Virus record (IMG/VR): IMGVR_UViG_3300031992_000005
Coordinates: 32,001 to 96,000 of that record
Source of the DNA: a virus
Length of the DNA: 64,000 nucleotides
Reading direction: 5' to 3' (one strand)
Part shown: one piece after another, positions 1 to 64,000 of the stretch
Numbering within the stretch: position 1 is the stretch's first letter
Layout of the letters: the number at the start of each line of letters is the position of its first letter
Position numbers and translations under genes: made by a program
The notes under the pieces: model-generated
Told to the model about the DNA's origin: nothing
Seen by the model: the letters and a program-made list of their open reading frames with translations, nothing else
Database searches by the model: none

Positions 1-39
1 AAGATACACCAGTTTCTCTTAATAGCCCGTTCATATAAA

Positions 40-228
40 TTAATCAAGCTTTAATACATCCAAGTATCCGCTATTTTCATTAAGAGTGGCATCTGATGTC
101 TTACCCTCAATAGCTTTTTTATACATTTTTGCAGCAGAACCATCATCATAGATTTCTGTTCTTTGATATGGCTTAGATTTACGATTCTGCCTACTTGGAA
201 GTTTCATAGATTTAACTGATTTAACCAT
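40..228 (-). CDS. hypothetical small basic protein (62 aa)
   Basis: Intact ORF, co-oriented with the upstream ORF and overlapping it by 8 nt in a packed minus-strand operon. No motif recognised. Confidence 0.45.
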   Translation of the reverse strand: MVKSVKSMKLPSRQNRKSKPYQRTEIYDDGSAAKMYKKAIEGKTSDATLNENSGYLDVLKLD

Positions 229-505
229 TGCTCAGCTCAACAAATTCTAAATCTCTTAAAGTAAATGTCCTATTACAAATTTCTTCTAATTCAATAATAG
301 TATGACATTTGCCATCCACTGTTATCCTGAAGCCTATTTTTTTTATTGTAAAAAGCTCATTCTTTTTTCCATGCCAAAGATGATTATTCTGCATAGTCAA
401 GGATACTACTTTTACTTTGGCTCCAATGATATTTTCATAAGCAGCAACTCCGGATTGTTCATCCCTTGAAATAAGTCGCTGATCATCTATACAAAATCCT
501 TTCAT
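221..505 (-). CDS. hypothetical protein (94 aa, start refined)
   Basis: The ORF track starts at 547. The in-frame ATG at 505..503 forms an ATGA overlap with the RNase H stop (504..502), as at many junctions in this window. Confidence 0.5.
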   Translation of the reverse strand: MKGFCIDDQRLISRDEQSGVAAYENIIGAKVKVVSLTMQNNHLWHGKKNELFTIKKIGFRITVDGKCHTIIELEEICNRTFTLRDLEFVELSNG

Positions 506-981
506 TCTTTCTCTCCTTTTGCTAAAGAATCTACATAAGAATTCCAATAAGCATCTCTTTGGAGAACGCTTTTCTTTTGATGTCCCTTAACCCAAGCAAA
601 AGTAATATTTATTTTCTTAGTCTGAATTATTTTATCAATATCATCCTTTATAATCTTGATATAGCGCTCCTTTATTCTCCAAGAACCATTCATCCAATCT
701 CTAACACCCTGATAATCGGCATAAAGAGTAACATGTGCTCCCCCGGGTATATTGAATGATTGAAGAGCAACCAAGACTCCTAGCATTTCTGCTGTTGGAT
801 TACTTACTTCAGAAGTTCCTAGGTATCCTTTTAACCAATCCTGTGCTAATTCTTTGGAGAATTTATCCAAGATTGTACCAAATCCACTTCCAGAGGGATC
901 TACTAGGATACCGCCACAACCAAGTCTTTTACTTGTATGCTTTAAGTGAGATCCATCTGTATATATTTCAAGTTCTTTCAT
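502..981 (-). CDS. rnhA: ribonuclease HI (type 1 RNase H)
   Basis: Collinear RNase H1 catalytic pattern: IYTDGS (Asp), NPTAEMLGVLVAL (Glu), LYADYQ (Asp), WVKGH...NSYVDSLAK (His/Asp). Length of 159 aa is typical. Confidence 0.85.
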   Translation of the reverse strand: MKELEIYTDGSHLKHTSKRLGCGGILVDPSGSGFGTILDKFSKELAQDWLKGYLGTSEVSNPTAEMLGVLVALQSFNIPGGAHVTLYADYQGVRDWMNGSWRIKERYIKIIKDDIDKIIQTKKINITFAWVKGHQKKSVLQRDAYWNSYVDSLAKGEKE

Positions 982-1433
982 ATTGTTATTATTCCTTTCT
1001 CGGATTTAAATTCAAACGGCTCTAGGTTTAGGTTAAAATCTTTTTTACAAAAGTCCCTAAACTCGGTCGTGCCTATGTCACAGAGATCTCCTAAGTTAAG
1101 TAAAAATTCTTCTAGGTTCTTCTGCTTTAAGTTACTGTGAGTCTTTACAAAAAGATATGTAAATTTATCAAGATTATCAATTAAGGTATCGGGATCTTCT
1201 TCTAATATAAAGGCTCCACTATATACATATAATGAATCTATTAGGTCTATCCAGTCCCAAGATATAGAAAGAGAATTTCCTTTACTTAAGTAATATAAAA
1301 TACTTCTTGTTGGCTTTTCTCGTAGGATTATATATTCATTCCTAGATATAACAATATCTTTTAACCTGGTGGGACTTTTACCTTTACTGTAATCAAGAGA
1401 AAGAAAATTCTTTAAAATTTCTCTATTCGTCAT
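978..1433 (-). CDS. hypothetical protein (151 aa)
   Basis: Intact ORF whose stop forms an ATGA overlap with the RNase H start (978-981). No motif recognised. Confidence 0.6.
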   Translation of the reverse strand: MTNREILKNFLSLDYSKGKSPTRLKDIVISRNEYIILREKPTRSILYYLSKGNSLSISWDWIDLIDSLYVYSGAFILEEDPDTLIDNLDKFTYLFVKTHSNLKQKNLEEFLLNLGDLCDIGTTEFRDFCKKDFNLNLEPFEFKSEKGIITI

Positions 1434-1695
1434 CTTTCAAATTACTAATTAAAGTTTCCATTGGCCAACCACTTCTCACTAGAATGGTTTTTGTATCCCA
1501 AAATAATTGAAAACCTGCACTATCACATATATGTACAATACCTAGGCGGTCATATAGCTCTTGTAGGTCTTCTTCATTATAGAAAGTTATTCCAAGAACT
1601 CCTCCAAGCTGATACGTAAAAATCACACTCCTAGGAAATAATTCAGCTTCAACAAGAAGATCTTCAACTTGTTCTTGTATTTTTTCTTCTAACAT
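1423..1695 (-). CDS. hypothetical acidic protein (90 aa)
   Basis: Intact ORF overlapping the downstream gene by 11 nt. No motif recognised. Confidence 0.55.
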   Translation of the reverse strand: MLEEKIQEQVEDLLVEAELFPRSVIFTYQLGGVLGITFYNEEDLQELYDRLGIVHICDSAGFQLFWDTKTILVRSGWPMETLISNLKDDE

Positions 1696-1714
1696 AAATC
1701 ATATGTTTTTTATT

Positions 1715-2926
1715 TTATTCAATTGGATAAATATCCGATGCGTAAGTACTCCAACCTTCGGCTGCTTTATATACATCTAGACTTTCAGATGGGACGTAGA
1801 ATTTACGACCAGAGGCGTTACCTTCGAATACAGTAATACCCAATTCTGGTGGAGTTGTTGCTAGAATTGTTACGCTAGAAAGATTATTATTATTGTAAAA
1901 TGCATTTTTTTTAATGCTAGTAACTGAGCTTGGTATAGTAACTGCAGTCAAACTATTAGCTGCAAATGCACTTTCGTCAATAATTTTAATACTATCGGAA
2001 AAAGTGATATCTGTTAATGAACAAGCAGCAAAAGCCGAATTACCTATTGACTGTACCCCATATAAAAATTCAACATTTTTTAGATTACTGCAACTTACGA
2101 ATGCTTGTTCAGCTATATTAATGATTGAGCCCGGTATTGTAACCGAGGTTAAACTACTGCAAGTACCAAATGCCATATAGTCAATGCTGGTTACTGAGTC
2201 AGGTATCGTAATAGAAGTTAAGGCAGAACATCCTTGAAATGCCTGATTACCAATACTTGTAACTGAATCTGGAATTGTAATGGAAGTTAAAGAAGAGCAA
2301 CCACTAAATGCTCTACTACCTATACCAGTAACTCCGTCACCTAAAGTAATACATGTTACCTTTCTACAGCCTGAAACGAGGTCATTAGGAACATCAATCT
2401 TCGCATTAAATATTAATTTACTAAACACTTCACTATTATAAATTCCCTGAAGAATTGCAGTTCCTATATAAGTGACTGAACTAGGTATCGTTAGTTCAGT
2501 TAATTCAAAACATCCACCAAATGCGCTATCACCTATACTAGTAACTGAATCTGGAATATTTATGGTTACTATTCCACTACCACCAAAAGCACCCTGACCA
2601 ATACTAGTAACTGAATTTGGAATCATTACTTCGATATTTCCACAACCAACAAATGCACTGTTACCAATACTAGTAACGGAGTTCGGAATTATTACTTTTG
2701 TTAAATTATGGAGTCCACTAAACATGCTTGGAGGAACGATAGTACTGTCTACTAAACTATACTTCACTGTATGTTCCCCCAGTGAATCAAAGGTATATGT
2801 CTTAGTAATTTCAGTTAATTCGATCCCATCGACCTCAACGTTAATGAAATCACCTAGGGATACAGAATTGACACTACTAATTATCTGTGTTGCCTCTTCT
2901 GTACTAGTAACATTAAACTTAGCCAC
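1715..2926 (-). CDS. BspA-type leucine-rich-repeat protein (start codon doubtful; see G10 tract)
   Basis: About 12 tandem ~23-aa repeats of the form IP.SVTSIG..AF.GC..L (BspA-like LRR). The track 'M' is a GTG at 2926..2924 and the first in-frame ATG is 67 codons downstream. The frame stays open upstream to 2974. Confidence 0.8.
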   Translation of the reverse strand: MAKFNVTSTEEATQIISSVNSVSLGDFINVEVDGIELTEITKTYTFDSLGEHTVKYSLVDSTIVPPSMFSGLHNLTKVIIPNSVTSIGNSAFVGCGNIEVMIPNSVTSIGQGAFGGSGIVTINIPDSVTSIGDSAFGGCFELTELTIPSSVTYIGTAILQGIYNSEVFSKLIFNAKIDVPNDLVSGCRKVTCITLGDGVTGIGSRAFSGCSSLTSITIPDSVTSIGNQAFQGCSALTSITIPDSVTSIDYMAFGTCSSLTSVTIPGSIINIAEQAFVSCSNLKNVEFLYGVQSIGNSAFAACSLTDITFSDSIKIIDESAFAANSLTAVTIPSSVTSIKKNAFYNNNNLSSVTILATTPPELGITVFEGNASGRKFYVPSESLDVYKAAEGWSTYASDIYPIE

Positions 2927-2937
2927 GATTCGAGTTT

Positions 2938-3093
2938 CTACGGGTTCAGATTCTCCCCCCCCCCTATGAGGTCCTCACTATTGAGAGATGGAAAGTAATC
3001 GCTCTTAACCCTTTTCTTTACATTCGCATAAATATATTCGCTCAATGTATCTCCTCCTAATTCATGGGAGAAACAGTCATTTACGTTGCTCAT
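2938..3093 (-). CDS. 51-codon leader ORF, probably the displaced N-terminus of the LRR protein
   Basis: The ATG at 3093..3091 forms an ATGA overlap with the stop of the upstream gene. The ORF runs through the G10 tract and stops 5 codons later (TAG 2940..2938). One extra G would fuse it in frame to the LRR ORF, giving a 459-aa product. Confidence 0.4.
   Translation of the reverse strand: MSNVNDCFSHELGGDTLSEYIYANVKKRVKSDYFPSLNSEDLIGGGENLNP
2955..2964. repeat. homopolymer tract C10 (+) / G10 on the coding strand
   Basis: Counted directly: ttct-cccccccccc-tatg. It lies between the leader ORF frame and the LRR frame. Confidence 0.95.
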
Positions 3094-3515
3094 ATTATTA
3101 TCTCATTTATCCTATTAGTTAATAAGCCAGAATTATTTAGTATATCAGCTAGGACGTGTCTGTGACAATTTTCATAGCTGCTACCATATCCTAAGAGAAC
3201 AATTGCTTTTGCTCCACAGCATTCCACAAGTTGTTCAAAAGTCCTAATTACTTTTTCCAAATTGACCTGGCTTATTTCAATTGCGTATCTTTTCTCAAAT
3301 TCTTCCTGTGTAATTAGGTTATCTCTCTTTGCCCTGAATAATTCATTACTAGGGGCAAGATCTTTCATATGTATTGGAGTATCTGAATATCCTCCAATTA
3401 ACGTAGAATTCTTTATGTTTCTGATTATAAAAATTGGTAAGAATTCTTTTTCAATATAATCCTTTAGTGTTAATGGTGACACGAAGGATGTATAAATTTT
3501 CAAATCTGTTTTCAT
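3090..3515 (-). CDS. DUF488 (YeaO-like) family protein, tentative
   Basis: Motif string LAPSNELF..K...IT.EEFEKRY..E ... VLLGYG....CHRHVLADIL resembles the DUF488 pattern (LAPS.eL, eF..Y..E, C.E..CHR..la..l). Judged from memory of the family only. Confidence 0.5.
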   Translation of the reverse strand: MKTDLKIYTSFVSPLTLKDYIEKEFLPIFIIRNIKNSTLIGGYSDTPIHMKDLAPSNELFRAKRDNLITQEEFEKRYAIEISQVNLEKVIRTFEQLVECCGAKAIVLLGYGSSYENCHRHVLADILNNSGLLTNRINEIII

Positions 3516-3524
3516 TTACTCGTT

Positions 3525-3950
3525 CTAAAGTTTAGACCCACCAAACTTCCTATACGAGCTTCTAAATCCTGTTGCACTAGCAAATCCTCCTCCAGTTTTC
3601 TGTTTCCCTTTACTAGGGGTGGTGTTAGATTGCTGGTTACTATTGCTGTTATTATTCCCGCTTCCGAACTTTTGGCCGCTAAGCATAAAGCCTGAGGGAG
3701 CGGTATTTAATCTTTTTATTAGTTTCATATTTCCTTCAATAATAGCTCTCATCGTGGCAGAGTCTACGTGATAGGAAATGTCAGGACAATCTAGGAGATC
3801 TACCTTTGACATTCCCGATGTTTGAAGGAAATTATTTAACATAACTAATGCTTCCGTTAGATTAGAAGCTACCATAAGTGAGTCTGTAGTAGGTTCATAG
3901 ACTGCATAGTTGTTCTTTGTTTTATCAAATTTAATAACAACTTCAACCAT
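3525..3950 (-). CDS. hypothetical protein with G/N/S/Q-rich basic tail (141 aa)
   Basis: Intact ORF with a low-complexity C-terminus (GSGNNNSNSNQQSNTTPSKGKQKTGGG). Confidence 0.6.
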   Translation of the reverse strand: MVEVVIKFDKTKNNYAVYEPTTDSLMVASNLTEALVMLNNFLQTSGMSKVDLLDCPDISYHVDSATMRAIIEGNMKLIKRLNTAPSGFMLSGQKFGSGNNNSNSNQQSNTTPSKGKQKTGGGFASATGFRSSYRKFGGSKL

Positions 3951-3954
3951 TTAG

Positions 3955-4356
3955 TTAAATAATTATTGCTAATAAGATGCCCAATACAAATCCTCCTCCT
4001 GCACCTAAGACAGTTTTGAAGAAAGATTTTTTCTTAAGCTTTTCATTTTCTTGATATAATCTCTTAGACTGATCTAAGTAATATTCTTCTTTAATTCTCT
4101 CTCTTTCCTGGATCTCTACGATAATAGAGTCCTTTATTCCAAGCTGTTCATCTTTTATAGTTAAGAGGGAGTCCATTATAACACTTTCTCTCATTCTATA
4201 CTCCCAATCTGCAATAATACCATTAATTGTTTTTAATTCTTGTGGTGTTATTGTAATAAGAGTATCTATGCCGATGACAACTTTTTTCTGTGAATATAAA
4301 GAAGAAGGGATAAAAAGAAAAGCTAAGAGAATAGTAATCATCCTAATAGTTTTCAT
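3955..4356 (-). CDS. secreted/membrane coiled-coil protein (133 aa)
   Basis: N-terminal signal-like hydrophobic stretch (ITILLAFLFIPSSLYSQ), a charged heptad-like middle and a C-terminal TM segment (GAGGGFVLGILLAIII). Confidence 0.6.
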   Translation of the reverse strand: MKTIRMITILLAFLFIPSSLYSQKKVVIGIDTLITITPQELKTINGIIADWEYRMRESVIMDSLLTIKDEQLGIKDSIIVEIQERERIKEEYYLDQSKRLYQENEKLKKKSFFKTVLGAGGGFVLGILLAIII

Positions 4357-4666
4357 ACTCTCTTAGTTTTTTCCCGAGATATTTTACTGCATCATCGGTA
4401 GATAGGTTTTTCACTTGTTCTATTTCTACCCCTCTTTGGCTCTCGAGTATCCAAAGGGCTTCTTTCAATGCATTGTTCATTAATTCTAGGCTATCTCCTC
4501 TCCTACTGAGAGAATCAATTCTATCATTCTCCTTTTGTACCAGGGAGTCAGGTATAATTATATCCCCTGGCATTACTGGTTTAGGTTGGTAGATTCCTTT
4601 ACCAAGGAGGAATCCACCAATCATACCCAATATGAAGGAACTTATAATTTTAAGATACTTCTTCAT
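4343..4666 (-). CDS. N-terminally anchored membrane protein (107 aa)
   Basis: A single N-terminal TM segment (IISSFILGMIGGFLLG) followed by a charged helical region. Overlaps the downstream gene by 14 nt. Confidence 0.6.
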   Translation of the reverse strand: MKKYLKIISSFILGMIGGFLLGKGIYQPKPVMPGDIIIPDSLVQKENDRIDSLSRRGDSLELMNNALKEALWILESQRGVEIEQVKNLSTDDAVKYLGKKLREYENY

Positions 4667-5237
4667 TAGCTTCAGTCACATATATTCCTATTCTATATTC
4701 GATCCCATCTTTCTTGAGGTAATTTACATAGTTATGAAATATTCTATAGTCTTTTTCTCCATCTCTTTGGATCATATGTGAATCCCAGCCATTAGATTCT
4801 GTTAATCTGGTTGCCAGGTATTCCAACTTATGAACCTTAGGACCATACTCAGTGAGAAGTTCTAGGCTAGAATTAGGATTCATTTTATCCTTCATTTCTT
4901 CAAGTTCCTTATAAACTTCTTCCTTAGTCATAATATTAGATGGAAATTCCTCCAACTTATATTGTTTTGGATCCGTCTGATTAGTAACAGTATTAATAAA
5001 TTGATCTCCTACTTTCTTACTGCTAATCTCCGCCAGGACTGCATTATAGTTTTTATTACCATTAATGAAATCCTTTATGTCAGTTAGAGTTTTCAGACTA
5101 GTTGTCATTCCAAGGCTAACAAATACGCCTAGGGGTCTTGTTAAATCTTTTCCATCTTCACTATTAACGTAAAAAGTTTTATACGTGGGCTGGTAAAATA
5201 ACTTTACCAGCTCATGTACCTTATCTCTATTAATCAT
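4650..5237 (-). CDS. hypothetical protein (195 aa)
   Basis: Intact co-oriented ORF. No motif recognised. Confidence 0.6.
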   Translation of the reverse strand: MINRDKVHELVKLFYQPTYKTFYVNSEDGKDLTRPLGVFVSLGMTTSLKTLTDIKDFINGNKNYNAVLAEISSKKVGDQFINTVTNQTDPKQYKLEEFPSNIMTKEEVYKELEEMKDKMNPNSSLELLTEYGPKVHKLEYLATRLTESNGWDSHMIQRDGEKDYRIFHNYVNYLKKDGIEYRIGIYVTEANEEVS

Positions 5238-5249
5238 TTTTCTATAGTT

Positions 5250-7040
5250 TTAATCCGCATATGAGCGATTGAAATTCTTTACAATGAAATTCGGCGCCCA
5301 TGTAAAGTTGTTATTGTAGTTAGACCTTCCATAATTGAAGCCATACACTGTATACTTAGGCATGTTCTTCAATACGTCGTTCCATTCTTCCAGATAATCT
5401 TCAAAGTCACTAACTACGATCAGTATAGAATCGGGTCTGTAGTTTTCCTTGAAGTACTGAATACCACGAGCTAGTCTTGTTCCACCACCAGAATGAATCT
5501 TTTCTACTCTTTCACCAGCTTTGATATTTCTGATATGTTCACCCATCCTAGTATTCCAAGTGATGATATCATATAGAAGACCCCTATTGATTGATCGCAT
5601 CTTTCTTGAAATGGTAGCTAAGATTCTGTCAATCAGAACAGTATCCATAGAGCCTGAGATATCAATAAGATATACAATCTTTGGTTTCGTATTGATACTG
5701 AACTTTGGTGTAATGGATGGAACTATAGCCGATCGAATCTTTCCGAGGTTATAGTTTCTCATAACGCTTCTCTCGAAACTGATCTTAAGAACTCTTGATC
5801 GAGTCTTATTAATCACTTCCTCAATAGCATCGTCAACTGGATCTTGCTTAGTAGTTATTCTTACACCGTCAGATCCACCTGAGCTTCCACAACCTGCTCC
5901 TCCACCGGCAGTAATTTGACCTAGTTCACGTGATTTATCTGCAGCGTCACGTTCTGTAGTTCTATGATCCTTATGAGTTCCTCCAGAAAGTTCCATGAAG
6001 TTCGAATCTCTCTTTCCAATGTACTTACTTAGTGCGTCTTTTCCGTTTTCCTTAAAACCACCAGAATTGCTGGTATCATTACCACTAGCACCTCCATTAG
6101 AACCAGAGTTTTGATCTCCCTGTTGATCCTGACCAGATTGTCCTTGACCATCCTGACCATCTTCGATCATACCAAGCTGTCTCATCATATCAGTCAAGCT
6201 TGTCATGCCATTTCCAAGTGCTTGAGCCAATTCATCATCTGTAACGCTGCTAGTATCTCCATTACCGCCGGAGCTAATACTAACCAACATCTTCACAAAC
6301 TGACTTATGTTCTTGATAATCAGAATCAGGTATTCAGGATAAGTTAAGCCAATTGGGAATGGACTACCATCCGAAAGATGATAGAAACTAGGGTGCATAA
6401 ACTTGATCTTAGCTTCTTTGGCCATCTTATCCAGGAGTTCATCAATCTTTTTCTTAATATGATCTGGAACGTTTTCTTGATCTCTAATTCCCTTTAATAC
6501 CTCTTCCTCCACTTTTGGTAGGGTTGAAGTTACTCCATTCTGCATAGTTTCAATACAGTCTAAGTCAAGAATCACTGAGTTAACTTCAAAATCCATTGCA
6601 ATATTATGGAGGGAGTGATTGAGAACTGGATCATCTATGATTCGATTAATCAGATCTTCCGCAAAATCAATCTTACATTCATTATTAATTCGATCGATTA
6701 ATTCTCCTCTATAGATTTTCAGAACACTTGCTACTTTTCTATCAAGCTCTTCATAAATACCATCAAGATGTGCAAGATAGATGTGACCATACTCATGCAT
6801 CTTAATGAAGTATTCAGTAGTTTGAAGAAGCTTATCATTGCCATCTTTATCCAACTTGGCTACAACCACATTATACAATGTTTTTCCTCCACTTGCATCT
6901 GCAAATTTCCAGGAGTAACCAAGTTCTGGATTATAAGGATCAAACGGCTTATTTAAGTTTTCTATTAACCGATACTGACCCCTATTGTAAGCTCTTTTAA
7001 CCAGGTTTTCAATAGGTCTGAGCTCATTAACAGTTTTCAT
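5250..7040 (-). CDS. vWA-domain protein with N-terminal HExxH metallopeptidase-like domain (DUF2201-like)
   Basis: HEYGH (HExxH) near the N-terminus and a Gly/Gln/Ser-rich linker. The C-terminal vWA MIDAS motif is IVYLIDISGSMD, followed by SGGGT and VVSDFED. It sits next to an AAA+ ATPase, as in MoxR/vWA pairs. Confidence 0.8.
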   Translation of the reverse strand: MKTVNELRPIENLVKRAYNRGQYRLIENLNKPFDPYNPELGYSWKFADASGGKTLYNVVVAKLDKDGNDKLLQTTEYFIKMHEYGHIYLAHLDGIYEELDRKVASVLKIYRGELIDRINNECKIDFAEDLINRIIDDPVLNHSLHNIAMDFEVNSVILDLDCIETMQNGVTSTLPKVEEEVLKGIRDQENVPDHIKKKIDELLDKMAKEAKIKFMHPSFYHLSDGSPFPIGLTYPEYLILIIKNISQFVKMLVSISSGGNGDTSSVTDDELAQALGNGMTSLTDMMRQLGMIEDGQDGQGQSGQDQQGDQNSGSNGGASGNDTSNSGGFKENGKDALSKYIGKRDSNFMELSGGTHKDHRTTERDAADKSRELGQITAGGGAGCGSSGGSDGVRITTKQDPVDDAIEEVINKTRSRVLKISFERSVMRNYNLGKIRSAIVPSITPKFSINTKPKIVYLIDISGSMDTVLIDRILATISRKMRSINRGLLYDIITWNTRMGEHIRNIKAGERVEKIHSGGGTRLARGIQYFKENYRPDSILIVVSDFEDYLEEWNDVLKNMPKYTVYGFNYGRSNYNNNFTWAPNFIVKNFNRSYAD

Positions 7041-7102
7041 AATTTTTCTATGTATTTAAAGAATTAACCCCAAGAGTTAATACCCCTGGGGTTCAAATGT
7101 TT

Positions 7103-8881
7103 TTACATAATGTCAGGGAATGTTGCTACCAAGTCTGGGCAACTTCTCTGAAGGCCTTTTTTAGTCATCTTAAGATGAGTACTGCACTGTCTACAATCAG
7201 AACGAAGATCGTTCAATGTAGTCTTAACTGTTGCAGGATACTTCTTCGACGGATCTGTAATCAAAGCACCAATCTCAGTAACAAGAGCATTCAAGTTATT
7301 CCAAGCATGGATCTTGCCAATATAGTCCTCTGGATTTGCCTTGATTTCATCAATCAAGTTACCACCGTTAGAACTACTGATCTTATTGGAAATGGACTTC
7401 GTAATCGTGCTCTTGATACTGCTGCAGATCTTTGAAATGATATCTTCGTCGAGTGGACGATCAATCGTATCAATTTCCTTGTCTGCACGAAGCTCCTTAA
7501 TCTTATTGGTGAGAATATTCATATCACCAATCGAGAATACCGTTCTTGTCTCATTCCCGATGAATGAGCGGAAGAATTCCTGATATTCTGGAAGCTTATT
7601 GCTCGTCATCTTTTCGATATCGTTCGAAGTATCACAGATGTTCATAAAGAATCGATCTGTCAGGATATTTCTTACAACCTCCCTAGTCTTAGGATCTCTT
7701 GTCAATCCAAGACCAATAGTACCGTTGATAATATTCTTAAAATTATCAGACATCAAACCTTCCTTTCCGAAGCAAGCATAACATGCTACAGCTGCATCAA
7801 GGAGATAGTTGAGCGTACGATACGTTGTGAGATTGCTAAGTGGCTCATCCACCTCATTTGTATCGGAATAAATATCCTTCATACTTGTGACATTGAAGTC
7901 AAGCAAACCTTCCTTCTGGAGAGCTTTTGCTTCTGTATTCAGGTTATTCTCGATATATTCACCCGCCTTATGAAGGAAATCTTCATCCAATGGCTTTTCT
8001 TGTGCCATAAGAGCACTCATAGATTTCTTGATCTCTTCAAATAGATCAATTCTCTTACCTGCAAGTGATCCCTGATACTTGCACAGATAATGATCAAGAT
8101 CATTAGCCTTTGGCTGGATATTGAATATGATGAAGCGGTTCAACATTGGAGCCAGAACTGTCATTTCATCTGACAGGTTTTCCGCATAATTACCGGCAGC
8201 TACAATTAATGTATCATCTGGCAATAACTCATCATGACATTTTCTATCGAACACTAGGTTTAGGGCTGCACCTTGAGTCTGTGGATTTGCTGTAGTCAAC
8301 TCATCAAGGAAGAGGAGAGTTTTCTTACCCTGCTCTTTGTTCTTGAGAATCTTCTGAAACCAAGATGGTCTGATATGCTTAGCTGAAGCATGATCATCGT
8401 TGGTCAACGCCTGTACGTTCGCAGACCCCTTCTTCGTAAGATCTTCAACCATCTTGTGGAATTCAGCGGTTGCAAATTCATTGAACTTTGCCTTGAACTC
8501 CTCAGGAATATTGTAATCTGAGCAAGAATCATCGATAAACTTCAAAAAACTGCCTTTTAAGGATTTCAATGAATGGGCAAACTGTTCTGTTGTTTTACAA
8601 ACTGCCTTATTGATTTCCTCTCCGCTAGTTTCAGATTTTACAGTGTCATAACCCGTAATAGTGTCTGGAGTTTCATTACTGATTCGAAGCAATACTAGCT
8701 CGTAATCATTAATTTCGGCAAAGAGCTTGACAGCAGTACTTTTTCCTACACCAATATTGCTAATAAGCAGGATGTTAGGAATGTCTATTGATCGGTCCTT
8801 TGCTCTCATCTCCATACATTTACGTGTGATTTGTAACGCGTAAAAGATGTTCGTGTCGATTGAATTGTTAAAATTAACCAT
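7103..8881 (-). CDS. AAA+ ATPase, MoxR/CobS-like, with ~300-aa C-terminal extension
   Basis: Walker A SNIGVGKST, Walker B TLLFLDELT, sensor-1-like IVAAGNYA. Paired with the downstream vWA gene. Confidence 0.8.
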   Translation of the reverse strand: MVNFNNSIDTNIFYALQITRKCMEMRAKDRSIDIPNILLISNIGVGKSTAVKLFAEINDYELVLLRISNETPDTITGYDTVKSETSGEEINKAVCKTTEQFAHSLKSLKGSFLKFIDDSCSDYNIPEEFKAKFNEFATAEFHKMVEDLTKKGSANVQALTNDDHASAKHIRPSWFQKILKNKEQGKKTLLFLDELTTANPQTQGAALNLVFDRKCHDELLPDDTLIVAAGNYAENLSDEMTVLAPMLNRFIIFNIQPKANDLDHYLCKYQGSLAGKRIDLFEEIKKSMSALMAQEKPLDEDFLHKAGEYIENNLNTEAKALQKEGLLDFNVTSMKDIYSDTNEVDEPLSNLTTYRTLNYLLDAAVACYACFGKEGLMSDNFKNIINGTIGLGLTRDPKTREVVRNILTDRFFMNICDTSNDIEKMTSNKLPEYQEFFRSFIGNETRTVFSIGDMNILTNKIKELRADKEIDTIDRPLDEDIISKICSSIKSTITKSISNKISSSNGGNLIDEIKANPEDYIGKIHAWNNLNALVTEIGALITDPSKKYPATVKTTLNDLRSDCRQCSTHLKMTKKGLQRSCPDLVATFPDIM

Positions 8882-8923
8882 TTTTCTTACAACTTGAATT
8901 TTTTAATTTAAAATTAAACATGA

Positions 8924-8952
8924 GTTATCATATATAAGATTTTAACGGGGTT
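8924..8952 (-). promoter_or_regulatory. promoter-like motif (recurrent consensus)
   Basis: The minus strand reads AACCCCGTTAAAATCTTATATATGATAAC, about 45 nt upstream of the ATG at 8881. Near-identical boxes occur at 22511 and 35636. Confidence 0.45.
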
Positions 8953-8968
8953 ATATATGCAAAAATGC

Positions 8969-8993
8969 AAATAAAAAGGGGGAATATCCCCCT
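8969..8993 (-). terminator. intrinsic terminator
   Basis: GGGGG-ATATT-CCCCC hairpin immediately after the stop of the 8997..9890 gene, followed on the minus strand by TTTTTAT. Confidence 0.65.
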
Positions 8994-8996
8994 ATT

Positions 8997-9890
8997 TTAC
9001 TCTAATACGTACTTTCCGTCTCTGAGATTATATACATCGATATAATCCATTCCTGCTTCTCTGGCGGAACAGATATCTCGATTGCTTAATCCCCATCTAC
9101 CAGTACAGATACCTATGAAAATTGTATTTTGTTGTGGAATCTTTAAGTTATCCAATACTTTCATTAGGATATCTGCTCTTGGAGAAGTTTCATCTGTATA
9201 TCTTATGAAAAGTACATTTTCTTTCGGAATACGCAGATAAGAACTAAGACATAATGATACATAATTGAGTAGTACGGTAGAAGATGTACTATCTTCCACT
9301 AGTCTCTTTAAATCCTTGTCGCTGACTAATATACCAAGTGTCGTTAATCCAAAGCTTCCAATTCTACTCCAGATATCAAGCTTGGGAATTAGGTCATAGA
9401 TTCCTCTCGGGAATATTCTTGGTCTTCCTCTACTATCAGATGATTCATATAAGCAGTCCAAAAAATTTGTTACAACAAAGGATTTTATTGGTACTGTACC
9501 TTCTACTTTTACTGTAGTATTATCTGTAGTTGAACTAACATTACTACTACTACTGTAGTAGCCATTAGGAGAGGCGTTCTTCCAATTTTTATAGGAATTT
9601 GTAGATCCTTCCATCTCCCAAGGGCCAGGATCATTAGGATTATTCCCGCCGGGAGATCCTACTCCAAAATTAGGTCCTCTTCCTTTATTACCTTCTACAA
9701 AAATATTATTTGTCATTGACGAATCTTTTTTCGTTTCCTCATATTCCAGACGATCTAGTTCTCGTTCAATAGCGATTTCGTCTTCGTCCATCAACTCCTC
9801 TAGACCATCACTTCCATCTTCCGTTGGATGTAAGCTTTCTGCCATTATCCCTGTATAATCTGGAGGTAAATACTTTAGAGGCTCGCTCAT
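8997..9890 (-). CDS. hypothetical protein (297 aa), acidic N-terminus, G/N/S-rich middle
   Basis: Intact ORF. No confident motif. Confidence 0.6.
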   Translation of the reverse strand: MSEPLKYLPPDYTGIMAESLHPTEDGSDGLEELMDEDEIAIERELDRLEYEETKKDSSMTNNIFVEGNKGRGPNFGVGSPGGNNPNDPGPWEMEGSTNSYKNWKNASPNGYYSSSSNVSSTTDNTTVKVEGTVPIKSFVVTNFLDCLYESSDSRGRPRIFPRGIYDLIPKLDIWSRIGSFGLTTLGILVSDKDLKRLVEDSTSSTVLLNYVSLCLSSYLRIPKENVLFIRYTDETSPRADILMKVLDNLKIPQQNTIFIGICTGRWGLSNRDICSAREAGMDYIDVYNLRDGKYVLE

Positions 9891-9892
9891 TC

Positions 9893-10474
9893 TTAGTTAG
9901 AATTAGATTCGACTTTAAGCTGCTCTTCACTACTTGGTGAATCTGCCATTGGATTTTTATCCTTCTTGATCAGCTTATTAGCCAGTTCAATATCATAGTC
10001 TTCATTTTCAAAGACTTGAGCTAACCAGCAGAATTCATTAGTGGATTTACACTCCGATTTATCTTCCCTATAAGATGCGCATGTACCCGGACATAATTTA
10101 TCAATTATCTCAGGGATACTAACGAGCATTTTCTCTTTAATGGCCTTCTGATAAAGGTCTGGAATAATATCGGGGTAAGCCTTTTCAATGGACATTGGTG
10201 CAGGTACAAAGTGATTTAATTCCACATCCCTTTCCGATACGTTGTCCACATTTCCCAGATCGCTACATAAATCCATATAACTTCTTTCTGGGTCGCTTGG
10301 ATCTCTTGGATCTGGGTAAGTCCTGCACTTCTTTTCTCCGTAAGGGCAAACGGCTGTACAAGCTGCACATTTCATTTCGTTTAGCTTGTCAGTATCAACT
10401 CCAATAAATTCTTGATAACGATCTCCAAACGGAGTACTAACCTTAACCATTCTAGGTTTCATCAACTTCGACAT
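9893..10474 (-). CDS. Cys-rich hypothetical protein (193 aa)
   Basis: Intact ORF with clustered cysteines (CAACTAVCPYGEKKC ... CPGTC ... C..C). Confidence 0.6.
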   Translation of the reverse strand: MSKLMKPRMVKVSTPFGDRYQEFIGVDTDKLNEMKCAACTAVCPYGEKKCRTYPDPRDPSDPERSYMDLCSDLGNVDNVSERDVELNHFVPAPMSIEKAYPDIIPDLYQKAIKEKMLVSIPEIIDKLCPGTCASYREDKSECKSTNEFCWLAQVFENEDYDIELANKLIKKDKNPMADSPSSEEQLKVESNSN

Positions 10475-10514
10475 ATATTTTAAATTTTAAAAGTACATTT
10501 ATAAGGATTTCGGC

Positions 10515-12047
10515 TTATTGAATATTTACTTCTCTAAGCTTCCACTTAACTGTAGCCATGTAAGAGGAATCTCCGAGGATAGGGACTTTACATTCGATAT
10601 CTTCAATGTAAGGCGAATGGTGATCCTTCTTGAAATTCACTGTTTTGGAGATGATCATTCTGAGAGTTAGGTACTTCAGAGAATCACTGCATGCGCGAAG
10701 CTTCTTTGACCAAAATTCCAAATCCTTACCTTGTTCATTAACCTTATCAAGAATCCACTTGAGTTGACTTGACTTATTCTTTGACAAGAAATTGCCTACT
10801 TCCCCAGTCTTGATATAACTTACTATGGCCTCCTGGATTTTTGCTGTATCCGAAGGAACGTTGTTAATATAAGTTATCAATGCCGTGGAGAATTTCTTTG
10901 GTAATTCTGCATCAACTGAAACTGCGTTTGATGGATAGAACTTCTTGCCATAGATACCAAGGCTTTCTAGGAACTGTATCTGAGGATCAATCTTCTTTTC
11001 GCCTTTATTCATATCCTCAATAGTCTCGTAGTATTGTACAGCAATCTTAGAGACATATTCGCTTACCTTAGCCATAGCTAACTGATTAGCATAAAGCTTT
11101 CCAATCTTAGTCTTTTCTATGATAGGAAGCTTTGTCAGATCAACTGTATCTCCTACAAGAACCTTCATACTATGAAGTTTTTTCTTGAGAGAAGGATCAC
11201 TGAGTCTTACTTTCAGCTTATTGATGTTCAATACACCATCGCTGACAACGTTGATTGTTCTGATACAAGTCAAACCCTTTCCAGCTTCTTTACTGATGCC
11301 AAGGTTGTTGTCTGGAACATCAACGTCGACAAATGTTCTGTAGGAAAGCGAGAGATTAGCCCTTTGCTTATTGCCCATGACACTTATTACAGTTTTCCAA
11401 GGACAATTGTCAAACTTTACATTATCTGGAAGTTTAACTTTGCTATCCGTAACACGCACAAATCCTTCAATAGAAACTTCTGCATGATCCTTTGCCAGGT
11501 CTTGGAGAAGTGAGAATACACTATACTTACTATTACAACTTCCGTAAGTCACTGGGTACTTTACTTTCTCAGCCAAGATGTTCAGTTTAAGATTCTCTTG
11601 ATTATTTTGAATATAGAGAGCCAACCCTTCCTTTAGCAACTGGAATTGTTTTTCTCCATACGCTCTATTGAAAGATGTAATAAGGTCATCGTCTTTCGTA
11701 GACAAGAACAGTGATTCCATCAAGCTCAAGTACTTAATAGGTAATCCTATGATTGTTCGCAGAATAACCAATAATTCTGCATTGTTGTGGAGATTCTGTC
11801 TTTTAGGTTCTCCTGCTTTTATCTCTGTGATAAGATAAAAAACAGATACATTAGCTAAAGGCAGCATCTCCCCTTTCAGGGGAACAAATCGAATATTATT
11901 ACCCCCTTCGCCAACAGTAATGGCGAATTTGTACATAAGACTACCTCTATTTTCCACTCGATAGAGGCCATTCTCGTTAACTACATGGTAAACTGATAGC
12001 TTAATTTTACTATCTCTTACCTTAAATTCATTCGTTTTTGTTACCAT
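10515..12047 (-). CDS. hypothetical protein (510 aa)
   Basis: Long intact ORF. Its first 8 codons (MVTKTNEF) and its upstream leader are duplicated in front of gltX. Confidence 0.7.
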   Translation of the reverse strand: MVTKTNEFKVRDSKIKLSVYHVVNENGLYRVENRGSLMYKFAITVGEGGNNIRFVPLKGEMLPLANVSVFYLITEIKAGEPKRQNLHNNAELLVILRTIIGLPIKYLSLMESLFLSTKDDDLITSFNRAYGEKQFQLLKEGLALYIQNNQENLKLNILAEKVKYPVTYGSCNSKYSVFSLLQDLAKDHAEVSIEGFVRVTDSKVKLPDNVKFDNCPWKTVISVMGNKQRANLSLSYRTFVDVDVPDNNLGISKEAGKGLTCIRTINVVSDGVLNINKLKVRLSDPSLKKKLHSMKVLVGDTVDLTKLPIIEKTKIGKLYANQLAMAKVSEYVSKIAVQYYETIEDMNKGEKKIDPQIQFLESLGIYGKKFYPSNAVSVDAELPKKFSTALITYINNVPSDTAKIQEAIVSYIKTGEVGNFLSKNKSSQLKWILDKVNEQGKDLEFWSKKLRACSDSLKYLTLRMIISKTVNFKKDHHSPYIEDIECKVPILGDSSYMATVKWKLREVNIQ

Positions 12048-12108
12048 TTTTCTAGTAATTATTATGAATTAAACAATATAACATTCAAATATAAAGAGTT
12101 TAAGGCTT
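12014..12108 (-). repeat. promoter/leader/first-codons module, copy A
   Basis: About 90 nt matching 13691..13779 at roughly 90% identity by eye, with two short indels. It includes the ATG and codons for MVTKTNEF. Confidence 0.85.
12082..12108 (-). promoter_or_regulatory. promoter-like motif with exact TAnnTTTG box
   Basis: The minus strand reads AAGCCTTAAACTCTTTATATTTGAATG. TATATTTG fits the Bacteroidota -7 consensus TAnnTTTG. Confidence 0.5.
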
Positions 12109-12146
12109 AGATACTGCAGCTCTTTCTATCGTATTTTCATTGCAAC

Positions 12147-13727
12147 TTATCTCAGTTGCGCAATAGCATTTTTCATGCGCTTAATGGTTTCTTCCTTGCC
12201 AAGAAAAGCTGCCAACTCATACATATCAGGTCCCTGTCCTGTTCCCACCAAGCAAACACGCCAAGCGTTCCAAGGCTTGAATCCATGTGCCTCCGTCCAT
12301 GCTTCAATCATTTTCTTCAGACTTTCAACAGAGAAGTCATCAAGTGATTCGAGCACACCAATAAGCTCATCCATCTCCATAGCAGTTGTTTCTTTCCAGT
12401 TCTTGCGGACAAACTTATCTTCCTTGTTGTATATTTCAGGAGTTACAAAGAAGAACTTAGTCAGCGGCCAAAGGTCACTGATGAAGCTTACATTCCTCTT
12501 CTTCTTGTTGCCGTCGTTGTCAACATATTCAATCACTTTCTGTTTCATCATCTCCACGACTTGCGCTTCCTGCTGAGGCGTGGATTCAATGCCATTAGCA
12601 CGAAGAATCTTATTAAATTCAGGAACCCACTCCTCCGCTGGCTTTTTGAGTATATACTGGTGATTGAACCAAATGCTCTTCATGTAGTCAAAATGCGCAC
12701 CACACTTTGAGCACTTACTGAGATCGAACCTCTCAATAAGTTCATCCATCGACATTAATTCCTGGTCGTTACCTGGATTCCAACCAAAGAGAGCCAAGAA
12801 ATTGACTAATGCCTCTGGCAGGTAGCCTTTTTCACGATAGCCTGGACTAACCTCTCCCGACTTAGGGTCGTGCCATTCAAGAGGGAACACAGGAAATCCC
12901 AGTTTATCGCCATCGCGCTTTGAGAGTTTTCCATTACCCATACCCACTGGCTTGAGAATCAATGGTAAATGAGCAAAGCGTGGCATTGTGTTCTGCCAAC
13001 CAAATGCTTCATAGAGCAGCACGTGAAGTGGAGCCGAAGGCAACCATTCCTCACCACGAATAACGTGGGAAATCTTCATTAAGTGGTCATCCACAATGTT
13101 TGCCAAGTGATAAGTAGGCAATTCATCAGCACTCTTGTAGAGTACCTTGTCGTCGAGGATACTGCTGTTAATGCTTACATCGCCACGAATCAAGTCATCC
13201 ACATGCACATCACGTCCTGGCTCAATCTTAAAACGAACCACATACTGTTTGCCGTCAGCAATCAGTGCATCCACTTCTTCCTTACTGAGAGTGAGAGAAT
13301 TACGCATCATCATGCGGGTTTTGGCATCGTATTGGAAGTTCTCTATTTCCTGACGCTTAGCATCAAGTTCCTCGGGTGTGTCGAAAGCAAGATAAGCTTT
13401 GCCATCGTCAAGCAACTGCTGTACATATTTCTTATAGATGTCACGGCGTTCACTTTGGCGATATGGGCCATAGTTGCCACCAAAGGAAACACCTTCATCG
13501 AATTTGATTCCTAACCAATTGAACGACTCAATGATATACTCTTCAGCTCCTGGAACAAAACGATTGGAATCGGTGTCTTCGATACGGAAAATCAAGTCAC
13601 CACCATGTTGTTTTGCGAACAAGTAATTGTAGAGAGCTGTGCGAACCCCACCAATGTGCAGAGGTCCTGTTGGGCTGGGTGCAAAACGCACTCTTACCTT
13701 ATTAAATTCATTTGTTTTTGTTACCAT
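12147..13727 (-). CDS. gltX: glutamyl-tRNA synthetase (class I)
   Basis: [17 protein letters not shown] (HIGH motif), [21 protein letters not shown] and GKLSKRDG (KMSKS motif). Full length at 526 aa. Visibly higher GC than its neighbours. Confidence 0.95.
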
Positions 13728-13779
13728 TTTTATTATTAATTAAACAATATAACATTCAAGTATAAAGAGTTTAAAGCTT
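13691..13779 (-). repeat. promoter/leader/first-codons module, copy B
   Basis: Matches 12014..12108. It supplies the ATG and MVTKTNEF in front of the native GluRS N-terminus ([12 protein letters not shown]). Confidence 0.85.
13753..13779 (-). promoter_or_regulatory. promoter-like motif
   Basis: The minus strand reads AAGCTTTAAACTCTTTATACTTGAATG, the duplicate of the 12082 box. Confidence 0.45.
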
Positions 13780-13832
13780 CAGGACCTCAAGCCCTTACAG
13801 GTGTATATAATTAATATTAAAAAGATTAGACT

Positions 13833-14423
13833 ATGAAATGGGAATGGTATGAAGTAACAACTGAAGTCTTAAAAGAAGCTTTGGAGTTTTATAGCAAGCC
13901 TGAAGAAGACTGGATCAAAGATGTAGTTATTGAAGTCCAAAATCCAGCTAGCTTAATAAATTCAAGAGTATATCTTACTGCAGTGCCACCAGATAAGATG
14001 GATAAAAAATTGGCAGAAGTAGCAAAAATGATTTCAGTTATTGTTGTTAACCCAGGAGAAAAGTTTGCCAGAGTTACATTAACGCCAATGAATCAATTTT
14101 TTGGTAGTAGTTGCTTAGAGAAACTTTTCGGAAATGTGTATAAGCCACATGAACGTAGCTATCTAAATTTTCTCAAACAGAAAAAGATAGAAGGTGAATC
14201 TTTTGAGAAATATCTCAATAGGATGTGGTATATATTCTGTAACGATGAACGAGTACGGGTCGGAATCGGAGAAGAGGATATTTATAACCCTAATGAGAAA
14301 TTCGTTAGAATTAGGCCTATATACTACGACACTTGGTTAGACTTGATGAAATTATATACAGAAACAGGAAACATTAAATACCTTATACCTGAACAAGATA
14401 TTAAAATTTTTAAAGTTAAATGA
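13833..14423 (+). CDS. hypothetical protein (196 aa)
   Basis: Intact ORF, first gene of a short plus-strand block. No motif recognised. Confidence 0.6.
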   Translation: MKWEWYEVTTEVLKEALEFYSKPEEDWIKDVVIEVQNPASLINSRVYLTAVPPDKMDKKLAEVAKMISVIVVNPGEKFARVTLTPMNQFFGSSCLEKLFGNVYKPHERSYLNFLKQKKIEGESFEKYLNRMWYIFCNDERVRVGIGEEDIYNPNEKFVRIRPIYYDTWLDLMKLYTETGNIKYLIPEQDIKIFKVK

Positions 14424-14887
14424 GTAAACATTTCAGAGGTATATTTTTAAATGTATACTTACTAGAAGCAGATATAGTCCGATATTTAGAGGGTAAAGGC
14501 TATAAAATTATTACATTAAATACCGCGATAAAGACTTTTTGCAACTTAAAGGATACCATTGATGTAAGACCTTTCTTAAGTTCTTCTACTAGGTATATGA
14601 AACTCTGTTATAAAACAGAAGAGGATTATCTTCACTTAAGAGATATGGTAGAACTACTCTTTAGTGGAGTAATAGGAGAGGTTAAAACGTGGTTAGATAT
14701 TAAAGAACCTAAACCAAATTTAACTATTAATATCAACTATATCAGTACTGGATTTCTATTTACTGAAGAAAATGGCAGTTTCTATGACCACGTTGCCCTT
14801 AAGGTAGGTAAAAAGTTATTGAAAGAAAATTTAAAAAAGATATTAACATATGAAAAAGGCGAAAACGGCAATAATATTTTTTCATAG
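14420..14887 (+). CDS. hypothetical protein (155 aa)
   Basis: ATGA overlap with the upstream stop. No motif recognised. Confidence 0.55.
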   Translation: MSKHFRGIFLNVYLLEADIVRYLEGKGYKIITLNTAIKTFCNLKDTIDVRPFLSSSTRYMKLCYKTEEDYLHLRDMVELLFSGVIGEVKTWLDIKEPKPNLTININYISTGFLFTEENGSFYDHVALKVGKKLLKENLKKILTYEKGENGNNIFS

Positions 14888-15782
14888 ATCAGACTACGAT
14901 GGCCTATTTTCAGGCTTTATCGCAAAGTCTAAGTTACAAGAAGACGGATACCTAGTTACATCAATAGGCTGGACTTATGGAATGCCTATTCCAAAAGAAT
15001 TAAAACAACGGACATGGGATGTTGTAGTAGTAGTTGACTTGAGTTTTCCACCAGAAATAATGGATAGTATTGAAAACCTGGTTTGGATAGATCACCATGA
15101 TACTTCCATTAAAGATAGTAAACCTTTCAAATACTTCTTCTCTCCCGGAAAAAGAGTATTAGGTAAAGGTGCTTGTGAATTAGCTTGGGAATATTTCTAC
15201 CCAGAGATTGAAGTGCCATTATCTATACAATATCTGAGTGCATATGATGTACATGATATGAAAAGATTTGACTGGCAAGAAAAATCTCTACCACTACAGT
15301 ATGCATTGAAGGCGATGTACGGTAACTCTAAGGATCCGTTGTTTGAAGAATTTGTAAATCTAACCAACCCAGGTAATCTTAATAGGGTGGATGAGTTAAT
15401 AGAAACCGGAAAAATAGTTTTGCAATATGCAAGACGAATGGCTGAGATAGCTGTAAAGAATTACGGTTTCGTAGTAACTGTAAATGAAAAATATAGCGGA
15501 TTATGTATAATCACTACTGATTTCAAGGCGTCTTTGTATACTGAGCTAATGATTGATAAATATGATATCTTAGTTCTAGTTAACAGAAAAAGATCCTCAC
15601 CAGAAGATATATTTATAGTGGGCTTTTATTCTGAGGAAGGAAAACTTGACTTCTCTTTAGGTGATTATGCAAAAGAAATTGTTAAAGGAACTGGAAGAAA
15701 CGGAGGTGGTCATAAGTGTGCCTCTGGTTGTGAAATAGATAAGGAACAGTTCCTAAAACTAATTAGTAGTAAAAAAATATAA
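14850..15782 (+). CDS. DHH/DHHA1-family phosphoesterase (NrnA/RecJ-like core)
   Basis: Collinear DHH motifs: FFHRSDYDG (I), VVVVDLS (II), WIDHHDT (III), and DHHA1 GGGHKCASG near the C-terminus. Confidence 0.8.
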   Translation: MKKAKTAIIFFHRSDYDGLFSGFIAKSKLQEDGYLVTSIGWTYGMPIPKELKQRTWDVVVVVDLSFPPEIMDSIENLVWIDHHDTSIKDSKPFKYFFSPGKRVLGKGACELAWEYFYPEIEVPLSIQYLSAYDVHDMKRFDWQEKSLPLQYALKAMYGNSKDPLFEEFVNLTNPGNLNRVDELIETGKIVLQYARRMAEIAVKNYGFVVTVNEKYSGLCIITTDFKASLYTELMIDKYDILVLVNRKRSSPEDIFIVGFYSEEGKLDFSLGDYAKEIVKGTGRNGGGHKCASGCEIDKEQFLKLISSKKI

Positions 15783-15789
15783 AAAAATT

Positions 15790-15816
15790 CAGTGGGATTC
15801 GTCCCACTGTTTTTAT
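15790..15816. terminator. bidirectional intrinsic terminator between convergent genes
   Basis: CAGTGGGA-TTCG-TCCCACTG hairpin flanked by an A-run upstream and TTTTTATTTT downstream. Confidence 0.7.
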
Positions 15817-15817
15817 T

Positions 15818-16237
15818 TTAAAATAATTTTTCTAAAAATCTAACAAGTTCACTTAATAATTCTTCGTGTGGTTTAATACAAATCCACTCCCAAATCATAA
15901 AGTAATAGATAACACACGTTAATATGCAATCTATTACAATAAAAATATACTTATCAGGTCTTTTTATAATAGATAAAACTAGGATCAGTAAGAATCCAAA
16001 CTTAAAACTACTAAAAAATAATCCCCCAATAAGAAAAACCCAGTATATAATATCAATAAGAATAAAACAAATATACCTAGACTTTAATTTTTCTTCATCG
16101 TGGTCTAGGTTTTCTTCTTTCAATATTACATCTCTTCCTTTATCAAGCCCCTCCTTGAAAAAAGTAATGTTTGATAATTTCCATAATTCCCATACGAAAA
16201 ATATCAAAGCTCCAAAAATAATAATCGAATCAAACAT
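15818..16237 (-). CDS. multi-pass membrane protein (139 aa)
   Basis: At least three long hydrophobic segments. Confidence 0.6.
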   Translation of the reverse strand: MFDSIIIFGALIFFVWELWKLSNITFFKEGLDKGRDVILKEENLDHDEEKLKSRYICFILIDIIYWVFLIGGLFFSSFKFGFLLILVLSIIKRPDKYIFIVIDCILTCVIYYFMIWEWICIKPHEELLSELVRFLEKLF

Positions 16238-16250
16238 AGCATAAATAGTA

Positions 16251-16277
16251 TATTATATCTAATATAAGGCTTTTAAA
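16251..16277 (-). promoter_or_regulatory. promoter-like motif (divergent pair, minus)
   Basis: The minus strand reads TTTAAAAGCCTTATATTAGATATAATA, upstream of the ATG at 16237. Confidence 0.35.
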
Positions 16278-16294
16278 CTCTTACTTATGTAAAA
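16268..16294 (+). promoter_or_regulatory. promoter-like motif (divergent pair, plus)
   Basis: GGCTTTTAAACTCTTACTTATGTAAAA, about 40 nt upstream of the ATG at 16332. Confidence 0.4.
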
Positions 16295-16331
16295 ACTTTA
16301 TTTAGTATTAATTTTTAAATAAAAAAAAAGC

Positions 16332-17501
16332 ATGGAACAAGAAAAAGAAAAATTAGTTGGTTTATCAAAAACGAGTTGGCATTATAAGCTCGTTAGATTT
16401 TGCTGGAATATTGAGCCAGACAAAGTCTTTAAGAACCTATGTCCTTATTTCTGGCTATCTATTGCTTCAATCCTAGTAGTTATTCCGATAGGAATCTATC
16501 GAGGAATTATCAGCCTAGCCAAGGAGTGGGGTAAGTATATCTCAAAAACCCTTGACAAGGTTAACTTATCTAGGGTTGATTCAATTCTCGATTCGTTCGA
16601 TAAGATGGATTTGTTCTTCTTTTTGATGAACGAAGCACCTTCTAAGCTTGGAATAGAATTTGATGAGCCTGATTATGACGATTATCGTTTCTTAAGAGAT
16701 TCCGGATCAAGGGAATATAAAGCCCTAGATCGAAAAGTAGAAATAATCAGAGATGCTTCAGAAGATTACTATGTAACCTATAGCGACTTGCTTGAGAAGA
16801 TTAAGACTAGAAGAAATCTCAGCAATGAGGATATTTACTCTTATAAGAAGATCTTTCATAATAGAGTGGAAGAGATTAGGAAAAGAGTAGAGAAAGAAAG
16901 AGCTGAGCGGGCTGAGGAAATGATGAAAAAAGATATCCGAGAGAAAAAGATGAAGGAAAGACTGTATGTCATTGGAAACTATACAAAGAGCTTCTTGACC
17001 GGTGTTTTCATCGCCATTCTGATAGCTTTTGGATTCATAATACAACACCCATTTATTCAGTTGGTTCTGACAGCCGACGGAGAAGATGTGCTTGGATTCC
17101 TAAAATTCGTGCTCATTGTTTGTGCAGCCTTAGCTTTTCTTCTGTGTTGCGTATTTCTTGGAATTCAGTCAGCAGAACTCCTGAATTCTTATAAGGACGT
17201 AGGTAAAGACGCATTGAAAGGATTAAATAAGTTTGAAAAAGTATCTGTTATTATATTACTTGGTCTGGCAAAAACAGCCGTAGTAATTAAGGACGTACTT
17301 GTATTCTTGTACAAATATCTCATATACTATCCATTGTATAAATTCCTATACTGTACAATTCTAGGAGGAATTGGAAGAGGATTTGTAGAAGGAATTCAGG
17401 AGTTTGGAGGTATATTTTCAGACTACTTCAATGCCTCTTATTCAGATTATTGCCCAAGTATTGATTGGGACAACGAAGAAAAAGAAAAAGAAAATAATTA
17501 A
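16332..17501 (+). CDS. membrane protein with central charged coiled-coil (389 aa)
   Basis: Several TM segments flank an E/K/R-rich helix (RVEEIRKRVEKERAERAEEMMKKD). Confidence 0.65.
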   Translation: MEQEKEKLVGLSKTSWHYKLVRFCWNIEPDKVFKNLCPYFWLSIASILVVIPIGIYRGIISLAKEWGKYISKTLDKVNLSRVDSILDSFDKMDLFFFLMNEAPSKLGIEFDEPDYDDYRFLRDSGSREYKALDRKVEIIRDASEDYYVTYSDLLEKIKTRRNLSNEDIYSYKKIFHNRVEEIRKRVEKERAERAEEMMKKDIREKKMKERLYVIGNYTKSFLTGVFIAILIAFGFIIQHPFIQLVLTADGEDVLGFLKFVLIVCAALAFLLCCVFLGIQSAELLNSYKDVGKDALKGLNKFEKVSVIILLGLAKTAVVIKDVLVFLYKYLIYYPLYKFLYCTILGGIGRGFVEGIQEFGGIFSDYFNASYSDYCPSIDWDNEEKEKENN

Positions 17502-17516
17502 AATTAGAAAAATATT

Positions 17517-18053
17517 ATGTACTACTTTATTATATTAGCAATTATTGTATTAATTTCAATAACTTGCTTGAAAAACAGCGTAGCAAAAAAAGGTATCTTG
17601 GTTGTAGTATTTATTGCTGCAATTATAGGAGGCATACTTGGTGGTATTATCGAAGGTGCTATTATTCGAACCTCTGGAATTAAGGCAGAGAATATCACAA
17701 CTACCTCAAAATTTGAACCTTATGTAACAGACTCAGTTATGACAGAGGATTGTATCATTCGTGAGGGCAAGGGTGGAATATTTGAAGACAAGTATTCACT
17801 GAGTGATATTAGAGGTGGAGAAGGTCTAGAACATAAGATTATTATTGTGAATGATTCTCTTCAGCCCGGTATCTTGACAGTTAAGAAAACTCTAGCTCAT
17901 AGAGTACTTCCGGGGATACCAAGTTTCAAAATGACACTTGAGAGTAAAAATTATGTAGTATTACCAAAGAAGCAGTATGAAGTATTCAAGACTATTGAAA
18001 ATCATGCTAGAGAAAGAGAAGATTCATTGGCGAAGGCTAAAGAATCTGTTTAA
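17517..18053 (+). CDS. membrane-anchored protein (178 aa)
   Basis: Two N-terminal TM segments followed by a soluble domain. Confidence 0.6.
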   Translation: MYYFIILAIIVLISITCLKNSVAKKGILVVVFIAAIIGGILGGIIEGAIIRTSGIKAENITTTSKFEPYVTDSVMTEDCIIREGKGGIFEDKYSLSDIRGGEGLEHKIIIVNDSLQPGILTVKKTLAHRVLPGIPSFKMTLESKNYVVLPKKQYEVFKTIENHAREREDSLAKAKESV

Positions 18054-18228
18054 AGCAATTGACTCTATCTCTGGAAAATTGGTATCTTGGCCGATAATAG
18101 TAGTGCTAGTATCTATTGCGCACTATTGTTTTGCGGCAATGCATTTCCTATTTGAAACTTATCTTTATCTCTTCAATAGAGATCAGTTTGAATTAAATAT
18201 GGTATCCTTAAGCAAGAGGTTAGCATGA
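17977..18228 (+). CDS. small membrane protein (start uncertain)
   Basis: Hydrophobic core SWPIIVVLVSIAHYCFAAMHFLF and an ATGA overlap with the next ORF. It overlaps the upstream gene by 50-77 nt depending on the start chosen. Confidence 0.4.
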   Translation: MKYSRLLKIMLEKEKIHWRRLKNLFKAIDSISGKLVSWPIIVVLVSIAHYCFAAMHFLFETYLYLFNRDQFELNMVSLSKRLA

Positions 18229-18380
18229 AAAAGACTAGTTTCTGGCATAACCTTCTTAGGGGAATGATATACCTCCTGGTATGCAAAGGCATATTTTGGT
18301 TAATGCCTTTTCAAGATGCCATAGTACTTATCTCTGCGATAGTAATATGTAATTTGGATCTCATAAATGAGAAAAAATAA
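18225..18380 (+). CDS. small membrane protein (51 aa, below ORF-track cutoff)
   Basis: Translated by hand as MKKTSFWHNLLRGMIYLLVCKGIFWLMPFQDAIVLISAIVICNLDLINEKK. Starts in an ATGA overlap and is followed by a terminator. Confidence 0.5.
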   Translation: MKKTSFWHNLLRGMIYLLVCKGIFWLMPFQDAIVLISAIVICNLDLINEKK

Positions 18381-18390
18381 AAAAGAAAGA

Positions 18391-18421
18391 ATAGAGCCCG
18401 AAAGGACTCTATTTTTTTTTG
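18391..18421. terminator. intrinsic terminator (GAAA-looped hairpin plus T9)
   Basis: ATAGAGCCC-GAAA-GGACTCTAT followed by TTTTTTTTT. An A/T-rich run upstream allows action on the minus strand too. Confidence 0.7.
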
Positions 18422-18591
18422 TCTCCAAAGATTAAACGTTTATTTTAAAAGCTTTAGTTCTAATTCACCGTTTCCGCCTGAGGTTCTATACATACATATG
18501 TATAGATTACCTGGCATCTTCAGTACGAGCTTCACCCGTATACGATTTATCAGACCTAAAGTGTTAAAATTGTTTCTATAAAGGTTACAAA

Positions 18592-18640
18592 TAAGAAAAG
18601 AGAACCTTAACTGAAATTGTTGTGTGTGTTAAAGTTCTCT
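18592..18640 (-). terminator. candidate terminator for the 58-aa minus-strand ORF
   Basis: Imperfect ~11-bp hairpin (18600-18611 pairs with 18628-18639), followed on the minus strand by TTTTCTTATTT. Confidence 0.4.
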
Positions 18641-18648
18641 TCTCTCCA

Positions 18649-18825
18649 TTAGAGTTTGTCTGTCACCGTTTTCAGGTGAAACAAACAGTACGTTGTCATC
18701 AAGAACCAGATACCAATTGAAATCTGGTTCTCACAGAATGGCCGGTAATCGGCCAAAAGAAGTGCTAATCCAAAAAACATTCCTATGAAGGAAATAATTC
18801 GGATTATTTTAACTAATTTTTTCAT
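18649..18825 (-). CDS. small two-TM membrane protein (58 aa, below ORF-track cutoff)
   Basis: Translated codon by codon as MKKLVKIIRIISFIGMFFGLALLLADYRPFCENQISIGIWFLMTTYCLFHLKTVTDKL, with two clear hydrophobic helices. Confidence 0.5.
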   Translation of the reverse strand: MKKLVKIIRIISFIGMFFGLALLLADYRPFCENQISIGIWFLMTTYCLFHLKTVTDKL

Positions 18826-18829
18826 GTCG

Positions 18830-19480
18830 CTAATTTTTTTTTGTTATAATTTCTATAAATAGGTTACCTATATCTTCTCTATATAGGATTTATGATCTCC
18901 GATTATAGTTCACTGTGAGTATTTTTCTATTTATACTCTGACCTCTTCGGTCTTTAGATTCCTATAATAGTCAGGCTGTAACCTAACCACCGGATATCAC
19001 GCTCTATTACTTCAATGATTTGGATTTACAGATCCTCCTCATCTTTTCATAGTTCCTCAGGACGTCCTGAGTACTGCGCTTTGATCGAGACCCTGCCAAA
19101 GATTCTTCATCTTCAGGTTTCTCGTCCCGTAGATAATCTCTTCGATTATCCAAAATTTTGTATAAAAATTATTTTAAAATACCCCAAACGTACCTCAATA
19201 TTTGTGGGTACTGCGGGGTATGTGTCTATAAATAATAGTGTTATTGTCTTCTTTAACACTTTAACCTTTTATACGCTCTGAGCCAATACATCAATCGGGT
19301 ATAACAACTTCCCTTTTTCCCAATCTCCTGGTAAGATTGATGCGCTATGCTATTTTCTGTTCGCTCAGACGAACCCAAGTACTATCTATCTTGGCTGTCC
19401 TTATATAGGTCCCCCATAGCCACCTTCAGTATGCCTATATAAGTTAGTAGTATACGTTTCAACTACATAGTATCGGTATA
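18830..19480. ncRNA. ORF-free, hairpin-dense island; candidate large structured RNA or long leader (strand unresolved)
   Basis: About 650 nt with no convincing ORF and locally raised GC. Perfect hairpins include 18867-18887, 18940-18952, 19056-19071, 19132-19150 and a two-tier one at 19182-19218. Bounded by a palindromic promoter-like box at 19498. Confidence 0.3.
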
Positions 19481-19497
19481 TATTTATTCATATATAA

Positions 19498-19511
19498 CCT
19501 TATATATAAGG
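19498..19511. promoter_or_regulatory. perfect 14-nt palindrome CCTTATATATAAGG (promoter-core-like on both strands)
   Basis: Read directly. It contains the CCTTATATA core of the recurrent promoter motif in both orientations. Confidence 0.4.
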
Positions 19512-19686
19512 CTTTCACCAGATAACAAAAAGGAAAAAAATTTCGGTCTATTTCCTTAAGAATGTACTAAAATTATGAATATTATGAGAAAATTAGTGAA
19601 TTTTAACATGGGAACGCTATTATTAATAAATTTTTTAGTAATGGCAGTTATTACATTAGTGAGACTTGGTTATCGGATCGCTGAAA

Positions 19687-20271
19687 ATGGATATTAAAAT
19701 TTGGGATGGAGGCTATTTTTATAGTTTTGTGGGGAAATACTATCCCCAACTAGACTATAAAACTGAGTTTGAACAATCTACAGATCCTATTGGTACGGAT
19801 CCAAATCTCCCTATTCTTGATTTCAAAGAACGTATCCTATTAGTTGCGCCTGATGTTAAAACGGGTGACATAATGAAGTTTAGTTCTACTAGAATTCTAC
19901 TTAGTAAATGTAGGAAGAAGTATAATGTGGTCGAGCAGGTGCATATTGTACATGAGTATTTTTACCCTTTTAATAAGATAATAGCTAAACTTCCACTCTA
20001 CATGAGGTATTGCTATATCTTCGGAGATAAGAATCAAGTCCTGGAAGAATATAAAGATATTCTAAAAAGAAGCTACCAAAAAACCTTATCACAACAAGTA
20101 GTGAAAACTACGGTACTAGAAGCGATTAAAAGTACCATCGAAGAGTATTCTAAAGTGGGTACGAGAATTGTTATAATAAGTGCAGAAAGAGATCAAGAGC
20201 ATTCTTTTAAGAGTGTTCTAGTGAATTCTTTGAGAGAGAATGGAATAATTGTGGAAAAATTATGGGATTAG
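19687..20271 (+). CDS. hypothetical protein (194 aa; first ATG used)
   Basis: The ORF track starts at a non-ATG codon (19666). The first ATG is at 19687 (MDIKIWDGG...). Confidence 0.55.
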   Translation: MDIKIWDGGYFYSFVGKYYPQLDYKTEFEQSTDPIGTDPNLPILDFKERILLVAPDVKTGDIMKFSSTRILLSKCRKKYNVVEQVHIVHEYFYPFNKIIAKLPLYMRYCYIFGDKNQVLEEYKDILKRSYQKTLSQQVVKTTVLEAIKSTIEEYSKVGTRIVIISAERDQEHSFKSVLVNSLRENGIIVEKLWD

Positions 20272-20756
20272 TATTAGCATGTAGCAGGTTTAGCTTTCCT
20301 AAGTATGTTGAAGAATTTGGCGGACCTAATTCAAAGGATTCCGCTTACATATCTATATCAGCAACCAAGGAATGCGCAGAATATTATCTACAATATAATC
20401 TAAGTAGAGATTGGGAAAGTGAATGTTCTCATTATCTCTTAGATTCTGATAATGTTTGTAATGTAAATTTCGATGACCTAGAGAAAGATATTGTTTTTAC
20501 GGATAACATAGTATTCAGAACAATATCAGAAGAACAGGCGAAGAAAATTGTTCTTTTTATTGAGAAGAACTTAGGAAAAAATTTCCTAATTCATTGTAGA
20601 GCTGGCATGAGTAGAAGTCAAGGAGTAGTTAGGTTTATCTTAGATACCTACCCCGATTATAAGGAACACCCTGATAATCATTGCATTACTCCTAACATGG
20701 AAGTTGTAAGAAAGCTTAAGAATGAATATTGCAAAATAAAAAAAGAAAGGGATTAA
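20262..20756 (+). CDS. Cys-based protein tyrosine/dual-specificity phosphatase-like protein
   Basis: Signature HCRAGMSRS matches the HC(X5)R(S/T) P-loop of PTP/DSP enzymes, in the C-terminal half of a 164-aa protein. Confidence 0.7.
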   Translation: MGLVLACSRFSFPKYVEEFGGPNSKDSAYISISATKECAEYYLQYNLSRDWESECSHYLLDSDNVCNVNFDDLEKDIVFTDNIVFRTISEEQAKKIVLFIEKNLGKNFLIHCRAGMSRSQGVVRFILDTYPDYKEHPDNHCITPNMEVVRKLKNEYCKIKKERD

Positions 20757-20775
20757 TTTCCCTCTCTTTTTTTTT
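20748..20775 (+). terminator. intrinsic terminator
   Basis: AGGGA-TTAATT-TCCCT hairpin followed by CTCTTTTTTTTT, overlapping the stop of the phosphatase gene. Confidence 0.55.
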
Positions 20776-20781
20776 CATTCC

Positions 20782-20991
20782 TTACGTATCTCTTGTAAGT
20801 ATTGTCCAGAATATGGCTACTATTAATACGATCATTACTATAGGCCATAGCCATAGCATGAAAAACTTCAAGATACGCTCTAAGAGTTTATTCTTGAAAG
20901 TAATTCTCCTAGTAAGATTATATTCCTGTAGGGTCATAAATCCTACTATCAAGTAGCAAATTACTATAAATGTAATTTCAATGTAACCCAT
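20782..20991 (-). CDS. small two-TM membrane protein (69 aa)
   Basis: Two hydrophobic helices. Overlaps the upstream gene by 14 nt. Confidence 0.55.
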   Translation of the reverse strand: MGYIEITFIVICYLIVGFMTLQEYNLTRRITFKNKLLERILKFFMLWLWPIVMIVLIVAIFWTILTRDT

Positions 20992-22471
20992 AAAACGCCT
21001 TTCTAATTTTTATTAATATATCATCTACTACAGATTTGTCAATTTCATCAGGGAGAGATGAATTAGCCATAGCCTGTTTCATCTCCTCGTCTTTACTTTC
21101 TAAGAATTTCATAAGATCATCATATACGACATTACCTTCTCGAATATTCATCAAGAATTCTCTATCGATATTTCTTCGATCTAATTTCATGCCTTCTCCT
21201 TTGGCGATCTCAATTCCCATTGTTAAGAGTCTAGCACTATGACAAGCATTTTTCAGGTCATAATGTCCTTTCTTTGCGAGATTAAATCTCTCTTCATTAT
21301 GATGCTTATTCCAGTCATTGTATTCATGATACTGCTTACAATAGTTCGAGTAGCCATCTTTATTATAAGATACATCAATGAGAGGCAACTCACCTTTCGG
21401 AATGGAGCTTAGTCTTACTTGATTACTAGTATCAGCCAAGTTAACTAATCCCTTATAGCCAAAAGGCTTTTTATATCTCTCCCAAGTGAGATGAATGAAA
21501 TCTCCTTCATCATATGCCCCGAATAATGTAAAAGCATTTACGAATAGTAATTTCCAGAATGGATCAATATCTTGGAAATTCTCCGTGAACGTATTGGAGA
21601 ATTTTGGCAAATGTTCTGCAAATTCTTCTTCTGTTGTAATACCAATATCCTTAAGATGTGCTCCCCAGTCATAGTACATGCTATACATGCAGTTCATTCC
21701 GTCCAGGTTAACTAATCCACAGAATTCCTGCTTCAATTTATTGAAACCTAGGTAATCGACAACCTTCTTAACATCACCGTCAACTGCATATAAGATATAC
21801 TCTAGACAGCTCTTAAGTGGACCTGTCATAGGTTGAGTAATTTTCTTCTTTAGATCCCTAGCTCTTTCAATCTGAGTCTTAGCATATCCTAAGAATGAAT
21901 GGAAGCATTTCTTAGTGATAAACCTATCTCTTTCCTGTAAGATAATATCCATTAATGGATGTTTATAAAGAATTTTATCTTCAGGAACAAATAAAGACTC
22001 TAAGACATTTGGATTTGATTTAAGCAAGAGGAGAAGAAATTTTTTGAGACTAAACCAAGACTCATTATTATCCCGAGTATTAATATCCTCTGGAAAATCC
22101 AGTCCTGTTCCAAAACAGATTTCCATAGGTTCAATGAATACTCCGCCATGATCTTCATCGCTTTCTGGCCTATCTAAGCCATATAAACGACTACCACGTA
22201 TATATTCATATAACAAGAACCCATTTTTTCTAATGTAATCAAATTCAAAATGATCTAATGAATAGTCATCCTGAATAGCTACATTAGTAGTACAGAATTC
22301 ACTATTAATTTCTATTGTATAAACTTTACCAACTTCTACTATGAAAGTTTTTTCAAGTAAGTCGATAACAGTTCCTACCATTCTCCAACACCATCTATGC
22401 TGAAGAATTATTAAGGTTGACCCTTTTTCAATAGTCTTTCCATAAAAGTCTACAAATTTCATTTTTTCCAT
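20978..22471 (-). CDS. pol-beta-superfamily nucleotidyltransferase-like protein (497 aa)
   Basis: IRGSRLYGLDRPESDEDHGGVFI fits the GS-x(9-10)-[DE]xD minimal nucleotidyltransferase motif (the 'predicted nucleotidyltransferase' type seen in phages). Confidence 0.55.
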   Translation of the reverse strand: MEKMKFVDFYGKTIEKGSTLIILQHRWCWRMVGTVIDLLEKTFIVEVGKVYTIEINSEFCTTNVAIQDDYSLDHFEFDYIRKNGFLLYEYIRGSRLYGLDRPESDEDHGGVFIEPMEICFGTGLDFPEDINTRDNNESWFSLKKFLLLLLKSNPNVLESLFVPEDKILYKHPLMDIILQERDRFITKKCFHSFLGYAKTQIERARDLKKKITQPMTGPLKSCLEYILYAVDGDVKKVVDYLGFNKLKQEFCGLVNLDGMNCMYSMYYDWGAHLKDIGITTEEEFAEHLPKFSNTFTENFQDIDPFWKLLFVNAFTLFGAYDEGDFIHLTWERYKKPFGYKGLVNLADTSNQVRLSSIPKGELPLIDVSYNKDGYSNYCKQYHEYNDWNKHHNEERFNLAKKGHYDLKNACHSARLLTMGIEIAKGEGMKLDRRNIDREFLMNIREGNVVYDDLMKFLESKDEEMKQAMANSSLPDEIDKSVVDDILIKIRKAFYGLH

Positions 22472-22510
22472 AAAAATATATTTATTAAATACATATTTAA
22501 GGGAATAATG

Positions 22511-22541
22511 TCCCCTTAAATTCTTATTTATATATGATAAC
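22511..22541 (+). promoter_or_regulatory. promoter-like motif on the strand opposite to both flanking genes
   Basis: TCCCCTTAAATTCTTATTTATATATGATAAC closely matches the boxes at 8924(-) and 35636(+). Confidence 0.45.
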
Positions 22542-22617
22542 GAATTTAATTGTCAGTTTCAGTTTCGTTTGCTTAATTTTAGTGGTGGCTTATTATCTAT
22601 CCAAGAATGGAAGGTAA
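22534..22617 (+). CDS. possible 27-aa hydrophobic micropeptide (or non-coding sRNA body)
   Basis: Hand translation gives MITNLIVSFSFVCLILVVAYYLSKNGR. The ATG lies inside the promoter-like box, so coding status is doubtful. Confidence 0.2.
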   Translation: MITNLIVSFSFVCLILVVAYYLSKNGR

Positions 22618-22634
22618 TAAGCCTTTCTTTTTTG
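22587..22634 (+). terminator. intrinsic terminator of the orphan plus-strand unit
   Basis: Perfect 9-bp stem GGCTTATTA/TAATAAGCC (22587-22595 with 22615-22623) followed by TTTCTTTTTT. Confidence 0.6.
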
Positions 22635-22698
22635 TTCAAAAAAAAAATAAGAAGGGAACAACCTAATCTCTAGGTCCCTCCCCTCCTTACTATAAACT

Positions 22699-23964
22699 TT
22701 AGGAAAATATCTTATTTTCTAACTGGATGCTTGATCCGATATTGTCTCCATTCCTACTCTGAATGAAAGTCAATAGGCCGAGCTTCTTTAATCCAAGCAA
22801 AACTACTGCTGCAAAATCCTTTGGATATACACTTTGAATTACTGAAGCAAGTCCCCCAGACAGTTCTGCATCTAAAACTCTCAGAGACAAATTGGCTGTC
22901 TTTTCTGCAAATAACAGTATTGCATTCATTATACCTAACCAAGCCACAATCTTATTGAAGTTAAAGGTTGGACTCAAGAATCTAAATTCTACAGTCTTAT
23001 TAATCCTATAACACAATAAGTTGACTAAGTTCATCCAGTAATATCTGGTAGGTATTCTCCATTTTGCCTCACGAGTAATATCACGTGGATGTGGTTGTGT
23101 GAAACTACCCATGTAATTCTTACCCACCAGGTATGCATATAGTGCATTGAAATTTGGCAGAGAATCTATACTAGGCAATTTCTTACAGTAATCCTTGCCA
23201 GTAGCCTTATACTCTGAACTTCTAAATGCCAGAGGTGGAAGAATAGTCGATAATTCGCATTCTAGCTTCTTACAAACTCGATAGAGATTATAGACTACTT
23301 CTGGTACCATAGGGTAACCCCCCAGGTGAACATGCAGAGAACATTCCTTATTAAAGATGGTATATTCATTCAGGGTATCTACTTGTTGACGAAGGAGATT
23401 AATTCCCTCATTTCCAGAAAGAACCACGGTTGAATATTCCAATCCACCGATAGATCCATCTCTTAGTGGAATAAGACCGTCTCTGAAACAGAGGTGTTCT
23501 GGAATATATCCACCACTTGTCTCAAACTCAAGACCAAAGGTATACTTGAGATATTTAGACAGTTCATAGAAGTCTATCTTTAATAGCTTCTGCTTATCCT
23601 TGAAAATGTCAAAGCTTTCTACAGCCTCATATTTTCTGACGAATCTCTGATAAGGATATCTACCATTTCCATAAGTGAATCTCTCACGAAGATAACCTTC
23701 CTGCGAAAAATCTACAAATTTACTGAAATAAACACCTTGTAAGTTACTGTAGAAAATCTTATCCTTCACCAGCTCATAGCAAGCATTTACTGTTCTGAGA
23801 GAATGTGGGTCTTTGTCGTAATCAATCAACATTAATTGAATGATAGATGCTCTATCCGCTACATATCCGTATATTATGTGGCCATCTTTTAAGAGATCAA
23901 CCACCACTGACATACATCTTCCTTTATTCTCTAGATTTCCAGTATAACTATCTACTACTTTCAT
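22699..23964 (-). CDS. glutamine-synthetase-fold amidoligase (Amidoligase_2-like)
   Basis: GLEFETSGG ... LRDGSIGGLEYSTVVLSG ... CSLHVHLGG ... EFRF follows the E.E / DGS..E / HVH pattern of predicted COOH-NH2 amidoligases. Sits in an operon with two GATases. Confidence 0.6.
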   Translation of the reverse strand: MKVVDSYTGNLENKGRCMSVVVDLLKDGHIIYGYVADRASIIQLMLIDYDKDPHSLRTVNACYELVKDKIFYSNLQGVYFSKFVDFSQEGYLRERFTYGNGRYPYQRFVRKYEAVESFDIFKDKQKLLKIDFYELSKYLKYTFGLEFETSGGYIPEHLCFRDGLIPLRDGSIGGLEYSTVVLSGNEGINLLRQQVDTLNEYTIFNKECSLHVHLGGYPMVPEVVYNLYRVCKKLECELSTILPPLAFRSSEYKATGKDYCKKLPSIDSLPNFNALYAYLVGKNYMGSFTQPHPRDITREAKWRIPTRYYWMNLVNLLCYRINKTVEFRFLSPTFNFNKIVAWLGIMNAILLFAEKTANLSLRVLDAELSGGLASVIQSVYPKDFAAVVLLGLKKLGLLTFIQSRNGDNIGSSIQLENKIFS

Positions 23965-23970
23965 GTTACT

Positions 23971-25392
23971 TTAACCTTTAAATAAGCGAGCAACAAGCGT
24001 TGCTATCTCTGATTTCGTAAATTGTTGATTTGCTTCAACGGCTTTAAATGGTTTACTATACTGTTGACCATAACAAGTCGTTACCAAAGAGCCGTCCCTA
24101 TAGGACTTGGAAAATCCTTCACCCAATCTCTGAATGTGCCCTGTAAAAGGTACCGTCTTAGATCCTTCAACAACTTGGTGAACAATATTCTTGTCATCTA
24201 TGTAGAAAGGCTCTAAGCTGAGATATCTAATCAAGTAGCAATTCTTGATTAAGAAATCCTTGACAGAGGCACAGGTCTTTTTTCTTTGCACGGAAACTTC
24301 TTCCTCGTGTGTTATATATTTCCAGCACCTCTTATTTAAGAGTGGAATTCCGTTATAAAACCAAACTGAATGGGTTGTACAGTTTTTATCTTTTCCAAGA
24401 TCTGCCTCAGGAATTACTCTACCATAAATTGTGAGGTTATACTTACCATTCATAGGTACACCCCTCAATTGATAGGTGAAGTTCTCCATTGCTCTTATGT
24501 AATTAGACTGATGATATACACCATCACTATCATAATAGCCATTATAGACATGAGTATTTCCAAAGGCAGTGGTACCAACACCATTAAAACCAACGGTAGG
24601 TACTCCTCCCCCACTATAATATGTGGCTTTATATGGTTTCGTTTGGATAGCTTTATCTCTACTATAAACTCCAAGATCCACTAATCCATCCTCAGCTGTA
24701 TAAGACATTAAGTGATTTCCGTCAATGGTATATACCTTTTGTCCTCTTCTAAGGGCATCGAGATATTTACCTATTGATGAGAATACAATCTCATCTTCCG
24801 AATCATCAAAAGTCATATACAAAGGTCTTTCTTCCTCAGGCTTTACCGAATATTCTGTTCTCTTAGATATTCCCTTGAAGAACAGACACTTAGGGCTATC
24901 TACTCGATAGTCAATGATTACAAATACACTACCGCCATTATATTCTGACAGTACGTCATATCCCTTGTAATAGAAGATCCTGGCCATGACTTGTGAATCA
25001 GTCATGTCATCTATCTTAATGTTTGGGATATACTTTTGAGCAAGTTCTTTGTAATTATAGATTGTACCGTTATGAAGAACTACAAATCTGATTCTTCCAG
25101 ACTTATCCTTCAAAACAACAGGCTGAGCAGTTCTTTCATTGATGGCACCAACAGATGCTTTTCTACAATGTCCAACTGCTATCGTAGACTCTTTTTTATT
25201 TTTCAGAATCTTACTTTCAGTGAAGAAGTCTTGAAACAGCTTATTATCTCTAACGCCGTATTCATATTCTCCATCGATGAAGATTCCACACGAATCTCCG
25301 CCTCGGGAATCATTGTTGACCCCGAGTACAGAGAATGTAGAATAGTCGAATGCCCGTTTTTTCCTATTTATTATTCCGAAAAGTCCGCACAT
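23971..25392 (-). CDS. class II (Ntn) glutamine amidotransferase domain protein with large C-terminal extension
   Basis: The N-terminus MCGLFGI has the Cys2 nucleophile, followed by NNDSRGGDSCGI, GHCRKAS and LHNGTIYN, typical of PurF/GlmS/AsnB-type GATase domains. Confidence 0.8.
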   Translation of the reverse strand: MCGLFGIINRKKRAFDYSTFSVLGVNNDSRGGDSCGIFIDGEYEYGVRDNKLFQDFFTESKILKNKKESTIAVGHCRKASVGAINERTAQPVVLKDKSGRIRFVVLHNGTIYNYKELAQKYIPNIKIDDMTDSQVMARIFYYKGYDVLSEYNGGSVFVIIDYRVDSPKCLFFKGISKRTEYSVKPEEERPLYMTFDDSEDEIVFSSIGKYLDALRRGQKVYTIDGNHLMSYTAEDGLVDLGVYSRDKAIQTKPYKATYYSGGGVPTVGFNGVGTTAFGNTHVYNGYYDSDGVYHQSNYIRAMENFTYQLRGVPMNGKYNLTIYGRVIPEADLGKDKNCTTHSVWFYNGIPLLNKRCWKYITHEEEVSVQRKKTCASVKDFLIKNCYLIRYLSLEPFYIDDKNIVHQVVEGSKTVPFTGHIQRLGEGFSKSYRDGSLVTTCYGQQYSKPFKAVEANQQFTKSEIATLVARLFKG

Positions 25393-26198
25393 GTTATTTC
25401 TTCTTCTAAGATATAGAACTTTCTAATTAATTCTTTTGCTTTTTCTGCATCACTATTATTAATAGCGACGATAGTATCCTCATACAAAGGAATATTCGAG
25501 CAACTATTATAAGCATTGATTGCTCTCATAACCTGATGGAACACAAACTTAATTGTTTTACTGTTCTTCATCATAGCGCTGGATAATACTCGATACTCAA
25601 CGCCATAATCGGTTAATCTGAAAGCTCCTGCCTTACCATACAGCGATCTTCTCCGAGTATCGGTATCAATAATCACTGATGGTAGTCCTACGAATGCATC
25701 CAGGTACTTTACAAGACACACTGAATCCTCGATATTAGGATTTTCATATCCAATATGCACATGGAATCCTGCTGATCTTAAGCAGGTATTCGTTCCCTTT
25801 GGCTTTGGATTTTCATTCTCAGTGTATGCATTGTAGTCAGGAGAGCACCCAAATAGTTTTGCCAATGGGTGTCTCAGCTGCGTCTTTGGTACCATTTCAC
25901 TTGCAGAACATTTGATTTCCAAATTTGGATCAATGTTCTTGATGTAAGTTGTAATATACTTTTTCATGTAATTGATGTTGTTAAGGAAAGCCAGTTCGCT
26001 AGTAACTGGTGGGATATTGAATTCGGCTAAGATATTATCTATCTCCAATCCAAATCCTTTTGGCATGTCCTCACCAACCCAAGGATTTCCTTTTTCTCCT
26101 GGAATAATACCGATAGCTGATACTACTGGCTTATCGGTTTTTGCACCGTTTACCAGGAACAACTCGGGATCTGCCCCAATTGTAACTTGACTAATCAT
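25371..26198 (-). CDS. phiEco32-like COOH-NH2 ligase type 2 (second amidoligase)
   Basis: IGADPELFLV at the N-terminus, GLEIDNILAEFNIPP and GFHVHIGY resemble the phage COOH-NH2 ligase family. Adjacent to both GATases. Confidence 0.55.
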   Translation of the reverse strand: MISQVTIGADPELFLVNGAKTDKPVVSAIGIIPGEKGNPWVGEDMPKGFGLEIDNILAEFNIPPVTSELAFLNNINYMKKYITTYIKNIDPNLEIKCSASEMVPKTQLRHPLAKLFGCSPDYNAYTENENPKPKGTNTCLRSAGFHVHIGYENPNIEDSVCLVKYLDAFVGLPSVIIDTDTRRRSLYGKAGAFRLTDYGVEYRVLSSAMMKNSKTIKFVFHQVMRAINAYNSCSNIPLYEDTIVAINNSDAEKAKELIRKFYILEEEITCADFSE

Positions 26199-26850
26199 TG
26201 TTCTTTTCCTCCTTTAATTTGATTTGTACAAGCTGACTTTCGATCAATTCGTTCAACATCTTCACCACTGGCTCAGTATCTCTCATAATCTCTGGATGAC
26301 CTTGAATTGCAAGGCATCTTGGATTTCCAGGCTTGGTATAAAGCACTACTTCAGGCTCCACCTTGATTGAATGAACATCAATCTTATCGCCTGCATAATA
26401 ACTGCTAATAGCATTTGCCCAATAGAGGATCTTGTATTCGTTACCAGGTAGATCAAATGGATACTGCATCTGATGATGAGTCGATGTGATCTGATAAGCA
26501 ACACTGCCATTTGTGATCTCATGTGTTCCGTATCTTGCATGACGATCACAATCCTGAATCAACTTACCTCCGTTCATAACGCAGAGGAACTGAGATCCAC
26601 GGCAAATACCAACTGCCAACTGACTTGGTTTGATCGAATCGAACACCTTCTTTTCTGCAGAGTCTCTACCCGCACTGTAATGCGTAGTCGAATGTGCCTG
26701 ACAGCCATAGAGAGATGGATTTACGTCTTCTCCACCAGTGAAAAGCACTACATCTGCATTCTTGATGTCCTTCACCAATTCATGATTGTTAATGAAATTC
26801 GCATAATAGGTTGAACCACCTACTACAAAAACTTTAATCTTCTTTTCCAT
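26191..26850 (-). CDS. class I glutamine amidotransferase / gamma-glutamyl hydrolase-like (peptidase C26-like)
   Basis: Nucleophile elbow GICRGSQFL and catalytic IQGHPE, on a Rossmann-like N-terminus (KVFVVGGS). Confidence 0.75.
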   Translation of the reverse strand: MEKKIKVFVVGGSTYYANFINNHELVKDIKNADVVLFTGGEDVNPSLYGCQAHSTTHYSAGRDSAEKKVFDSIKPSQLAVGICRGSQFLCVMNGGKLIQDCDRHARYGTHEITNGSVAYQITSTHHQMQYPFDLPGNEYKILYWANAISSYYAGDKIDVHSIKVEPEVVLYTKPGNPRCLAIQGHPEIMRDTEPVVKMLNELIESQLVQIKLKEEKNND

Positions 26851-26855
26851 AAAGT

Positions 26856-27695
26856 TTACTTTGATTTAAGAAATTTTTTTGAAATTTTATCTAATATTTC
26901 TCTGTAAACAGAGAATCGTACTTCTCTTTCTTCGCGATTTTCCAGGAATTCTTGTAAATCTCCAGGAAACGCGACAGATGATTTTTTTATTTCACTCAAC
27001 ATTACAAAATCACTTTTTGATAAAGCATGATTTGATGTATATGTTGTAAAAACATTGTTTAATCTACAATTGTCGTATTCGTTTATAAGGTATTCAAGGC
27101 TTGTCTTAATACACCTATTGTTACGATAAATTGGACTATTCGATGAGGGATCAATAAGACTATGTAATTCAAATTCACAAGTACGTCTCGATCCAACATC
27201 AGACACTGTTCTATTCAACAGTGATATCATATTGATTAAACTGACAAACGAATACTTGGGATTATTCTTATGAGCTTTTATAAACTCATGAGCCTCAAAT
27301 AGTAAGAGGTTGTATGGGAATTCATACAGTAGCCTAGTCCAGGCTAGTATGAACTTGTGGTATAATTTTCTACCACCTACATGAAATGCAATTCTAACAT
27401 ATTTATGATTTTGCCATGTATAATCCCCTACCAGTACTTTTGACTCTTTACCTATCAGCTTGAGCCCAAGTTTTACATAGTTCCTAATGAAAGTCTTATC
27501 AAATGGGGCAAAATTGCTATAATGATTTTTCTTTATAGATTCATTTGTCGTATCGACAAGAATTCTATATGTAGAATCAAGCTCACTCTCCGGACTATTA
27601 AAGATGGTTCCGAAGCATGCATGACTATGAAAATTCTTATCTTCTTCTCCTATACAATAAATTGTACGATAACTAATGCATCTCCAATAACTCAT
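26856..27695 (-). CDS. hypothetical protein, paralogue of 27702..28610
   Basis: Shares YHKFILAWTRLLYEFPYNLLLFEAHEF..HKNNPKY with AHKYALFYLRRAYEFPFNMILMDVYRIRRNNPKL in its neighbour. Confidence 0.6.
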   Translation of the reverse strand: MSYWRCISYRTIYCIGEEDKNFHSHACFGTIFNSPESELDSTYRILVDTTNESIKKNHYSNFAPFDKTFIRNYVKLGLKLIGKESKVLVGDYTWQNHKYVRIAFHVGGRKLYHKFILAWTRLLYEFPYNLLLFEAHEFIKAHKNNPKYSFVSLINMISLLNRTVSDVGSRRTCEFELHSLIDPSSNSPIYRNNRCIKTSLEYLINEYDNCRLNNVFTTYTSNHALSKSDFVMLSEIKKSSVAFPGDLQEFLENREEREVRFSVYREILDKISKKFLKSK

Positions 27696-27701
27696 ATAGC
27701 A

Positions 27702-28610
27702 TTATTTTCTAAAATGTTGTCTAACTATATCGTAAATTTCTAGGTATCGATTATTTTTTGCCTCAATTATTTGAGGCTTTAACCAATTTTCTAGGTTACC
27801 TTCTATATCTGTCCCTAAAAGACTTTCTTTTACTAACCTTGTCGAATTATTTGAGAAATATTTCCTAGCAGTTTCCTCTGTAGAAATTGATTTCAAAAAG
27901 TCCTTTGATTTTTGATAACTAACCCAAGACTTTATTTCATCTGTTCCCGTCAGATAATCTAGCCTGTTAGATCTTCCTCCAAAATCAAAATTATCCAATA
28001 AGTTACGAATTTCTTTGTTACTGAACATAAAGCTTCTTGGACCAAAGTTTATATCATGTCCAGAAACAGGAGTAGCAAAAGCTAGTTGATATATTGAATA
28101 TAAGGTCTGCAAAGGTATTCTCCATAACTTAGGATTATTTCGTCTAATCCGATATACATCCATTAATATCATATTAAATGGAAATTCATAAGCTCTTCTT
28201 AAATAGAAGAGAGCATACTTGTGAGCTATAGGTCTACTGTTTATCGTAAAAGATACCTCAAACGCTGGATAACGCTGTATAAAAATATCTTCTATTCTAA
28301 TATCAGATATATCTACTATCTTCACTAACGTCTTGATATACTGTAATAACTGTCTCTTATTAAAGAAACACTTATTATTTATTGAAGAACTGAGTAATTC
28401 TTCTTTATGAGCATCAAGAAATACAAGACTATATCTCAATTCAACTCTCTGATAGCTAGTTATCTTATTTTCTGCTATCTTAGCATCGAAAGCTGAGAAT
28501 ATGGTATTGAAACAAGCACTGTTAGCTACATACCCAACTCCTGTGCTATGAAGGAGCTTTCCTTTATACTTATATAAAGTCTTGAAATTCAAAAACCTAA
28601 ATTCGTTCAT
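27702..28610 (-). CDS. hypothetical protein, paralogue of 26856..27695 (start refined)
   Basis: The 18-codon N-terminal extension in the track (to 28664) is the upstream terminator hairpin read as protein. ATG at 28610 (MNEFRFLNF...). Confidence 0.6.
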   Translation of the reverse strand: MNEFRFLNFKTLYKYKGKLLHSTGVGYVANSACFNTIFSAFDAKIAENKITSYQRVELRYSLVFLDAHKEELLSSSINNKCFFNKRQLLQYIKTLVKIVDISDIRIEDIFIQRYPAFEVSFTINSRPIAHKYALFYLRRAYEFPFNMILMDVYRIRRNNPKLWRIPLQTLYSIYQLAFATPVSGHDINFGPRSFMFSNKEIRNLLDNFDFGGRSNRLDYLTGTDEIKSWVSYQKSKDFLKSISTEETARKYFSNNSTRLVKESLLGTDIEGNLENWLKPQIIEAKNNRYLEIYDIVRQHFRK

Positions 28611-28620
28611 ATTGAATTTA

Positions 28621-28658
28621 AATAAAAAAGTAGAGTACCCCCACAGAAGGTACTCTAC
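28621..28658 (-). terminator. strong intrinsic terminator
   Basis: Perfect 10-bp stem GTAGAGTACC/GGTACTCTAC (28630-28639 with 28649-28658), followed on the minus strand by TTTTTTATT, about 20 nt after the stop at 28679. Confidence 0.75.
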
Positions 28659-28678
28659 ATACAAACGGTTACTTAATC

Positions 28679-29806
28679 TTAGTCTTCGTCGTCTTCAGCT
28701 TCCTTTTCCTTTTCTGGCTGCTTTGCCTCTTCTGGAGCTGGCTGTGGTTGAGGCTGAGCCTGACCACCGAACAGACCACCAAAGAGTCCGCCACCGTTAC
28801 CATTTCCACCGAAAGCGCCGAACGCCTGCATCATCAACAAATCCTTGAAGCTAGACTCGTCACCGTCCTTGTCACCCAAGAAGGCCAACATTGCCAAGTT
28901 ATTTGGAGCCACCTGACCATTGTTCTGGCTGAGGAGCATGAGTGGAAGGAGCTTTGAGAACTTTCCTTCACCTTCACCTTCATCGTCGTTGAGCGCCAAA
29001 AGCATCATAGGGTTGATACCACCACCGAAATTACCTGCGAGCGGAGAAACTACTACACGAACGTAGCTCTCGTTGAACAGGAAGTCCTTAATGGTGTGGA
29101 TAGTCTTGCCCGAACCGGTATAGCTGATCGCCTTGATCTTACCGAATTCGCCGATCTTAATGATCTTAGCAAAACTTCTGTCAAGAGCGATAACGTCACC
29201 CACCTGCAGCTGAGCCTTAGGCTTGCTGATTGTGTAAACTGGAACTGGAAGCGTAAACTCTTTTGGATAAGAGATAAGCTCGTTGTTCTGATTGATTGTG
29301 ACGTAACCTTCGTCGGTTTCTACACAGATGTTACCATCCTGTGCTACTCGTACACCCTTCACCTCTCTTGGCATCAATGTGTCCTTGAGGCGAGCCATGC
29401 AACCTGAAATAGAAGAATTTTTCTTCATGCTGTTTTCCTCCTTGCTTGAATTGTTTGTTTTATTGAATACTGGGATTGCTTCCTTACACCAGGTCTCGTA
29501 ACGAACTCTGTTAGCTACACTGGTGATATTTACTTTCTTAAGACCATAAGATCTCTGGAGTTCGTCAATGTACTCCTGATCTTCCGCAGAGAGCTCATCA
29601 ATAGACTTATCGAAAGTCTTAATGATGTAGAGCGAGTTACCTTTCTTCGTAATGATATTGTCGCCGGCATTTACACCTGTAAGGTGAGCATTGAGTTCTA
29701 CGTTTGCAATGTAAAACTTGCTGTTCTGCTGAGCGAACTTGATTACATCCTTGATGTTCTTAGGAACGAATCCTAGATTAGATGTATAGACAACAAATTT
29801 GTTCAT
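28679..29806 (-). CDS. hypothetical protein with G/L/M-rich C-terminal half and acidic tail (375 aa); GC-rich gene
   Basis: Intact ORF. The 3' two-thirds is conspicuously GC-rich with G/C-ending codons, unlike its neighbours. It has its own terminator. Confidence 0.7.
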   Translation of the reverse strand: MNKFVVYTSNLGFVPKNIKDVIKFAQQNSKFYIANVELNAHLTGVNAGDNIITKKGNSLYIIKTFDKSIDELSAEDQEYIDELQRSYGLKKVNITSVANRVRYETWCKEAIPVFNKTNNSSKEENSMKKNSSISGCMARLKDTLMPREVKGVRVAQDGNICVETDEGYVTINQNNELISYPKEFTLPVPVYTISKPKAQLQVGDVIALDRSFAKIIKIGEFGKIKAISYTGSGKTIHTIKDFLFNESYVRVVVSPLAGNFGGGINPMMLLALNDDEGEGEGKFSKLLPLMLLSQNNGQVAPNNLAMLAFLGDKDGDESSFKDLLMMQAFGAFGGNGNGGGLFGGLFGGQAQPQPQPAPEEAKQPEKEKEAEDDED

Positions 29807-29941
29807 TTTTTCTAAGATTTAAAATTTCGAAATTTATCTTGCTGTGGTCAAGAACCGTTTTAGCTATGCCTAATACATCTAATCTCAAAACTAATCGAAT
29901 AATATCTTTCATATTCAATTTTGTTTTAAAACTAATCTTAA

Positions 29942-29970
29942 TCATACATATGTAAGATTTTAACGGCTTC
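29942..29970 (-). promoter_or_regulatory. promoter-like motif
   Basis: The minus strand reads GAAGCCGTTAAAATCTTACATATGTATGA, about 135 nt upstream of the ATG at 29806, in a divergent intergenic region. Confidence 0.4.
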
Positions 29971-30010
29971 TCATTTTCCTCTTATTTTCACCTTACTTCT
30001 TTAATAATGT

Positions 30011-30832
30011 ATGATTGACTTTAAACTTAGAGAATGTGTATTTAAAAAAAGCACTAGAAAAAGAAAAAAGTTTTCAAAAAGAAGAAACTTTCTAGAGAAG
30101 TATGAAGGTTCACACATCGGTCATAAGAAGCTTCAAAAGCTTGCTGGATACTGGGGTAAAGGTAGAAAAATGATTCCGTACCTGACAACGATGGATGAAT
30201 TCTTTGCTTCTTATGAGGGGAAGGATTTCCAAGAGGCTTGTGAAGAATTTATTAGGAGATATAAGAAAAGTAGAACTAAGTATAAACTAAGATATCCATT
30301 ATCTGCTATATATACTCAATACCTATACGGTCATACATCTTACAGGTTTAAATTCTTTAAAGATAATTTTGGAATAATGCTCTTGAGTGCATCAGGTAGA
30401 ATAGGTATATTAAAGGACGGTACAATTAAGAGCTTTGATTTATACGATGCAAAAGAAACTTCAGACCAATATTACTCCTTTGTTAAGCTAAGAAGACAAA
30501 AAGAAGATTATGTATCTTATAATAAAAGATTCTTAAATACTTACTTGAATAGAATCAATCCAGACTCTAATTGGATTCAACCGCTCGGTAAATTATTTGT
30601 AGTAGATCTTGTGACAAAGAAAGTCATTCCTGAACCTAGGATGACCTATGTCATTAGAGTCCGTATGTATTCAGGGCGTTATATCGAATCCCTACCAAAA
30701 CTGAGTGTAGTTTTATCAACGTACACTAGGGTTGGTATAGCAGGAGAAAAAACAATCGGTATAATGGCAAGAGAAAGAAAAAATAATTATTATGTTTATT
30801 ATACATTAATAAAAAAGCCATATGTTAGGTAA
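30011..30832 (+). CDS. hypothetical basic protein (273 aa)
   Basis: Intact ORF with a K/R-rich N-terminus. Confidence 0.6.
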   Translation: MIDFKLRECVFKKSTRKRKKFSKRRNFLEKYEGSHIGHKKLQKLAGYWGKGRKMIPYLTTMDEFFASYEGKDFQEACEEFIRRYKKSRTKYKLRYPLSAIYTQYLYGHTSYRFKFFKDNFGIMLLSASGRIGILKDGTIKSFDLYDAKETSDQYYSFVKLRRQKEDYVSYNKRFLNTYLNRINPDSNWIQPLGKLFVVDLVTKKVIPEPRMTYVIRVRMYSGRYIESLPKLSVVLSTYTRVGIAGEKTIGIMARERKNNYYVYYTLIKKPYVR

Positions 30833-31361
30833 AATATATTTCTTAGTTAAGTCTAAGTTCGAAGAAATGGAAATATACCATAAAAAGATGACTGCACTTA
30901 GAGCAAAGATGGCTGTAGTTTATAAAAATTGTGGTAAATATAAACTACTGGTTATCTGGTCAGCAGTACCAATAAAAGAATTCTTCAGAAATTATGACGA
31001 TTATATAATAAAACCCATTGTAACTATTACATTTGCTTGTAGTATGTTACGTACTCCTGATAAAGTCTACGTAGAAGAATTCGATAGCGAGGAAGAATCG
31101 TTAGAAGCTTTGAATAAACTTTACACAAAAGAACAAGACGGCTGGAGAAGAATCGGATTTAAAGCGAGAAATGAGGAGGGTACACTCTACAGAGGACAAG
31201 ATATTCTTAGTCGTTCTGAATTTCTTACTAATATATTACTTGGTAGTGTGAGGGGAGATAGAATTAGGTTTGGGCGCTTTAACCTAATAGAAAAATGCCT
31301 GAATAGCTTAGCAGTTTTTTATAAGAAACAAGCCATTTTAAGAAAAAAGGAAGGGAATTAA
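30822..31361 (+). CDS. hypothetical protein (179 aa)
   Basis: Intact ORF overlapping the upstream gene by 11 nt. Confidence 0.55.
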   Translation: MLGKIYFLVKSKFEEMEIYHKKMTALRAKMAVVYKNCGKYKLLVIWSAVPIKEFFRNYDDYIIKPIVTITFACSMLRTPDKVYVEEFDSEEESLEALNKLYTKEQDGWRRIGFKARNEEGTLYRGQDILSRSEFLTNILLGSVRGDRIRFGRFNLIEKCLNSLAVFYKKQAILRKKEGN

Positions 31362-31376
31362 TCCCTTCTTTTTTTA
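31350..31376. terminator. bidirectional terminator embedded in convergent gene ends
   Basis: GAAGGGA-ATTAA-TCCCTTC hairpin with an A-run before it and a T-run after it. Confidence 0.6.
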
Positions 31377-32011
31377 TCGAAATCATTTTCTATTTCTTCA
31401 TATAATAAGTCTTCTTCAATTTCAACAGGATCTTCTACTGAAGGTTGAGGAAATTTTTTATTCTTTTTCTCTATGGCATTTTTTCCATTTCCCCACCTAA
31501 AGTTGAGCCAACCGTAGTATTCACCTTCATCCCACTTATAATTTTCAGGAACTTCTCCAGGTTTTCTGAATACACTGTCCATGAATAAAAGATTTCCTGT
31601 CTTATGAGGATAAGAGTAATTTTCTAAACCAACTCCTCCCACTTCAACCGGTTTATTTAGCTTAAAGTCTAGGACTAAATATCCCCACCAGTAATGATCC
31701 TTGTCATAAATATAGTTTTTATTGTATATATTATCACATATACAGTACAATCCAGTATTAGAAGACCTTGCCGTTTTCTCCCGATACCCATCTTTATTAA
31801 CTTTGTTAAGAACAGATATATTCTCATCAGGGCGTCTTACATCTTGATAAATTTCTTTTATCATTTCAATATCAGGCTTAAGCTCTTCTAGGGTATCTGC
31901 CTCAAACCTAGATTCCTTGATCCAACGAGAAGGCATCTTAAATATGTCTACTCCCCATTCTTGGGCTATTAAGACATATCTTTTAGTGTGTTCAAATGCT
32001 TTCCAATTCAT
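31358..32011 (-). CDS. hypothetical protein (217 aa)
   Basis: Intact ORF, W/Y-rich, with an acidic C-terminus. Confidence 0.6.
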   Translation of the reverse strand: MNWKAFEHTKRYVLIAQEWGVDIFKMPSRWIKESRFEADTLEELKPDIEMIKEIYQDVRRPDENISVLNKVNKDGYREKTARSSNTGLYCICDNIYNKNYIYDKDHYWWGYLVLDFKLNKPVEVGGVGLENYSYPHKTGNLLFMDSVFRKPGEVPENYKWDEGEYYGWLNFRWGNGKNAIEKKNKKFPQPSVEDPVEIEEDLLYEEIENDFDKKRRD

Positions 32012-32577
32012 TTTTCTTTTGGTTTTCTAAAACTTTCTTTAAGATCAAATCCATGAGCCTCTATTTTCTGATCATTAGACTGTATCATTACAGGACCTTT
32101 AGGATTTCCATACAAATCTTTAAGTAAACAAGCTTTACGTTCACTCAAGTTTTCGATCTTATAAGGGATAGCATCATCGAAAATTCTATTAACAACCTCG
32201 AATAAGTCGTTTATAAAATGGTCTTCAAAACCAATTTTATCAACTATCTCCCAAGGTCTCAGGTCAACTCCGATACTAACTCCATTACTGCTACTTATAT
32301 AAGTAATAGTGTACCTACAATTTCCTAGTAGGTTAATATACCAGTTAGTATAAACCCTAGATTGACCTGAAGCTGAACGATTCAGCTGATTCTCATAACC
32401 TATATAATAAAAGCCTAAGGGAGATTTTTTCTTAACCTTTTTATAATTGCTAGGATTGTAACGAATTTGATAATATCTATCTGAATGTTCAAACTCAATG
32501 CTGGATTTGTTACTAATACTTCCAACAAGTTTTTTTATCACTATGTGATTTTTATTGAATAATGTGATTTCTTTCAT
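32008..32577 (-). CDS. hypothetical protein (189 aa)
   Basis: Intact ORF with an ATGA overlap to the downstream gene. Confidence 0.6.
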   Translation of the reverse strand: MKEITLFNKNHIVIKKLVGSISNKSSIEFEHSDRYYQIRYNPSNYKKVKKKSPLGFYYIGYENQLNRSASGQSRVYTNWYINLLGNCRYTITYISSSNGVSIGVDLRPWEIVDKIGFEDHFINDLFEVVNRIFDDAIPYKIENLSERKACLLKDLYGNPKGPVMIQSNDQKIEAHGFDLKESFRKPKEK

Positions 32578-32603
32578 AACATTTATAAAGCTTTTAACGG
32601 AAC
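32578..32603 (-). promoter_or_regulatory. promoter-like motif abutting the start codon
   Basis: The minus strand reads GTTCCGTTAAAAGCTTTATAAATGTT and is followed directly by the ATG at 32577, so the mRNA may be leaderless or short-leader. Confidence 0.35.
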
Positions 32604-32651
32604 TGGACTCTGTATTACTTTAATTCCTTAATCTTGTTAAGGGTTAAAATT

Positions 32652-33017
32652 ATGTTTTCAACTTTATTAGAAATTCAATTTGATGAGGAATTAGAAAATA
32701 TCTACGTACGGAAATATTTTCCAAAAATTCCCTCTAAATACTCCTGGGATCTCACAAATCTATGGGCTAATAATGTATTCTCAGTGAGAGAAGGTCGAGT
32801 AACAGTTTGGTGGTTTAAAGATTGTTATAAAATAAAACCTAGGTTGAGTTTTTATCTTTGTCATAACGTCTTAGGTACACATGTTTGTCTTTCAAGAGAT
32901 ACACTAGATAAAGAATTTTATCATATAAGTACAATATACGAAGCAAATACTAGGTTCGTATTTTATGAATACACAAGAAACTGTTGCTTGTATACTGGCA
33001 AATTAATTGAATTATAA
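32652..33017 (+). CDS. hypothetical protein (121 aa; first ATG used)
   Basis: The track start at 32634 is TTG. The first ATG is at 32652 (MFSTLLEIQ...). Confidence 0.5.
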   Translation: MFSTLLEIQFDEELENIYVRKYFPKIPSKYSWDLTNLWANNVFSVREGRVTVWWFKDCYKIKPRLSFYLCHNVLGTHVCLSRDTLDKEFYHISTIYEANTRFVFYEYTRNCCLYTGKLIEL

Positions 33018-33042
33018 TCCCCATAAAACCTTATAAGTGTAC
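33018..33042 (+). promoter_or_regulatory. promoter-like motif
   Basis: TCCCCATAAAACCTTATAAGTGTAC, about 15 nt upstream of the ATG at 33058. Confidence 0.4.
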
Positions 33043-33057
33043 AAAAACTTAAACTTT

Positions 33058-33516
33058 ATGAAAACTAAAGAGAAATCAGGATTAGTGTTGGTAAGACCAC
33101 TTCCAAAAAAGAAAAAAACTTGCGAAGTTGTTAAGTTCAACGAAAAGGGACAGCAACCTACTACAACGAAAAAGAGTAAGATTGACGACCTGAAGCTAGA
33201 AGACTATAAGAGTTTTCCGGAATGTCTTAAGGCTCTTTATCCGGAGCATAAGTTTAGCTATCGTAACGGAGAAGACGGAAACTACTATACGATAATAGTT
33301 GATGGAGAAGAATCTGATATTACTCTATTTGGCTTCGAATTTATGCCTTCGGAACTAACCCCTGAGGTTGATCAGAGTAATTGGAGAGATTATCTCTTCC
33401 AGATCAACTGCTTCATTGTCGATCTTTACCTAATGGGAGAGAAAACCGATCTTAATGAGGAGGATGTTTACTTCGATGACCCTATGATCGATCCAATCGC
33501 CTTTTTTGATGTATAA
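33058..33516 (+). CDS. hypothetical protein (152 aa; first ATG used)
   Basis: The track start at 33037 is GTG. ATG at 33058 (MKTKEKSG...). Confidence 0.55.
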   Translation: MKTKEKSGLVLVRPLPKKKKTCEVVKFNEKGQQPTTTKKSKIDDLKLEDYKSFPECLKALYPEHKFSYRNGEDGNYYTIIVDGEESDITLFGFEFMPSELTPEVDQSNWRDYLFQINCFIVDLYLMGEKTDLNEEDVYFDDPMIDPIAFFDV

Positions 33517-33564
33517 AACTCTGTTACAGTCCTTAGAAGACCTTACTAAAAAGAAACCACAGTT

Positions 33565-34353
33565 ATGAATAAGGACGCAGTATATGTAATGAAATCACAG
33601 GATAAGACAGCAATCACTATTATCCTGATGAATACTAAATTACCAGTATCAGAAAAAGTACATAAGGCAATCGACAGTCTTAAGACAGTTTCAGATTTAA
33701 TATTCGTATTCTCTGATAGGTTTAGTGAATTTAATAAAGGGATCGATATTCCTAAATTTACTAACTTATATGAGGGATCATTTATTGTAGGTTCCGGACA
33801 AAATGTCATTTTCCCAGTCTTAGAGGCTATCAGTTATTCAGTGAATATCTTTAAGTGTAGAACAATAGTTATCACGGATATTGATAAGCTAGATAAGGGA
33901 AGTGATGTGACTAACCCAGAATGCTTACAAAAATTTACGAATCTGAATGCATCTTCCGTCATAAACCCGATCTTATCTATAGATAGACAGACTTCTAAAG
34001 ACCTATTTGAAATCTATCATACTATGGATACTATTTCGGGAAAAGAGAGGAAAAAGTTCTGGAAATTTTGGGAAGAAGAAAAGAAGCTGGATGAAGTTCC
34101 AACTTCACCTGATAGAAAAAATAGTTTATACCAATCAAGTAGTCAATTCATATTTCTACGAGGATATACTGCAAGGATATTATTCCCTGAAGTAGTATCT
34201 TCAAGAGAAGAAGGTAAAGAGGAGTTTGATGAATATGTTAAAACTTTCAGCGAACCAAATCTAAATTACTTCTTTGCGTCAATAATAAAGACTAGAGGTA
34301 TGGAGTACATTGATGGTGACTTCTTAAATATAAATTTCAATGGAAATTCATAA
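33565..34353 (+). CDS. hypothetical protein (262 aa)
   Basis: Intact ORF. No motif recognised. Confidence 0.6.
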   Translation: MNKDAVYVMKSQDKTAITIILMNTKLPVSEKVHKAIDSLKTVSDLIFVFSDRFSEFNKGIDIPKFTNLYEGSFIVGSGQNVIFPVLEAISYSVNIFKCRTIVITDIDKLDKGSDVTNPECLQKFTNLNASSVINPILSIDRQTSKDLFEIYHTMDTISGKERKKFWKFWEEEKKLDEVPTSPDRKNSLYQSSSQFIFLRGYTARILFPEVVSSREEGKEEFDEYVKTFSEPNLNYFFASIIKTRGMEYIDGDFLNINFNGNS

Positions 34354-34657
34354 ACAGAAGGGACACAATAGTGCATTCCCAGAAAAAATATTAACTTGGA
34401 AAAAGGGACAAAAAGTACCTGAATGGCTAAGCGATAAAGCGAAAGTTGTGGCTATCAACGGAATAGATGGGTCAGCCATACTTGGTACTAGAAATACTAG
34501 CTCTGGGGGAATCGAAATACTCGATTCCTCTGGGACTAGGGTCCTCGTAAGAACCTCAGGAGTGGATGATCTTGTTTGTATTAATGCAGATAACTTGATA
34601 TCAACTCCTTTTGTTCTTACTCCCATACAATTAAGTTTACTATATGAACGAAATTAA
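34340..34657 (+). CDS. hypothetical protein (105 aa)
   Basis: Intact ORF overlapping its neighbours by 14 nt each. Confidence 0.5.
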   Translation: MEIHKQKGHNSAFPEKILTWKKGQKVPEWLSDKAKVVAINGIDGSAILGTRNTSSGGIEILDSSGTRVLVRTSGVDDLVCINADNLISTPFVLTPIQLSLLYERN

Positions 34658-34946
34658 TGACATTTTCTCATTCTTAGATCATTCGATGGAGTGGTTAAAG
34701 AAAAGAGAAGTAACTAAAACTTCTGTTATAATAGAAGAATTGAAGAAGGCAAAAGAAATCCTACAAAAGGATTCTATAGATGACGATCTTAAGCTCTCCT
34801 ATTATAATAATATCAAAGAGAAATTCTTAGAGGTATCGAATAAGATGATTGAATTAAGTCAATTAGAAGACTCCCTATTAACAGCCTTTAGAATACTAGA
34901 AGAGAATGAGATCGATGATAGTGATAGTGAAGAGACTATCGAATAA
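34644..34946 (+). CDS. acidic coiled-coil protein (100 aa)
   Basis: Intact ORF with E/D/K/L-rich heptad-like sequence. Confidence 0.5.
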   Translation: MNEINDIFSFLDHSMEWLKKREVTKTSVIIEELKKAKEILQKDSIDDDLKLSYYNNIKEKFLEVSNKMIELSQLEDSLLTAFRILEENEIDDSDSEETIE

Positions 34947-35298
34947 TACATTTCGATTTTATTGTAAAAATGCAGATCGTGAGAGTTATAGAGAGTTATC
35001 AAATTACCGTTTTGACAAAGAGGAGGATAATAATATCATCACGATAATGGAGTCCGAAAATAATTTCCCAGATTATAAAATATCTCCAAATATATATTTT
35101 ATAATAATTCGGGAAAATGACTTTCTTTGGAAATTTGGAAAACTATCTGGTTACAATAACTATAACTTGGAAGAACAACTTCAGCTTCTCACAAGTAACA
35201 ATAAAGTCGCAAAAATAAAAAAAGCAAAATTAGTTGAAGTAAACAAAAACAATATAGTATATGAATTTAATTATAAAGTGTCCGATTTGTGGACATGA
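34906..35298 (+). CDS. hypothetical protein (130 aa)
   Basis: Intact ORF. The 41-nt overlap with the upstream gene makes the start uncertain. Confidence 0.45.
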   Translation: MRSMIVIVKRLSNNTFRFYCKNADRESYRELSNYRFDKEEDNNIITIMESENNFPDYKISPNIYFIIIRENDFLWKFGKLSGYNNYNLEEQLQLLTSNNKVAKIKKAKLVEVNKNNIVYEFNYKVSDLWT

Positions 35299-35626
35299 AA
35301 TGAAATTAGAAATAAAAGAATTACCAGAAGAGTCTATGTTCTTTGAGATTCTTCCAGCCGTTAGATACGCAGAAGCTAGTTGCCCAGAGTGTAATACTTG
35401 TTATAAGGGAAAACTACACGAAGAGGGTTCAAAGGAATATGAAGATCAAGAGTTCATGGCAAAAGAGGTACTAGAACGCATAGCTGAATTTGAAAAAGTT
35501 TCTAAAAAGATTAACCTACGAAAACTTGGTGCATTAATCCTTCAGCGTTATATGGCAGAAAAAACAGATGAATCCGAAATAACAGAAAAGGGTCTAATGG
35601 ACATTTTCGGATTTGAAAAATTCTAA
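35261..35626 (+). CDS. zinc-ribbon protein (121 aa)
   Basis: CPICGHEM ... CPECNTC forms a four-Cys ribbon. Confidence 0.55.
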   Translation: MNLIIKCPICGHEMKLEIKELPEESMFFEILPAVRYAEASCPECNTCYKGKLHEEGSKEYEDQEFMAKEVLERIAEFEKVSKKINLRKLGALILQRYMAEKTDESEITEKGLMDIFGFEKF

Positions 35627-35635
35627 GAATCTCAG

Positions 35636-35661
35636 AACCCCTTAAAATCTTATATATGTGG
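35636..35661 (+). promoter_or_regulatory. promoter-like motif preceding an ORF-free region
   Basis: AACCCCTTAAAATCTTATATATGTGG is almost identical to the 8924(-) box. Confidence 0.45.
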
Positions 35662-36190
35662 ATAAGGATAAGATATAGTTAAGGAAACTTAACAAGAGGA
35701 AAAATAATTAACCTGCATAGGATAATTATCTATTACTCATATCTTCTCCTTAGAAGCATAATCTAATTAAACATAAAACCTGAAATTTATATTATGACAC
35801 AAAACAACAGTATACTATAATCCGAAATCGGACGAACCGGGGTCTTACTACGGAGTGCTTCTTCAAGGGGAGTGTAGTAAGTGAAGAGTCCCAGGATAAA
35901 ACCGCTTGGGTGGAGTGATAAAAAATGGCTCTTATAGTATACGATGACACAATAACATCGCACAACAAAACTTAGTTCAAGTGGGCCAGAACAGCTTGAT
36001 ATTAACTATCAAGGAGAAACCTGTTGGAATCAGGTAGAGGAGTTGTGCTTTTAGTTGGTTGGATTATCACAAAATTAAAAAAAAAATAGGACGAAACAAT
36101 AATCTGTAAAATAGCTAGTGGTACTTTAGGTAACGCTACCTATAACCAACACCATGAAGATCAAGCTGCATAGTTTGATCATTTTTTTTA
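35662..36190 (+). ncRNA. candidate ~0.5 kb structured non-coding RNA (class unknown)
   Basis: No ORF longer than about 10 codons, with a promoter-like box upstream and a terminator at the 3' end. GC is raised in the core. Nested and long-range perfect helices: 35810-35820/35932-35942 (11 bp), 35844-35851/35874-35881 (8 bp), 35915-35921/36064-36070 (7 bp). Local hairpins at 35678-35693 (GAAA loop), 35995-36013 and 36127-36142. Confidence 0.45.
36159..36190 (+). terminator. intrinsic terminator
   Basis: GATCAAG ... TTTGATC hairpin followed by ATTTTTTTT. Confidence 0.6.
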
Positions 36191-36203
36191 TTCTCTTTTT
36201 TCA

Positions 36204-36230
36204 TCCACTTAAGTCCTTATTTTTGTATTA
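36204..36230 (+). promoter_or_regulatory. promoter-like motif with TAnnTTTG box
   Basis: TCCACTTAAGTCCTTATTTTTGTATTA, where TATTTTTG fits TAnnTTTG, about 20 nt upstream of the ATG at 36248. Confidence 0.45.
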
Positions 36231-36247
36231 TAAAATAAAAAAATATT

Positions 36248-36727
36248 ATGAACAATAGAAATTATTTAGGATTCTTAAAAGAAAAACAGCAATTGTTTAA
36301 TAGAATTGGAATCAAGTGTAAAAGTTTAGATGAACAAGTTTACAAGCTTGAACAAAATGAAAAAGATCTAAGTATTCTTGTAGAAGATCTCAGCGAAAGA
36401 GTTCCATTCAGGCCATTAGTGAAATGTGGAGTAGTAGGTTACCCATTCATCTTAGTGGGAATTGATGTAACTCATGAGAATGTTGCAGTACAGTTGATAA
36501 ATACTTTCAACCATATAAAATTTGAAACAACAATCGATAAGGTAAGACTGTACTTGAGATCTCTAGAGAATATGACAGAGGAAGAAAAACTGGAGGAAGA
36601 AAGACTCCATGATCCTCGAATCTGTATCTCTGAATTAATAACATTCTATAAGAAGAATAACCTCGATTATAGAGGCCTTATCCCAAGAGGTCTTGCAATC
36701 GAACAAATCCCAGAAAACCATGAATAA
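36248..36727 (+). CDS. family A small protein, diverged outlying copy
   Basis: Central LYLRSLENMTEEEK and C-terminal LDYRGLIPRGLAIE match the anchors of the 45-55 kb array. Confidence 0.7.
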   Translation: MNNRNYLGFLKEKQQLFNRIGIKCKSLDEQVYKLEQNEKDLSILVEDLSERVPFRPLVKCGVVGYPFILVGIDVTHENVAVQLINTFNHIKFETTIDKVRLYLRSLENMTEEEKLEEERLHDPRICISELITFYKKNNLDYRGLIPRGLAIEQIPENHE

Positions 36728-36845
36728 GTTATTACAACAACTTTGCGAGGAATTACCTAATTATTCTACAGGTAAAGACGGTAAGCCTTACTTAAGGCCA
36801 TTAACTAACATGACCGAAGAAGAATTAAGGACATTTCGAATTTAA
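36720..36845 (+). pseudogene. truncated family A copy (41 codons: N-terminal and central anchors only)
   Basis: Hand translation gives MNKLLQQLCEELPNYSTGKDGKPYLRPLTNMTEEELRTFRI-stop. It lacks the whole C-terminal anchor. Confidence 0.6.
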
Positions 36846-36848
36846 GTG

Positions 36849-37082
36849 ATGACTCTTGTAAAAAAATTAGGAGAAAAGTTATATAACTGGACAAATAAAA
36901 ACCTACACTTCCTAATTGGTATTGCAATAATAGGAATTGTCTGTTCTATTATTGGACACTATGGAACAATGGGATTTGATCTCAGGTGGTTTTTTGGATT
37001 TGAATTACCATTATACCTATTTCTCCTTTGGGCTATTTTTAAAATAATGAAAATTTTTAAAAATAATGGATCAAAAAGATAA
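36849..37082 (+). CDS. small two-TM membrane protein (77 aa)
   Basis: Hydrophobic helices FLIGIAIIGIVCSIIG and LPLYLFLLWAIFKIM. ATG at 36849. Confidence 0.55.
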   Translation: MTLVKKLGEKLYNWTNKNLHFLIGIAIIGIVCSIIGHYGTMGFDLRWFFGFELPLYLFLLWAIFKIMKIFKNNGSKR

Positions 37083-37527
37083 GGAAAAATTAATTCAGAT
37101 TATTTGTGCAATGTTTCCCTACGGTTTAAACTGCTACTACACAATAGATGAAAAGTGGCATAGTATTACCGGAGTAGAAAATGATGCGGTGAGGTTATTG
37201 GGATCTAACGGTCGTCATGAATTTGTTGAAAAGTGGGAAGGAGATCTAGATACAATCAAGATCGGACTTCGACCACTATCTACAATGACCGAAAAAGAGA
37301 AGGAAGAACTATATACAGATCCAGATACTGATTATCTTTGTCGTGCAACAGTAATTGTTCCAGAAAATGAAGAAATTTATTTTAGGTTTGTTGATACCAA
37401 AATCGAATTTCTTTATAAAAACGTTACATTCTTCTTTAAGAAGAAATTTGATATATTGGGTCTAATAGAACAAGGTTTAGCAAAAGAGTATAACTATGAT
37501 AATGATAAATCCTTGGGCAGGATATGA
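37066..37527 (+). CDS. family A small protein, diverged outlying copy
   Basis: KLIQIICAMFPYGLNC, IGLRPLSTMTEKEKEEL and FDILGLIEQGLAKE are collinear with the array anchors. Confidence 0.7.
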   Translation: MDQKDKEKLIQIICAMFPYGLNCYYTIDEKWHSITGVENDAVRLLGSNGRHEFVEKWEGDLDTIKIGLRPLSTMTEKEKEELYTDPDTDYLCRATVIVPENEEIYFRFVDTKIEFLYKNVTFFFKKKFDILGLIEQGLAKEYNYDNDKSLGRI

Positions 37528-37804
37528 TCCAGATGATATACCTGACCTAAATCCTCATAGTAAAGAGGAGGAATATGGATGTATTGCAGGAATTATAGCA
37601 TTCTGTTTATCTTCTGCTATATTCATTGCACTTCAGGCAGTGATATTGAAGCTTAAATTAAGCGACACCATAGATACAAACATGCATATGGCCCTCATCT
37701 TAGTAAATATAATCATTTTTGTGATTATAACAATATGTTTTATGAAGCTGTCTTTTAAGATAGCTGATTATCTCTATGATAGAAATAAAAAGAAAAAATT
37801 ATGA
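37496..37804 (+). CDS. small membrane protein (102 aa)
   Basis: Two TM helices and a basic C-terminus, with an ATGA overlap to the next gene. Confidence 0.5.
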   Translation: MIMINPWAGYDPDDIPDLNPHSKEEEYGCIAGIIAFCLSSAIFIALQAVILKLKLSDTIDTNMHMALILVNIIIFVIITICFMKLSFKIADYLYDRNKKKKL

Positions 37805-39840
37805 AAACAATAGAAGAAAAAGCAAAAGCTTATGATGAGTTCTTAAAAAGAGCAAAAGAACTATACAACAAAGACCACTATAAATCCGAAGACCTCAAAT
37901 ATATCTTTGGAGATGACCTGAAAGAAGAAAATGATGGGAAAAATTTAATAGAAACCCTCATTAACTTCTTCACTTCTTATAAGATCGAAAAAGTTGGAGA
38001 ATTTACAAGTGATCAGATAGTGGGCTGGCTGAAAAAGCAGCTTGAGAGACCAAAATATGAGTGGAGTGGGAAAATCACGTCCCGTAAAGCAAAAGGAAAG
38101 TTAAGTGCATTACTGAAAGATCTTGAGTCTCGGAAAAAGATCGACAATAGACCAATCTTTAGAATTGGCGATACACTCAAGAAAAAAGGAAAAGACTATA
38201 CTTTCACCGTTGATAGAATACAGGGCGGATATTATCACTGTGATCGCAATAATGGTGCCTTCTTTCCTATAGAGGAACAGTATGATTGGGAACTTATTGA
38301 TGATGGGAAAATATCCCCAAAATTTAAGGCCGGGGATTGGATCGTTTCACCAAATAATTTAGTTTTCAAAATTACTCATGCAAGTTCGCATAGCTACACA
38401 CTACATCTATATAACGATGATTATAGGATATTTGAAACTGAAAGTTGGCATATAGATAAAGAATATCACCTCTGGACTATTGCTGATGCAAAGCCCGGCG
38501 ATGTCCTTTACCATTCAGACAGTGCAAGCCACGGGATTTTCATCTTCAAGGGAATCCTCCAAATGGGGTTTAGTGAGAAGGTCACGTGCTATTGCGACTA
38601 TGATTCGGAAGATGGCTTCTGTATTGGTGAAAACCACACCTGTTGCTGGACAGACAGCAAGATTCTACATCCAGCAACCAAAGAACAGCAAAAAATTTTA
38701 TTCCAAAAAATGAAAGAAGCTGGGTGGACTTGGGATGATGAGAAGAAAGAGCTTGAACAGAAGTCTATAGATGAGGCTGAGTCGGAATTTAAGATTGGCG
38801 ACTGGATTACATTCTATGGATATAAGCCACTTAAAATACTTAAAATTGAACCAGAACAAAGTGGTATTTTGGATTATCTTTTATTAAACTTAAGTGGTCA
38901 TGACACTTATTATAATAAAAGACAAGTTGATAAAAAAGCAAGACTGTGGACAATAGAAGATGCCAAGGATGGTGATGTCCTTGCATCACACGAATGTTAC
39001 GTGAGATTCAAAGAAATTGATGGACCCAACATTAGGTGTTACTGCACGTATCATTATATGAATGATCCGAGTTTTAGTATAAATACCCTGCACAACAAGA
39101 GTGCCTTTCATCCAGCCACTAAAGAGGAATGTGAACTTTTATTCCAAAAAGCGAAAGAGGAAGGATATGAATGGGATAAAGAGCATAAGAATAGTGAAAC
39201 AGAAAATGAGACTGTTGAAAAGTTCATAGTTGGAAAATGGTATTTATGCATAAAGGATTTCTTTGGCAAGGGTGTTCGTTTCGATAAAGGGATTGCATAT
39301 TATTGCGCAAAAGAAGGATGTCTGCAATGTGAATATGGATGTCATATAGCGATCGTCAAAGATCTGTATGATTATTTCAAATTGTGGACAATCCAAGATG
39401 CCAAGGATGGAGATGTCCTTGTATCTACATGGAAAGGGAATCAATACATCTATATATTTAAAAATATAGAACATGATGCCATTATATCATACATCTATTA
39501 TTGTCCTAAATTTGACGAAGTGGATATAGATGCTGCTATCAATATGGATAACATCCCAACAGTTCCTGCAACAAAAGAACAACAGGAGTTGCTTTTCTCA
39601 AAAATAAAGGAAGAAGGTTACAAGTGGGATGATACTAAAAAATTAGAGGTAGATACGAACCAAAATAGTTCGTCCATTACTGAACAGAATCTTACTTGGA
39701 GTGAGGAAGATGAAGTTATGTGCCAGGAAACTATAGATTGGTTTGAACAGAAGTGTTTTCCTTATGCTTCAGAAGAAGAAAATCCTGCAAAGAAAAGTAT
39801 TCAGTGGCTCAAATCACTAAAACAAAAAATGGGAAAGTGA
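37801..39840 (+). CDS. family B large repeat protein (679 aa; three ~130-aa modules)
   Basis: The internal module occurs three times: F.IGDW... then [HRK]LWTI.DAK.GDVL... then [HV]PATKE[QE]...LF.K.KE.G[YW].WD. There is one WLKKQ element near the N-terminus. Confidence 0.75.
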   Translation: MKTIEEKAKAYDEFLKRAKELYNKDHYKSEDLKYIFGDDLKEENDGKNLIETLINFFTSYKIEKVGEFTSDQIVGWLKKQLERPKYEWSGKITSRKAKGKLSALLKDLESRKKIDNRPIFRIGDTLKKKGKDYTFTVDRIQGGYYHCDRNNGAFFPIEEQYDWELIDDGKISPKFKAGDWIVSPNNLVFKITHASSHSYTLHLYNDDYRIFETESWHIDKEYHLWTIADAKPGDVLYHSDSASHGIFIFKGILQMGFSEKVTCYCDYDSEDGFCIGENHTCCWTDSKILHPATKEQQKILFQKMKEAGWTWDDEKKELEQKSIDEAESEFKIGDWITFYGYKPLKILKIEPEQSGILDYLLLNLSGHDTYYNKRQVDKKARLWTIEDAKDGDVLASHECYVRFKEIDGPNIRCYCTYHYMNDPSFSINTLHNKSAFHPATKEECELLFQKAKEEGYEWDKEHKNSETENETVEKFIVGKWYLCIKDFFGKGVRFDKGIAYYCAKEGCLQCEYGCHIAIVKDLYDYFKLWTIQDAKDGDVLVSTWKGNQYIYIFKNIEHDAIISYIYYCPKFDEVDIDAAINMDNIPTVPATKEQQELLFSKIKEEGYKWDDTKKLEVDTNQNSSSITEQNLTWSEEDEVMCQETIDWFEQKCFPYASEEENPAKKSIQWLKSLKQKMGK

Positions 39841-39844
39841 AATT

Positions 39845-40072
39845 ATGGAAACACCAGAGAAGATCTATATTCGTGTCAAAAACGGTAAAGTACTTAACAC
39901 ATGGAATAGTATGTGGAAAGGCGTTAATGACGTTGAGTACTTACGCAAGGATGCTTTTATGGAAAAAGTTTATAAATGTATTAAAGAGAACTTTCCGGAA
40001 ACAGACTCCCGTTTTGATGAAGATTTTACCGAAAAGTTAATCAGTTCTTTCCGTAAAGTAGTAGAAGAATAA
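39845..40072 (+). CDS. hypothetical protein (75 aa)
   Basis: Intact ORF packed between its neighbours. Confidence 0.5.
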   Translation: METPEKIYIRVKNGKVLNTWNSMWKGVNDVEYLRKDAFMEKVYKCIKENFPETDSRFDEDFTEKLISSFRKVVEE

Positions 40073-40074
40073 TT

Positions 40075-40242
40075 ATGAAAGTAATTAAACAAAGGAATGA
40101 AAAAGAAGTTTCCTGTCCAAAATGTAAAACTACTTTTCTTTATGCACCACAAGACATATACCATACATCAGATTTAGACAATGAATGGTTTTATGCAGTG
40201 AAATGCCCGGAGTGTGGAAAGGAAATACAAATCAGAATATAA
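40075..40242 (+). CDS. zinc-ribbon miniprotein (55 aa, below ORF-track cutoff)
   Basis: Hand translation gives MKVIKQRNEKEVSCPKCKTTFLYAPQDIYHTSDLDNEWFYAVKCPECGKEIQIRI, with CPKC...CPEC. Confidence 0.5.
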   Translation: MKVIKQRNEKEVSCPKCKTTFLYAPQDIYHTSDLDNEWFYAVKCPECGKEIQIRI

Positions 40243-40250
40243 ATTATAAA

Positions 40251-40418
40251 ATGGATATAGAGAATTTTAAATTAGTTATATGCGCTATTGCTCTTATAGC
40301 ATACGCCGCTTTAGTAGAATGTGGTGTCAAAAAAGCTAAAAGCAAAAAACTCAGAATATACCATATTGTTGAGTTAATTGGTATTTTGATAATATACTAT
40401 TTTCGTAGTAAAAATTAA
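40251..40418 (+). CDS. small membrane protein (55 aa; start refined)
   Basis: The track ORF from 40185 overlaps the zinc-ribbon ORF. The in-frame ATG at 40251 gives MDIENFKLVICAIALIAYAALVE..., with two hydrophobic helices. Confidence 0.45.
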   Translation: MDIENFKLVICAIALIAYAALVECGVKKAKSKKLRIYHIVELIGILIIYYFRSKN

Positions 40419-40431
40419 ATAATTAATAGTT

Positions 40432-40557
40432 ATGGAACCAAAAGAAAAAATCACATTGCCTCAATGGTTCTACGAAAAGTCAACCGAATTGAGGATAGAG
40501 TTTGACAGAAAGATGGACTATCTTATGGCAAAATTATATAACCTTGATAACAATTAA
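40432..40557 (+). CDS. hypothetical miniprotein (41 aa)
   Basis: Hand-translated intact ORF that fills an otherwise empty gap. Weak evidence. Confidence 0.3.
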   Translation: MEPKEKITLPQWFYEKSTELRIEFDRKMDYLMAKLYNLDNN

Positions 40558-40561
40558 AAAT

Positions 40562-40735
40562 ATGATGCCTATGTTTCCACACCAACGACAACTAGTTAGA
40601 GCTCTTAGAACACTTATACCTCCTAATTGTGGGGATGGTAAGAAAATCGAAATAGTCAGTGTTTATGACCAAAGACCAGATGACTGGAATAGACCTGATT
40701 ATTTAAATTATGAGCACCTAAAACAATCAAAATAA
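40562..40735 (+). CDS. hypothetical miniprotein (57 aa; start refined)
   Basis: The in-frame ATG at 40562 (MMPMFPHQRQ...) avoids overlap with the 40432 ORF. Confidence 0.4.
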   Translation: MMPMFPHQRQLVRALRTLIPPNCGDGKKIEIVSVYDQRPDDWNRPDYLNYEHLKQSK

Positions 40736-40746
40736 AAAGTATAGTT

Positions 40747-41085
40747 ATGGAAAAGAACTGTGAAATTAAAATTGAGAATGATGGTTTTGTGTATAACAAC
40801 GTACAATATAAATGTGCGCGTGCAATTAAAAGGGATAAAAAGATAATCCTTCAGCAAGCGGTATCGCACAAGAAAGAATTTGACGAGCTATATGATAGAA
40901 ATACACTGCGAGCAGATTCTGTACGTCTCACCTTCAATGAGAAGAACGAACCTATATTCGGGATGGTATTATATATCATCAACTATAAAGAAGGGCGACA
41001 TGGGCGATATGCTTGTGGAGAGTATTATCCAATCTCCTCGAAAACATTGGAACCTCACATTTATCAGGGAAGTATTTGTTGGTAA
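40747..41085 (+). CDS. hypothetical protein (112 aa)
   Basis: Intact ORF. No motif recognised. Confidence 0.55.
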   Translation: MEKNCEIKIENDGFVYNNVQYKCARAIKRDKKIILQQAVSHKKEFDELYDRNTLRADSVRLTFNEKNEPIFGMVLYIINYKEGRHGRYACGEYYPISSKTLEPHIYQGSICW

Positions 41086-41105
41086 TAATAAATAAAAAGA
41101 CAGTT

Positions 41106-41993
41106 ATGAAGAAGAAAACAGATTTTTCTCTTGGAACACTCAACAGTGAGCTCCAAGAACAAGAGATCCAGGTACCGGACGGATATGAAGCGAGTATTGA
41201 AGGTGGAAAAATCATCTTTCGCAAGTCGGAAAGTGAAGACGAGAAGATAAGGAAGATATTAGTTGGATTTTTCAAAGGTTATAAAGAGGAAGGCACTATA
41301 GGGGCTGAAACATTTAACGGAATACCAACTGATAATATTCTTGCTTGGCTTGAGAAGCAAAGTAAGTGCAATCCTTGTAGTGGAACATCATTTGAATATA
41401 ATGGTCATACCTGGGGAATGTGCGCAAGAGATAATGGAGTTGAAATTATCCTTGATGGTGAACTTAAGGCATTTCTTTCACCAAAGAGATCCTTTATTTA
41501 TCCTATTCACCTTCAGCCATCTATCGAATCTATACCTACACAAAAACCCACCAATGAAACAAAGATTAAATCAAGGTTTCATGAAGGCGATTGGATTGTT
41601 TTCAATGGATTTACTCTACTTATTGAAGAGGTTGTCCAAGGATATTATAGAACAGTCTCTATTAATGGTATTCATAATAGTTACGATTGGGATATAGATA
41701 ATTTAGCAAGATTATGGACCATCCAAGATGCTAAGGATGGTGACATACTTACGTGTTATAGTACCAAAAAAGGTGAACCAATCATGCAAACCGGTATATT
41801 TAAGCAATATATGGCAAATAACTGCTTTTTGGCATATATAGGCATTGATTGGGATGGTAATCTCAAAACAGACTTTTATATGGGCAATACTTTGATGGGT
41901 AGTACTATAGGCAATACTGATATATTTCCTTCCACTAAAGAACAACGCGACTATTTTCTCGCTGAGACAAGTAAGGCAGGGTTTAAAGTGTGA
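41106..41993 (+). CDS. family B repeat protein (295 aa; one module)
   Basis: EDEKIRKILVGFF plus ILAWLEKQ, then FHEGDWIVF ... RLWTIQDAKDGDIL ... PSTKEQRDYF. ATG at 41106 (MKKKTDF). Confidence 0.7.
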   Translation: MKKKTDFSLGTLNSELQEQEIQVPDGYEASIEGGKIIFRKSESEDEKIRKILVGFFKGYKEEGTIGAETFNGIPTDNILAWLEKQSKCNPCSGTSFEYNGHTWGMCARDNGVEIILDGELKAFLSPKRSFIYPIHLQPSIESIPTQKPTNETKIKSRFHEGDWIVFNGFTLLIEEVVQGYYRTVSINGIHNSYDWDIDNLARLWTIQDAKDGDILTCYSTKKGEPIMQTGIFKQYMANNCFLAYIGIDWDGNLKTDFYMGNTLMGSTIGNTDIFPSTKEQRDYFLAETSKAGFKV

Positions 41994-42030
41994 GATAAAA
42001 TTTTTGTTATAATTCTTAAATAAAAAAGTT

Positions 42031-44142
42031 ATGATCAACTCTGAAATTATACTAGAGAACATAGTAAAAATCGTAAAAGATGAGAAAAACAGTGATATTG
42101 GTTTTTCTAAAATCTATTCTTACTTATGTGAAAATTTCCCCGAACTCAAAGAGAACGAGGATAAGAAAATAAGAAAGGAATTGATTGATTTCTTGCAAGA
42201 AACCATTGACAATGTTGGTGAATATTCTCCCAATAATTGGGAAAACAAAGCTAAAAAATGGATTGCTTGGCTAGAAAAGCAGAGCAGACAGAAGGCTGTT
42301 GATTGTGAAAATACCCAACAGAAGGATATTGTTCAAGAACCAGAACCAGAGGATGAGAGAATAAGAAATTGGTGTATTTCACATTTTAAGGAATGTATTA
42401 GAGTCTCGAAAATTAACGTGGAATACCAAAAATATCTTAGTAACAAAGTAATCCCTTGGCTTGAGAAGCAAGGTGAACAAAAGAATCTTGCACAAAAACC
42501 AATAACAGGGGATGAGAGAATAAGAAAAGGTCTCATCCATGCGGTATCTGGAACATTGAAAGGTAACACTTTGTTCGGCACTGACGTAACAAGAGAAGAG
42601 GCGTTATCTTGGCTTGAAAAGCAAGGTAAAAATTCACAATGCAGATCAATCATAGAAGCGTGGAAAGATATGCGTTTAGAAGTGTATCAACAAGCGAGTG
42701 GTAATAGGCATGAGCCTAATTATTCTGATGACAGTACTAAGATGTTTTCGCTCAATGACATTGACGAAATAATTGAAAAGATAAACGAGCAAACAGAAAA
42801 GCAAGACTACGAATCTCAGGACATCACAGAATCAAAACCAGCAGTAGGAACTTTGGCTGATGAAATTAAGTTTCCCTTTAAAGCCAAGGTGAAAAAGAGC
42901 AATAAAATTATCGTAATTACAGGTGGACAATTAGACGATGCTCAACCAATAGAATCTCGCTCATACCTAGCATATACATCTGACATAACTGATGGATATA
43001 AGGTATATAAGCCAGAGGAATTAGAATTTATAAAACAACCTGGGTTCAAAGTAGGGGACTGGGTGGTAAATAAATTAGGTGATGCCTGGCATATAGATAG
43101 TTTCTATGGGGAAAACTATCAAGTTTCTAATGGAAAAGGAAACTTTAGTTACTTCCCAATATCCAAGCAAGATGAAATGCACCTCTGGACGATTCGAGAT
43201 GCAAAAGAAGGTGATGTGCTTGTAGATGCGTATGGAAACATAGGTATATATGAGAAATGTGATTATTCTGATTGGAGGTCTTATTGTTCTTTAGGGCATA
43301 ACGGAGGTTTTCAACATTTTAAAACAGAACACGAAAATGAAAAAACGTATCCAGCCACCAAAGAACAGCGTGATGCTCTTGAAAAGGCTATAACTAATGC
43401 AGGTTATTCATGGGATGGAGAGTTAAAGAAAAATACGAAGTTTAGTAAAGGGGATTGGATTTACCGAGGAACAGGAGATCCTTATTTTGTAGAATCAGTC
43501 TTTAACGAGCAATATGAATTGTGCTCGGGATTTGGGTATCATTTCAACAAGGGAACTGATGAAGTTGATAGCGATTACAGGCTCTGGAATATAAATGACG
43601 CCAAGCTTGGTGATATTCTTGCGGATGATGATAAAACAATCGCCCTTTATGAAGAACAATCCACAAAGACATTCTTTCACGTCCTTTGCTATTACTGTAA
43701 TAAGACATTTGTACCGAAAAAGGGTACACTTGCTGTCCTAGGTTTTCACCCAGCAACCAAAGAGCAAAGAGAATTTTTCAGTAATGAACTAAAAAAGTCA
43801 GGATATAACTTGGATTTAGAGAAAAAACAACTGGCTGATCAGCCTAAACTCACTAAGTTTGAGCAGTCCTTAAAGCACATTATTGAAGAAGCCTTAGATG
43901 ATGGAGATACACATAATCTTAAGGCTGATGCAGAACTACTTCTATCGGTAGCAAATCAGGATAGAGCTAAGATTGAGTTAACCATAGAAGAAGAAGATGC
44001 CCTCGACCAGGCTATTATATCACTTAATGATATGTTTGATGATAGTCAACCTGAAACTTGTTATGCAGGTCATCACGTACCCTTTGATGTAGCAGCTAAA
44101 TGTCTTAGTAGCTTAAAAGATAAGATTCTAAACAGTAAGTAA
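42031..44142 (+). CDS. family B large repeat protein (703 aa; three [DE]E[KR]IR-WLEKQ units plus two ~130-aa modules)
   Basis: ENEDKKIRKEL..WIAWLEKQ, EDERIRNW..VIPWLEKQ and GDERIRKGL..LSWLEKQ are followed by two modules carrying LWTIRDAKEGDVL/YPATKEQRDAL and LWNINDAKLGDIL/HPATKEQREFF. Confidence 0.75.
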   Translation: MINSEIILENIVKIVKDEKNSDIGFSKIYSYLCENFPELKENEDKKIRKELIDFLQETIDNVGEYSPNNWENKAKKWIAWLEKQSRQKAVDCENTQQKDIVQEPEPEDERIRNWCISHFKECIRVSKINVEYQKYLSNKVIPWLEKQGEQKNLAQKPITGDERIRKGLIHAVSGTLKGNTLFGTDVTREEALSWLEKQGKNSQCRSIIEAWKDMRLEVYQQASGNRHEPNYSDDSTKMFSLNDIDEIIEKINEQTEKQDYESQDITESKPAVGTLADEIKFPFKAKVKKSNKIIVITGGQLDDAQPIESRSYLAYTSDITDGYKVYKPEELEFIKQPGFKVGDWVVNKLGDAWHIDSFYGENYQVSNGKGNFSYFPISKQDEMHLWTIRDAKEGDVLVDAYGNIGIYEKCDYSDWRSYCSLGHNGGFQHFKTEHENEKTYPATKEQRDALEKAITNAGYSWDGELKKNTKFSKGDWIYRGTGDPYFVESVFNEQYELCSGFGYHFNKGTDEVDSDYRLWNINDAKLGDILADDDKTIALYEEQSTKTFFHVLCYYCNKTFVPKKGTLAVLGFHPATKEQREFFSNELKKSGYNLDLEKKQLADQPKLTKFEQSLKHIIEEALDDGDTHNLKADAELLLSVANQDRAKIELTIEEEDALDQAIISLNDMFDDSQPETCYAGHHVPFDVAAKCLSSLKDKILNSK

Positions 44143-44148
44143 ATTTAC

Positions 44149-44178
44149 TCCTCCCTTAACGGGGAGGGATTCTTTTTT
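44149..44178 (+). terminator. intrinsic terminator
   Basis: TCCTCCC-TTAACG-GGGAGGG hairpin followed by ATTCTTTTTT, just after the stop at 44142. Confidence 0.65.
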
Positions 44179-44187
44179 ATTACTCCA

Positions 44188-44215
44188 GGGCTTTCATTTC
44201 TTTATCTATGTAATG
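44188..44215 (+). promoter_or_regulatory. promoter-like motif heading the array operon
   Basis: GGGCTTTCATTTCTTTATCTATGTAATG, about 35 nt upstream of the ATG at 44251. Confidence 0.4.
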
Positions 44216-44250
44216 AAATTTATAGATACAAATTCTAAAAATATTATAAT

Positions 44251-44631
44251 ATGGATAAGATCGTTCAAGAAAGGTATTGCTCGCCTAAAGTAGCAAGATT
44301 ATTAGCAAGTAAAGGATTTGATGAACCTATTTGGACTCGTTATGAAGATAACAATGAGGTTATATTTGGTGATAAATATAATTGGAATAGTAGTCCAGTG
44401 GGACAAACATCTGCGCCAACTCAACAAATGGCTATAGACTGGTTAATAGTAAATCACGATATATACATAGAAGTATTTCCTTATTCCAAGGATGAGTATG
44501 CTTTTAGTATTAGTAAACTATTACCTAAAGACGTCGAAGGCTATCCATTACCTAATGAGGAAGAAAGTTATAAAGATATAAGAGTAGCTACAGATACTGC
44601 TCTTGAATATGTACTTGAAAACTTAATCTAA
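44251..44631 (+). CDS. hypothetical protein (126 aa)
   Basis: Intact ORF, first gene after the terminator/promoter pair. Confidence 0.55.
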   Translation: MDKIVQERYCSPKVARLLASKGFDEPIWTRYEDNNEVIFGDKYNWNSSPVGQTSAPTQQMAIDWLIVNHDIYIEVFPYSKDEYAFSISKLLPKDVEGYPLPNEEESYKDIRVATDTALEYVLENLI

Positions 44632-44846
44632 TGGATATGAATCAGATAACTGAGATTCCAATTGAAGGATATGCTAATTTGTACAAATATAGTTACAGAG
44701 ATATAAACAGTAATGAACACGTTGAATACTGTTTAGGTAAGATTTGTACTGAAAAAAGCCAATTACCTCAACACTATGAGTATGATTGTGAAGCACATAA
44801 ACACCTGGGTGTAGTAAAAGTTACTATTTCAGATATAATCAAATGA
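44631..44846 (+). CDS. hypothetical protein (71 aa)
   Basis: Intact ORF whose start abuts the upstream stop. Confidence 0.5.
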   Translation: MDMNQITEIPIEGYANLYKYSYRDINSNEHVEYCLGKICTEKSQLPQHYEYDCEAHKHLGVVKVTISDIIK

Positions 44847-45082
44847 TCAGTAGAGAAGAAGCTAAGAGACAATGCCTTGAATGGGTAGATAAAGAAATTT
44901 CAGAAAAAGGCGAGGATTCTATATATTGCTTATCTCCTTGTATTGGAAAAAATAGCTGGACTCTAAAAGAATATAGAGATGCAGTTATTAACGATGTACC
45001 AATGGAAGGTTGCATAGACAATCCAATAGACGATTATCTTAACTATATAAAATGGAAGGATGAACATGGACGAGGAAAATAA
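44843..45082 (+). CDS. hypothetical protein (79 aa)
   Basis: ATGA overlap with the upstream gene. Confidence 0.5.
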   Translation: MISREEAKRQCLEWVDKEISEKGEDSIYCLSPCIGKNSWTLKEYRDAVINDVPMEGCIDNPIDDYLNYIKWKDEHGRGK

Positions 45083-45476
45083 GTTATTGAGATTTCTCAG
45101 TATGGCTTTACCTTATGGAGTTTTTTGTATAAACTCCGAAGATGAGAATAGTAAAGCCTATAAGCTAAAATCAATTAATAAGCATAAAGGATTATGGTAT
45201 TATGGGTTTGATGGATTTAGCTGTCTTAAACCATTACCGTATCTCCGCCCATTATCTTCTATGACCGAAGAAGAGCATAGTAACTTATTCAATGCTTATC
45301 ATTACTTAGAGGTGAAAGTAGCAAAGTCAACAGGAGATTACTTAAAAGCGGCTTATATAGGTGATGATGCTAAGTATAAGTGGCTTCTTGAAAATAAGTT
45401 TGACTTTCTAGACTTAATTTCAGATGGATTAGCTATTGAAATTACTGAGGAAAACAATCCGTATAAGAAGTTATGA
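45060..45476 (+). CDS. family A small protein, array copy 1
   Basis: KLLRFLSMALPYGVFC; LPYLRPLSSMTEEE; KWLLENKFDFLDLISDGLAIEITEENNPYKKL. Confidence 0.8.
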   Translation: MNMDEENKLLRFLSMALPYGVFCINSEDENSKAYKLKSINKHKGLWYYGFDGFSCLKPLPYLRPLSSMTEEEHSNLFNAYHYLEVKVAKSTGDYLKAAYIGDDAKYKWLLENKFDFLDLISDGLAIEITEENNPYKKL

Positions 45477-45685
45477 AAACATTTCACTTATTTGGAAAAT
45501 GGCAAGTAACCTTTCTTCATAATATTTACATTAATGAAGATACAAAGAGACTGTCAGAGCTAATAGTTACCCTTATTCCAACTATTCAAATCCTAATAGG
45601 CGGAAAAGGGATAGATGATGAGATATTGATTTCTTGGTTAATATTTACAATACAAGTAGATAATGGCTATTCAAACAGTAAATAA
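45473..45685 (+). CDS. hypothetical protein (70 aa)
   Basis: ATGA overlap with copy 1. No family A motif. Confidence 0.45.
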   Translation: MKTFHLFGKWQVTFLHNIYINEDTKRLSELIVTLIPTIQILIGGKGIDDEILISWLIFTIQVDNGYSNSK

Positions 45686-46064
45686 ATTATGCACCTCAAT
45701 TGGACAATCTAACAACCTGAGATCATTAGGACTTGATATCCATACCGCCGACACTTATTGGTGGTTTTCAGGCGATAAGTTCTATATGGGGACGATGGAT
45801 GATGGTGATTTCGACGAAAAAGCTGATCAACCTTCTTGGAGCTTAGCTGCACTGGAAAAGTTAATTCCGCCAACTATAACTGATGATGAAGGTGAAACTT
45901 ATAAAATTTCTATAACAAAAAATGAACAAAGTAAAAAGTGGACTGCTTGCTATGTAAACAAAGAGCACGATCAGGTCTGCTGTATCTTCTGTGAAGAATC
46001 TCCGGACCTAATAGATGTTTTTTATAACACGGTATGTATGTTACTACTTGCGAAAAAAATATGA
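45663..46064 (+). CDS. family E protein (paralogue of 54153..54575)
   Basis: Shares S.GQSNNLRSLGLDIHTADTY and QPSWSLAALEKLIP with SAEQSKRLVELGIDVNTADM and EPAWSLSALLDLLP. Confidence 0.6.
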   Translation: MAIQTVNKLCTSIGQSNNLRSLGLDIHTADTYWWFSGDKFYMGTMDDGDFDEKADQPSWSLAALEKLIPPTITDDEGETYKISITKNEQSKKWTACYVNKEHDQVCCIFCEESPDLIDVFYNTVCMLLLAKKI

Positions 46065-46432
46065 ATACTGCAGAAGAATTTATAAAAAAGTATCCTGTAG
46101 GTACATTAATTTCATACATAGAAGGAGTACAGTATGTACGATCTGGTGCAAGAACTATCTTCAAAATAGGTAGATATGAACGGCGCACGAATGATCCTTG
46201 GGGATATTATATGTATGGGACCTACTGCGGATTTAACTTTCAAACAACAAGTTATAAGAAAGAATATTCTACATCAGACTTACCAAAGTGGCGATGTATC
46301 ATTTGCGAGACTGACCCCTTCGGTACTTCTTTAGGAATACTATCACATAAATTTAACGACGTTAGACTTGCAAACGACCTTGAAACTAGTATATTCAATG
46401 ACTGCATAACTAACGGAAGAGTAATCTCATGA
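46061..46432 (+). CDS. hypothetical protein (123 aa; start refined)
   Basis: The ATG at 46061 forms an ATGA overlap with the upstream stop (MNTAEEFIKKYPVG...). Confidence 0.55.
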   Translation: MNTAEEFIKKYPVGTLISYIEGVQYVRSGARTIFKIGRYERRTNDPWGYYMYGTYCGFNFQTTSYKKEYSTSDLPKWRCIICETDPFGTSLGILSHKFNDVRLANDLETSIFNDCITNGRVIS

Positions 46433-46863
46433 CTAAACTAGAAAAGCAGTTAATACTTCAGGATCTCTGTTCGAGATTATTATGCGGTGTAGTTTGTAGA
46501 ATCACTTTTACTTACAGTAATGAAACTACATTTGGCGAAGAAGTTGAGAATGAGGTTGATGATACAATTAGTATGATCAACATTAAACGAGAAACAGTTT
46601 TCGCGGACTACTTAGGCCGTGAATTTGATATTGAAAATGTTAAGCCTTATCTTCGTTCAATGGATGATATGACAGAGGAAGAATATAAAGAATATTGGAA
46701 TATTGATAATCGGTCATATTCTTGTCCAATGGTCTGTGCACATATCCCCGCTTCAGAAAGAATAGATTGGCTTAATAAACGTCACTTTGATTACCGTGGA
46801 CTTATTGGAAAATGCCTGGCCATTAAAGTTGATGAAATTAATAATCCTTATGATAAACTATAG
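46429..46863 (+). CDS. family A small protein, array copy 2
   Basis: KQLILQDLCSRLLCGVVC; VKPYLRSMDDMTEEE; IDWLNKRHFDYRGLIGKCLAIKVDEINNPYDKL. Confidence 0.8.
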   Translation: MTKLEKQLILQDLCSRLLCGVVCRITFTYSNETTFGEEVENEVDDTISMINIKRETVFADYLGREFDIENVKPYLRSMDDMTEEEYKEYWNIDNRSYSCPMVCAHIPASERIDWLNKRHFDYRGLIGKCLAIKVDEINNPYDKL

Positions 46864-46879
46864 ACATTCCAAACCTAAG

Positions 46880-47392
46880 ATGACTGAACAGTGTAAGCAG
46901 CTATTACTTCAAGATCTCTGCTCTAGACTACCATATGGTGTAAAAGTGTATAACACAAGCTTCGCAGAGCCGTATCAGGTACAAACATTATTCGGTAGAA
47001 AGTCAGAGGACGAGTTTATTATGAAAGAAACTTATAAATCTTTTGACTTAAATAACCGTCCAACTCGTATAAAAAATTATACTGGATACTTAGATCGTTT
47101 AAAGCCATATCTTCGACCTATGTCAAGTATGACTAAGGAGGAGAAATTGGAATATATATCCATTATAGATGGAACGCGATGGACTACCACCGTAGGTTTA
47201 GAGGAGAAAATAATTCTATCCATTGACTTAGTAGAGTGTAAAGCCGAAGATGGGACACCTGATAATATATACGATATCATTCAAATGACTCCCATTGATT
47301 GGCTACTAGAGAGACATTTTGATATTAGGGGTCTTATCTATAAAGACCTTGCTATTAAAGTGACAGAAGAAAATAATCCTTATAAAATATGA
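46880..47392 (+). CDS. family A small protein, array copy 3 (start refined)
   Basis: ATG at 46880 (MTEQCKQLLLQDLCSRLPYGVKV); LKPYLRPMSSMTKEE; IDWLLERHFDIRGLIYKDLAIKVTEENNPYKI. The track's upstream extension is an out-of-frame read of copy 2. Confidence 0.8.
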   Translation: MTEQCKQLLLQDLCSRLPYGVKVYNTSFAEPYQVQTLFGRKSEDEFIMKETYKSFDLNNRPTRIKNYTGYLDRLKPYLRPMSSMTKEEKLEYISIIDGTRWTTTVGLEEKIILSIDLVECKAEDGTPDNIYDIIQMTPIDWLLERHFDIRGLIYKDLAIKVTEENNPYKI

Positions 47393-47796
47393 CACAGGAA
47401 GAAAAATTGCTTTTATTAAAAAGTCTTTGTGAAATGTTGCCTTATAAGGTGAAAGTAGAAATCATTTCATATGGACAAGAGACTTTGAAACCTTGGTTTG
47501 GGGAGTTATCTTGTAAAGACTTAGATTGTTTTATAGTTGATGTAGCATACAAAAGTGTTAAGCCATACCTCCGTCCGATGTCAAGCATGACTGAGGAAGA
47601 AGAAAAAGAGTATAGGAAGACTCAAATTACAAAATGGATTAAAAGTGTTGATTGTGCAGGTGGAGGATACTATGACCATAGAGACACCTTAAAAACATTT
47701 GATTGGCTAAAAGCTAATCATTTTGATTATAGAGGTTTAATCAAGAGAGGTTTAGCCATTAAGGTAACTGATGAAAATAATCCTTATAAATCATGA
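47389..47796 (+). CDS. family A small protein, array copy 4
   Basis: MTQEEKLLLLKSLCEMLPYKVKV; VKPYLRPMSSMTEEE; FDWLKANHFDYRGLIKRGLAIKVTDENNPYKS. ATGA junction. Confidence 0.85.
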   Translation: MTQEEKLLLLKSLCEMLPYKVKVEIISYGQETLKPWFGELSCKDLDCFIVDVAYKSVKPYLRPMSSMTEEEEKEYRKTQITKWIKSVDCAGGGYYDHRDTLKTFDWLKANHFDYRGLIKRGLAIKVTDENNPYKS

Positions 47797-48134
47797 CTCA
47801 GGAGGAGAAAAAAATTTTGCTCAAAGATCTTTGTGGTAGATTACCTTATGGAACAATTTATGATATTACAATTGGTGGGGTAACCTATGTAAAAGTATCA
47901 TTAAATTCATTTTATTATGGTTTAATTGAAAAAAATTTTAATAATGGGCAATTACAATCAATAGTTCCATATCTTAAAAAAAATGATATGTCATTTGAAC
48001 ATAAAGGTTTTTATTTAGAAAATCTTGATTATGTAATTGATTATTATAACTCTAATCATATTGATTATAGAGGATTTATTGAGAAAGGACTAGCTATTGA
48101 AGTGACTAATGAAAATAATCCATATAAGTTATGA
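47793..48134 (+). CDS. family A small protein, array copy 5 (central anchor degenerate)
   Basis: MTQEEKKILLKDLCGRLPYGTI. The central anchor has decayed to VPYLKKNDMSFEHKG. C-terminal NHIDYRGFIEKGLAIEVTNENNPYKL. ATGA junction. Confidence 0.8.
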   Translation: MTQEEKKILLKDLCGRLPYGTIYDITIGGVTYVKVSLNSFYYGLIEKNFNNGQLQSIVPYLKKNDMSFEHKGFYLENLDYVIDYYNSNHIDYRGFIEKGLAIEVTNENNPYKL

Positions 48135-48532
48135 CACAAGAAAGTAAAGAACTGATTTTAAAGGATATATGCGGGAGACTCCCTTATGGAACAATTGTTC
48201 AAATATCTCTTTATAGAAATGATGAAAAAAGAAGTGATATTGAATTAGATCCTCATGTAACGGAGAATATTTGGGAAATAATTGATAAATATCATGCGCT
48301 TCCCTATCTACGTCCAATGTCAAGCATGACGGAGGAAGAAAAGATAATACAAAAAACATATATTTATCATTTTTCAGGAAATAATCTTCCTAATTATGAA
48401 GGTGATTTTGTATTTGAAGATGAAGTACATGAATACATTGATTGGCTAAACGCTAATCACTTCGACTATAGAGGCCTTATCGGAAAAGGACTTGCAATCG
48501 AAGTAACGGAAAGTAATAATCCTTATGAATAA
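48131..48532 (+). CDS. family A small protein, array copy 6
   Basis: MTQESKELILKDICGRLPYGTIV; LPYLRPMSSMTEEE; IDWLNANHFDYRGLIGKGLAIEVTESNNPYE. ATGA junction. Confidence 0.85.
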   Translation: MTQESKELILKDICGRLPYGTIVQISLYRNDEKRSDIELDPHVTENIWEIIDKYHALPYLRPMSSMTEEEKIIQKTYIYHFSGNNLPNYEGDFVFEDEVHEYIDWLNANHFDYRGLIGKGLAIEVTESNNPYE

Positions 48533-48953
48533 TATAATGCAGGAAGATAAAAAAATACTTCTCCAGGATCTTTGTGCAAGATTACCGTATGGAGTAAAAA
48601 TAACAGATGGTTTGAATGTAATCAAAGCAGACCCATTTATCAGTATTGGTGTATTTGTTTATGATGGTAAGTGGAAACCCTATCTCCGTCCAATGTCAAG
48701 TATGACGGAGGAAGAGTATGAAACACTGAAGTCTTTAAGTACTATCTATATTCCCACTGATAGTAGAAATATAGGATTTGAAGATTACGGTATACTAGTA
48801 TTTACGCACCATCTCACCAATAATACTTATAGTTTCAAATTAAACATAAAAGTAATTGATTGGCTTCTTGAAAATCATTTTGATTACAGAGGTCTTATTG
48901 AGAAAGGCCTTGCTATAAAAGTGACAGAAGAAAATAATCCATATAAGTTATGA
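48525..48953 (+). CDS. family A small protein, array copy 7
   Basis: KKILLQDLCARLPYGVKI; WKPYLRPMSSMTEEE; IDWLLENHFDYRGLIEKGLAIKVTEENNPYKL. Confidence 0.85.
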   Translation: MNNIMQEDKKILLQDLCARLPYGVKITDGLNVIKADPFISIGVFVYDGKWKPYLRPMSSMTEEEYETLKSLSTIYIPTDSRNIGFEDYGILVFTHHLTNNTYSFKLNIKVIDWLLENHFDYRGLIEKGLAIKVTEENNPYKL

Positions 48954-49417
48954 CAGAACAGGATAAAAAATTACTCTTAATAGATCTCAGTGCAAGGTTT
49001 CCATATGGAGTCATTGTTAGGCATGCAGATCATTTAGTTGACTCCGATGGTAATTATACTGGACAATTTTGGTATAAACGAGGTTATCTATATGATATTT
49101 GTAGGATAGATAATATAACAACTACAATTATCGAAAGTGAAGGTAGCGATGAAGAAGGTAATGAGCATATTTGTGACCTAGAAAGATCTCTGCCTTATCT
49201 CCGCCCAATGTCAAGTATGACGGAGGAAGAGATAAAAGAATTTTATAAAATTGAAAATATAATACCAAAGATGGGATATATTTGCCCGTCAAAAGATTGG
49301 CATTTTACTACCAATGGTTTTGATTGGCTTAATGCTAATCACTTCGACTACAGGGGTCTTATTGAGAAAGGACTTGCTATTGAGGTAACTGATAAAGATA
49401 ATCCATACATATTATGA
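48950..49417 (+). CDS. family A small protein, array copy 8
   Basis: MTEQDKKLLLIDLSARFPYGVIV; LPYLRPMSSMTEEE; FDWLNANHFDYRGLIEKGLAIEVTDKDNPYIL. ATGA junction. Confidence 0.85.
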   Translation: MTEQDKKLLLIDLSARFPYGVIVRHADHLVDSDGNYTGQFWYKRGYLYDICRIDNITTTIIESEGSDEEGNEHICDLERSLPYLRPMSSMTEEEIKEFYKIENIIPKMGYICPSKDWHFTTNGFDWLNANHFDYRGLIEKGLAIEVTDKDNPYIL

Positions 49418-49557
49418 CAAAATATTTAATTATTTTAAATCCAGTAGATGGAATATATCAAGTTGATATTGATTTATATGATTCAGAAGAAGCTGCTCGA
49501 CTTAATTCCTTAATTGATGAAGAAGATATTTATAAAATAATTCCAATAGAATTTTAA
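49414..49557 (+). CDS. hypothetical acidic miniprotein (47 aa)
   Basis: Hand translation gives MTKYLIILNPVDGIYQVDIDLYDSEEAARLNSLIDEEDIYKIIPIEF. ATGA overlap with copy 8. Confidence 0.4.
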   Translation: MTKYLIILNPVDGIYQVDIDLYDSEEAARLNSLIDEEDIYKIIPIEF

Positions 49558-49560
49558 AAC

Positions 49561-50040
49561 ATGACAAAAGTCAGGATAGAACAAGATAAAAATTTACTAT
49601 ATCAAGACATTTGTGCAAGATTGCCTTACGGTGTGATAGGGCAAATTAGCATAGAAGTACTTGACGGAACCTATGATATAAATAGCGGACACCTTGAATA
49701 TAAAGATGTTGATGTAGATGTTGAATTACTTGGTATACAAGAGGAAGAGATAATCTTTTCGACGATTAATGAAACATATGACGTAAATACATGTACATAT
49801 TTAGACTTTACTCCATATCTCCGTTCGATGTCTAGTATGACTGAGAAAGAGAAGGAAGAGTATTGTAATCTACAATGTATGTTTCTTTATAGCAGCCAGT
49901 ATCCAGTAACAGAAGCTCATAAACTGTTTGATTGGCTTCTTGAGAATCATTTTGATTATCGTGGCCTTATTGAAAAAGGTCTTGCCATTGAAGTTAATGA
50001 AAGTAATAATCCGTATAAAGAGTATGATACAAGAAAGTAA
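49561..50040 (+). CDS. family A small protein, array copy 9
   Basis: KNLLYQDICARLPYGVIG; FTPYLRSMSSMTEKE; FDWLLENHFDYRGLIEKGLAIEVNESNNPYKEYDTRK. Confidence 0.85.
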   Translation: MTKVRIEQDKNLLYQDICARLPYGVIGQISIEVLDGTYDINSGHLEYKDVDVDVELLGIQEEEIIFSTINETYDVNTCTYLDFTPYLRSMSSMTEKEKEEYCNLQCMFLYSSQYPVTEAHKLFDWLLENHFDYRGLIEKGLAIEVNESNNPYKEYDTRK

Positions 50041-50413
50041 AAAATTACTAATTCAAAACCTTTGTGCAATGTTACCTTATGGAGTAATGTGCCAAGTAGA
50101 CGTTGGATGCGCGGGTTTAGATGATGGAAAATTAGAAGAGATTGATATTCCAGAGGAGCGTGTGAGATTTGCTGATGATGGTTATTGGGATGCAGATATA
50201 GAAGATGTTAAACCTTATCTTCGTCCAATGTCTAGTATGACAGAGGAAGAGAAGAAAGAGTACCATAAGTTATGCGATAATTACTATGACGTATACTTTG
50301 ATAGTGTTGCTAGCCTGGACTGGCTCAATGCTCATCATTTTGACTACAGGGGCCTTATTGAAAAAGGTCTCGCTATTGAAGTTAATGAAAGTAACAATCC
50401 TTATAAATTATGA
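50024..50413 (+). CDS. family A small protein, array copy 10 (start refined)
   Basis: ATG at 50024 (MIQESKKLLIQNLCAMLPYGVMC); VKPYLRPMSSMTEEE; LDWLNAHHFDYRGLIEKGLAIEVNESNNPYKL. Confidence 0.85.
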   Translation: MIQESKKLLIQNLCAMLPYGVMCQVDVGCAGLDDGKLEEIDIPEERVRFADDGYWDADIEDVKPYLRPMSSMTEEEKKEYHKLCDNYYDVYFDSVASLDWLNAHHFDYRGLIEKGLAIEVNESNNPYKL

Positions 50414-50505
50414 AAGACAAAGAAAAAAAATGTTATTGTTATCCCTTCATCTTATATGAGAGATTATGATAATAACAGAGAGGAAATCTTCAAATTAGGG
50501 AAGAA

Positions 50506-50856
50506 ATGGCTACAAAACAAGCCATTGCCGAAGATTATGACCTAGACAATATCATCACTAATGACATGGGTGAGATATGGCATGAGGTTGGTGGTCAGGA
50601 TGGCATGTACGATAATTTCCCAATCAAGAGGGTGTATCGTGACAATGGAACTGTCAGAGTATATGCTATTGATAGTGGAGGTGGAGTTGCCATTATTGCA
50701 GGGAAAAATCAGTTTCAGATTCTTACACTTGGAGAAGATGACGGCTGGCACTTTCTTAATTCACGTAGAATATATGAAACATTCTATGGTAGTAAAACGG
50801 ACTTTGTTTATCTGATTTCAGAAGCATTGTCTTTATTTAATAATATCGAATTATAA
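50506..50856 (+). CDS. hypothetical protein (116 aa), not family A
   Basis: Intact ORF with no family A anchors. Confidence 0.55.
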   Translation: MATKQAIAEDYDLDNIITNDMGEIWHEVGGQDGMYDNFPIKRVYRDNGTVRVYAIDSGGGVAIIAGKNQFQILTLGEDDGWHFLNSRRIYETFYGSKTDFVYLISEALSLFNNIEL

Positions 50857-50879
50857 AAAATACGAATTAGAAAATCAAT

Positions 50880-51038
50880 ATGAAAAAAGTATTAATCAGT
50901 ATTTATCATTTTTTCTTCAAGAGGAAAAGATGCAAACATTGTGGGTGTGAATTACATAAATATAACACTTACAAGAATGGTTGGAAAGACTATTGCTGTG
51001 ATTGTGAAGACTTTTGTAGATATACTGGTAATTTATAA
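50880..51038 (+). CDS. Cys-rich miniprotein (52 aa)
   Basis: Hand translation gives MKKVLISIYHFFFKRKRCKHCGCELHKYNTYKNGWKDYCCDCEDFCRYTGNL, with 7 Cys and CxxC-type spacing. Confidence 0.4.
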   Translation: MKKVLISIYHFFFKRKRCKHCGCELHKYNTYKNGWKDYCCDCEDFCRYTGNL

Positions 51039-51043
51039 TAACA

Positions 51044-51337
51044 ATGAAAACAATTAAAACTCCTAAATACAAGCATTCTAATAATGGAACACCTTATGAA
51101 CATTTAGGGAATAAGGATGAAAGAAAAGAAGCAAGAAAATTTGTTAAATCATTGAGGCACAAATTATTGCTTAATATTCCATTGTCTGACGCTGAAAAAA
51201 GTATTGTAGAAGAGTTTGAAATCACAAAAGATTATAAACTCGATACAAATCACGACGTAATTATCTACAGAGAATTTAAAAATTACGATAATGAAAGGTG
51301 GGTTAATGAAGATGAAATTTATAATTCTAAGAATTAA
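51044..51337 (+). CDS. hypothetical protein (97 aa)
   Basis: Intact ORF. No motif recognised. Confidence 0.5.
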   Translation: MKTIKTPKYKHSNNGTPYEHLGNKDERKEARKFVKSLRHKLLLNIPLSDAEKSIVEEFEITKDYKLDTNHDVIIYREFKNYDNERWVNEDEIYNSKN

Positions 51338-51345
51338 TAAAGGTT

Positions 51346-51786
51346 ATGTACGACGAAAAATTTATAGATGTTTTTAACGAACATTATCCATTTGAAAGAT
51401 ATATCGTTAAGACTCCAAAAGCAGTGGGATTGCTATTTGACGACGCATTATTAACTGAAATATTTATTCCAGATGCTGAGGAAAAAGCTAATCGTCCTTA
51501 CCTAAATAAAGACAAAATTAGCATAAAAATACAAGGTCCTGCTGGGGAAATGAGATTCTGGTTCTATGACTTCGAAGAACATATTCGCCTAAATATTATT
51601 AGAATTATAATAGAGGATATTGGAGATTATCAATATGAGTGTTTATATATTGATAACGAAGATATGGAACCGTTAATAGATGAACTCAAAACTCAAAAGT
51701 CATTAATAGAAAAGAAATATAATATTTGTAAAATAAAACAAAACCTAGTAGACAAAAGTTTTGCAGACGAATCAATCTATAAATAA
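51346..51786 (+). CDS. hypothetical protein (146 aa)
   Basis: Intact ORF. No motif recognised. Confidence 0.55.
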   Translation: MYDEKFIDVFNEHYPFERYIVKTPKAVGLLFDDALLTEIFIPDAEEKANRPYLNKDKISIKIQGPAGEMRFWFYDFEEHIRLNIIRIIIEDIGDYQYECLYIDNEDMEPLIDELKTQKSLIEKKYNICKIKQNLVDKSFADESIYK

Positions 51787-51788
51787 CT

Positions 51789-52250
51789 ATGACTCAAACC
51801 AAATTAACCGAACAAGGTAAGCAGTTACTCTTAATGGATCTCTGTGCGAGGTTGCCTTATGGAGTAATGTGCGATATGGGATTAAAACATCCATTGCAAT
51901 TACAAAGAATTCTTGTGGATAAACTTGATGGTAATTTACTGGATTTTTATGAAGATGGTAATGATTATCAAGTATATTTAAGTGAAGTTAAGCCATATCT
52001 CCGTTCAATGTCAAGTATGACAAAGGAAGAAAGTATAGAATTACAAACGATTCTAAATGATTGGTGGAATAAAGAGCTTTTTACATTAACAGAAGAACCA
52101 ATGATAGAATATGCATTGTCTTCTATTAATTATACTCTTAATCCTACATTGTTTGATTGGCTTAATAAGAAACATTTTGATTATCGTGGGCTTATTAAAA
52201 AAGGCCTTGCTATAAAAGTAACGGAAGAGAATAATCCTTATAAACTATGA
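51789..52250 (+). CDS. family A small protein, array copy 11
   Basis: GKQLLLMDLCARLPYGVMC; VKPYLRSMSSMTKEE; FDWLNKKHFDYRGLIKKGLAIKVTEENNPYKL. Confidence 0.85.
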   Translation: MTQTKLTEQGKQLLLMDLCARLPYGVMCDMGLKHPLQLQRILVDKLDGNLLDFYEDGNDYQVYLSEVKPYLRSMSSMTKEESIELQTILNDWWNKELFTLTEEPMIEYALSSINYTLNPTLFDWLNKKHFDYRGLIKKGLAIKVTEENNPYKL

Positions 52251-52675
52251 CAGAACAAGGTAAGCAGTTACTCTTGATAGATCTTTGTGCAAGATTACCT
52301 TATGGAGTAAAAGTATGGTATAAATATGGTGCATGGTTTTCTGAAAAGTTTGCAACATCAATAAGATTGGCTGATGAAAAAATTGCCCTTTCCTCTAAAT
52401 TCAATAAAGAAGGCGATTGGTTTCCCATCGAAGAAGCAGGGAAAATTCTAATTAAACCTTATCTCCGTCCGATGTCAAGTATGACTGAGGAAGAAAAAGT
52501 TCAATTATCTCAATATGCTTGCATTGGAGAAGATTTAAATGGAGAATTTATAGACGAAGTACAAAGAAAGGATTGTGCGCCATATATTGATTGGCTCAAT
52601 AAACACCACTTTGACTATCATGGGTTGATTGAGAAGGGTTTAGCGTTAGAAGCACCAAAAGGAATGTATAACTAA
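52247..52675 (+). CDS. family A small protein, array copy 12
   Basis: MTEQGKQLLLIDLCARLPYGVKV; IKPYLRPMSSMTEEE; IDWLNKHHFDYHGLIEKGLALEAPKGMYN. ATGA junction. Confidence 0.85.
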   Translation: MTEQGKQLLLIDLCARLPYGVKVWYKYGAWFSEKFATSIRLADEKIALSSKFNKEGDWFPIEEAGKILIKPYLRPMSSMTEEEKVQLSQYACIGEDLNGEFIDEVQRKDCAPYIDWLNKHHFDYHGLIEKGLALEAPKGMYN

Positions 52676-52688
52676 AACTTACAAAAAG

Positions 52689-52805
52689 ATGCCTTATATA
52701 TATTTTCCTATTGAATTTTCTTCTTATGTAGATTATGTTAAATACCTAAAAGAAAAAAGTTTCGCTATTGACGTAACAGATGTAATTAACTCATATAAGT
52801 TATGA
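52689..52805 (+). pseudogene. relic of a family A C-terminus (38 codons)
   Basis: Hand translation ends ...KSFAIDVTDVINSYKL-stop, a decayed GLAIEVTEENNPYKL anchor that still keeps the ATGA junction to copy 13. Confidence 0.5.
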
Positions 52806-53248
52806 CAGAAGAAGAAAAAGAAATATTGTTAAAAGACCTTTGTGGTAGATTACATTATAGAGTCCTTGTTAGTTACAAAGGCTTAATATACCCACTATTC
52901 AGTGTTGTCCCTACACAACATTTTCAAATCACGCTTGATAGTAGTAAATATTGTGGATTAGTGCATATCAGTCTTGATGATGATGGTGAAAAGCCAAAAC
53001 CTTATCTTCGTCCGATGTCAAGTATGACTGAGGAAGAGAAGAGGGAATATTTCTCATTTATTGGTGGTGTGAGACCATTTGACTGTGATTTTTCTGCATA
53101 TCCGATAGAGTACAAATTCGTTTATGAACATGATATAAATAGTTATATTGATTGGCTCAACAAACACCACTTTGACTATCGTGGATTAATTGAAAAAGGC
53201 CTCGCCATTGAAGCACTAGAAGGAATGTATAATTTAAAAATGGAATAA
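52802..53248 (+). CDS. family A small protein, array copy 13
   Basis: MTEEEKEILLKDLCGRLHYRVLV; PKPYLRPMSSMTEEE; IDWLNKHHFDYRGLIEKGLAIEALEGMYN. Confidence 0.85.
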   Translation: MTEEEKEILLKDLCGRLHYRVLVSYKGLIYPLFSVVPTQHFQITLDSSKYCGLVHISLDDDGEKPKPYLRPMSSMTEEEKREYFSFIGGVRPFDCDFSAYPIEYKFVYEHDINSYIDWLNKHHFDYRGLIEKGLAIEALEGMYNLKME

Positions 53249-53252
53249 AATT

Positions 53253-53405
53253 ATGACTGTTCAAATAAATAAACCAAGATGGAAAAATAAAGAGTGGACG
53301 TTTAATTTAATTCCATATTTGTCAATAACAAAAATCTCTAACTTAGTTATTGCAATTAACATTGGATGGCTATTTTGGGGAATAACAATTAGTAATAATT
53401 TCTAA
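53253..53405 (+). CDS. small membrane miniprotein (50 aa)
   Basis: Hand translation gives MTVQINKPRWKNKEWTFNLIPYLSITKISNLVIAINIGWLFWGITISNNF. Confidence 0.35.
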   Translation: MTVQINKPRWKNKEWTFNLIPYLSITKISNLVIAINIGWLFWGITISNNF

Positions 53406-53411
53406 ATAATC

Positions 53412-53567
53412 ATGGAACAGAAAAGCAAAGAATTACTATTAAACCTTCTTTCAGAATTAAATGAGAAAGGTTTATTATATATCTATGACAAGGATGAATC
53501 AAATTACTCAATGGATTGGGTATTTTTCGACGGAGAAAAATTATGCATAAAAATTGAGAAAATCTAG
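53412..53567 (+). CDS. hypothetical miniprotein (51 aa)
   Basis: Hand translation gives MEQKSKELLLNLLSELNEKGLLYIYDKDESNYSMDWVFFDGEKLCIKIEKI. Confidence 0.35.
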   Translation: MEQKSKELLLNLLSELNEKGLLYIYDKDESNYSMDWVFFDGEKLCIKIEKI

Positions 53568-53569
53568 TC

Positions 53570-53785
53570 ATGGAAGAATTATTATTCGATAACGTAATGG
53601 ACGGTGAATCATTGGTTAAAGATATATTAAATACTGATGGCGTAAGCTCTATCACGGACGATAATGGAAAATCGTATTGGTGGAATACCATTGATAAGAC
53701 AAGAAATTATCAAGTTAGGAAATATAAATATGATAGAGCACTCCAAGACTATTCAGTTATTTCATATAAAATAAAGGAATTGTAA
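53570..53785 (+). CDS. hypothetical protein (71 aa)
   Basis: Intact ORF. Confidence 0.45.
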   Translation: MEELLFDNVMDGESLVKDILNTDGVSSITDDNGKSYWWNTIDKTRNYQVRKYKYDRALQDYSVISYKIKEL

Positions 53786-53795
53786 TAATTATATT

Positions 53796-54140
53796 ATGAT
53801 ACCGGAAAGTAAAAGGCTATTAATCACAGACCTCTGTGCAAGACTACCTTATGATACTATAGTTAGTGTTGCAGAAGGAGGGATTGATGGGGTTCAATGG
53901 AATAAGTCAACATTAAATTTCTATCTACTTCATCAGATCGAAGAGGAAGATGGTTGGGAATTCATTAAACCCTATCTACGTCCAATGGATGATATGACAG
54001 AGGAAGAATCTGAAGAATTTTCCAATATGGAAATCGTAGGTTACTCTAACTATGATTGGCTAAATGCCCATCACTTTGACTATAGAGGCCTTATCGAAAA
54101 AGGACTTGCAATAGATTGTACTGGTTTAAATATTTACTAA
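53796..54140 (+). CDS. family A small protein, array copy 14
   Basis: SKRLLITDLCARLPYDTIV; IKPYLRPMDDMTEEE; YDWLNAHHFDYRGLIEKGLAIDCTGLNIY. Confidence 0.85.
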   Translation: MIPESKRLLITDLCARLPYDTIVSVAEGGIDGVQWNKSTLNFYLLHQIEEEDGWEFIKPYLRPMDDMTEEESEEFSNMEIVGYSNYDWLNAHHFDYRGLIEKGLAIDCTGLNIY

Positions 54141-54152
54141 AATTAAAAAACT

Positions 54153-54575
54153 ATGTCTAAAATTGGTACTTCAGCAGAACAATCTAAGAGACTCGTAGAA
54201 TTAGGAATTGATGTAAATACTGCTGATATGGCATTATGTGGTACACAATTATTAACAACAAGTTACGTATTAGCAAAAAAGAAATTTAGTAATGCTGGTG
54301 AAATCCCTATTGAACCTGCATGGAGTCTTTCTGCTTTGTTGGATTTGTTACCATGTAGCTTGTCTTTATATCCAGAAGCCACGGAAGAAGGAGTAAAAGA
54401 AGGTAAATATAGAAGCTCTGATTTAATTGCTTCAAAAGAAGGTTTTCTTAGAAAAAGATATGATGGCGATTATCAATACAGATACGATGGAATTAAAGTG
54501 GTAGGAGATTTTCAAAATCCTACTGATGCAGTATTTGAAATTATTTGTTGGTTAAAAGAAAATAATAAAATATGA
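54153..54575 (+). CDS. family E protein (paralogue of 45663..46064)
   Basis: See 45663..46064. Forms an ATGA junction to copy 15. Confidence 0.6.
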   Translation: MSKIGTSAEQSKRLVELGIDVNTADMALCGTQLLTTSYVLAKKKFSNAGEIPIEPAWSLSALLDLLPCSLSLYPEATEEGVKEGKYRSSDLIASKEGFLRKRYDGDYQYRYDGIKVVGDFQNPTDAVFEIICWLKENNKI

Positions 54576-54976
54576 CACAAGAAGGAAAATTTCTTTTATT
54601 GAAAGACCTAAATGCAAGGTTGCCTTATGGAGTTTATGTAGAGCATACAACCACAAAAATAAGAGGCAAATTAAAGGGTATGATGTTTGAACATATCTAC
54701 AATGACACAGATTCTATTCAAGATATAAATGCTTGGGCAATGTTTTTCGGGGATGAATATGTGGATGCTACATATTTTAGGCCAATCTTACGTCCAATGT
54801 CAAGTATGACAGAGGAAGAAAGAAAGGAGTATAAGCATCTTGTAGCATTTAGTGGTAGTCCTGATGGAGCAACAAATTTTACAGACTGGCTAAATGCTAA
54901 TCACTTCGACTATAGAGGTCTTATTGAAAAGGGTTTAGCTATTGAAGTAACAGAAAAGAATAATCCATATAAATAG
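54572..54976 (+). CDS. family A small protein, array copy 15
   Basis: MTQEGKFLLLKDLNARLPYGVYV; FRPILRPMSSMTEEE; TDWLNANHFDYRGLIEKGLAIEVTEKNNPYK. Confidence 0.85.
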   Translation: MTQEGKFLLLKDLNARLPYGVYVEHTTTKIRGKLKGMMFEHIYNDTDSIQDINAWAMFFGDEYVDATYFRPILRPMSSMTEEERKEYKHLVAFSGSPDGATNFTDWLNANHFDYRGLIEKGLAIEVTEKNNPYK

Positions 54977-55021
54977 AAGGTTGTAAATTCCTTTTAGAAG
55001 CTATAAAACACTAATTTATAT

Positions 55022-55219
55022 ATGAAAAGAATATTACATTTTATTAGTTTTCCGTTTAGGATAATAGCGGAATATATAATAGCTTTTATACTATTTATGG
55101 TATACTTGTTACTTATCCTATCAAGTATTATTTACGAAATGGTTTATAATTGTTATGACGACATTAAAAGATATTATTCAATACTTAAAGAAAAAATCTG
55201 CAGTAAAATGCCAACCTAG
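55022..55219 (+). CDS. small membrane protein (65 aa)
   Basis: Long hydrophobic helix (IIAEYIIAFILFMVYLLLILSSIIY). Confidence 0.45.
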   Translation: MKRILHFISFPFRIIAEYIIAFILFMVYLLLILSSIIYEMVYNCYDDIKRYYSILKEKICSKMPT

Positions 55220-55321
55220 TATGGATGGCAGTAGAGAACAGTACTACGAAGGTAAAAAAGATGCTTACCTAGACTGTGCGGAAATTCTTGAAAAGTATTT
55301 ATCTCAATCATCAGATAAACT

Positions 55322-55669
55322 ATGAATACTATAAAAATATTCGTCAAGAATTTATTTGGGTTACCGGTCACTAGAGTTGATGTCTTGAAACGGGCTAGAG
55401 ACTATAAATGGACTAGTGGTCTATGTATTGCCATCAAATGTGCTTTATGGGACTTTAATATTCCTACCGAACCTAAAAATGTTGTCTCGAAGTTGTATTT
55501 CCCAGAGTTCAATCGAAAAAGTGCACTAGTATTTGGCGCAGATCCTTACAGTGTATTTTGGTGGGAAGTACACAATTGGTCTACAGGTAGGGAAAGATAT
55601 TTAAATTACCTGATAAACTGTTATAAAGATGATAAAATTAATTTAAGAAAATTAGCATATGATGAATGA
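55322..55669 (+). CDS. family C protein, copy 1
   Basis: LPVTRVDVLKRA ... GLCIAI ... FPEF ... FGAD ... FWWE..NWSTGRERYLNYLINCYKDDKINLRKL. Confidence 0.7.
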   Translation: MNTIKIFVKNLFGLPVTRVDVLKRARDYKWTSGLCIAIKCALWDFNIPTEPKNVVSKLYFPEFNRKSALVFGADPYSVFWWEVHNWSTGRERYLNYLINCYKDDKINLRKLAYDE

Positions 55670-56063
55670 TTGGAAATTAAAAATAAAGGGAGCTATAAAG
55701 AAGTTTATTTTGAAGATTATTCAAGTATATTTCTTTTATATACCCAAACCCGTAACGAGAGTTGAAGTTTTAAGGCGTGTAAAATCACTTAAAACTGGCA
55801 AAGGACTATGTGGAGGTTTACTCTATGTAATGGGGCAGGAATTTGATTTAGATATTTCTATATCTACTGCATTTCCACTATTCACTAATGAAAATGCACG
55901 AAAATTTGGAGCAAAACCAGTAGAAGAATTCATGTCGCGCTATGAATACTGGTGGAAAATGGGAAAATGGAATACTGGTAGAGAAGATTTTCTAGATTGG
56001 CTGATAGAACAGTATAAAGATGATACGACAAATCTAAGAAAATTAAAATACCATGAAGATTAA
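55659..56063 (+). CDS. family C protein, copy 2
   Basis: PVTRVEVLRRV ... GLCGGL ... FGAKP ... YWWK.GKWNTGREDFLDWLIEQYKDDTTNLRKL. Confidence 0.7.
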   Translation: MMNDWKLKIKGAIKKFILKIIQVYFFYIPKPVTRVEVLRRVKSLKTGKGLCGGLLYVMGQEFDLDISISTAFPLFTNENARKFGAKPVEEFMSRYEYWWKMGKWNTGREDFLDWLIEQYKDDTTNLRKLKYHED

Positions 56064-56433
56064 AGATTACCTAATAGTAGCACTAATACTGGCACTTTCT
56101 ACTCTAGCACTATTAATTATAGGATTTTTTATAGGAATTCCCGTATATCTTTTTCTAACTTGGAATATTTTTATAGGATGTGTCTTATCCTCTATTTACC
56201 TAATAGTCTTTTTTGAATTATTCTTTGGTTCTAAGGAAGAATATGTTGAATTTGAAGTAGGAGATGTATTGAAATACTTGGAAGAAGATGCTAGAACATG
56301 GCAAGGAAAAAACTATGTAATAGTAAAAAATATTGGTGAATTAGATGGGAAAAAGATCCTAGAATTTGAAGATGGTACTTGGGAATATGCACATAAAGCT
56401 AATCACAATTATTATAAAATAGGAAGAAAATGA
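56053..56433 (+). CDS. membrane-anchored protein (126 aa)
   Basis: Two N-terminal TM helices followed by a soluble domain. Confidence 0.55.
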   Translation: MKIKDYLIVALILALSTLALLIIGFFIGIPVYLFLTWNIFIGCVLSSIYLIVFFELFFGSKEEYVEFEVGDVLKYLEEDARTWQGKNYVIVKNIGELDGKKILEFEDGTWEYAHKANHNYYKIGRK

Positions 56434-56936
56434 ATAAGAAAAAAGTACTATTTGCCGACTTAGATGGAACATTAATCGAGACGGCAACAGGAAAAACATT
56501 TCCTCTTGGTATCTGGGATATGAAATTTAAGTTTGATGTCCTAGATGCTATAAAAAAGTATAACTTCGAAGGTTTAATAATCGTCACTAATCAAGGTGGC
56601 ATTGAAAAAGGATTAGTTAATGAGAAACACTTTGTAAAAGCAAAGATGGCTTATGTAACTAAATCTTTGGAAGAATATTTACATATTCCAGTCAAATTTG
56701 TTTACTGTGCGTCCAATGACAAGGATTGTGGGCATAGAAAACCTAATACCGGTATGTTAGAAAACGCTTATTGGAAGTTCATTATTAATCAATGGAAAAT
56801 GAATATCAATAAAAGTGATATGCTTATGATAGGTGATGCTAGTGGTAAACCTGGCCAATTCTCTGATTCAGATAAAAAGACCGCAGAGAATTATGGCATT
56901 GACTATATGGATATCGAAGATTTTAAGGCTCTCTAG
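56430..56936 (+). CDS. HAD-IIIA phosphatase, polynucleotide 3'-phosphatase (PNKP/GmhB)-like
   Basis: Motif I FADLDGTLIET, then ATGKTFP..IWD (as in PNKP-type 3'-phosphatases), motif II IIVTNQGGI, K in HRKPNTGM, motif IV MIGDASG...SDSD. Confidence 0.7.
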   Translation: MNKKKVLFADLDGTLIETATGKTFPLGIWDMKFKFDVLDAIKKYNFEGLIIVTNQGGIEKGLVNEKHFVKAKMAYVTKSLEEYLHIPVKFVYCASNDKDCGHRKPNTGMLENAYWKFIINQWKMNINKSDMLMIGDASGKPGQFSDSDKKTAENYGIDYMDIEDFKAL

Positions 56937-56960
56937 AAATAGAGAGCTTTTTATTTTTTC
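56928..56960 (+). terminator. intrinsic terminator
   Basis: Perfect GCTCTCTA-GAAA-TAGAGAGC hairpin followed by TTTTTATTTTTT. It overlaps the stop codon. Confidence 0.75.
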
Positions 56961-57018
56961 AAAGGCCTAATTCTTTAATTATATAAAGATTTATTAATTA
57001 ATTTAAAACAGAAAATTT

Positions 57019-57402
57019 ATGTTAGAAATGTATTTACTTAGCAGAATTGGAGCAATTCATACTGCATTATGTTGGTTAACAATTGGATTATTCCTTGCCT
57101 GGATAATCTGTTGGTTCATGATCGCTCTTCGGGAAGACTTCTCCGATGAACATGTCTTTGATGAAGATCAGAGAGCTAGATTAAAGAAAAACGCAAAAAA
57201 GTTACTGTACTCACTTGTGGTTTCTTTTTTGATACTAGTGGTAACACCAACAGAGAAAGATGCATACTTGATTTATGGTCTTGGTGGTACCATAGATTAC
57301 ATACAATCAAACGATAAGGCAAAACAGATTCCAGACAAATGTATAGAAGCATTAAATACTTGGCTAGATAAAATACAACCAGAAGAAACGTCAGATAAAT
57401 AA
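57019..57402 (+). CDS. membrane protein (127 aa)
   Basis: Two TM helices. Confidence 0.55.
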   Translation: MLEMYLLSRIGAIHTALCWLTIGLFLAWIICWFMIALREDFSDEHVFDEDQRARLKKNAKKLLYSLVVSFLILVVTPTEKDAYLIYGLGGTIDYIQSNDKAKQIPDKCIEALNTWLDKIQPEETSDK

Positions 57403-57406
57403 AGCT

Positions 57407-57670
57407 ATGGACAGGAAGAAAAGATTTGAAGAAAAATACGGAAGCAGTGAAGTGAAATTACATCACAGCGTTCTAACTATTCATGACTGCCGCTCAGACC
57501 CATTTAGTTCCGGAGAAAATGGATACCTAGAGAAAGTCCGGGTTAGAAACGGTAAGTTTGAATTCTACCACGATTGGTGGAGTTATGGCTGGATCACTGA
57601 AGATGAGGTCCTGGATAAATATCCGAACGCTTATTGCCAAGTGAATCTAGAAGTCAATAGCTTATTATGA
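57407..57670 (+). CDS. hypothetical protein (87 aa)
   Basis: Intact ORF. Confidence 0.5.
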   Translation: MDRKKRFEEKYGSSEVKLHHSVLTIHDCRSDPFSSGENGYLEKVRVRNGKFEFYHDWWSYGWITEDEVLDKYPNAYCQVNLEVNSLL

Positions 57671-57939
57671 GACGAATAATGCTTATAACACTCTTAATTA
57701 TACTCTTCCTAATACTGTTTCACTATGCAGTTAGAAAAGAGTATAATAATATTGAAGATTATAGAGGTTATACAGTATTAGATAAGTTAGCTACAGACGA
57801 CGCCTATATGTTAGCTATAAAAGTAGACACACCAATCCACCGTGAGTTTATCGGATACGAATATGAAATTATTATGCCTTGTGCAATAGTTTCAAAAACG
57901 GATTTCGATAAGTACAATATAGGAGATACTATCAGATGA
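57667..57939 (+). CDS. N-terminally anchored small protein (90 aa)
   Basis: ATGA junction and an N-terminal TM helix (MLITLLIILFLILF). Confidence 0.5.
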   Translation: MRRIMLITLLIILFLILFHYAVRKEYNNIEDYRGYTVLDKLATDDAYMLAIKVDTPIHREFIGYEYEIIMPCAIVSKTDFDKYNIGDTIR

Positions 57940-58331
57940 AAATAAAAATAGAAACAGAAGGAGTAGTGATAGGTTCAAGGACTTTGCCAGAATTTAAGTT
58001 TCAAGTTCTGAACTTTATGAGTATGTTATGGGACAATATTACTAACCCTGATTGGGGAAAATCTAGTGATCCCGATCCCCATTATATTCGTAGCTATACT
58101 TATGCAAATTTTCACGTCGCAATTAATAATCTAAAATTTGAATTAGGGCGATTGGAAAAAGAAACCGGTATCCCTGCCTGTGAAGAACAGGAAATGATAA
58201 CTAGGATGAAATGTTTAGGTGGCGGTAACGGTAGAACTGAAGAGATTTGGACTAAACTCCTAAAAGATCTTACAAAAAAGTACAACTTAAAATACAAATT
58301 AAATGGTAACCGAAGTACAAATAGTAGATAA
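57936..58331 (+). CDS. hypothetical protein (131 aa)
   Basis: ATGA junction. No motif recognised. Confidence 0.5.
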   Translation: MKIKIETEGVVIGSRTLPEFKFQVLNFMSMLWDNITNPDWGKSSDPDPHYIRSYTYANFHVAINNLKFELGRLEKETGIPACEEQEMITRMKCLGGGNGRTEEIWTKLLKDLTKKYNLKYKLNGNRSTNSR

Positions 58332-59064
58332 CACTAAATCGCCAATTGGTTATTTATCCACCTTGGAGAACTTCAAAAATGGTACGGTATATAAGTTCAA
58401 TAAAGGGGTAAACATTATAGTTGGTGAAAATGGAAGTGGTAAATCTACACTACTAAATCTTATTAGATACTACCTCTTAGTAGGAGAAAAAGAGTGTGAT
58501 AAAGGATTATATAACTCCAATATCAATCGATTGTACGGTTTAGATAGTTTATTCTCTGATGGAGTTAGTGTATTCGCTGACTATAAGAAAAATGTATTCA
58601 GACTTTGTCATGAAGATGAGACATCAATAGATAACACTCCCGATTTTGATTCTTTCGGAACTTATTTCGCACAGAAACAATCATCTACTGGTGAAAGCGT
58701 TAATATAGCACTGAGATCTCTTATTCGGAGAATGTACAGTAAAGATGCTAAGCTGTATTATGATTTTTCATTAAAAGAGATGTATCCTAAGTACACCGAA
58801 TATATTGAGAAACATAGGATTGACGATGACGAGGAGTGGACAATCTTAATGGATGAACCTGACAGAAACCTTGATATCAATAATATCAAAGAAGTTCAGG
58901 GGATTCTTTCCTTTCACAAGGAACAGACTCAGGTCATCGCTGTTATACACAATCCATTAATGATCTATTCGTTATCCAAGTGCAAGGACATTAACTTCAT
59001 AGAGTTAACGGATGGATATATTAATAATGTATGTAGAATCATTAACGAGATTGTAAGGGAATGA
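58303..59064 (+). CDS. minimal ABC-type (AAA_21-like) ATPase
   Basis: Walker A GENGSGKSTLLN, signature-like QSSTGES, Walker B TILMDEPDRNLD, H-loop-like AVIHNP. At 253 aa it has no fused effector domain. Confidence 0.65.
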   Translation: MVTEVQIVDNTKSPIGYLSTLENFKNGTVYKFNKGVNIIVGENGSGKSTLLNLIRYYLLVGEKECDKGLYNSNINRLYGLDSLFSDGVSVFADYKKNVFRLCHEDETSIDNTPDFDSFGTYFAQKQSSTGESVNIALRSLIRRMYSKDAKLYYDFSLKEMYPKYTEYIEKHRIDDDEEWTILMDEPDRNLDINNIKEVQGILSFHKEQTQVIAVIHNPLMIYSLSKCKDINFIELTDGYINNVCRIINEIVRE

Positions 59065-59435
59065 ATACAGATACAGAGGCTTATCATCAATCTGAGCAAT
59101 ATGATGGTATTGAAGGAAGTTATTATGCACATACCACTCTCTACTCTAGAGTAAGAAGGAGAAAATTTATTGCCGAGAAAGAAAAGCGTTTTTCAAAAAA
59201 AGATAAGGAGAAATTTGTTATTACGCAAACTCCTAGAAAAAATACTGCGGTGGTAAAAACTCTCTACTTAGTTGATAGGAGTAAGACAAGAAGATTTTGG
59301 TGGTCACACGATGCCTATTTTGCAAAGAAATTTGATAGTGAAAGTGAGGCAATGAATAAAGCATTGAAATATAAATATAATAATTGTAGGGTAATTAAAA
59401 TAGAAAATATCATCAATGGGAAAAATAGCAGATAG
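59061..59435 (+). CDS. hypothetical basic protein (124 aa)
   Basis: ATGA junction. No motif recognised. Confidence 0.5.
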   Translation: MNTDTEAYHQSEQYDGIEGSYYAHTTLYSRVRRRKFIAEKEKRFSKKDKEKFVITQTPRKNTAVVKTLYLVDRSKTRRFWWSHDAYFAKKFDSESEAMNKALKYKYNNCRVIKIENIINGKNSR

Positions 59436-59601
59436 CCTAGAAAAATATTTCAAAGAAACTCCCCCGGAACAGCTTGACAAGGACTGGGAAGAGATAAAGG
59501 ATCTTAATAATATTGGTCCAGACGCAATAGAATATATAAACAAATATAAGAATCATGTGGGTAAAAGTAGACTATTCGGAAGAGGCCAAGAAAAATCCTA
59601 A
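59416..59601 (+). CDS. hypothetical protein (61 aa)
   Basis: Intact ORF overlapping both neighbours. Confidence 0.4.
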   Translation: MGKIADSLEKYFKETPPEQLDKDWEEIKDLNNIGPDAIEYINKYKNHVGKSRLFGRGQEKS

Positions 59602-59755
59602 GCCAAATATGGCAGGAGAATGGGCTATTTACACTAAAAGGCATTGGTGGAATCATTGGGTAGAACGCCAGACCTATGCTAGCTTAGATCTGTGTGAAAA
59701 AGAAGCTGAAAAGATAGTCAAATTTCCAAAATACTATTTCAAATGGGGCAAATAG
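59555..59755 (+). CDS. hypothetical W-rich protein (66 aa)
   Basis: Intact ORF. Confidence 0.4.
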   Translation: MWVKVDYSEEAKKNPKPNMAGEWAIYTKRHWWNHWVERQTYASLDLCEKEAEKIVKFPKYYFKWGK

Positions 59756-60093
59756 ATTATACTACAGTAGAACATATTATGATAGGTCCATTAATTAGCG
59801 ATCTTCTTAAACTTCCAGTAACAAGGGTGGACTTATTAAGGAGAGCAAGAAAGAAAGTCAAAGCTCGCCTTGGATTATATACAATAATACAAGGCACAAT
59901 AAACGAGTATGGCTTACAGGTATCCGCGAAAAAATGTTTTCCAAAGCTTACTATTGAAAATGCCAAGGAATTCGGTGCAGATAAAACATTTACCTGGTGG
60001 ACTGAAGAAGATTGGAATACTGGTAGAAAAGAATTCCTAGACTGGCTGATAGAACAATATAAGAACGATAAAGAAAACTTAAGAGATGGATAA
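59743..60093 (+). CDS. family C protein, copy 3
   Basis: LPVTRVDLLRRA ... FPKL ... FGADK.FTWWTEEDWNTGRKEFLDWLIEQYKNDKENLR. Confidence 0.7.
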   Translation: MGQIDYTTVEHIMIGPLISDLLKLPVTRVDLLRRARKKVKARLGLYTIIQGTINEYGLQVSAKKCFPKLTIENAKEFGADKTFTWWTEEDWNTGRKEFLDWLIEQYKNDKENLRDG

Positions 60094-60235
60094 TATTACG
60101 CATACTGAAGATTATTTTTGGGAATATACATGTACCAGACCCTCCGATTATTATAATGAGAGGTGCTCAACCTGTTCTGCAAGAAATCCCAATCATAATT
60201 GTGAATATCTAAGAATAAAATATACAATAAAATGA
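60086..60235 (+). CDS. Cys-containing miniprotein (49 aa)
   Basis: Hand translation gives MDNITHTEDYFWEYTCTRPSDYYNERCSTCSARNPNHNCEYLRIKYTIK. Overlapping start and stop (ATGA) with both neighbours. Confidence 0.4.
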   Translation: MDNITHTEDYFWEYTCTRPSDYYNERCSTCSARNPNHNCEYLRIKYTIK

Positions 60236-60570
60236 ATATAGTAAAACTACTTTTTATCAGGTTATTCAGGTTACCTGTAAGAAGAGAAAGTGTATTGACA
60301 CTTACAAAGAAGATTCGAACAGAACAATCCAATATAGGGTTATGTTCTGCAATAAGTTCAGCACTAGCTAGTTATGGTATATGGAGAGATCGTACACTTG
60401 AAGAATATTTTCCAGAATTCACTTTTGAAAATGCAAGAGAAAAATTCAAAGCTGATGGAACTAAAGAATTCTTTTGGTGGATAAATTACGACGATCCTAA
60501 TAGGATGGAATTCTTAGATTGGCTTATCAAACAGTACAAAAACGATAATACGAACTTAAGAAAACTTTAA
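60232..60570 (+). CDS. family C protein, copy 4
   Basis: LPVRRESVLTLT ... GLCSAI ... FPEF ... FFWWINYDDPNRMEFLDWLIKQYKNDNTNLRKL. Confidence 0.7.
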   Translation: MNIVKLLFIRLFRLPVRRESVLTLTKKIRTEQSNIGLCSAISSALASYGIWRDRTLEEYFPEFTFENAREKFKADGTKEFFWWINYDDPNRMEFLDWLIKQYKNDNTNLRKL

Positions 60571-60575
60571 AACGA

Positions 60576-60611
60576 AAAGGGTATCTTTTATAGATACCCT
60601 TTCCTTTTTTG
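60576..60611 (+). terminator. intrinsic terminator
   Basis: AAGGGTATCT ... AGATACCCTT hairpin (at least 9 bp) followed by TCCTTTTTT. Confidence 0.7.
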
Positions 60612-60668
60612 GTGTAATAAACTCCTATTAATTAACTTAAATCCCTTATAACTAAATATATAAATCAC

Positions 60669-60869
60669 ATGGATTATAAAAAAGAATACTTAGCTGCTCG
60701 TAAAAGAGCAAAAGAAATTTTTACATATTATTGTGATGATAGAGAGCAGTTGGGAAAAATATTATATATATTTCCTGACATAGAAGGTGAAACGGAAGAA
60801 GAGGAGAAAGATGCAGAATCTTATCCATCCTTTGATGATTCACAAGGAACACCAATTATAAAAACATGA
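60669..60869 (+). CDS. hypothetical acidic protein (66 aa)
   Basis: Intact ORF after a terminator. Confidence 0.45.
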   Translation: MDYKKEYLAARKRAKEIFTYYCDDREQLGKILYIFPDIEGETEEEEKDAESYPSFDDSQGTPIIKT

Positions 60870-60873
60870 TATT

Positions 60874-61194
60874 ATGAAACTAAAGACTACAGAAATCATT
60901 ATTTATTATGATGGACCGCAGGTAGTAGTAGCAGAGGATGAAAACAAACAGCTTTACATAAACACATTGTATGAAATTAATAGCCTGGGAGATTTTCTCT
61001 ACTTAACTGCGAAAACAACAGAAGAAAACCTAGAAGAATTTAAAACAGGAAAAATTGATCTTAGATCACTTTACAAGGCTCCTTATTATGTAAGCACTGA
61101 TGAATTCGGCGACGTATTTAATGCAAGAGAAATTAAGGAATCTGAAGTGAAAAGCTCAATGCTTCCAGACAAAAACTTTTATTTAGACAGATGA
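60874..61194 (+). CDS. hypothetical protein (106 aa)
   Basis: Intact ORF. Confidence 0.5.
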   Translation: MKLKTTEIIIYYDGPQVVVAEDENKQLYINTLYEINSLGDFLYLTAKTTEENLEEFKTGKIDLRSLYKAPYYVSTDEFGDVFNAREIKESEVKSSMLPDKNFYLDR

Positions 61195-62111
61195 AAAGAT
61201 TCTTTTATAGACTTTGGACAAAGTTTATCTTAACACTCAAAACACTCTTTGTTGATGGAGGTTTTGTAGAAGTTTATCATCCAACACAAGACACCCCAAA
61301 AATGAAATTAAGACAATTACCTCATGAAGAAATTATGAAGTATGACAAAAATGGGGATGGAATAGTTGATGAAAAAGACGTAACTGCACTAGTAAACGAT
61401 ATTCTTCTGGGGAATTATGACCCTGGATTAGATCTTAACGGAGATGGAGAAACCGACATATCCGATGTAGTGGAATTTGTAAATATAATCCTAGAAACGG
61501 AAAAAGAAAGAGCATTCTCTTTTGAGTTACTTGGTTATGATTTTACACATCAGCCTGAGAATTGTATTTACTATACAACCTACAATAAAAAGCCGTGTGA
61601 TATTTTTATCATAGAAAACTTCGGCGCAATAGATCTAGTAGAAAATCGTTATTATGAAGGACATGATTTTGGAAAATTGATCTTTAGCGGACCTATTACC
61701 AGAATCCCTGATTATGCATTCTATTTTTGTACAGAGCTCACTAGTATTTCCATACCTAGAAAGGTGATCGATATAGGAGCTCATGCATTTGCAAACTGTA
61801 CAAGACTAGACGCAATCGTTCTCGGAGAAGATGTTAAAAGAATTAATATCGCCGTAAATACTTCAGAAGGAGGAAGCTTTGCTTTTGATGACTGTATTAA
61901 TCTAAATCACATAATTTCATTAGCACAAGAAGCTCCTGCAATAGACTGGAGTACCTTCAGGGATATGGGAAAACCTGGAGAAAGAACATTATATGTAAGA
62001 AAAAAGAGTACAGGATATCAGGAAAACTGGCTTAAAGTAGGAACTGGTATGGCTGTATACCTAGGTAATTATAAATTTAATCTAGCATATCTAGGGGACT
62101 ACGAATACTAA
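61191..62111 (+). CDS. dockerin-repeat plus BspA-type LRR protein
   Basis: Two EF-hand-like dockerin segments (DKNGDGIVDEKDVTALVNDILLG and DLNGDGETDISDVVEFVNIILE), then LRR units (FYFCTELTSISIPRKVIDIGAHAFANCTRLDAIVLG). Confidence 0.7.
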   Translation: MKRFFYRLWTKFILTLKTLFVDGGFVEVYHPTQDTPKMKLRQLPHEEIMKYDKNGDGIVDEKDVTALVNDILLGNYDPGLDLNGDGETDISDVVEFVNIILETEKERAFSFELLGYDFTHQPENCIYYTTYNKKPCDIFIIENFGAIDLVENRYYEGHDFGKLIFSGPITRIPDYAFYFCTELTSISIPRKVIDIGAHAFANCTRLDAIVLGEDVKRINIAVNTSEGGSFAFDDCINLNHIISLAQEAPAIDWSTFRDMGKPGERTLYVRKKSTGYQENWLKVGTGMAVYLGNYKFNLAYLGDYEY

Positions 62112-62115
62112 CTCT

Positions 62116-62152
62116 GGGATGCCTATCTTAATGGTAGGCACCCTTCTTTTTT
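62116..62152 (+). terminator. intrinsic terminator
   Basis: GGGATGCCTA ... TAGGCACCC hairpin (one bulge) followed by TTCTTTTTT. Confidence 0.6.
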
Positions 62153-62178
62153 CCCAAATATGGTTTTTTCTTTTTTCT

Positions 62179-62205
62179 TCCACCTATTACCTTATACTTG
62201 TAATA
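62179..62205 (+). promoter_or_regulatory. promoter-like motif
   Basis: TCCACCTATTACCTTATACTTGTAATA, about 15 nt upstream of the ATG at 62221. Confidence 0.4.
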
Positions 62206-62220
62206 TAAATTTTTATTTTT

Positions 62221-63828
62221 ATGGCTAAAAAGATAAAAGAAGAAGTTATTGAATTTCTAAAACCAAGAGATGCTGTAAGAAAAAGATACGGCATGTATAT
62301 TTCAACAAACGAAAATGCCAATGTGATCTTTCGAGAGATCATTGACAATTCATGCGATGAAATATCAGCTGGATATGGAGATACAGTATTAATTAGCAAT
62401 AACTTAAATGGTTTTTGTTTTGTAGCTGATAATGGTAGAGGTATACCTATCAGCATGTCTAAAGATAAACCAGGAGTAACTCAAGCTTATCTTAGTATAA
62501 GTGAATTACACAGTGGATCTAAATTTGATTCAACTGATGTAAGTAGAGTTGGTATGAATGGCGTAGGCTCAGCATGTTGTAATTTCTTATCTGATCAATA
62601 TTGGCTACTGTCTAGGATCACTGAGGATAATTATTATAAATCTATTCCCGCAGTTAAAGAACTATGGGAAAACAGTGGACCTAGAAGTAAAAGAGATTTG
62701 TTCTATGTGGCATTCTGTCACAAAGGTGAATTAGTTACAGAAGGAGCTGGTAGATTAAAGGACATAGAAAAAGCTATCTTCAAGGATATTAGAGGCTATA
62801 CTTCTATACCTGAGGGACAAAGTACTATTGTTCTTTTTAAACCGGACCCAGAGATCTTTGAATCTACTAATGCAGAAGTTCCTATCAGAAACTTACAGTA
62901 TTTTCTTATGATACAAGAGAAGTTTTATAAGAGAAAAATTAATATTGTAGTTGATGGACAGCTAGTGAATAATACGTTCAAGCCATTTAAATTTGAATTA
63001 ATTAGAATGGTTGAGCCAAAGGATACTAGTTTCAATAAACAAGTTGGTATCTATATGACATTTGAAGCTGACCCTGGATTAGGACAGAAAACTGAAATAG
63101 GTAGTGTTAATGGCCTTGATGTAAATCAGGGACAACATATACAAATTGCAGAATCTGTATATAAAGCTGCATTGAAGGATTATTATAAAATAAAGCATGA
63201 CTGCCTCTTAAATGGTCTTCAACTTTGTGTTATAATATTAGCTGGTGAGGTTGTATTCGATAGCCAAACTAAAACTAGATTAAAAAGTATTAGTAAGGTA
63301 AAATCATCGGACTTCGTTGACGTTGTTAAGGATATCGAAAAAATATTCAGACAAAACCCTGAATATTGGGATCTTCATGTGGAGAAACTGGATAAACTTG
63401 CTGAATCAATGAAGAGCATTGGTGCAGCAGATAAGGCACAGAAATTTATTGATGCTAATAGCGGAATAAATCAATATAGAAGTAGAGCTGATCTACCAAA
63501 AGGATTTGCTGATGCTACTAGCAGAGATAGAAGTGAATGTGAAATTCTAATTTGTGAAGGCTTATCAGCTGGTGGGTCCTTGATTGCAGGAAGAAAAGAT
63601 ACAAGGTATCAGGCGATACTCTCGCTTCGCGGAAAAATATTAAATGTAACTGATAAGGGTGTTGATCGGGCCCTTGAATCTAAAGTTATTAATGATATCT
63701 TCAAGGTTATCGGACTTGGACTCGATGTGAATTGGGTAGGAGCTGGATTAAACTACGAAGAGGCACACGAGGTTATCAAACGTAAGTCTAGGTACAACAA
63801 AATTATTATAGCAAGTGATGCGGATTAG
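62221..63828 (+). CDS. type II DNA topoisomerase ATPase/Toprim subunit (GyrB/T4 gp39-like), 5' exon or N-terminal fragment
   Basis: GHKL motifs EIIDNSCDE, DNGRGIP and GMNGVGSACCN. Toprim motifs ICEGLSAGGS and LSLRGKILNV. The ORF stops at IIIASDAD-TAG, inside the conserved DxDxDG acidic motif. Confidence 0.85.
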   Translation: MAKKIKEEVIEFLKPRDAVRKRYGMYISTNENANVIFREIIDNSCDEISAGYGDTVLISNNLNGFCFVADNGRGIPISMSKDKPGVTQAYLSISELHSGSKFDSTDVSRVGMNGVGSACCNFLSDQYWLLSRITEDNYYKSIPAVKELWENSGPRSKRDLFYVAFCHKGELVTEGAGRLKDIEKAIFKDIRGYTSIPEGQSTIVLFKPDPEIFESTNAEVPIRNLQYFLMIQEKFYKRKINIVVDGQLVNNTFKPFKFELIRMVEPKDTSFNKQVGIYMTFEADPGLGQKTEIGSVNGLDVNQGQHIQIAESVYKAALKDYYKIKHDCLLNGLQLCVIILAGEVVFDSQTKTRLKSISKVKSSDFVDVVKDIEKIFRQNPEYWDLHVEKLDKLAESMKSIGAADKAQKFIDANSGINQYRSRADLPKGFADATSRDRSECEILICEGLSAGGSLIAGRKDTRYQAILSLRGKILNVTDKGVDRALESKVINDIFKVIGLGLDVNWVGAGLNYEEAHEVIKRKSRYNKIIIASDAD

Positions 63829-64000
63829 AATTTATCTGAGTCCGTGAGATTTAGAAATAATTCTCAAAAGAATCGTATTGCTGCGGGGAACTCCTGTTAG
63901 GCTAATAGTACTAGGGATAGTAACAATCTATTAGATAGGGACAATCCGCTCGTTATAAAGATTAGTTAAAAAACAATAAAAAATATGAATAATATAAAAC
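63826..64000 (+). mobile_element. probable group I intron (5' part) with internal ORF starting at 63985; runs off the window
   Basis: There is an in-frame stop right at the break. Exon end GCGGAU (63820-63825) can pair with GUCCGU (63840-63845), giving a P1-like helix with a U:G pair at the putative splice site. A GC-richer structured stretch follows, then ATGAATAAT at 63985. Confidence 0.5.

Follow-up and report, generated by a model that had tools for sequence, protein, structure and literature searches.

A polyguanine tract in the linker of a leucine-rich repeat gene as a probable phase-variation switch in an uncultivated huge phage

The 64,000-nt stretch of phage DNA analyzed here (the window) carries on its minus strand a leucine-rich repeat (LRR) gene interrupted by a run of ten G residues. 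We consider it probable that this run, located in the linker of one accessory gene, acts as a contingency locus of a huge phage that has not been cultivated, and that the copy in the window is in the OFF phase. Because the run differs in length (7–13 G) among near-identical copies, a real mutational on/off switch is the most likely explanation, and not a sequencing error. The original prediction, that a slippage-prone contingency tract switches one LRR gene, is supported by two natural fusion proteins (P0001 and P0143), by the replicated G10 allele and by the length polymorphism.

The window's proteins are carried on a contig of at least 354 kb from a huge, uncultivated phage, and the nearest GenBank relatives are huge phages of 634–735 kb. 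Stop-codon reassignment, considered on account of these relatives, was rejected for the window, as TAA, TGA and TAG are all used as stops in the window (34, 22 and 12 times, respectively). Under code 11 the chosen ORFs cover 75% of the window, and a tRNA scan of the window found none. The features of the split gene and its upstream neighbor are as follows.

3515..3090, minus strand: upstream DUF488 gene, 141 aa (PF22751 DUF488-N3a, 1.2e-11; PF04343, 2.4e-10)
2965..3093, minus strand: leader, the conserved 43-codon N-terminal module of the split gene, MSNVNDCFSHELGGDTLSEYIYANVKKRVKSDYFPSLNSEDLI
2955..2964, minus strand (C10 on the plus strand): homopolymeric G10 tract, the candidate switch
2938..2954, minus strand: out-of-frame tail ENLNP of the OFF product and its TAG stop (2940..2938)
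2924..2926, minus strand: GTG chosen as the start of the LRR ORF by the ORF listing and by gene callers
2716..2953, minus strand: first segment of the body, read in the fusion frame, with the linker ESEP followed by the beta-strand domain VETRIVAKFNVTS...TYTFDSLGEHTVKY
1715..2715, minus strand: BspA-type leucine-rich repeats (IPxSVTSIGxxAF units) and C-terminal cap, placed by repeat motif positions
Ending in the TAA at 1717..1715, minus strand: C-terminal cap, ATTPPEL...YVP..S...Y..A.GWS
Across the tract, predicted: tryptic junction peptide of the fusion, SDYFPSLNSEDLIGGGGESEPVETR, with GGG and GGGGG variants for other run lengths
At the OFF stop, predicted: OFF-specific C-terminus, ...SEDLIGGGENLNP

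On the minus strand, the leader ATG (3093..3091) and the TGA of the DUF488 gene (3092..3090) overlap as ATGA (3093..3090), and a DUF488 gene lies 5' of the leader in lineages A, B and C. The leader ORF reads 43 codons (MSNV...SEDLI), then GGG GGG GGG and GAG AAT CTG AAC CCG TAG, giving a 51-aa OFF product, which other assemblies annotate as a gene. Beyond the tract lies the start-less LRR frame of 412 codons. This frame stays open from 2974 to the TAA at 1717..1715, below an upstream TGA at 2977..2975; the earliest possible start in this frame is the GTG at 2926, and the first ATG (2725) is codon 68 counted from it. An ATGA overlap at 3093, a leader running 43 codons into G10 (2964..2955) and stopping five codons later, and an LRR ORF lacking ATG for 67 codons had all been predicted, and each was confirmed on the sequence. 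When the tract was altered in silico, G11 and G8 each produced one open ORF with a junction reading ...SEDLIGGG(G)ESEPVETRIVAKFNV..., while G9, G10 and G12 all truncated the leader ORF. The prediction that 11 or 8 G would fuse the two frames was thus right; the product has 459 aa with G11 and 458 aa with G8. The genes around the split gene encode DUF488, RNase H, VWA and AAA proteins and are not tail genes.

Comparison with related proteins indicates that leader and LRR body belong to a single gene, because both a tract-less intact homolog and a natural G11 fusion exist. The intact homolog, P0001 (247 aa, locus L008), has the leader in frame with the same beta domain and LRRs, joined to them by an acidic linker with no G run, and its leader is 80% identical to that of the window over 46–47 aligned residues. 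P0143, from contig L009, belongs to the window's own lineage; it is a naturally occurring G11 allele, which encodes a complete 439-aa fusion (...LIGGGGESEPVETRIVAKFNV...). In a third protein, the 391-aa paralog P0150, the leader module is again fused in frame to an LRR body, and the junction reads LIGEGGGGDSEE, the product expected from GAA + G11 + T, the G11 here being deduced from the protein sequence and not from DNA. P0150 occurs on six contigs, one of 353,905 bp, which is also the size of the longest contig with the window's proteins; on this sequence evidence a second tract-bearing paralog appears to lie elsewhere in the genome in the ON phase. A G10 OFF allele of the P0150 type is found on contig L019, and the natural ON alleles are P0143 (L009), L007 and P0150. 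Homologs of the body are numerous (174 at E ≤ 0.001). An HMM of the leader gave only eight matches among 1.84 billion representatives, so the module is restricted to this phage group.

The tract is a strong outlier in its surroundings. In the window, with its GC content of 34.5%, 0.0026 G or C runs of at least 10 nt would be expected; G10 is observed, and the next longest G/C run in the 64 kb is 6. Every A/T run of at least 9 nt in the window is intergenic, the A10 runs at 22638..22647 and 36077..36086 included. GGG makes up 8.7% of the window's glycine codons, which puts the chance of three consecutive GGG codons at ~7e-4. The tract occupies the same codon in all 22 related contigs verified at the DNA level, in the linker directly after the leader, and it remains an uninterrupted G run even where the leader has diverged from that of the window at 16–20 of 24 synonymous sites, as in lineages D (L007) and E (L019). 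Since only GGG codons are used, and since the pure run is kept despite near-saturated synonymous divergence, the sequence pattern argues that selection on the tract itself preserves the run as a homopolymer. Judging by the tract-less relative L008, the linker has no need of glycine.

Comparison of tract length in related genomes, which had been suggested with the original prediction, found it polymorphic from 7 to 13, including near-identical genomes that differ only in the tract. The related contigs were reached only through protein-based look-ups; exact-pattern scans of IMG/VR and JGI metagenome contigs for the tract flanks with variable run length gave no match, nor did megablast of positions 1500..4500 against GenBank phages. 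Among the 22 contigs, read as assembly consensus sequences, the run is G7, G9, G10, G11, G12 or G13, and all three phases (n mod 3 = 0, 1 and 2) occur among the natural alleles; part of the ENA, Logan and JGI records may stem from repeated assembly of one sequencing run, which leaves fewer independent samples than contigs. Lineage A has G9, G10 and G11. Lineage B has G10 (five contigs), G12 (two) and G13 (two), with flanks that differ by 0–3 of 450 nt upstream and 0–4 of 330 nt downstream, and two of its contigs, L017 (G12) and L025 (G10), have flanks without any difference. The recurrent lengths other than G10 are G7 (four contigs), G12 (two) and G13 (two). The window's own clone was recovered from SRR9006730, SRR7634052, SRR10838750 and JGI 3300035054 (flank mismatches 0/555 and 0/400), and it is G10 in every dataset found. 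A possible sign of mixed tract lengths within a sample, and the only one, is the end of contig L005 exactly at the first G. By these assembled sequences, then, ON and OFF alleles both occur naturally, the tract is real and its length varies among near-identical genomes.

At this locus ON alleles are a minority, two of the 22 DNA-verified contigs being ON and 20 OFF. Exact look-ups in the protein collection found neither the G8, G11 and G13 forms of the window clone, nor the G9 and G12 leader products, nor the ON forms of lineages B and C. With its G8, G11 and G13 forms missing from the collection, the window's own clone has no assembled ON allele.

Homopolymeric tracts in contingency loci change length by slipped-strand mispairing. 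We infer that the same slippage acts on the G run during DNA replication. The unit switched would be the single gene at 3093..1715 on the minus strand, which encodes the 43-aa module, a flexible Gly/acidic linker, the beta-strand domain, the BspA-type LRRs and the C-terminal cap. Run lengths of n = 2 mod 3 (G8, G11, G14) would yield full-length protein differing only in the number of linker glycines, and at any other length translation would end 0–5 codons past the run, leaving a 46–51-aa leader peptide. The G10 of the window would represent an OFF phase that is one G short. Such a phage lineage would possess a heritable, stochastic switch on a binding-type protein, presumably reversible within a population. 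Because the second tract-bearing paralog is apparently ON, virions or strains may differ in the combinations that they express.

Programmed recoding is the alternative that survives best among those that would replace a DNA-level switch, but we consider it unlikely. The genome would be fixed one G short, a stutter adding one G to the RNA or a -1 ribosomal slip would generate a set ratio of fusion, and leader peptide and fusion protein would both be regular products. Long homopolymers are known transcriptional slippage sites, and either a ribosomal shift of -1 within the run or the gain of a single G by the mRNA leads exactly to the fusion frame. The stability of run length within the window clone across datasets, the rarity of ON alleles and the missing ON proteins of lineages B and C also fit recoding, as does the frequency of the n = 1 mod 3 class (G7, G10, G13), which accounts for 17 of 22 contigs and five of nine distinct alleles, with G10 the modal length in three lineages. 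Counted per allele, however, this excess is not significant (binomial estimate, P ~0.15), and it was set aside as evidence for recoding. Alleles of the n = 0 mod 3 class (G9, G12) would require the opposite shift and in-frame G11 alleles exist, so the frame relationship is not fixed among relatives. A downstream RNA structure acting as a frameshift stimulator was rejected, as folding of the 126 nt at 2850..2975 (the tract and ~105 nt downstream) gave z = -0.03 and no stimulatory structure, and an Rfam search at the locus (E ≤ 1) found no match. Moreover, the lineages have unrelated sequences downstream of the tract, which makes a conserved stimulator impossible.

Recoding may nevertheless act on top of DNA-level switching, and a joint reading of this kind, in which DNA-level drift is combined with RNA or ribosome slippage or with a choice of leader phase in a two-layer expression device, is one we regard as rather unlikely but worth setting out. 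The DNA run may drift and yet be held preferentially one G short, as in the 17 contigs and three lineages noted above; from that state, polymerase or ribosome slippage would supply a small, tunable fraction of full-length protein together with free leader peptide. Alternatively, the phase may determine whether the LRR body is made with a docking leader (anchored) or without it (free, by re-initiation at the conserved GTG). Were the two-layer reading true, at least two such genes per genome would give combinatorial heterogeneity in accessory binding proteins of huge phages, and the G run would also mark the junction of LRR cassette exchange.

Returning to the single gene, substitution patterns in the fusion frame indicate purifying selection on both of its halves. 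The leader protein is almost invariant, with pN/pS of 0.00–0.13 against seven other lineages at synonymous sites near saturation. Between G10, G11 and G9 alleles, body dN/dS is 0.16–0.40 at dS 0.5–1.0, and over the first 75 body codons it is 0.16–0.28. These values bear on a further alternative, in which the tract is a mere mutational hot spot that inactivated an accessory LRR gene and its variation has no function. Most assembled alleles at the locus are indeed out of frame, and the absence of the gene from the more distant relatives L026 and L027 indicates that it is dispensable. In addition, most of the body is missing from the G13 contigs L014 and L015, where the frame stops after 114 codons at a mosaic breakpoint 333 nt past the tract. 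With those two exceptions, however, body ORFs of 312–412 codons are intact wherever a contig reaches the ORF end, stop-free in AT-rich DNA in most lineages. Taken with the constraint between alleles of different phase, the near-invariant leader and a run that stays uninterrupted across deep divergence, this makes decay distinctly improbable.

Gene callers annotate two genes in all G10 assemblies, and the locus might accordingly comprise a 51-aa peptide translationally coupled to DUF488 and a leaderless LRR protein of 403 aa whose translation begins at GTG 2926, perhaps through re-initiation, the run being incidental. Lineages A and B both conserve the GTG, which lies 11 nt past the stop codon of the leader. 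The natural fusions P0001, P0143 and P0150 speak against such a division, as do three substitutions between the tract and the GTG in L009 and L016, all of which are synonymous in the fusion frame. The motif EPVETR(I/V)VAKFNVTS, which surrounds the GTG as EPVETRIVAKF, is internal in paralogs with another N-terminal module, and lineage C has no start codon called within ~96 codons after the tract. We find two separate genes hardly credible: to judge from these alignments, the GTG probably codes for a Val within the protein (..ETRIVAKF..), and the native start lies elsewhere. Should the OFF phase yield a product without the leader, the switch would be one between leader-fused and leaderless protein instead of on and off.

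The least credible alternative, a homopolymer sequencing or assembly error concealing a true G11 and an ordinary gene, is very unlikely even though 10-nt homopolymers are error-prone and contig L005 ends exactly at the first G of the tract, since G10 with identical flanks recurs in at least three other datasets and different assembly pipelines, which is not random error, and since G11, G12 and G13 were assembled elsewhere, so that longer runs are not systematically shortened.

The body of the protein is assigned to the BspA-type LRRs, with a solenoid fold. It matches PF13306 (LRR_5) in three stretches with 246.5 bits against a cut-off of 27.7. In an AlphaFold2 model of the intact homolog P0001, the body has pLDDT > 90 and the residues equivalent to the beta domain are modelled as strands; residues 1–45 have pLDDT < 50 and are predicted to be disordered, and the model holds no structural information on the leader. 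As the tract lies in a predicted disordered linker, in-frame length variants should be tolerated. Foldseek matched the P0001 model to a Bacteroides LRR "putative cell surface protein" (4fd0, E 8e-5), PcpA, TpLRR and phage LRR proteins. No hydrophobic signal-like segment was seen on inspection of the N-terminus (MSNVNDCFSHELGGDTLSEY...), and a tblastn search with the fused protein as query, run on 50,697 phage records, returned 43 matches, all below 60% identity, with no Campylobacter phage among the organisms listed. The original description of a "surface-type LRR protein" thus holds for the BspA-type LRR fold, while the surface or receptor-binding label is at most putative, given that no signal-like segment is visible and that the search showed no homology to Campylobacter phage receptor-binding proteins. 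The protein probably serves in ligand or surface binding.

Phase-variable genes are a classic bacterial bet-hedging device. To our knowledge, phase-variable phage genes have been documented so far mainly in Fletchervirus polyG tracts and in a recent preprint on T-even phages, and a literature search on BspA-like proteins of huge or rumen phages and on homopolymer phase variation in metagenomic phages found nothing specific. The present locus extends the same device to a huge phage, not yet cultivated, from a gut or rumen community, through a natural allele series found purely from assemblies. It follows that, when phage genomes are assembled from metagenomes, a "frameshifted" or "start-less" gene beside a long G/C run should not be dismissed as an error or a pseudogene, and a simple, scalable test is available in the search for identical flanks with different run length. 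With its conserved 43-aa module and exchangeable LRR cassettes, the locus points to a candidate system of host interaction in huge phages, and existing reads could serve to trace its expression.

The proposed switch is a known kind of device, that of the Campylobacter phage polyG tracts, in another phage. Fletchervirus phages of Campylobacter carry hypermutable polyG tracts of 7–11 G in receptor-binding protein genes (Sorensen et al., 2021, Cell Rep 35:109214, as summarized in PMC12633550). As far as the summary describes them, the two systems share a G run of similar length within a phage coding gene (7–11 there, 7–13 here), frameshifts that give expressing and non-expressing variants (here predicted), apparently more than one tract-bearing gene per genome (here P0150) and an AT-rich genome, in which such G runs are not expected by chance. 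The Fletchervirus proteins are analogs, not homologs, as the tblastn search above listed no Campylobacter phage. The summary describes receptor-binding proteins, whereas the gene here encodes a BspA-type LRR protein with a putative binding role. The present phage also differs in being an uncultivated huge phage from metagenomes that look like rumen, its tract sits exactly at the module junction and doubles as a poly-Gly linker, and its switching is proposed from a comparison of assemblies.

For the coliphages T2, T4 and others, reversible homopolymer frameshifts have been proposed as bet-hedging (Gomez, Barrick and Waters, 2025, bioRxiv, PMC12633550). In that work homopolymer runs, screened at 6 nt or more, were common in phage accessory genes and switching was measured experimentally (PMC12633550). 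Both cases concern homopolymers in phage accessory genes, but the present G run, 10 nt long, is a marked exception within its genome and is retained from lineage to lineage, and the evidence is comparative only. In Campylobacter, Neisseria and Haemophilus, bacterial contingency loci of this kind are homopolymeric G/C tracts close to the 5' end of genes for surface, LOS or restriction-modification functions (see also PMC4235727, PMC10877375). The present gene resembles them in the position of its tract near the 5' end, which makes the OFF product very short, in lengths that are polymorphic among near-identical genomes and in an ORF that is intact in both phases; it differs in lying on a virus, replicated presumably by the phage's own machinery.

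Programmed -1 frameshifting is known from, for example, the phage tail assembly chaperone G/GT pair and dnaX, and transcriptional slippage sites are known as well. At such sites, as here, a short ORF is connected through a slippery homopolymer to a longer frame that follows it, and one extra nucleotide restores the fusion, but the present tract occurs in all three phases, with no downstream structure and with downstream sequence that is not conserved. Finally, diversity-generating retroelements (Bordetella BPP-1 Mtd) and invertible tail-fibre segments (the Mu Gin/G segment) diversify phage tropism, in the account of PMC12823448. As described there, they share with the present locus a conserved N-terminal part joined to a variable C-terminal binding part (here putative) and population heterogeneity in a ligand-binding protein (here proposed). 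In place of a reverse transcriptase with template repeat or an invertase with inverted repeats, neither of which takes part at the locus, the phage described here would combine on/off control by frameshift with cassette replacement by recombination.

The interrupted reading frame on the minus strand at 3093..1715 is a real, non-random feature, probably best explained as a phase-variable accessory gene in its OFF state. The ATG at 3093 (minus strand) forms an ATGA overlap with the TGA of an upstream gene encoding a 141-aa DUF488 protein (3515..3090), and is followed by these elements:

From 3093, minus strand: leader, 43 codons from the ATG, reading MSNVNDCFSHELGGDTLSEYIYANVKKRVKSDYFPSLNSEDLI
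2964..2955, minus strand: G10 tract, exactly ten G after the 43 leader codons
2940..2938, minus strand: TAG stop of the leader ORF, five codons past the tract, giving a 51-aa product
2974 to 1717..1715, minus strand: LRR frame, open from 2974 to its TAA at 1717..1715, reading ESEPVETRIVAKFNVTS... and then BspA-type leucine-rich repeats

The LRR body matches PF13306 (246.5 bits against a cut-off of 27.7), and the earliest possible start in its frame is a GTG at 2926, the first ATG following 67 codons later. The coupled start, leader, G10 run, early stop and ATG-poor LRR frame described in the original prediction were confirmed in every detail on the sequence, as was its claim that G11 or G8 would join the two ORFs. 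In silico, these tract lengths give fusions of 459 and 458 aa, respectively, and G9, G10 and G12 leave the leader and LRR frames unjoined. The GC content of the window is 34.5%, the expected number of G/C runs of at least 10 nt is 0.0026, and the second-longest G/C run is 6 nt. All A/T homopolymers of at least 9 nt in the window are intergenic. Those of 9-10 nt (at 16321, 18412, 18834, 20767, 22638 and 36077, none in coding sequence) would provide internal controls for homopolymer length noise in reads. Within the LRR body, the coding strand also has an A8 run (T8 on the plus strand, 1905..1912; ..SIKKNAF..), one of only three A/T runs of at least 8 nt within the ORFs listed for 1..50856; it may be another place in the gene where slippage occurs, less strongly than at the G tract.

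Comparing tract length in related genomes, a check proposed in the original prediction, revealed G7 and G9-G13 across 22 contigs examined at the DNA level, window included. The position of the tract is constant, after the last leader codons (...SEDLI, or ...LIGE in one lineage), and the long downstream ORF always lies in the frame that needs a tract length n = 2 mod 3.

Tract alleles in five lineages grouped by the sequence after the tract
Lineage A: AGAATCTGAACC after the tract; G10 in five contigs (window clone), G9 in L016, G11 in L009 (ON)
Lineage B: TAATGTAGAAGAGCCTGTAGAAACTCG after the tract; G10 in five contigs, G12 in two, G13 in two
Lineage C: TAATGTAGAAGAGGAAGAAGAG after the tract; G7 in four contigs
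Lineage D (L007): TGATGTAGAAGAAGAGGAGGTC after the tract; G11, in frame, 94-aa product
Lineage E (L019): TGATAGTGAAGAGGAAG after the tract; G10, OFF, LRR body downstream

Length variation is shown most decisively by lineage B. Its flanks differ at 0-3 of 450 nt upstream and 0-4 of 330 nt downstream while the tract has 10, 12 or 13 G, and the tract therefore changes much faster than point substitutions accrue; contigs L017 (G12) and L025 (G10) have no flank differences. Cluster proteins imply further alleles: P0138 is a leader variant with Gly30 that would carry G10, and P0142 is a 46-aa form.

A homopolymeric contingency locus appears to be the most economical explanation, and the slippage-prone, phase-varying tract favored by the original prediction is the reading that best accommodates one gene, a length-variable tract and natural ON and OFF alleles. 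We hypothesize that replication slippage alters tract length, such that n = 2 mod 3 would yield the full protein with 3-5 linker glycines and the remaining lengths a leader peptide of 46-51 aa. Because the tract lies in a predicted disordered linker near the 5' end, in-frame variants would be tolerated and OFF translation would be cheap. The strongest competing explanation is recoding: the template would be "one G short," and a -1 slip, or one G added to the mRNA, would bring the two frames together. Lengths with n = 1 mod 3 do account for 17 of the 22 contigs and 5 of the 9 alleles, but this excess is non-significant per allele, and alleles with n = 0 and n = 2 mod 3 occur. Furthermore, the tract has no downstream RNA structure and no Rfam element, and the downstream sequence is unconserved. 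Recoding may still supplement DNA-level switching with leaky expression.

Pseudogenisation of the interrupted gene is contradicted. Among the G10, G11 and G9 alleles of lineage A the body shows dN/dS of 0.16-0.40 at dS of 0.5-1.0, and the fusions reconstructed for lineages A, B and C are complete, at 459, 426 and 358 aa, and end in C-terminal caps that are related to one another. In this AT-rich DNA the body frame runs without a stop for 312-412 codons, except in L014 and L015 (both G13), where it ends after 114 codons at a mosaic breakpoint. Leader pN/pS is 0-0.13, with 14 synonymous and no non-synonymous differences between the window and L017. The G run is uninterrupted in lineages D and E despite changes at 16-20 of 24 synonymous leader sites, GGG encodes only 8.7% of the window's glycines, and a tract-less relative (L008) has an acidic linker in place of the glycines. 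Together these observations indicate that the homopolymer is conserved for its nucleotide sequence and not because the protein requires glycine.

An arrangement of two independent genes is likewise contradicted, and homolog comparisons indicate that leader and LRR body are one gene. The first 148 residues of the hypothetical fusion, used as a query, matched the 247-aa protein P0001 with 99% query coverage. The P0001 leader is 80% identical to that of the window over 46-47 aligned residues and continues in frame, via an acidic linker GEADDNEDEEED, to the same beta-strand domain and LRRs, encoded by DNA without a G run (L008). A second protein, P0143 (439 aa), belongs to the 90% cluster of the window's 51-aa product, and its DNA (L009) carries G11 in the window's sequence context, reading ...SEDLIGGGGESEPVETRIVAKFNV... 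to ...YASDIYPIE. Because the motif EPVETR(V/I)VAKFNVTS is internal in many other homologs, after a different N-terminal module, GTG 2926 is probably an internal valine codon and not the native start. The substitutions between tract and GTG in L009 and L016 (CCC>CCT, GAA>GAG, ATC>ATT) are synonymous in the fusion frame in three of three cases.

The same junction motif occurs in a large family of 160-260-aa BspA-type LRR proteins (P0002-P0120, on contigs up to 429,873 bp) whose N-terminal module differs (MAIYLKKFENHTQYExYI....LPNVS.C..E..VHYNP or MANYINKYTNIEAYNADDGKQYPNVSYL), suggesting that one type of body can be combined with alternative N-terminal modules. The placement of the GTG-initiated 403-aa LRR protein in a 90% cluster with an unrelated representative (P0122, 51 aa, MEEFLKKPNYADKEDINK...) looks like a clustering artefact of the collection, without biological meaning.

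Sequencing error, the dull alternative in the original prediction, is also contradicted: exact-protein look-ups retrieved G10 in contigs from SRR9006730, SRR7634052, SRR10838750 and JGI 3300035054 (the last two may be the same sample) with no flank mismatches to the window (0/555 upstream, 0/400 downstream), and G11, G12 and G13 were assembled elsewhere, arguing against systematic shortening of runs, so that homopolymer error, random or systematic, is a very unlikely source of G10. One ENA scaffold (L005, ERZ28612945, 1553 bp) stops immediately before the G run, which may reflect an assembly break caused by variable tract length or by reduced coverage at the homopolymer, and proves nothing.

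A second gene of this kind was found in the cluster of the lineage-E leader. In P0150 (391 aa, recorded on 6 contigs, the longest 353,905 bp) leader and LRR body are fused into one complete protein; it reads LIGEGGGGDSEE, exactly the translation of GAA + G11 + T, which implies a G11 (ON) allele; L019:284-703 is a G10, OFF allele of the P0150 type in the same context. Because the leader motif occurs only once in the window, the P0150-type paralog must sit in another part of the genome. One genome very probably contains both tract-bearing genes, the window's OFF and the other ON, which suggests that each genome has several genes that switch independently.

The leader module is rare, with 8 matches to its profile among 1.84 billion representative proteins: six short ORFs of 29-58 aa, P0025 (94 aa, in-frame G11) and the fused P0001. 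In the window a 90-aa gene (1695..1423) sits downstream of the LRR gene. When window 1423..3515 was compared with more distant relatives on IMG/VR contigs of 34,753 and 304,892 bp (L026:3001-3719 and L027:3001-3695), the DUF488 gene was followed directly by a homolog of this 90-aa gene, indicating that the leader-LRR gene is an accessory gene inserted at a variable site. Three genes occupy this site in L021, encoding a 369-aa LRR protein, a 357-aa unknown protein and a 206-aa protein that weakly matches GT_PLOD. Between lineages the post-tract sequence is unrelated while DUF488 is about 95-98% identical, and L014/L015 match L017/L018 for 333 nt past the tract before a sharp mosaic breakpoint, beyond which the sequences are unrelated and L014/L015 carry a different LRR-type sequence. 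LRR cassettes are thus evidently exchanged behind a constant leader, and mosaic breakpoints of this kind indicate shuffling within the body too. An apparent tandem duplication or chimera is present at L020:1-637, where a 51-aa ORF lies between the 3' end of one DUF488 gene and a second DUF488 copy; the N-terminus of this ORF resembles the leader (MSNVNDCFSHELGGDTLTEYYF..), and its Gly-rich tail is different and has no G run.

An AlphaFold2 model of P0001 has pLDDT > 90 in the beta domain and LRR, and low confidence in the leader and linker, with one helix at residues 16-28. The model matches BspA-type LRR "putative cell surface proteins" of gut Bacteroides, PcpA, TpLRR and phage LRR proteins. 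Neighboring genes in the window encode VWA/CoxE-like, AAA ATPase, RNase H, nucleotidyltransferase, amidoligase and topoisomerase II proteins, and TAA, TAG and TGA are all in use as stops. The sole clue here to the phage's relatives is a 526-aa protein (12147..13727, minus strand; phrog_35649, E 2e-106), with 62-68% identity to proteins of short human-faecal phage contigs and 39-49% to those of uncultured huge phages (LR756501-LR756504 and LR745206, 634-735 kb). The longest contig with the window's proteins is 353,905 bp. From the sample labels STEW18/19, SHIW14, TONG22 and PRJEB21624, we presume that the sources are rumen metagenomes.

The tract is a functional match to bacterial contingency loci and to the polyG tracts described in receptor-binding protein genes of Campylobacter Fletchervirus, and it agrees with a recent proposal of a general use of contingency loci by phages (PMC12633550). 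Judged by tblastn of the fused protein against 50,697 phage records, with no Campylobacter phage among the organisms listed, the window protein is not homologous to the Campylobacter phage proteins, and its own receptor-binding role is putative. Distinctively, this tract belongs to an uncultivated huge phage, lies at the junction of a constant leader and exchangeable LRR cassettes, doubles as a poly-Gly linker, and is represented by an allele series recovered purely from public assemblies.

Follow-up and report, generated by a model that had tools for sequence, protein, structure and literature searches.

A glutamyl-tRNA synthetase gene probably captured by a rumen jumbo phage from a Prevotellaceae/Bacteroidaceae host, with duplication of a resident phage segment

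How did a phage come to carry a glutamyl-tRNA synthetase (GluRS) gene, gltX, between two copies of a segment of its own genome? The question is raised by a 64-kb stretch of viral DNA (64,000 nt, hereafter the window) from a phage genome of about 353 kb; all sequences used here are metagenome assemblies. The exact phage proteins were also found on contigs of 353,025 and 353,905 bp, and a 380-kb contig with a distant relative of a neighbouring gene has split genes for multisubunit RNA polymerase. The genes of the window include a phage-type topoisomerase II, a RlaP nucleotidyltransferase, an amidoligase and many ORFans; neither virion genes nor tRNA genes were seen in the 64 kb. The gltX gene (12147-13727, minus strand; 526 aa) is situated upstream of a resident phage gene of 510 aa (10515-12047, minus strand), which is the first of a conserved leftward block continuing with genes of 193 aa and 297 aa, an AAA ATPase and a VWA protein. 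On the other side lies a divergent gene of 196 aa (13833-14423, plus strand). Searches of Pfam and PHROGs assigned no function to the 510-, 193-, 297-, 196- and 155-aa neighbours, and no relative of the 510-aa protein was found in IMG/VR. When 50,697 phage records were searched with the 6-kb region (megablast) and the 510-aa protein (tblastn), no match was obtained.

The duplicated segment is present as two direct repeats at exactly the coordinates given in the initial annotation. Copy A (95 nt, 12014-12108, minus strand) heads the 510-aa gene, the original owner of this head, and copy B (89 nt, 13691-13779, minus strand) heads gltX. Their global alignment contains 83 matches, 3 mismatches and two indels with 12 gap columns, corresponding to 96.5 % identity over aligned bases and 84.7 % when all columns are counted, so that the earlier figure of about 90 % is a fair one. 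Each copy consists of approximately 55-60 nt of upstream sequence, the ATG and the codons for MVTKTNEF. These eight codons had been described as the shared part of the two reading frames and are indeed found in both, but the repeat at the DNA level reaches codon 11 (K-V-R), with AAGGTAAGAG as the inner end of both copies (12014-12023 and 13691-13700). Thus, copy B comprises the upstream region, leader, ATG, eight phage codons, Asn9 and K-V-R. A 9-nt stretch, ATTACTAGA (12051-12059, minus strand), is present in copy A and at the site lacking gltX in sister phages (see below) and is deleted in copy B, which alone contains a 3-nt TAA/AAT insertion (13701-13703, minus strand) forming codon Asn9. 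At the upstream edge, identity falls sharply at AAGC. A diverged extension of the repeat beyond this edge was also considered and rejected, as the sequence following gltX and that upstream of copy B were only about 40-58 % identical, depending on gap placement.

In the encoded protein, residues 1-8 are phage-derived, residue 9 (Asn) comes from the 3-nt insertion, and the sequence from K10 to the stop is a host-derived class I glutamyl-tRNA synthetase with catalytic and anticodon-binding domains. The catalytic Rossmann-fold domain of the Glu/Gln class I enzymes (PF00749, E = 1e-92) covers residues 10-348 and the C-terminal anticodon-binding domain (PF19269, E = 6e-20) residues 411-522. The solved Bacteroidota GluRS 6b1z is matched over its full length (E = 4e-165), and the alignment to solved GluRS structures begins at residue 8. 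Both signature motifs, previously reported as intact, align with 6b1z: HIGH as HIGG (aa 24-27; 13647-13658, minus strand) and KMSKS as KLSKR (aa 267-271; 12915-12929, minus strand). Just before the KMSKS loop there is a phage-specific insertion of two codons, Gly262-Met263 (12939-12944, minus strand), missing in 26 of the 26 closest host proteins. Judged from its codons, the phage gene is under purifying selection, with a dN/dS of about 0.06 (0.05-0.08) against host alleles, and the enzyme would be expected to charge tRNA-Glu during infection.

The closest chromosomal GluRS proteins (519 aa, 91-94 % protein identity) belong to uncultured rumen Prevotellaceae/Bacteroidaceae metagenome-assembled genomes, and each of them begins with M-x-E-R-KVRVRF. 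At the DNA level gltX is 90 % identical to host loci L008-L011 and L015, and the neighbours of host gltX are cellular genes (HSP20, Kdo transferase and glycoside hydrolases). The proposal that the enzyme is host-derived is borne out by these identities. Among the 120 closest GluRS proteins, the cellular ones start with M-x-(E/D)-R-KVRVRF or similar, and the start MVTKTNEFN occurs in one phage allele only (P0002); a native origin of MVTKTNEF, which would have spoken against acquisition, finds no example in the cellular proteins of this set. One host contig (L014) encodes an implausible, duplicated GluRS of 770 aa (P0001) and was set aside as a probable assembly artefact.

The 5' junction lies at AAGGTAAGAG (13691-13700, minus strand), a 10-nt in-frame microhomology that is common to the phage 510-aa gene and the gltX of the donor clade in the same frame; the last 10 nt of the repeat are host sequence as well. 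Host genes of the donor clade read ATGGTTGAAAGA-AAGGTAAGAG-TGCGT, and among hosts this spelling of the 10-mer is confined to the closest clade (L008/L013/L016). DNA identity between phage and host begins exactly at AAGGTAAGAG, with 1 mismatch over the next 200 nt. As the 10-mer is already found at the unoccupied phage site, the microhomology was present beforehand in both partners; this applies to the 5' junction only. A junction at a KVR microhomology had been suggested, and the in-frame 10-mer in both host and phage agrees with it, but the crossover was not clean because 3 extra nt stand beside the microhomology. The AAT codon of Asn9 is missing in copy A, at the unoccupied site and in the closest host genes, and arose either by a TAA/AAT slip at the junction or in a later event. 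A host allele starting MSNKVRVRF was tried as the source of the Asn codon and rejected, as the clade spells AATAAAGTCAGAG and not AATAAGGTAAGAG.

At the 3' junction, host identity stops right after the gltX stop codon. A spacer of 38 nt (12109-12146, minus strand; 28 nt in relatives) separates the stop from copy A. Neither the sampled hosts nor the phage yielded a source for it, the only matches being 9-12 nt long and at chance level, and a terminator-like hairpin is absent from it. With no terminator in between, transcription from gltX could run on into the 510-aa gene.

The duplicated segment may hold a working promoter and translation-initiation region. In copy A, the candidate promoter box TATATTTG (12086-12093, minus strand), recognised by sequence match only, agrees perfectly with TAnnTTTG, the -7 consensus of Bacteroidota, and ends 38 nt before the ATG; the candidate box of copy B, TATACTTG (13757-13764, minus strand), ends 29 nt before the ATG. 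The consensus is rare before genes in the window (3 of about 45 gapped upstream regions). The copies match CCTTA-N4-TGTA, a motif over-represented in the window, only with 2 mismatches. An instance of this motif, CCTTACAGGTGTA (13793-13805, plus strand), is located 27 nt before the divergent 196-aa gene and was not duplicated because it lies just outside copy B. Scans for sigma-70-type promoters and for terminators gave no enrichment over shuffles. In RNA, ATTACTAGA forms the 5' arm of a weak 6-bp hairpin over the start codon, and the folds of the leader RNA were no better than those of shuffled sequence. No Rfam family was found in 11900-13900, and therefore no known leader or riboswitch.

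Three sister contigs (L096, L097 and L099) contain one A-like copy and no gltX, in the order 197-aa gene (minus strand), 113 nt, 510-aa gene. When the window was compared with L096, its left flank corresponded to L096 1-6034 and its right flank to 5940-13533, an overlap of exactly 95 nt. Copy A is identical to this single copy at 91 of 95 positions, and the single copy shows the A-type state at every diagnostic site. Read against it, the derived states are those of copy B (C>T at repeat position 5, T>C in the box, the 9-nt leader deletion and the 3-nt insertion).

From these data we consider, with a probability of roughly 85 %, that a jumbo phage (~353 kb) of rumen Prevotellaceae/Bacteroidaceae captured a host gltX by microhomology-guided illegitimate recombination. 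The earlier proposal of a host GluRS gene inserted beside a duplicated phage segment is thereby supported by host identity, the 5' microhomology and the unoccupied site. The host coding sequence would have been joined in frame to the 510-aa gene at AAGGTAAGAG, so that the M-x-E-R start of GluRS would have been replaced by the upstream region, leader, ATG and MVTKTNEF of the phage. The host stop codon with the 28-38 nt spacer would have been joined 62 nt upstream of the ATG of the 510-aa gene; with this join 95 nt farther upstream than the other, a 95-nt phage segment would come to stand on both sides of gltX. The newcomer would have taken the original place beside the divergent intergenic region, and the 510-aa gene would have retained a complete copy of its own signals. 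The event itself may have been a break-join or a template switch between two phage genome copies. An insertion with target duplication, microhomology at one junction and short filler at the other resembles products of microhomology-mediated break-induced replication or template switching (MMBIR/FoSTeS); two break-joins among a host fragment and two phage genome copies can give the same product.

A look for the single-copy arrangement in relatives lacking gltX had been suggested, and L096, L097 and L099 are of this kind; their arrangement may be either ancestral or a precise reversion. If they are revertants, gltX was lost by homologous recombination between copies B and A, the capture predates the three clades sampled, and gltX behaves as a cassette that is both gained and lost. 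We regard this as a serious possibility, with the odds somewhat against it. Two diverged clades (the window with L001-L007, and L100/L101) have gltX with the same spacer and junction, and the 510-aa gene of the empty clade is closer to that of the window (6.0-7.0 %) than is that of L100/L101 (7.4-8.6 %). Midpoint rooting would nest the empty clade within the gltX carriers, the 3' part of gltX in L100 differs from the window by 5-6 %, like the flanks, and direct repeats at 96.5 % identity are a ready deletion substrate. On the other hand, the single copy is A-type throughout, including repeat position 5 and the far-end indel, so that a B/A crossover would have to fall within the first 4 nt unless the changes in B came later. 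Leaving out the most divergent windows brings the three clades to roughly equal distances; a root on the empty branch requires one event against two, and gltX is likewise missing from the equivalent position in distant relatives (26 % aa identity). No root could be placed for the three clades, owing to their mosaic flanks. Under either polarity the empty site shows the target before insertion, and the capture model therefore stands. Flanked by direct repeats, gltX may be open to excision as a cassette, and the sisters without it may have arisen in this way.

Parts of the phage copy appear to have been overwritten repeatedly since the capture, through homologous recombination with gltX from a series of hosts. 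As noted earlier from the sequence, gltX is richer in G+C than its surroundings (0.43-0.47 vs 0.30-0.39). Its GC3, at 0.47-0.50, lies below that of the hosts (0.54-0.60), and the changes fixed in the phage gene comprise 22 GC>AT and 1 AT>GC, a substitution pattern pointing to drift toward AT. The window and L001 differ by 5.9 % in gltX and by 1.6 % in the flanks (18.8 kb; Fisher p = 4e-22), and within gltX by 8.0 % over the 5' 1063 nt and 1.2 % over the 3' 481 nt. In triplet tests, L001 was recovered as a recombinant of the window allele and host L016, and the window allele as a recombinant of L001 and host L008; for each triplet, 0 of 20,000 permutations reached the observed value. A third allele, P0127, has host-identical patches of its own. 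Phage gltX is thus a patchwork of tracts matching different host alleles, which argues for continuing recombination between phage and host. Collapse of near-identical phage and host gltX reads could fake some of this mosaicism; the recurrence of identical alleles in independent assemblies speaks against it.

Going further, phage gltX and the gltX of rumen Prevotellaceae hosts may form one recombining pool with movement in both directions, the 95-nt repeats making an excisable cassette that is passed between lineages; we offer this only as a tentative view, less likely than not. In host L008, the 5' tract shows 17 GC>AT to 5 AT>GC changes against 44:28 in the rest, a contrast judged too weak to call. 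If the pool exists, this AT-shifted 5' tract of L008 type, exactly common with the phage, would be a phage-to-host import.

In its centre (CDS 640-1140), gltX differs by 13-22 % from all host alleles sampled; either the original donor is missing from the sample or this part arrived by another route. One such route is another phage with an already ameliorated copy, the host-identical tracts having been added later by recombination. The divergence of the centre and its AT shift would suit such a donor; moreover, PHROGs contains a GluRS family (phrog_35649, E = 2e-106), and GluRS has been documented in huge phages of Bacteroidetes (PMC7162821). Nevertheless, it seems unlikely: there is no megablast-level match in phage records, every part of gltX is nearest to host alleles of a single clade, and the 10-mer at the junction has the spelling of the closest host clade. 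As gltX alleles within this clade differ from each other by dS of about 1, the donor may plausibly have been a host outside the sample.

The 95-nt segment might instead be a general mobile regulatory cassette, like the promoter-stem-loop (PeSL) cassettes of T4-type phages (Arbiol et al. 2010, PMC2839356), standing before many genes and mediating their shuffling, in which case the flanking copies are not the scar of one event. As with PeSL, a non-essential gene that only some close relatives possess is bounded by direct repeats of expression signals, and excision is possible in principle; the search for copies also covered only 64 kb of ~353 kb. PeSL elements, however, occur as many dispersed copies of a promoter with a terminator hairpin, whereas the present segment is unique, occurs twice, includes coding sequence (8-11 codons of one specific gene), has no terminator-like stem-loop in or beside its copies and would stem from a single insertion. 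Probes for the head (27 nt) and leader (32 nt) each matched copies A and B only, at up to 3 mismatches in the 64 kb (two places found, 0.00 expected from shuffles), and no further copy of the repeat was detected at this threshold. Relatives have two segments when gltX is present and one when it is absent, with none outside the homologous positions. The exact head and leader patterns are absent from IMG/VR and JGI contigs, which is weak evidence as the collection evidently does not hold these phage contigs. The repeat is therefore not a general intergenic element in the window, and the mobile-cassette explanation is very improbable.

That a host gltX was stitched into the phage contig, or that phage and host reads were merged, is hardly credible: all data are short-read metagenome assemblies, phage and host gltX have exact stretches of at least 200 nt in common and contig L014 illustrates what assembly can produce, but both junctions were found again in at least 10 contigs produced by different studies and assemblers, gltX is the same throughout in L001, L002 and L003 from three assemblies, L098 is nucleotide-identical to the window over gltX and both junctions, and the phage copy has fixed features of its own (the head, the 2-codon insertion and 22 AT-ward substitutions).

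The capture of gltX favoured here can be compared with several known systems. According to Hendrix and colleagues, phage mosaicism reportedly stems from morons and from illegitimate and homeologous recombination. A classic moron brings its own promoter and terminator. Like a moron, gltX is a foreign gene of different G+C between two phage genes, joined with few bases of homology. Unlike one, the insert brought neither signal (host identity starts inside the CDS and ends at the stop, and no terminator was found) and would use a duplicate of the signals and N-terminus of the resident gene. Illegitimate and homeologous recombination in phage mosaicism is also the subject of Martinsohn et al. 2008 (PMC2327257).

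Aminoacyl-tRNA synthetases of huge phages were described by Al-Shayeb et al. 2020 (PMC7162821), where, in the GluRS subtree of Extended Data Fig. 7a, phage sequences branch among or beside those of Bacteroidetes hosts. Huge Bacteroidetes phages with a GluRS have thus been published before, and the present gltX capture is a clear new example, again a phage of >200 kb with a host-related synthetase. It differs from those cases in that the acquisition can be read, with both junctions, the microhomology, the duplicated target and the unoccupied site; since the phage gltX is 90 % identical in DNA to the host gene, the capture or exchange is very recent. Intragenic recombination between host and phage is known for cyanophage psbA and psbD (Sullivan et al. 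2006, PMC1484495; Zeidner et al. 2005, as cited there). Patchy G+C, amelioration to phage composition and a statistically supported mosaic of host alleles are common to both systems; psbA and psbD are photosystem genes, whereas gltX encodes an essential translation enzyme of anaerobic gut and rumen Bacteroidota.

Several consequences follow for these phages. The 95-nt target duplication would have equipped the newcomer with ready-made expression signals, as far as its motifs indicate, and the resident gene would not have been silenced, a concrete and testable recipe for how a promoterless gene becomes expressed in a phage. To our knowledge, the moment of capture is almost never visible in phages because junctions erode. 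Here, one capture is readable at nucleotide resolution, from the donor clade and the 10-nt microhomology to the stop-codon join, the target duplication and the empty site. Tracts of 200 nt with 0-1 mismatch to the host gene also provide a host assignment for an uncultured rumen jumbo phage. The continuing exchange of alleles between host and phage known from psbA is extended to an essential translation gene in gut and rumen Bacteroidota and, if segments do move in both directions, a jumbo phage would carry parts of a core translation gene from one host strain to another.

Copy A (12014-12108, minus strand, 95 nt) and copy B (13691-13779, minus strand, 89 nt) of the repeat flanking the phage gltX continue into the 510-aa ORF (10515-12047) and the 526-aa GluRS ORF (12147-13727), respectively. 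The region read, the ORF list and a repeat finder all placed two direct minus-strand copies exactly where the initial annotation had put them. In a global alignment, the copies shared 83 matches with 3 mismatches and 12 gap columns, the latter consisting of two indels: 9 nt (ATTACTAGA) within the leader, found only in A, and 3 nt (TAA/AAT) beside the inner edge, found only in B, where they create an extra codon, Asn9. Both copies terminate in AAGGTAAGAG. In the 64-kb window, head and leader probes allowing up to three mismatches matched nowhere but at A and B, and shuffled sequences indicated that none were expected. The duplication is real, but the shared head had been drawn too short, since DNA identity reaches codon 11 (K-V-R) and not codon 8. 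In G+C content gltX does exceed its surroundings (0.43-0.47 vs 0.30-0.39). In contig L003, a gltX-carrying relative, copy B (L003:9959-10000) has the A-type base at one diagnostic site (TTCATAAT instead of TTAATAAT), a possible trace of gene conversion between A and B.

Three sister phages (contigs L096, L097 and L099), reached through other members of the 510-aa protein cluster, lack gltX and have 113 nt between the 510-aa gene and a divergently transcribed 197-aa gene. When the window was compared with L096 using BLAST, the left flank matched 1-6034 and the right flank 5940-13533; the two matches overlap by 95 nt, precisely the segment that is duplicated. The single copy in L096 is preceded by the sequence found upstream of B and followed by that found downstream of A. 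At all diagnostic positions the empty-site copy has the A state, with AAGGTAAGAG already there; therefore, the changes in B (two substitutions, the 9-nt deletion and the 3-nt insertion) are derived. The gltX-less, single-copy arrangement expected under the duplication model is present in all three sister phages and fits it base for base.

The best 120 protein matches to the phage GluRS were GluRS in every case. The top cellular matches (519 aa, 91-94% identity) were labelled as Bacteroidaceae MAGs, and the best matches in representative genomes were rumen Prevotellaceae/Bacteroidales MAGs (RUG849, 94%; RUG14395, 92%). In those MAG contigs gltX is flanked by HSP20 and Kdo-transferase genes, with glycoside hydrolases around, and is therefore chromosomal. 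Among the 120 matches, every cellular protein begins with M-x-(E/D)-R-KVRVRF or a variant and MVTKTNEFN occurs in phage alleles only, which upholds the proposal that MVTKTNEF is not native to GluRS. The highest bit score against the phage GluRS belonged to a 770-aa protein (P0001, N-terminus MAERKVRVRF) on a host-type contig (L014:1662-3974), which has two GluRS catalytic and two anticodon-binding domains. This duplicated GluRS is probably an assembly artefact or, conceivably, a partial tandem duplication or an integrated second allele.

In the phage-host DNA alignment, gltX of the closest host clade begins ATG GTT GAA AGA / AAG GTA AGA G/TG CGT and the phage gene reads ...GAA TTT AAT / AAG GTA AGA G/TG CGT. 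Identity starts exactly at AAGGTAAGAG, and the next 200 nt contain a single mismatch to host contig L008. Directly after codon 8, the 510-aa gene has the identical 10-mer in frame. Among 80 Bacteroidales genomes, K-V-R is spelled this way in the closest clade only (L008, L013 and L016), the others using different codons, so the microhomology links the phage gene precisely to the donor lineage. The KVR microhomology suspected at the junction is confirmed, as the 10-mer lies in the same frame in donor-clade gltX and in the 510-aa gene. On the 3' side, host identity ends at the stop codon, and a 38-nt spacer separates it from copy A; a search for the source of this spacer found none. The spacer (12109-12146, minus strand) measures 28 nt in all other gltX-carrying relatives (L001:11582-11609), the extra sequence in the window being AATGAAAATA. 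The final sense codon of gltX is AGA in the window and AAG in the relatives.

In the resulting structure, a host fragment meets the phage at the 10-nt microhomology on one side and, through a short filler, at a phage point 95 nt upstream on the other. Two break-and-join events involving two replicating phage genome copies and a host DNA fragment could produce this structure, as could an MMBIR-like replication template switch to host DNA and back. Surviving products would be expected to have gltX in frame behind a start and a 510-aa gene that keeps its own signals, a requirement that accounts for the limits of the duplication. The three nucleotides added in B may be as old as the join or may have arisen by a later slip.

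If the empty site is ancestral and the root lies on the empty branch, one gain of gltX suffices, but this reading is less certain than it first looked. Two further gltX-carrying phages (L100 and L101) have the same spacer and junction, and their 510-aa genes diverge from that of the window by 7.4-8.6%, compared with 6.0-7.0% for the empty clade. The greater distance of these carriers favours a possible but somewhat doubtful alternative, in which gltX is older than all three clades and was lost from the empty clade by recombination between B and A. That history needs two events rather than one gain, and in the single copy both repeat position 5 and the far-end indel are A-like, which argues against a B/A crossover unless B changed later. 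The three clades are mosaic over the 7.5-kb downstream flank, with window-L100 divergence of 1.6% in some windows and 12% in others, so no root can be placed among them; this mosaicism indicates phage-phage recombination within the block. Per 500-nt window across this flank (approximately 4150-12047, minus strand), divergence from L096 is steady at 3.4-7.6%. In relatives at 26% amino acid identity, gltX is absent at this position. Whichever polarity applies, the empty site displays the form of the target, and since gltX originated in a host, an empty state of this kind must once have existed.

Divergence between the window and the phage contig L001 was 1.6% over 18.8 kb of flanks and 5.9% in gltX (Fisher p = 4e-22). 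The excess is confined to the 5' 1063 nt of the gene (8.0%), the 3' 481 nt differing by 1.2%. A table of variable sites among gltX alleles had a block pattern: the window allele is identical or almost identical to those of hosts L008 and L015 over CDS 37-236 and 337-536, and the L001 allele follows the pattern of host L016 across about 100-330. Triplet maximum-descent tests treated L001 as a recombinant of the window and L016 alleles, and the window as a recombinant of the L001 and L008 alleles; in each, the observed value was reached in 0 of 20,000 permutations. The protein of a third phage allele (P0127) matches hosts exactly in patches of its own (aa 370-409 and 490-526). Independent assemblies yielded the same phage alleles (L001, L002 and L003 do not differ from one another, and L098 equals the window at every nucleotide, both junctions included), which argues against assembler chimeras. 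The simplest reading of these alignments would be repeated homologous recombination of the phage copy with gltX of infected cells. Cyanophage psbA/psbD offer a published example of recombination between host and phage (PMC1484495). The tract that host L008 shares with the phage is AT-shifted, a contrast judged too weak to call the direction of exchange.

From residue 8 on, the phage GluRS aligns end to end with a solved Bacteroidota GluRS, and the HIGH (HIGG, aa 24-27) and KMSKS (KLSKR, aa 267-271) motifs are in place. The gene is under strong, slightly relaxed purifying selection (dN/dS 0.05-0.08 for phage against host alleles, 0.02-0.03 between hosts). Phage alleles have a GC3 of 0.47-0.50 and host alleles one of 0.54-0.60, and the sites that separate every phage allele from each of the six close host alleles comprise 22 GC>AT changes and one AT>GC change. 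A Gly-Met insertion directly before the KMSKS loop (12939-12944, minus strand) is common to all phage alleles, and neither the 26 closest host proteins nor the solved Bacteroidota GluRS has it. Therefore, phage residence has been long enough for drift toward phage composition. The protein sequence of the borrowed head is not conserved, since another phage allele begins with MATETNEFN.

The candidate box is TATATTTG in copy A and the empty site and TATACTTG in copy B. TATATTTG fits the Bacteroidota -7 consensus TAnnTTTG, which is infrequent upstream of genes in the window (3 of about 45 gapped upstream regions); the duplicated box may act as a promoter. CCTTA-N4-TGTA is over-represented in the window (8 exact copies vs 0.73 expected; 0 of 100 shuffles reached 8), occurring at 13793-13805, 19554-19566, 33029-33041, 36215-36227 and 62190-62202 on the plus strand and at 10494-10506, 22490-22502 and 29672-29684 on the minus strand. 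The majority are found some 20-30 nt upstream of start codons, among them those of the topoisomerase II and RlaP genes. The motif includes the core TA....TG of the Bacteroidota -7 box and is a candidate phage promoter class. The repeat copies match it with two mismatches at best. The perfect motif at 13793-13805 (plus strand) lies just outside B, on the side of the divergent 196-aa gene, and is a candidate to serve that gene. A generic promoter and terminator scan gave no enrichment and no terminator between gltX and the 510-aa gene, and no Rfam family matched the region. Because of its 9-nt deletion, B lacks one arm of a 6-bp hairpin over the start codon, and the leader folds were no better than those of shuffled sequence. 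Whatever element starts the leftward block must, in the empty-site phages, lie within the 113-nt divergent spacer. The 62 nt closest to the ATG fall within the duplication, and on insertion gltX inherited the full original context.

No close relative of the window was found among deposited phage genomes, and the window contains neither tRNA genes nor virion genes. Its larger ORFs, surrounded by dozens of small matchless ones, include a phage-type topoisomerase II large subunit, an RlaP-type nucleotidyltransferase, an amidoligase, a glutamine amidotransferase, and an AAA ATPase with its VWA partner. Public contigs of 353,025 and 353,905 bp carry exactly the GluRS and 510-aa proteins of the window, and on a 380-kb contig a remote homologue of the 510-aa protein lies beside split multisubunit RNA polymerase genes. 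We conclude that the source is a jumbo phage. The RlaP-type nucleotidyltransferase, amidoligase and class II glutamine amidotransferase genes stand in a row (20978-25392, minus strand), and RtcB and Thg1 are present in distant relatives of this neighbourhood, which suggests an RNA/tRNA repair or modification module near gltX. The window also encodes a 403-aa protein with BspA-type leucine-rich repeats (1715-2926, minus strand; PF13306, E = 3.5e-74). A stretch of about 1.5 kb (18060-19660; L001:4145-5674) contains only ORFs below 90 aa, and relatives have no called genes there; it holds no tRNAs, no above-chance Rfam match and no notable tandem repeats.

Synthetases of huge phages, including GluRS with a subtree beside Bacteroidetes hosts, have been published (PMC7162821). 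The likeness to the PeSL cassettes of T4-type phages (PMC2839356) goes no further than repeated expression signals around a dispensable gene; their defining features (many copies, a terminator hairpin) are lacking in the gltX repeats, of which the 64-kb window contains two. Unlike a classic moron, the insert brought no signals of its own, and gltX is not one for that reason. The case is best filed as the capture of a host gene through illegitimate recombination, with psbA-like allele exchange afterwards. It is nothing categorically new but an unusually legible example, as the states before and after capture and both junctions are seldom visible together.

Follow-up and report, generated by a model that had tools for sequence, protein, structure and literature searches.

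Non-coding island and its flanks

The window, by which is meant the whole stretch of 64,000 nucleotides considered in the current analysis, is part of a giant phage-like contig. It encodes a topoisomerase II subunit, an HNH endonuclease, an RlaP nucleotidyltransferase, a GluRS and a DHH phosphoesterase, and source contigs of 0.2-1 Mb bear the same protein. The region 18830-19480 has been identified as non-coding. A sequence-only reading of the window had found no credible ORF in this island and had considered an 88-aa ORF of the plus strand (19015..19281) to be spurious. Both statements are borne out by the absence of any conserved open frame and by the loss of the 88-aa ORF in relatives. A protein gene hidden by a reassigned stop codon could be envisaged here, as some giant gut phages reassign stops, Lak phages having been reported to use an alternative code (PMC8346664). 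However, TAA, TAG and TGA are each present in all six frames of the island, which excludes stop-codon recoding for this region.

On one side the island is bordered by a gene for a small protein and on the other side by a palindromic box (Table 1). The 58-aa ORF, earlier described as a membrane ORF at the island edge, is a real gene, since the relatives carry in-frame indels and mostly synonymous changes in it. The likely terminator beyond this gene was not called by the consensus scan. The promoter-like box reported at the other edge is present and is made up of two divergent copies of one motif, and similar motifs have been identified directly upstream of other genes of the window.

All the hairpins listed earlier are found where they had been placed. 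The loop TCTTC (GAAGA), which had been described as shared by three hairpins, does occur as three exact pentaloops; that at 19099-19113 had been overlooked, and the loop at 18874-18880 is a heptaloop, AGAGAAG. Locally raised GC had also been noted. This holds with respect to the immediate flanks (38% G+C in the RNA against 30-32%) but the value is no higher than that of typical coding stretches of the window (33-38%). Shuffled sequences folding equally well had been named as a result that would refute a structured element. The island folds better than its dinucleotide shuffles, the z-scores of the minus and plus strands being -7.3 and -4.8 respectively. The window contains a single copy of the element.

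Table 1. Features of the island, of its flanks and of the proposed RNA (helix strands are given in the 5' to 3' direction of the RNA)
Feature	Position	Strand	Remarks
Likely terminator of the unit	18594..18645	-	long hairpin with a U-rich run behind it; types B, C and D have equivalents 3' of their small ORFs
Gene for 58-aa protein	18649..18825	-	two hydrophobic segments; co-oriented with the RNA
Candidate PK2 partner, UAUAACAA	18841..18848	-	15 nt before AUG; putative partner of P6b loop (19307-19300)
RNA core, ~610 nt	18867..19476	-	z-score, covariation, match of model from types B-I; 5' and 3' ends unmapped
P18, CCUAUAU / AUAUAGG	18867..18887	-	conserved loop AGAGAAG; 95% paired, both-sided changes in 6 of 7 pairs
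Three-way junction P13/P14/P15	18894..18998	-	in types A-D with nearly identical spacings
P17, inside P15	18938-18933 / 18922-18917	-	specific to type A
P16, inside P15	18952-18949 / 18943-18940	-	pentaloop GAAGA
P15	18968-18962 / 18908-18902	-	91% paired
P14	18988-18982 / 18975-18969	-	loop UUACAG; 84% paired
P13	18998-18991 / 18901-18894	-	
P12b	19035-19032 / 19025-19022	-	conserved loop CUGUAA
P12	19043-19039 / 19018-19014	-	
P11	19056..19071	-	self-complementary four-base apex (ACGU here); whole 16-mer palindromic
P10b	19113-19109 / 19103-19099	-	pentaloop GAAGA; formed in types A-D
P10a	19117-19114 / 19095-19092	-	formed in types A-D
P10	19124-19120 / 19090-19086	-	formed in types A-D
P9	19151-19144 / 19138-19131	-	pentaloop GAAGA; formed in types A-D
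Variable region	19152..19271	-	hairpin 19260-19237 and long two-tier hairpin 19236-19169; type A only
Pseudoknot PK1	within 19277..19369	-	P5 loop 19369-19364 (UCUGAG) with 19282-19277 (CUCAGA); partner directly 5' of conserved GCGU
P6b, carried by P6	19313-19311 / 19299-19297	-	loop AAGUUGUUAUA (19310-19300), nearly invariant
P6	19342-19335 / 19296-19289	-	pairing kept, sequence different in each of types A-D (hand comparison)
5' domain helices P2-P5	19359..19466	-	both-sided changes in types A-D
P5	19374-19370 / 19363-19359	-	100% paired in 11 sequences
P4	19394-19390 / 19379-19375	-	
P3	19443-19434 / 19409-19400	-	conserved 24-nt loop AUACUGAAGGUGGCU..GGGGGA
P2	19466-19462 / 19451-19447	-	loop UGAAACGUAU; formed in three of types A-D
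5' hairpin UAUAUA/UAUAUA	19477..19496	-	between promoter-like motif and conserved core; lineage-variable
Palindromic box, CCTTATATATAAGG	19498..19511		two overlapping divergent copies of promoter-like motif CCTTATATAT
Motif copy of the minus strand	19511-19502	-	upstream of the RNA
Motif copy of the plus strand	19498-19507	+	upstream of 37/40-aa and 194-aa genes
Hairpins of the sequence-only reading			
Stem CCTATAT/ATATAGG	18867-18887		
Stem GACC-TCTTC-GGTC	18940-18952		
16-nt palindrome	19056-19071		
Stem GATAATC-TCTTC-GATTATC	19132-19150		
Two-tier hairpin	19182-19218		
Long-range pair CATCAATC/GATTGATG	19289-19342		
Stem GTTCG/CGAAC	19359-19374		
Palindromic box	19498-19511		

Relatives of the element in ten sequence types

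Close relatives of the island have been reached through the adjacent 194-aa protein in the contigs L002 and L003 (99% identical), L005 and L006. In L005 and L006 the island is 96-100% identical in most of the 50-nt bins, whereas the identity of the neighbouring 194-aa protein is only 86% and 73% respectively. High synonymous divergence alongside the island shows that selection acts on nearly every one of its bases. Two independent double substitutions among these relatives fall in the P9 hairpin (19131-19151). Search of IMG/VR for relatives through both the flanking proteins revealed none. Loci with homologues of the RlaP and DHH proteins are not syntenic, and BLAST and nhmmer detected no homologue of the element in them.

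A combination of pattern scans and look-ups of neighbouring genes, in which gene-free gaps were read, has led to the identification of the same RNA in about 30 contigs, drawn from IMG/VR and from public metagenome assemblies. They represent ten sequence types, and with them a minimum of ten lineages of giant phages that have not been cultured. Most of the contigs bearing the element are phage-like and are 100-425 kb in length. Type A comprises the window and its close relatives L002, L003, L005 and L006; type B, L016 (contig of 204 kb) and part of L007; and type C, L015 (contig of 319 kb), which was spotted by eye in a gene-free gap. Type D includes L045 and L046, the latter on a contig of 371 kb that had been placed in a Mycoplasmatota MAG by binning. 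Types E (L048, L052), F (L049), G (L050), H (L051, L053) and J (L070) have one or two loci each, and type I is represented by 15 IMG/VR contigs of up to 350 kb. Four further candidates (L017, L047, L054 and L068) turned out to be chance matches, as did all the 20 matches of a 16-base pattern, none of which was confirmed by the covariance model. An exact 20-mer of the 5' block has zero matches in IMG/VR, and BLAST against 50,697 GenBank phage records did not reveal the element, the single match of 38 nt, to type I, being spurious.

A covariance model built from types B-I, with type A left out, recovers the window at 19349-19474 on the minus strand with a score of 73.8 bits (E = 1.2e-13), and retrieves nothing in unrelated loci. 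The grouping of types A-J into one new family is thus supported both by the recovery of a left-out type and by the covarying helices that are shared. Element length varies from 550 to 620 nt across the types.

Every type shows the same arrangement, in which the promoter-like motif is followed by a variable 5' hairpin and the RNA, and then by an A-rich spacer (40-115 nt) and a small ORF; in types A-D, which were read further, a terminator-like hairpin comes last. In place of the hairpin 19477-19496 other types have UUACCUAAAG and a long hairpin, and type D has in addition a tRNA, which is situated between the promoter and the RNA in the same orientation. The motif ahead of the RNA has the form (A)AAGCCTTATATAT(G/A) in types A-H, also written CCTTATATAT(G/A), and is replaced by CCTTATTAGTG in types I and J. 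As the motif precedes the RNA across the types, the box at 19498-19511 can be read as two back-to-back copies that serve the RNA and the plus-strand genes, and it is inferred, from sequence alone, to be a putative phage promoter. No terminator has been found between the RNA and the small ORF.

A constant neighbouring gene was sought, and none other than the small ORF has been found. In all 11 copies examined, which represent the ten types, the RNA is followed by a small ORF encoding a hydrophobic segment, compared to 35% for the background, which refers to small ORFs with a hydrophobic window in these AT-rich genomes. The coupling of the RNA to a downstream gene for a small membrane protein is established at the genetic level. 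The encoded proteins are 48-126 aa long with one or two hydrophobic segments. They have no match to Pfam or PHROG families, none is related to OapA, and they are not recognisably homologous between types. A specific partnership would therefore have to be re-evolved or rest on generic features of these proteins.

Fold and strand of the RNA

Helix-by-helix comparison of types A-D has revealed 18 helices common to all four, and P2 in three of them; at the position of P2 type D has a different hairpin. Despite the differences in sequence, 426 of 434 pairs are standard. A hand alignment of seven sequences from the four types comprises 126 helix positions. Pairing stands at 98.7%, and both sides have changed at 89 of the positions; when the partners are slid by 1-3 bases, 33-40% are paired and 17-23 show both-sided changes. 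As the helices had been picked by eye, the counting was repeated on MAFFT alignments made from sequence only. With seven sequences and 75 pairs, 85.7% are paired (30-45% when slid) and 40 pairs have both-sided changes (7-15 when slid). With 11 copies and 108 pairs the corresponding values are 83.0% against 36-44% and 84 against 28-39, and the covariation score is 0.53 as against 0.15 at most; none of 500 shuffles matches any of the observed measures. As the sequences are related, counts of this kind exaggerate how many independent events have taken place. Conservation and covariation among relatives had been proposed earlier as a check of the island, and have now been found across ten sequence types.

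The 5' domain includes the pseudoknot PK1, which is 93% paired with both-sided changes in five of its six pairs. The loop and its partner occur as UCUGAG/CUCAGA, UCAGGG/CCCUGA, ACUUGG/CCAAGU, UUAGGG/CCCUAA, UGCCGG/CCGGCA and GCUUGG/CCGAGC. The variable region (19152-19271) is the least conserved part of the RNA even between close relatives. Three hairpins are capped with pentaloops that are always of the form GNNNA across the types, represented by GAAGA, GAAAA, GAGGA, GGAGA, GAUAA and GACGA, on stems that covary. The stem of P11 has both-sided changes in six of six pairs and is 92% paired; its apex (ACGU, GUAC, UAUA, GAUC or AUAU) is self-complementary in all ten types. The invariant loops are UGAAAC, AAGGUGG..GGG, AAGUUGUUAUA, CUGUAW, UACAG and AGAGAAR.

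Long-range helices between the 5' and 3' parts (CCGAU/AUCGG and others) had appeared in folds of single sequences and of three sequences. Types B-D do not keep them, and the three-way junction has therefore been adopted instead. A pairing of GCGU with GCGC (P7) is mismatched in types C and D and shows no covariation, and has not been counted.

The strand had been left unresolved in the sequence-only reading and is now assigned as minus on the basis of the G-U count, wobble changes, base skew and the co-oriented elements. Of the proposed pairs, 82 are G-U when read on the minus strand, compared to 33 on the opposite strand. Read on the minus strand, eight one-sided changes in close relatives interconvert G-U with A-U or G-C; on the plus strand they would be mismatches. 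GC and AT skew over the island have the same sign as in minus-strand genes. The minus strand is also the one that carries the promoter, the small ORF, the terminator and, in type D, the tRNA.

A protein-recognised origin or packaging site using the repeated loop had been among the earlier suggestions. An origin, packaging site or protein-binding array with TCTTC repeats and palindromes would agree with the several palindromes, with the location of the island between divergently arranged genes and with the cumulative GC skew, which has its peak near 18150-18450, roughly 0.4 kb from the island on the side of lower coordinates. The change of skew, however, coincides with the change of gene orientation. 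No iteron-like direct repeats are found, only short two-copy chance repeats; the letters of the pentaloops vary while their stems covary; and the G-U pairs are biased towards one strand. The pseudoknot and long-range helices that are kept would be meaningless for duplex DNA and argue against such an element, which is regarded as very improbable.

The current analysis thus demonstrates, without expression data, an RNA-level element of the minus strand, the fold of which is under strong purifying selection in many lineages of giant phages. That it represents a structured RNA family transcribed from this strand is considered nearly certain, the absence of expression data notwithstanding. Among the suggestions made from the letters alone, that of a large structured RNA, perhaps also a long leader of the small ORF, is the one supported by the compensatory changes across the ten types.

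Known large RNAs and possible roles

To our knowledge, elaborate conserved RNAs of about 600 nt are very rare in bacteria and phages; beyond rRNA, RNase P RNA and self-splicing introns they are mainly OLE, GOLLD and ROOL. In recent cryo-EM studies all three were reportedly seen to assemble, unexpectedly, into dimers and cages made of RNA only, with functions that remain unknown. A further class unrelated to them would be an independent case for asking what ornate large RNAs do. With the small membrane protein as fixed genetic partner, this question becomes testable using one RNA, one protein and one promoter. A large RNA would also extend the known toolset carried by giant phages.

Scanning of the whole window with Rfam 15 gave no match at the gathering score, and a 1.5-kb slice searched at E up to 10 gave only matches of chance level, the best being the Pistol ribozyme (19.1 bits, E = 1.1; its gathering score is 34.5). 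For the ROOL model (RF03087) neither the window nor the loci of types B-H have a match that reaches the gathering score. Short slices of the window and of the loci of types D, E and G have none with the limit relaxed to E = 10, and the loci of types B, C and D have none with the limit at E = 1. GOLLD (RF01998) and OLE RNA (RF01071) have no match in the window or in the loci of types B-H. Beyond chance level, the only Rfam matches in the other types are the tRNA of the type D loci and a second tRNA in L048 (type E), at a distance of 1.9 kb on the 3' side of the RNA. The window and the loci of types B, C, F and H yielded no tRNA. Rfam families of leaders or riboswitches do not rise above chance level. 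A comparison with GOLLD and ROOL, suggested earlier as part of an Rfam check, is apt as an analogy, but neither model matched. Literature searches also found no description of this RNA. As the tests for ROOL, GOLLD, OLE, introns and catalogued leaders fail and no description was found, the RNA has been filed as a new class. It is a family of large, highly structured phage RNA not described so far, within a category of ornate large RNAs that has precedents; the novelty lies in the family and not in a demonstrated new mechanism.

Self-splicing introns are likewise large structured RNAs, and an intron or another mobile ribozyme has been considered. No intron or ribozyme family of Rfam exceeds chance level, however, and the element interrupts no gene, has no adjacent intron-encoded protein that could be seen and possesses its own promoter motif. 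Practically no chance is left to this origin or to the hidden protein gene discussed above.

ROOL and GOLLD are encoded by phages, lie near tRNAs and contain several pseudoknots; ROOL was first found in rumen samples and its function is unknown (PMC12286853). GOLLD forms multimers through loop-loop and A-minor contacts, and its function is also unknown. The RNA described here resembles ROOL in its phage or prophage origin, its size of about 600 nt, its many helices and pseudoknots and the tRNA in the unit of type D, but no shared motifs are recognised and the new RNA always precedes a gene for a small membrane protein. The likeness to GOLLD rests on a large, ornate, phage-encoded RNA near tRNAs, GOLLD being longer than 800 nt and of another architecture. 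In the case of OLE RNA, the gene directly following ole is most often oapA, whose product is a membrane protein that binds palindromic sites of OLE RNA and takes it to the membrane, and OLE RNA dimerises (PMC12265935). The new RNA shares with this system a length of about 600 nt, extensive structure, a membrane-protein gene on the 3' side and, in its P11 tip, a sequence that is always palindromic. OLE differs in being chromosomal, occurring in Bacillota and being located within a large operon. The small proteins of the phage element are shorter than OapA, vary between types and belong to no known family, and there are no binding data for them.

The pentaloops GAAGA and GAAAA are those of boxB-left and boxB-right of phage lambda and fold like GNRA tetraloops. 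Short stems with GNNNA pentaloops are thus common to the new RNA and to the nut sites of lambdoid phages recognised by N protein. In the new RNA, in contrast, they are three spokes of one large conserved fold and not isolated leader sites, and no boxA or N-like protein has been identified. A role of the pentaloops as tertiary-contact elements is more likely than one as boxB-type sites.

An RNA-only multimer of the ROOL or GOLLD kind, with the small ORF as an incidental companion that shares its promoter and terminator, would account for the size, complexity, pseudoknot and phage origin of the element and for the tRNAs in type D and near type E. The P11 tip and the three GNRA-like pentaloops are elements of the kind that make contacts between copies. 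Such a free-standing RNA remains possible but is considered unlikely, since a hydrophobic segment is present in every downstream ORF examined, far above the background, and RNA and ORF are not separated by a terminator. The failure of the ROOL and GOLLD models, even at E up to 10, is a further point against it.

The size, the pseudoknot, the GNRA-like pentaloops and the invariant loops fit a compact particle better than a switch, and a particle with P11 and the membrane protein as functional parts is the reading favoured here. The chances are considered even that the element acts as a folded RNA particle, similar to ROOL, GOLLD or OLE, which partners the co-encoded membrane protein; its function is unknown. 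The transcript would start from the minus-strand motif at 19511-19502, run through the 58-aa gene and end at the hairpin 18645-18594. It is predicted to fold into at least 18 conserved helices. The 5' domain (P2-P6) would be locked by the pseudoknot between the P5 loop and the strand before GCGU, and would be followed by a central domain with two GNNNA-capped hairpins, by P11, by the three-way junction with the third pentaloop and by the terminal P18. The pentaloops and invariant loops may provide tertiary contacts or contacts between copies of the RNA. The self-complementary tip of P11 may allow two copies to pair symmetrically or may bind a dimeric partner. Since four bases are too short for a kissing contact, dimerisation would require the opening of P11 into an intermolecular duplex. 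The co-encoded protein could be the partner that holds the RNA at the membrane, as OapA does for OLE RNA. This partnership remains a tentative suggestion in the absence of binding data. More speculative still, and rather unlikely as a whole, is a fourth class of ornate large RNA in giant phages of gut and rumen that multimerises through P11, uses the small protein as membrane anchor and acts as a virus-borne, OLE-like particle or ribozyme altering the host.

The alternative of a giant cis leader assumes that the 610 nt serve only as a sensor or timer, responding to a ligand, temperature, a protein or co-transcriptional folding, and control translation or stability of the mRNA for the small protein, for example a lysis, exclusion or toxic peptide. 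This agrees with the constant position of the hydrophobic ORF directly 3' on the same strand without an intervening terminator. A further point of agreement is that five types (A, B, C, D and H) have, at 13-17 nt on the 5' side of the AUG, a stretch complementary to the loop of P6b, the most conserved loop; in types B and C the changes on the two sides match. The complementarity has a combined p of 7e-4 against the regions upstream of 214 other genes, a modest value for types that are not independent. However, the complementary stretch lies 53 nt from the AUG in type E and 5 nt in type G, and the spacer varies from 40 to 115 nt. With 550-620 nt, at least 18 helices and a pseudoknot the element is beyond the usual size of leaders; the regulatory leaders known to us are all well below this. 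Conservation is much stronger in the RNA than in the ORF, where unrelated small proteins take each other's place between the types; the unit of type D contains a tRNA, as would be expected for a stable-RNA gene; and no alternative of terminator and anti-terminator is seen. A purely regulatory leader remains possible but is considered unlikely, and a trans-acting particle appears somewhat the better supported of the two. Within the favoured particle, pairing of the P6b loop with the leader, at a site some 15 nt on the 5' side of the AUG, may still tie translation of the protein to the fold of the RNA. The motif UAACAA is not a general gene-start signal in the phage of the window, and UAACAAU is also present before a few other small ORFs in the type I phages.

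Probable recombination at the RNA gene, and a tRNA gene in type D units

A comparison of two loci, L007 and L006, has revealed that they encode an exactly identical 193-aa protein, while the 5' part of the structured RNA in L007 (L007:1-260) is of sequence type B and not of type A, with the switch between the two types lying at about window position 19440. Based on these sequence comparisons, this combination indicates a putative recombination within or adjoining the RNA gene. Units of type D have a tRNA gene situated between the promoter and the RNA, which scores 43 bits with the Rfam tRNA model and is not called by ARAGORN.

Coordinates of features in and around the RNA units
Feature	Location	Strand	Remarks
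Hydrophobic ORF, 37- to 40-aa	window 19575-19697	+	immediately before 194-aa gene
Terminator	window 18390-18419	+	
Hairpin in conserved non-coding stretch	window ~18497-18520		CTATACATA..TATGTATAG
Promoter-like motif CCCTTATATGTAGG	L015 ~2705		belongs to gene-free stretch L015:2040-2777
tRNA gene, type D	L046:7309-7377	-	Rfam tRNA model; between promoter and RNA
tRNA gene, type D	L045:796-864	+	Rfam tRNA model; between promoter and RNA

Small hydrophobic ORFs and the P6b loop

The 37- to 40-aa hydrophobic ORF of the window is conserved and is also a gene call in L002, L005 and L006. The palindromic promoter box comprises two overlapping divergent copies of a promoter-like motif, with promoter function inferred; one copy lies upstream of the RNA, and this ORF is driven from the other. 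Repeated copies of the motif ACAUAUUAACAAU have been observed downstream of the RNA in L067 and L070, from phages of types I and J, where they stand ~15-25 nt ahead of the starts of several small hydrophobic ORFs that follow one after another. The motif is complementary to the conserved loop of P6b, a helix in the 5' domain of the RNA, and this complementarity may hint at pairing of the loop in trans with the ACAUAUUAACAAU copies.

Gene neighbourhood of the RNA

The neighbourhood of the RNA unit, at window 20978-27695 and 12147-15782, includes genes for an RlaP nucleotidyltransferase, an amidoligase and a glutamine amidotransferase on either side of the unit, with GluRS and DHH phosphoesterase genes close by. 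The near-identical L002 locus has additional COOH-NH2 ligase and peptidase C26 genes. In types B and C, genes for a CCA-adding or poly(A) polymerase-like enzyme and for an RNA 2'-phosphotransferase occur at most 13 kb away, and RtcB is present in L012, where the RNA is not seen. This gene content looks like that of RNA repair or tRNA maintenance; the gene arrangement is not conserved.

Other non-coding stretches

About 1 kb without genes (L012:4301-5274), on a 424-kb phage contig, has a G and C content visibly above that of the surrounding genes and gave no match to the RNA family of the window. Immediately 3' of the type C unit, a gene-free stretch of ~700 nt (L015:2040-2777) contains a G+C-rich segment and may be the site of another RNA. 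Besides the RNA, the window itself has a second conserved non-coding stretch (18420-18590), flanked on one side by the plus-strand terminator and on the other by that of the RNA unit. Where this stretch has its hairpin, L005 has an unlike sequence that is nonetheless hairpin-forming.
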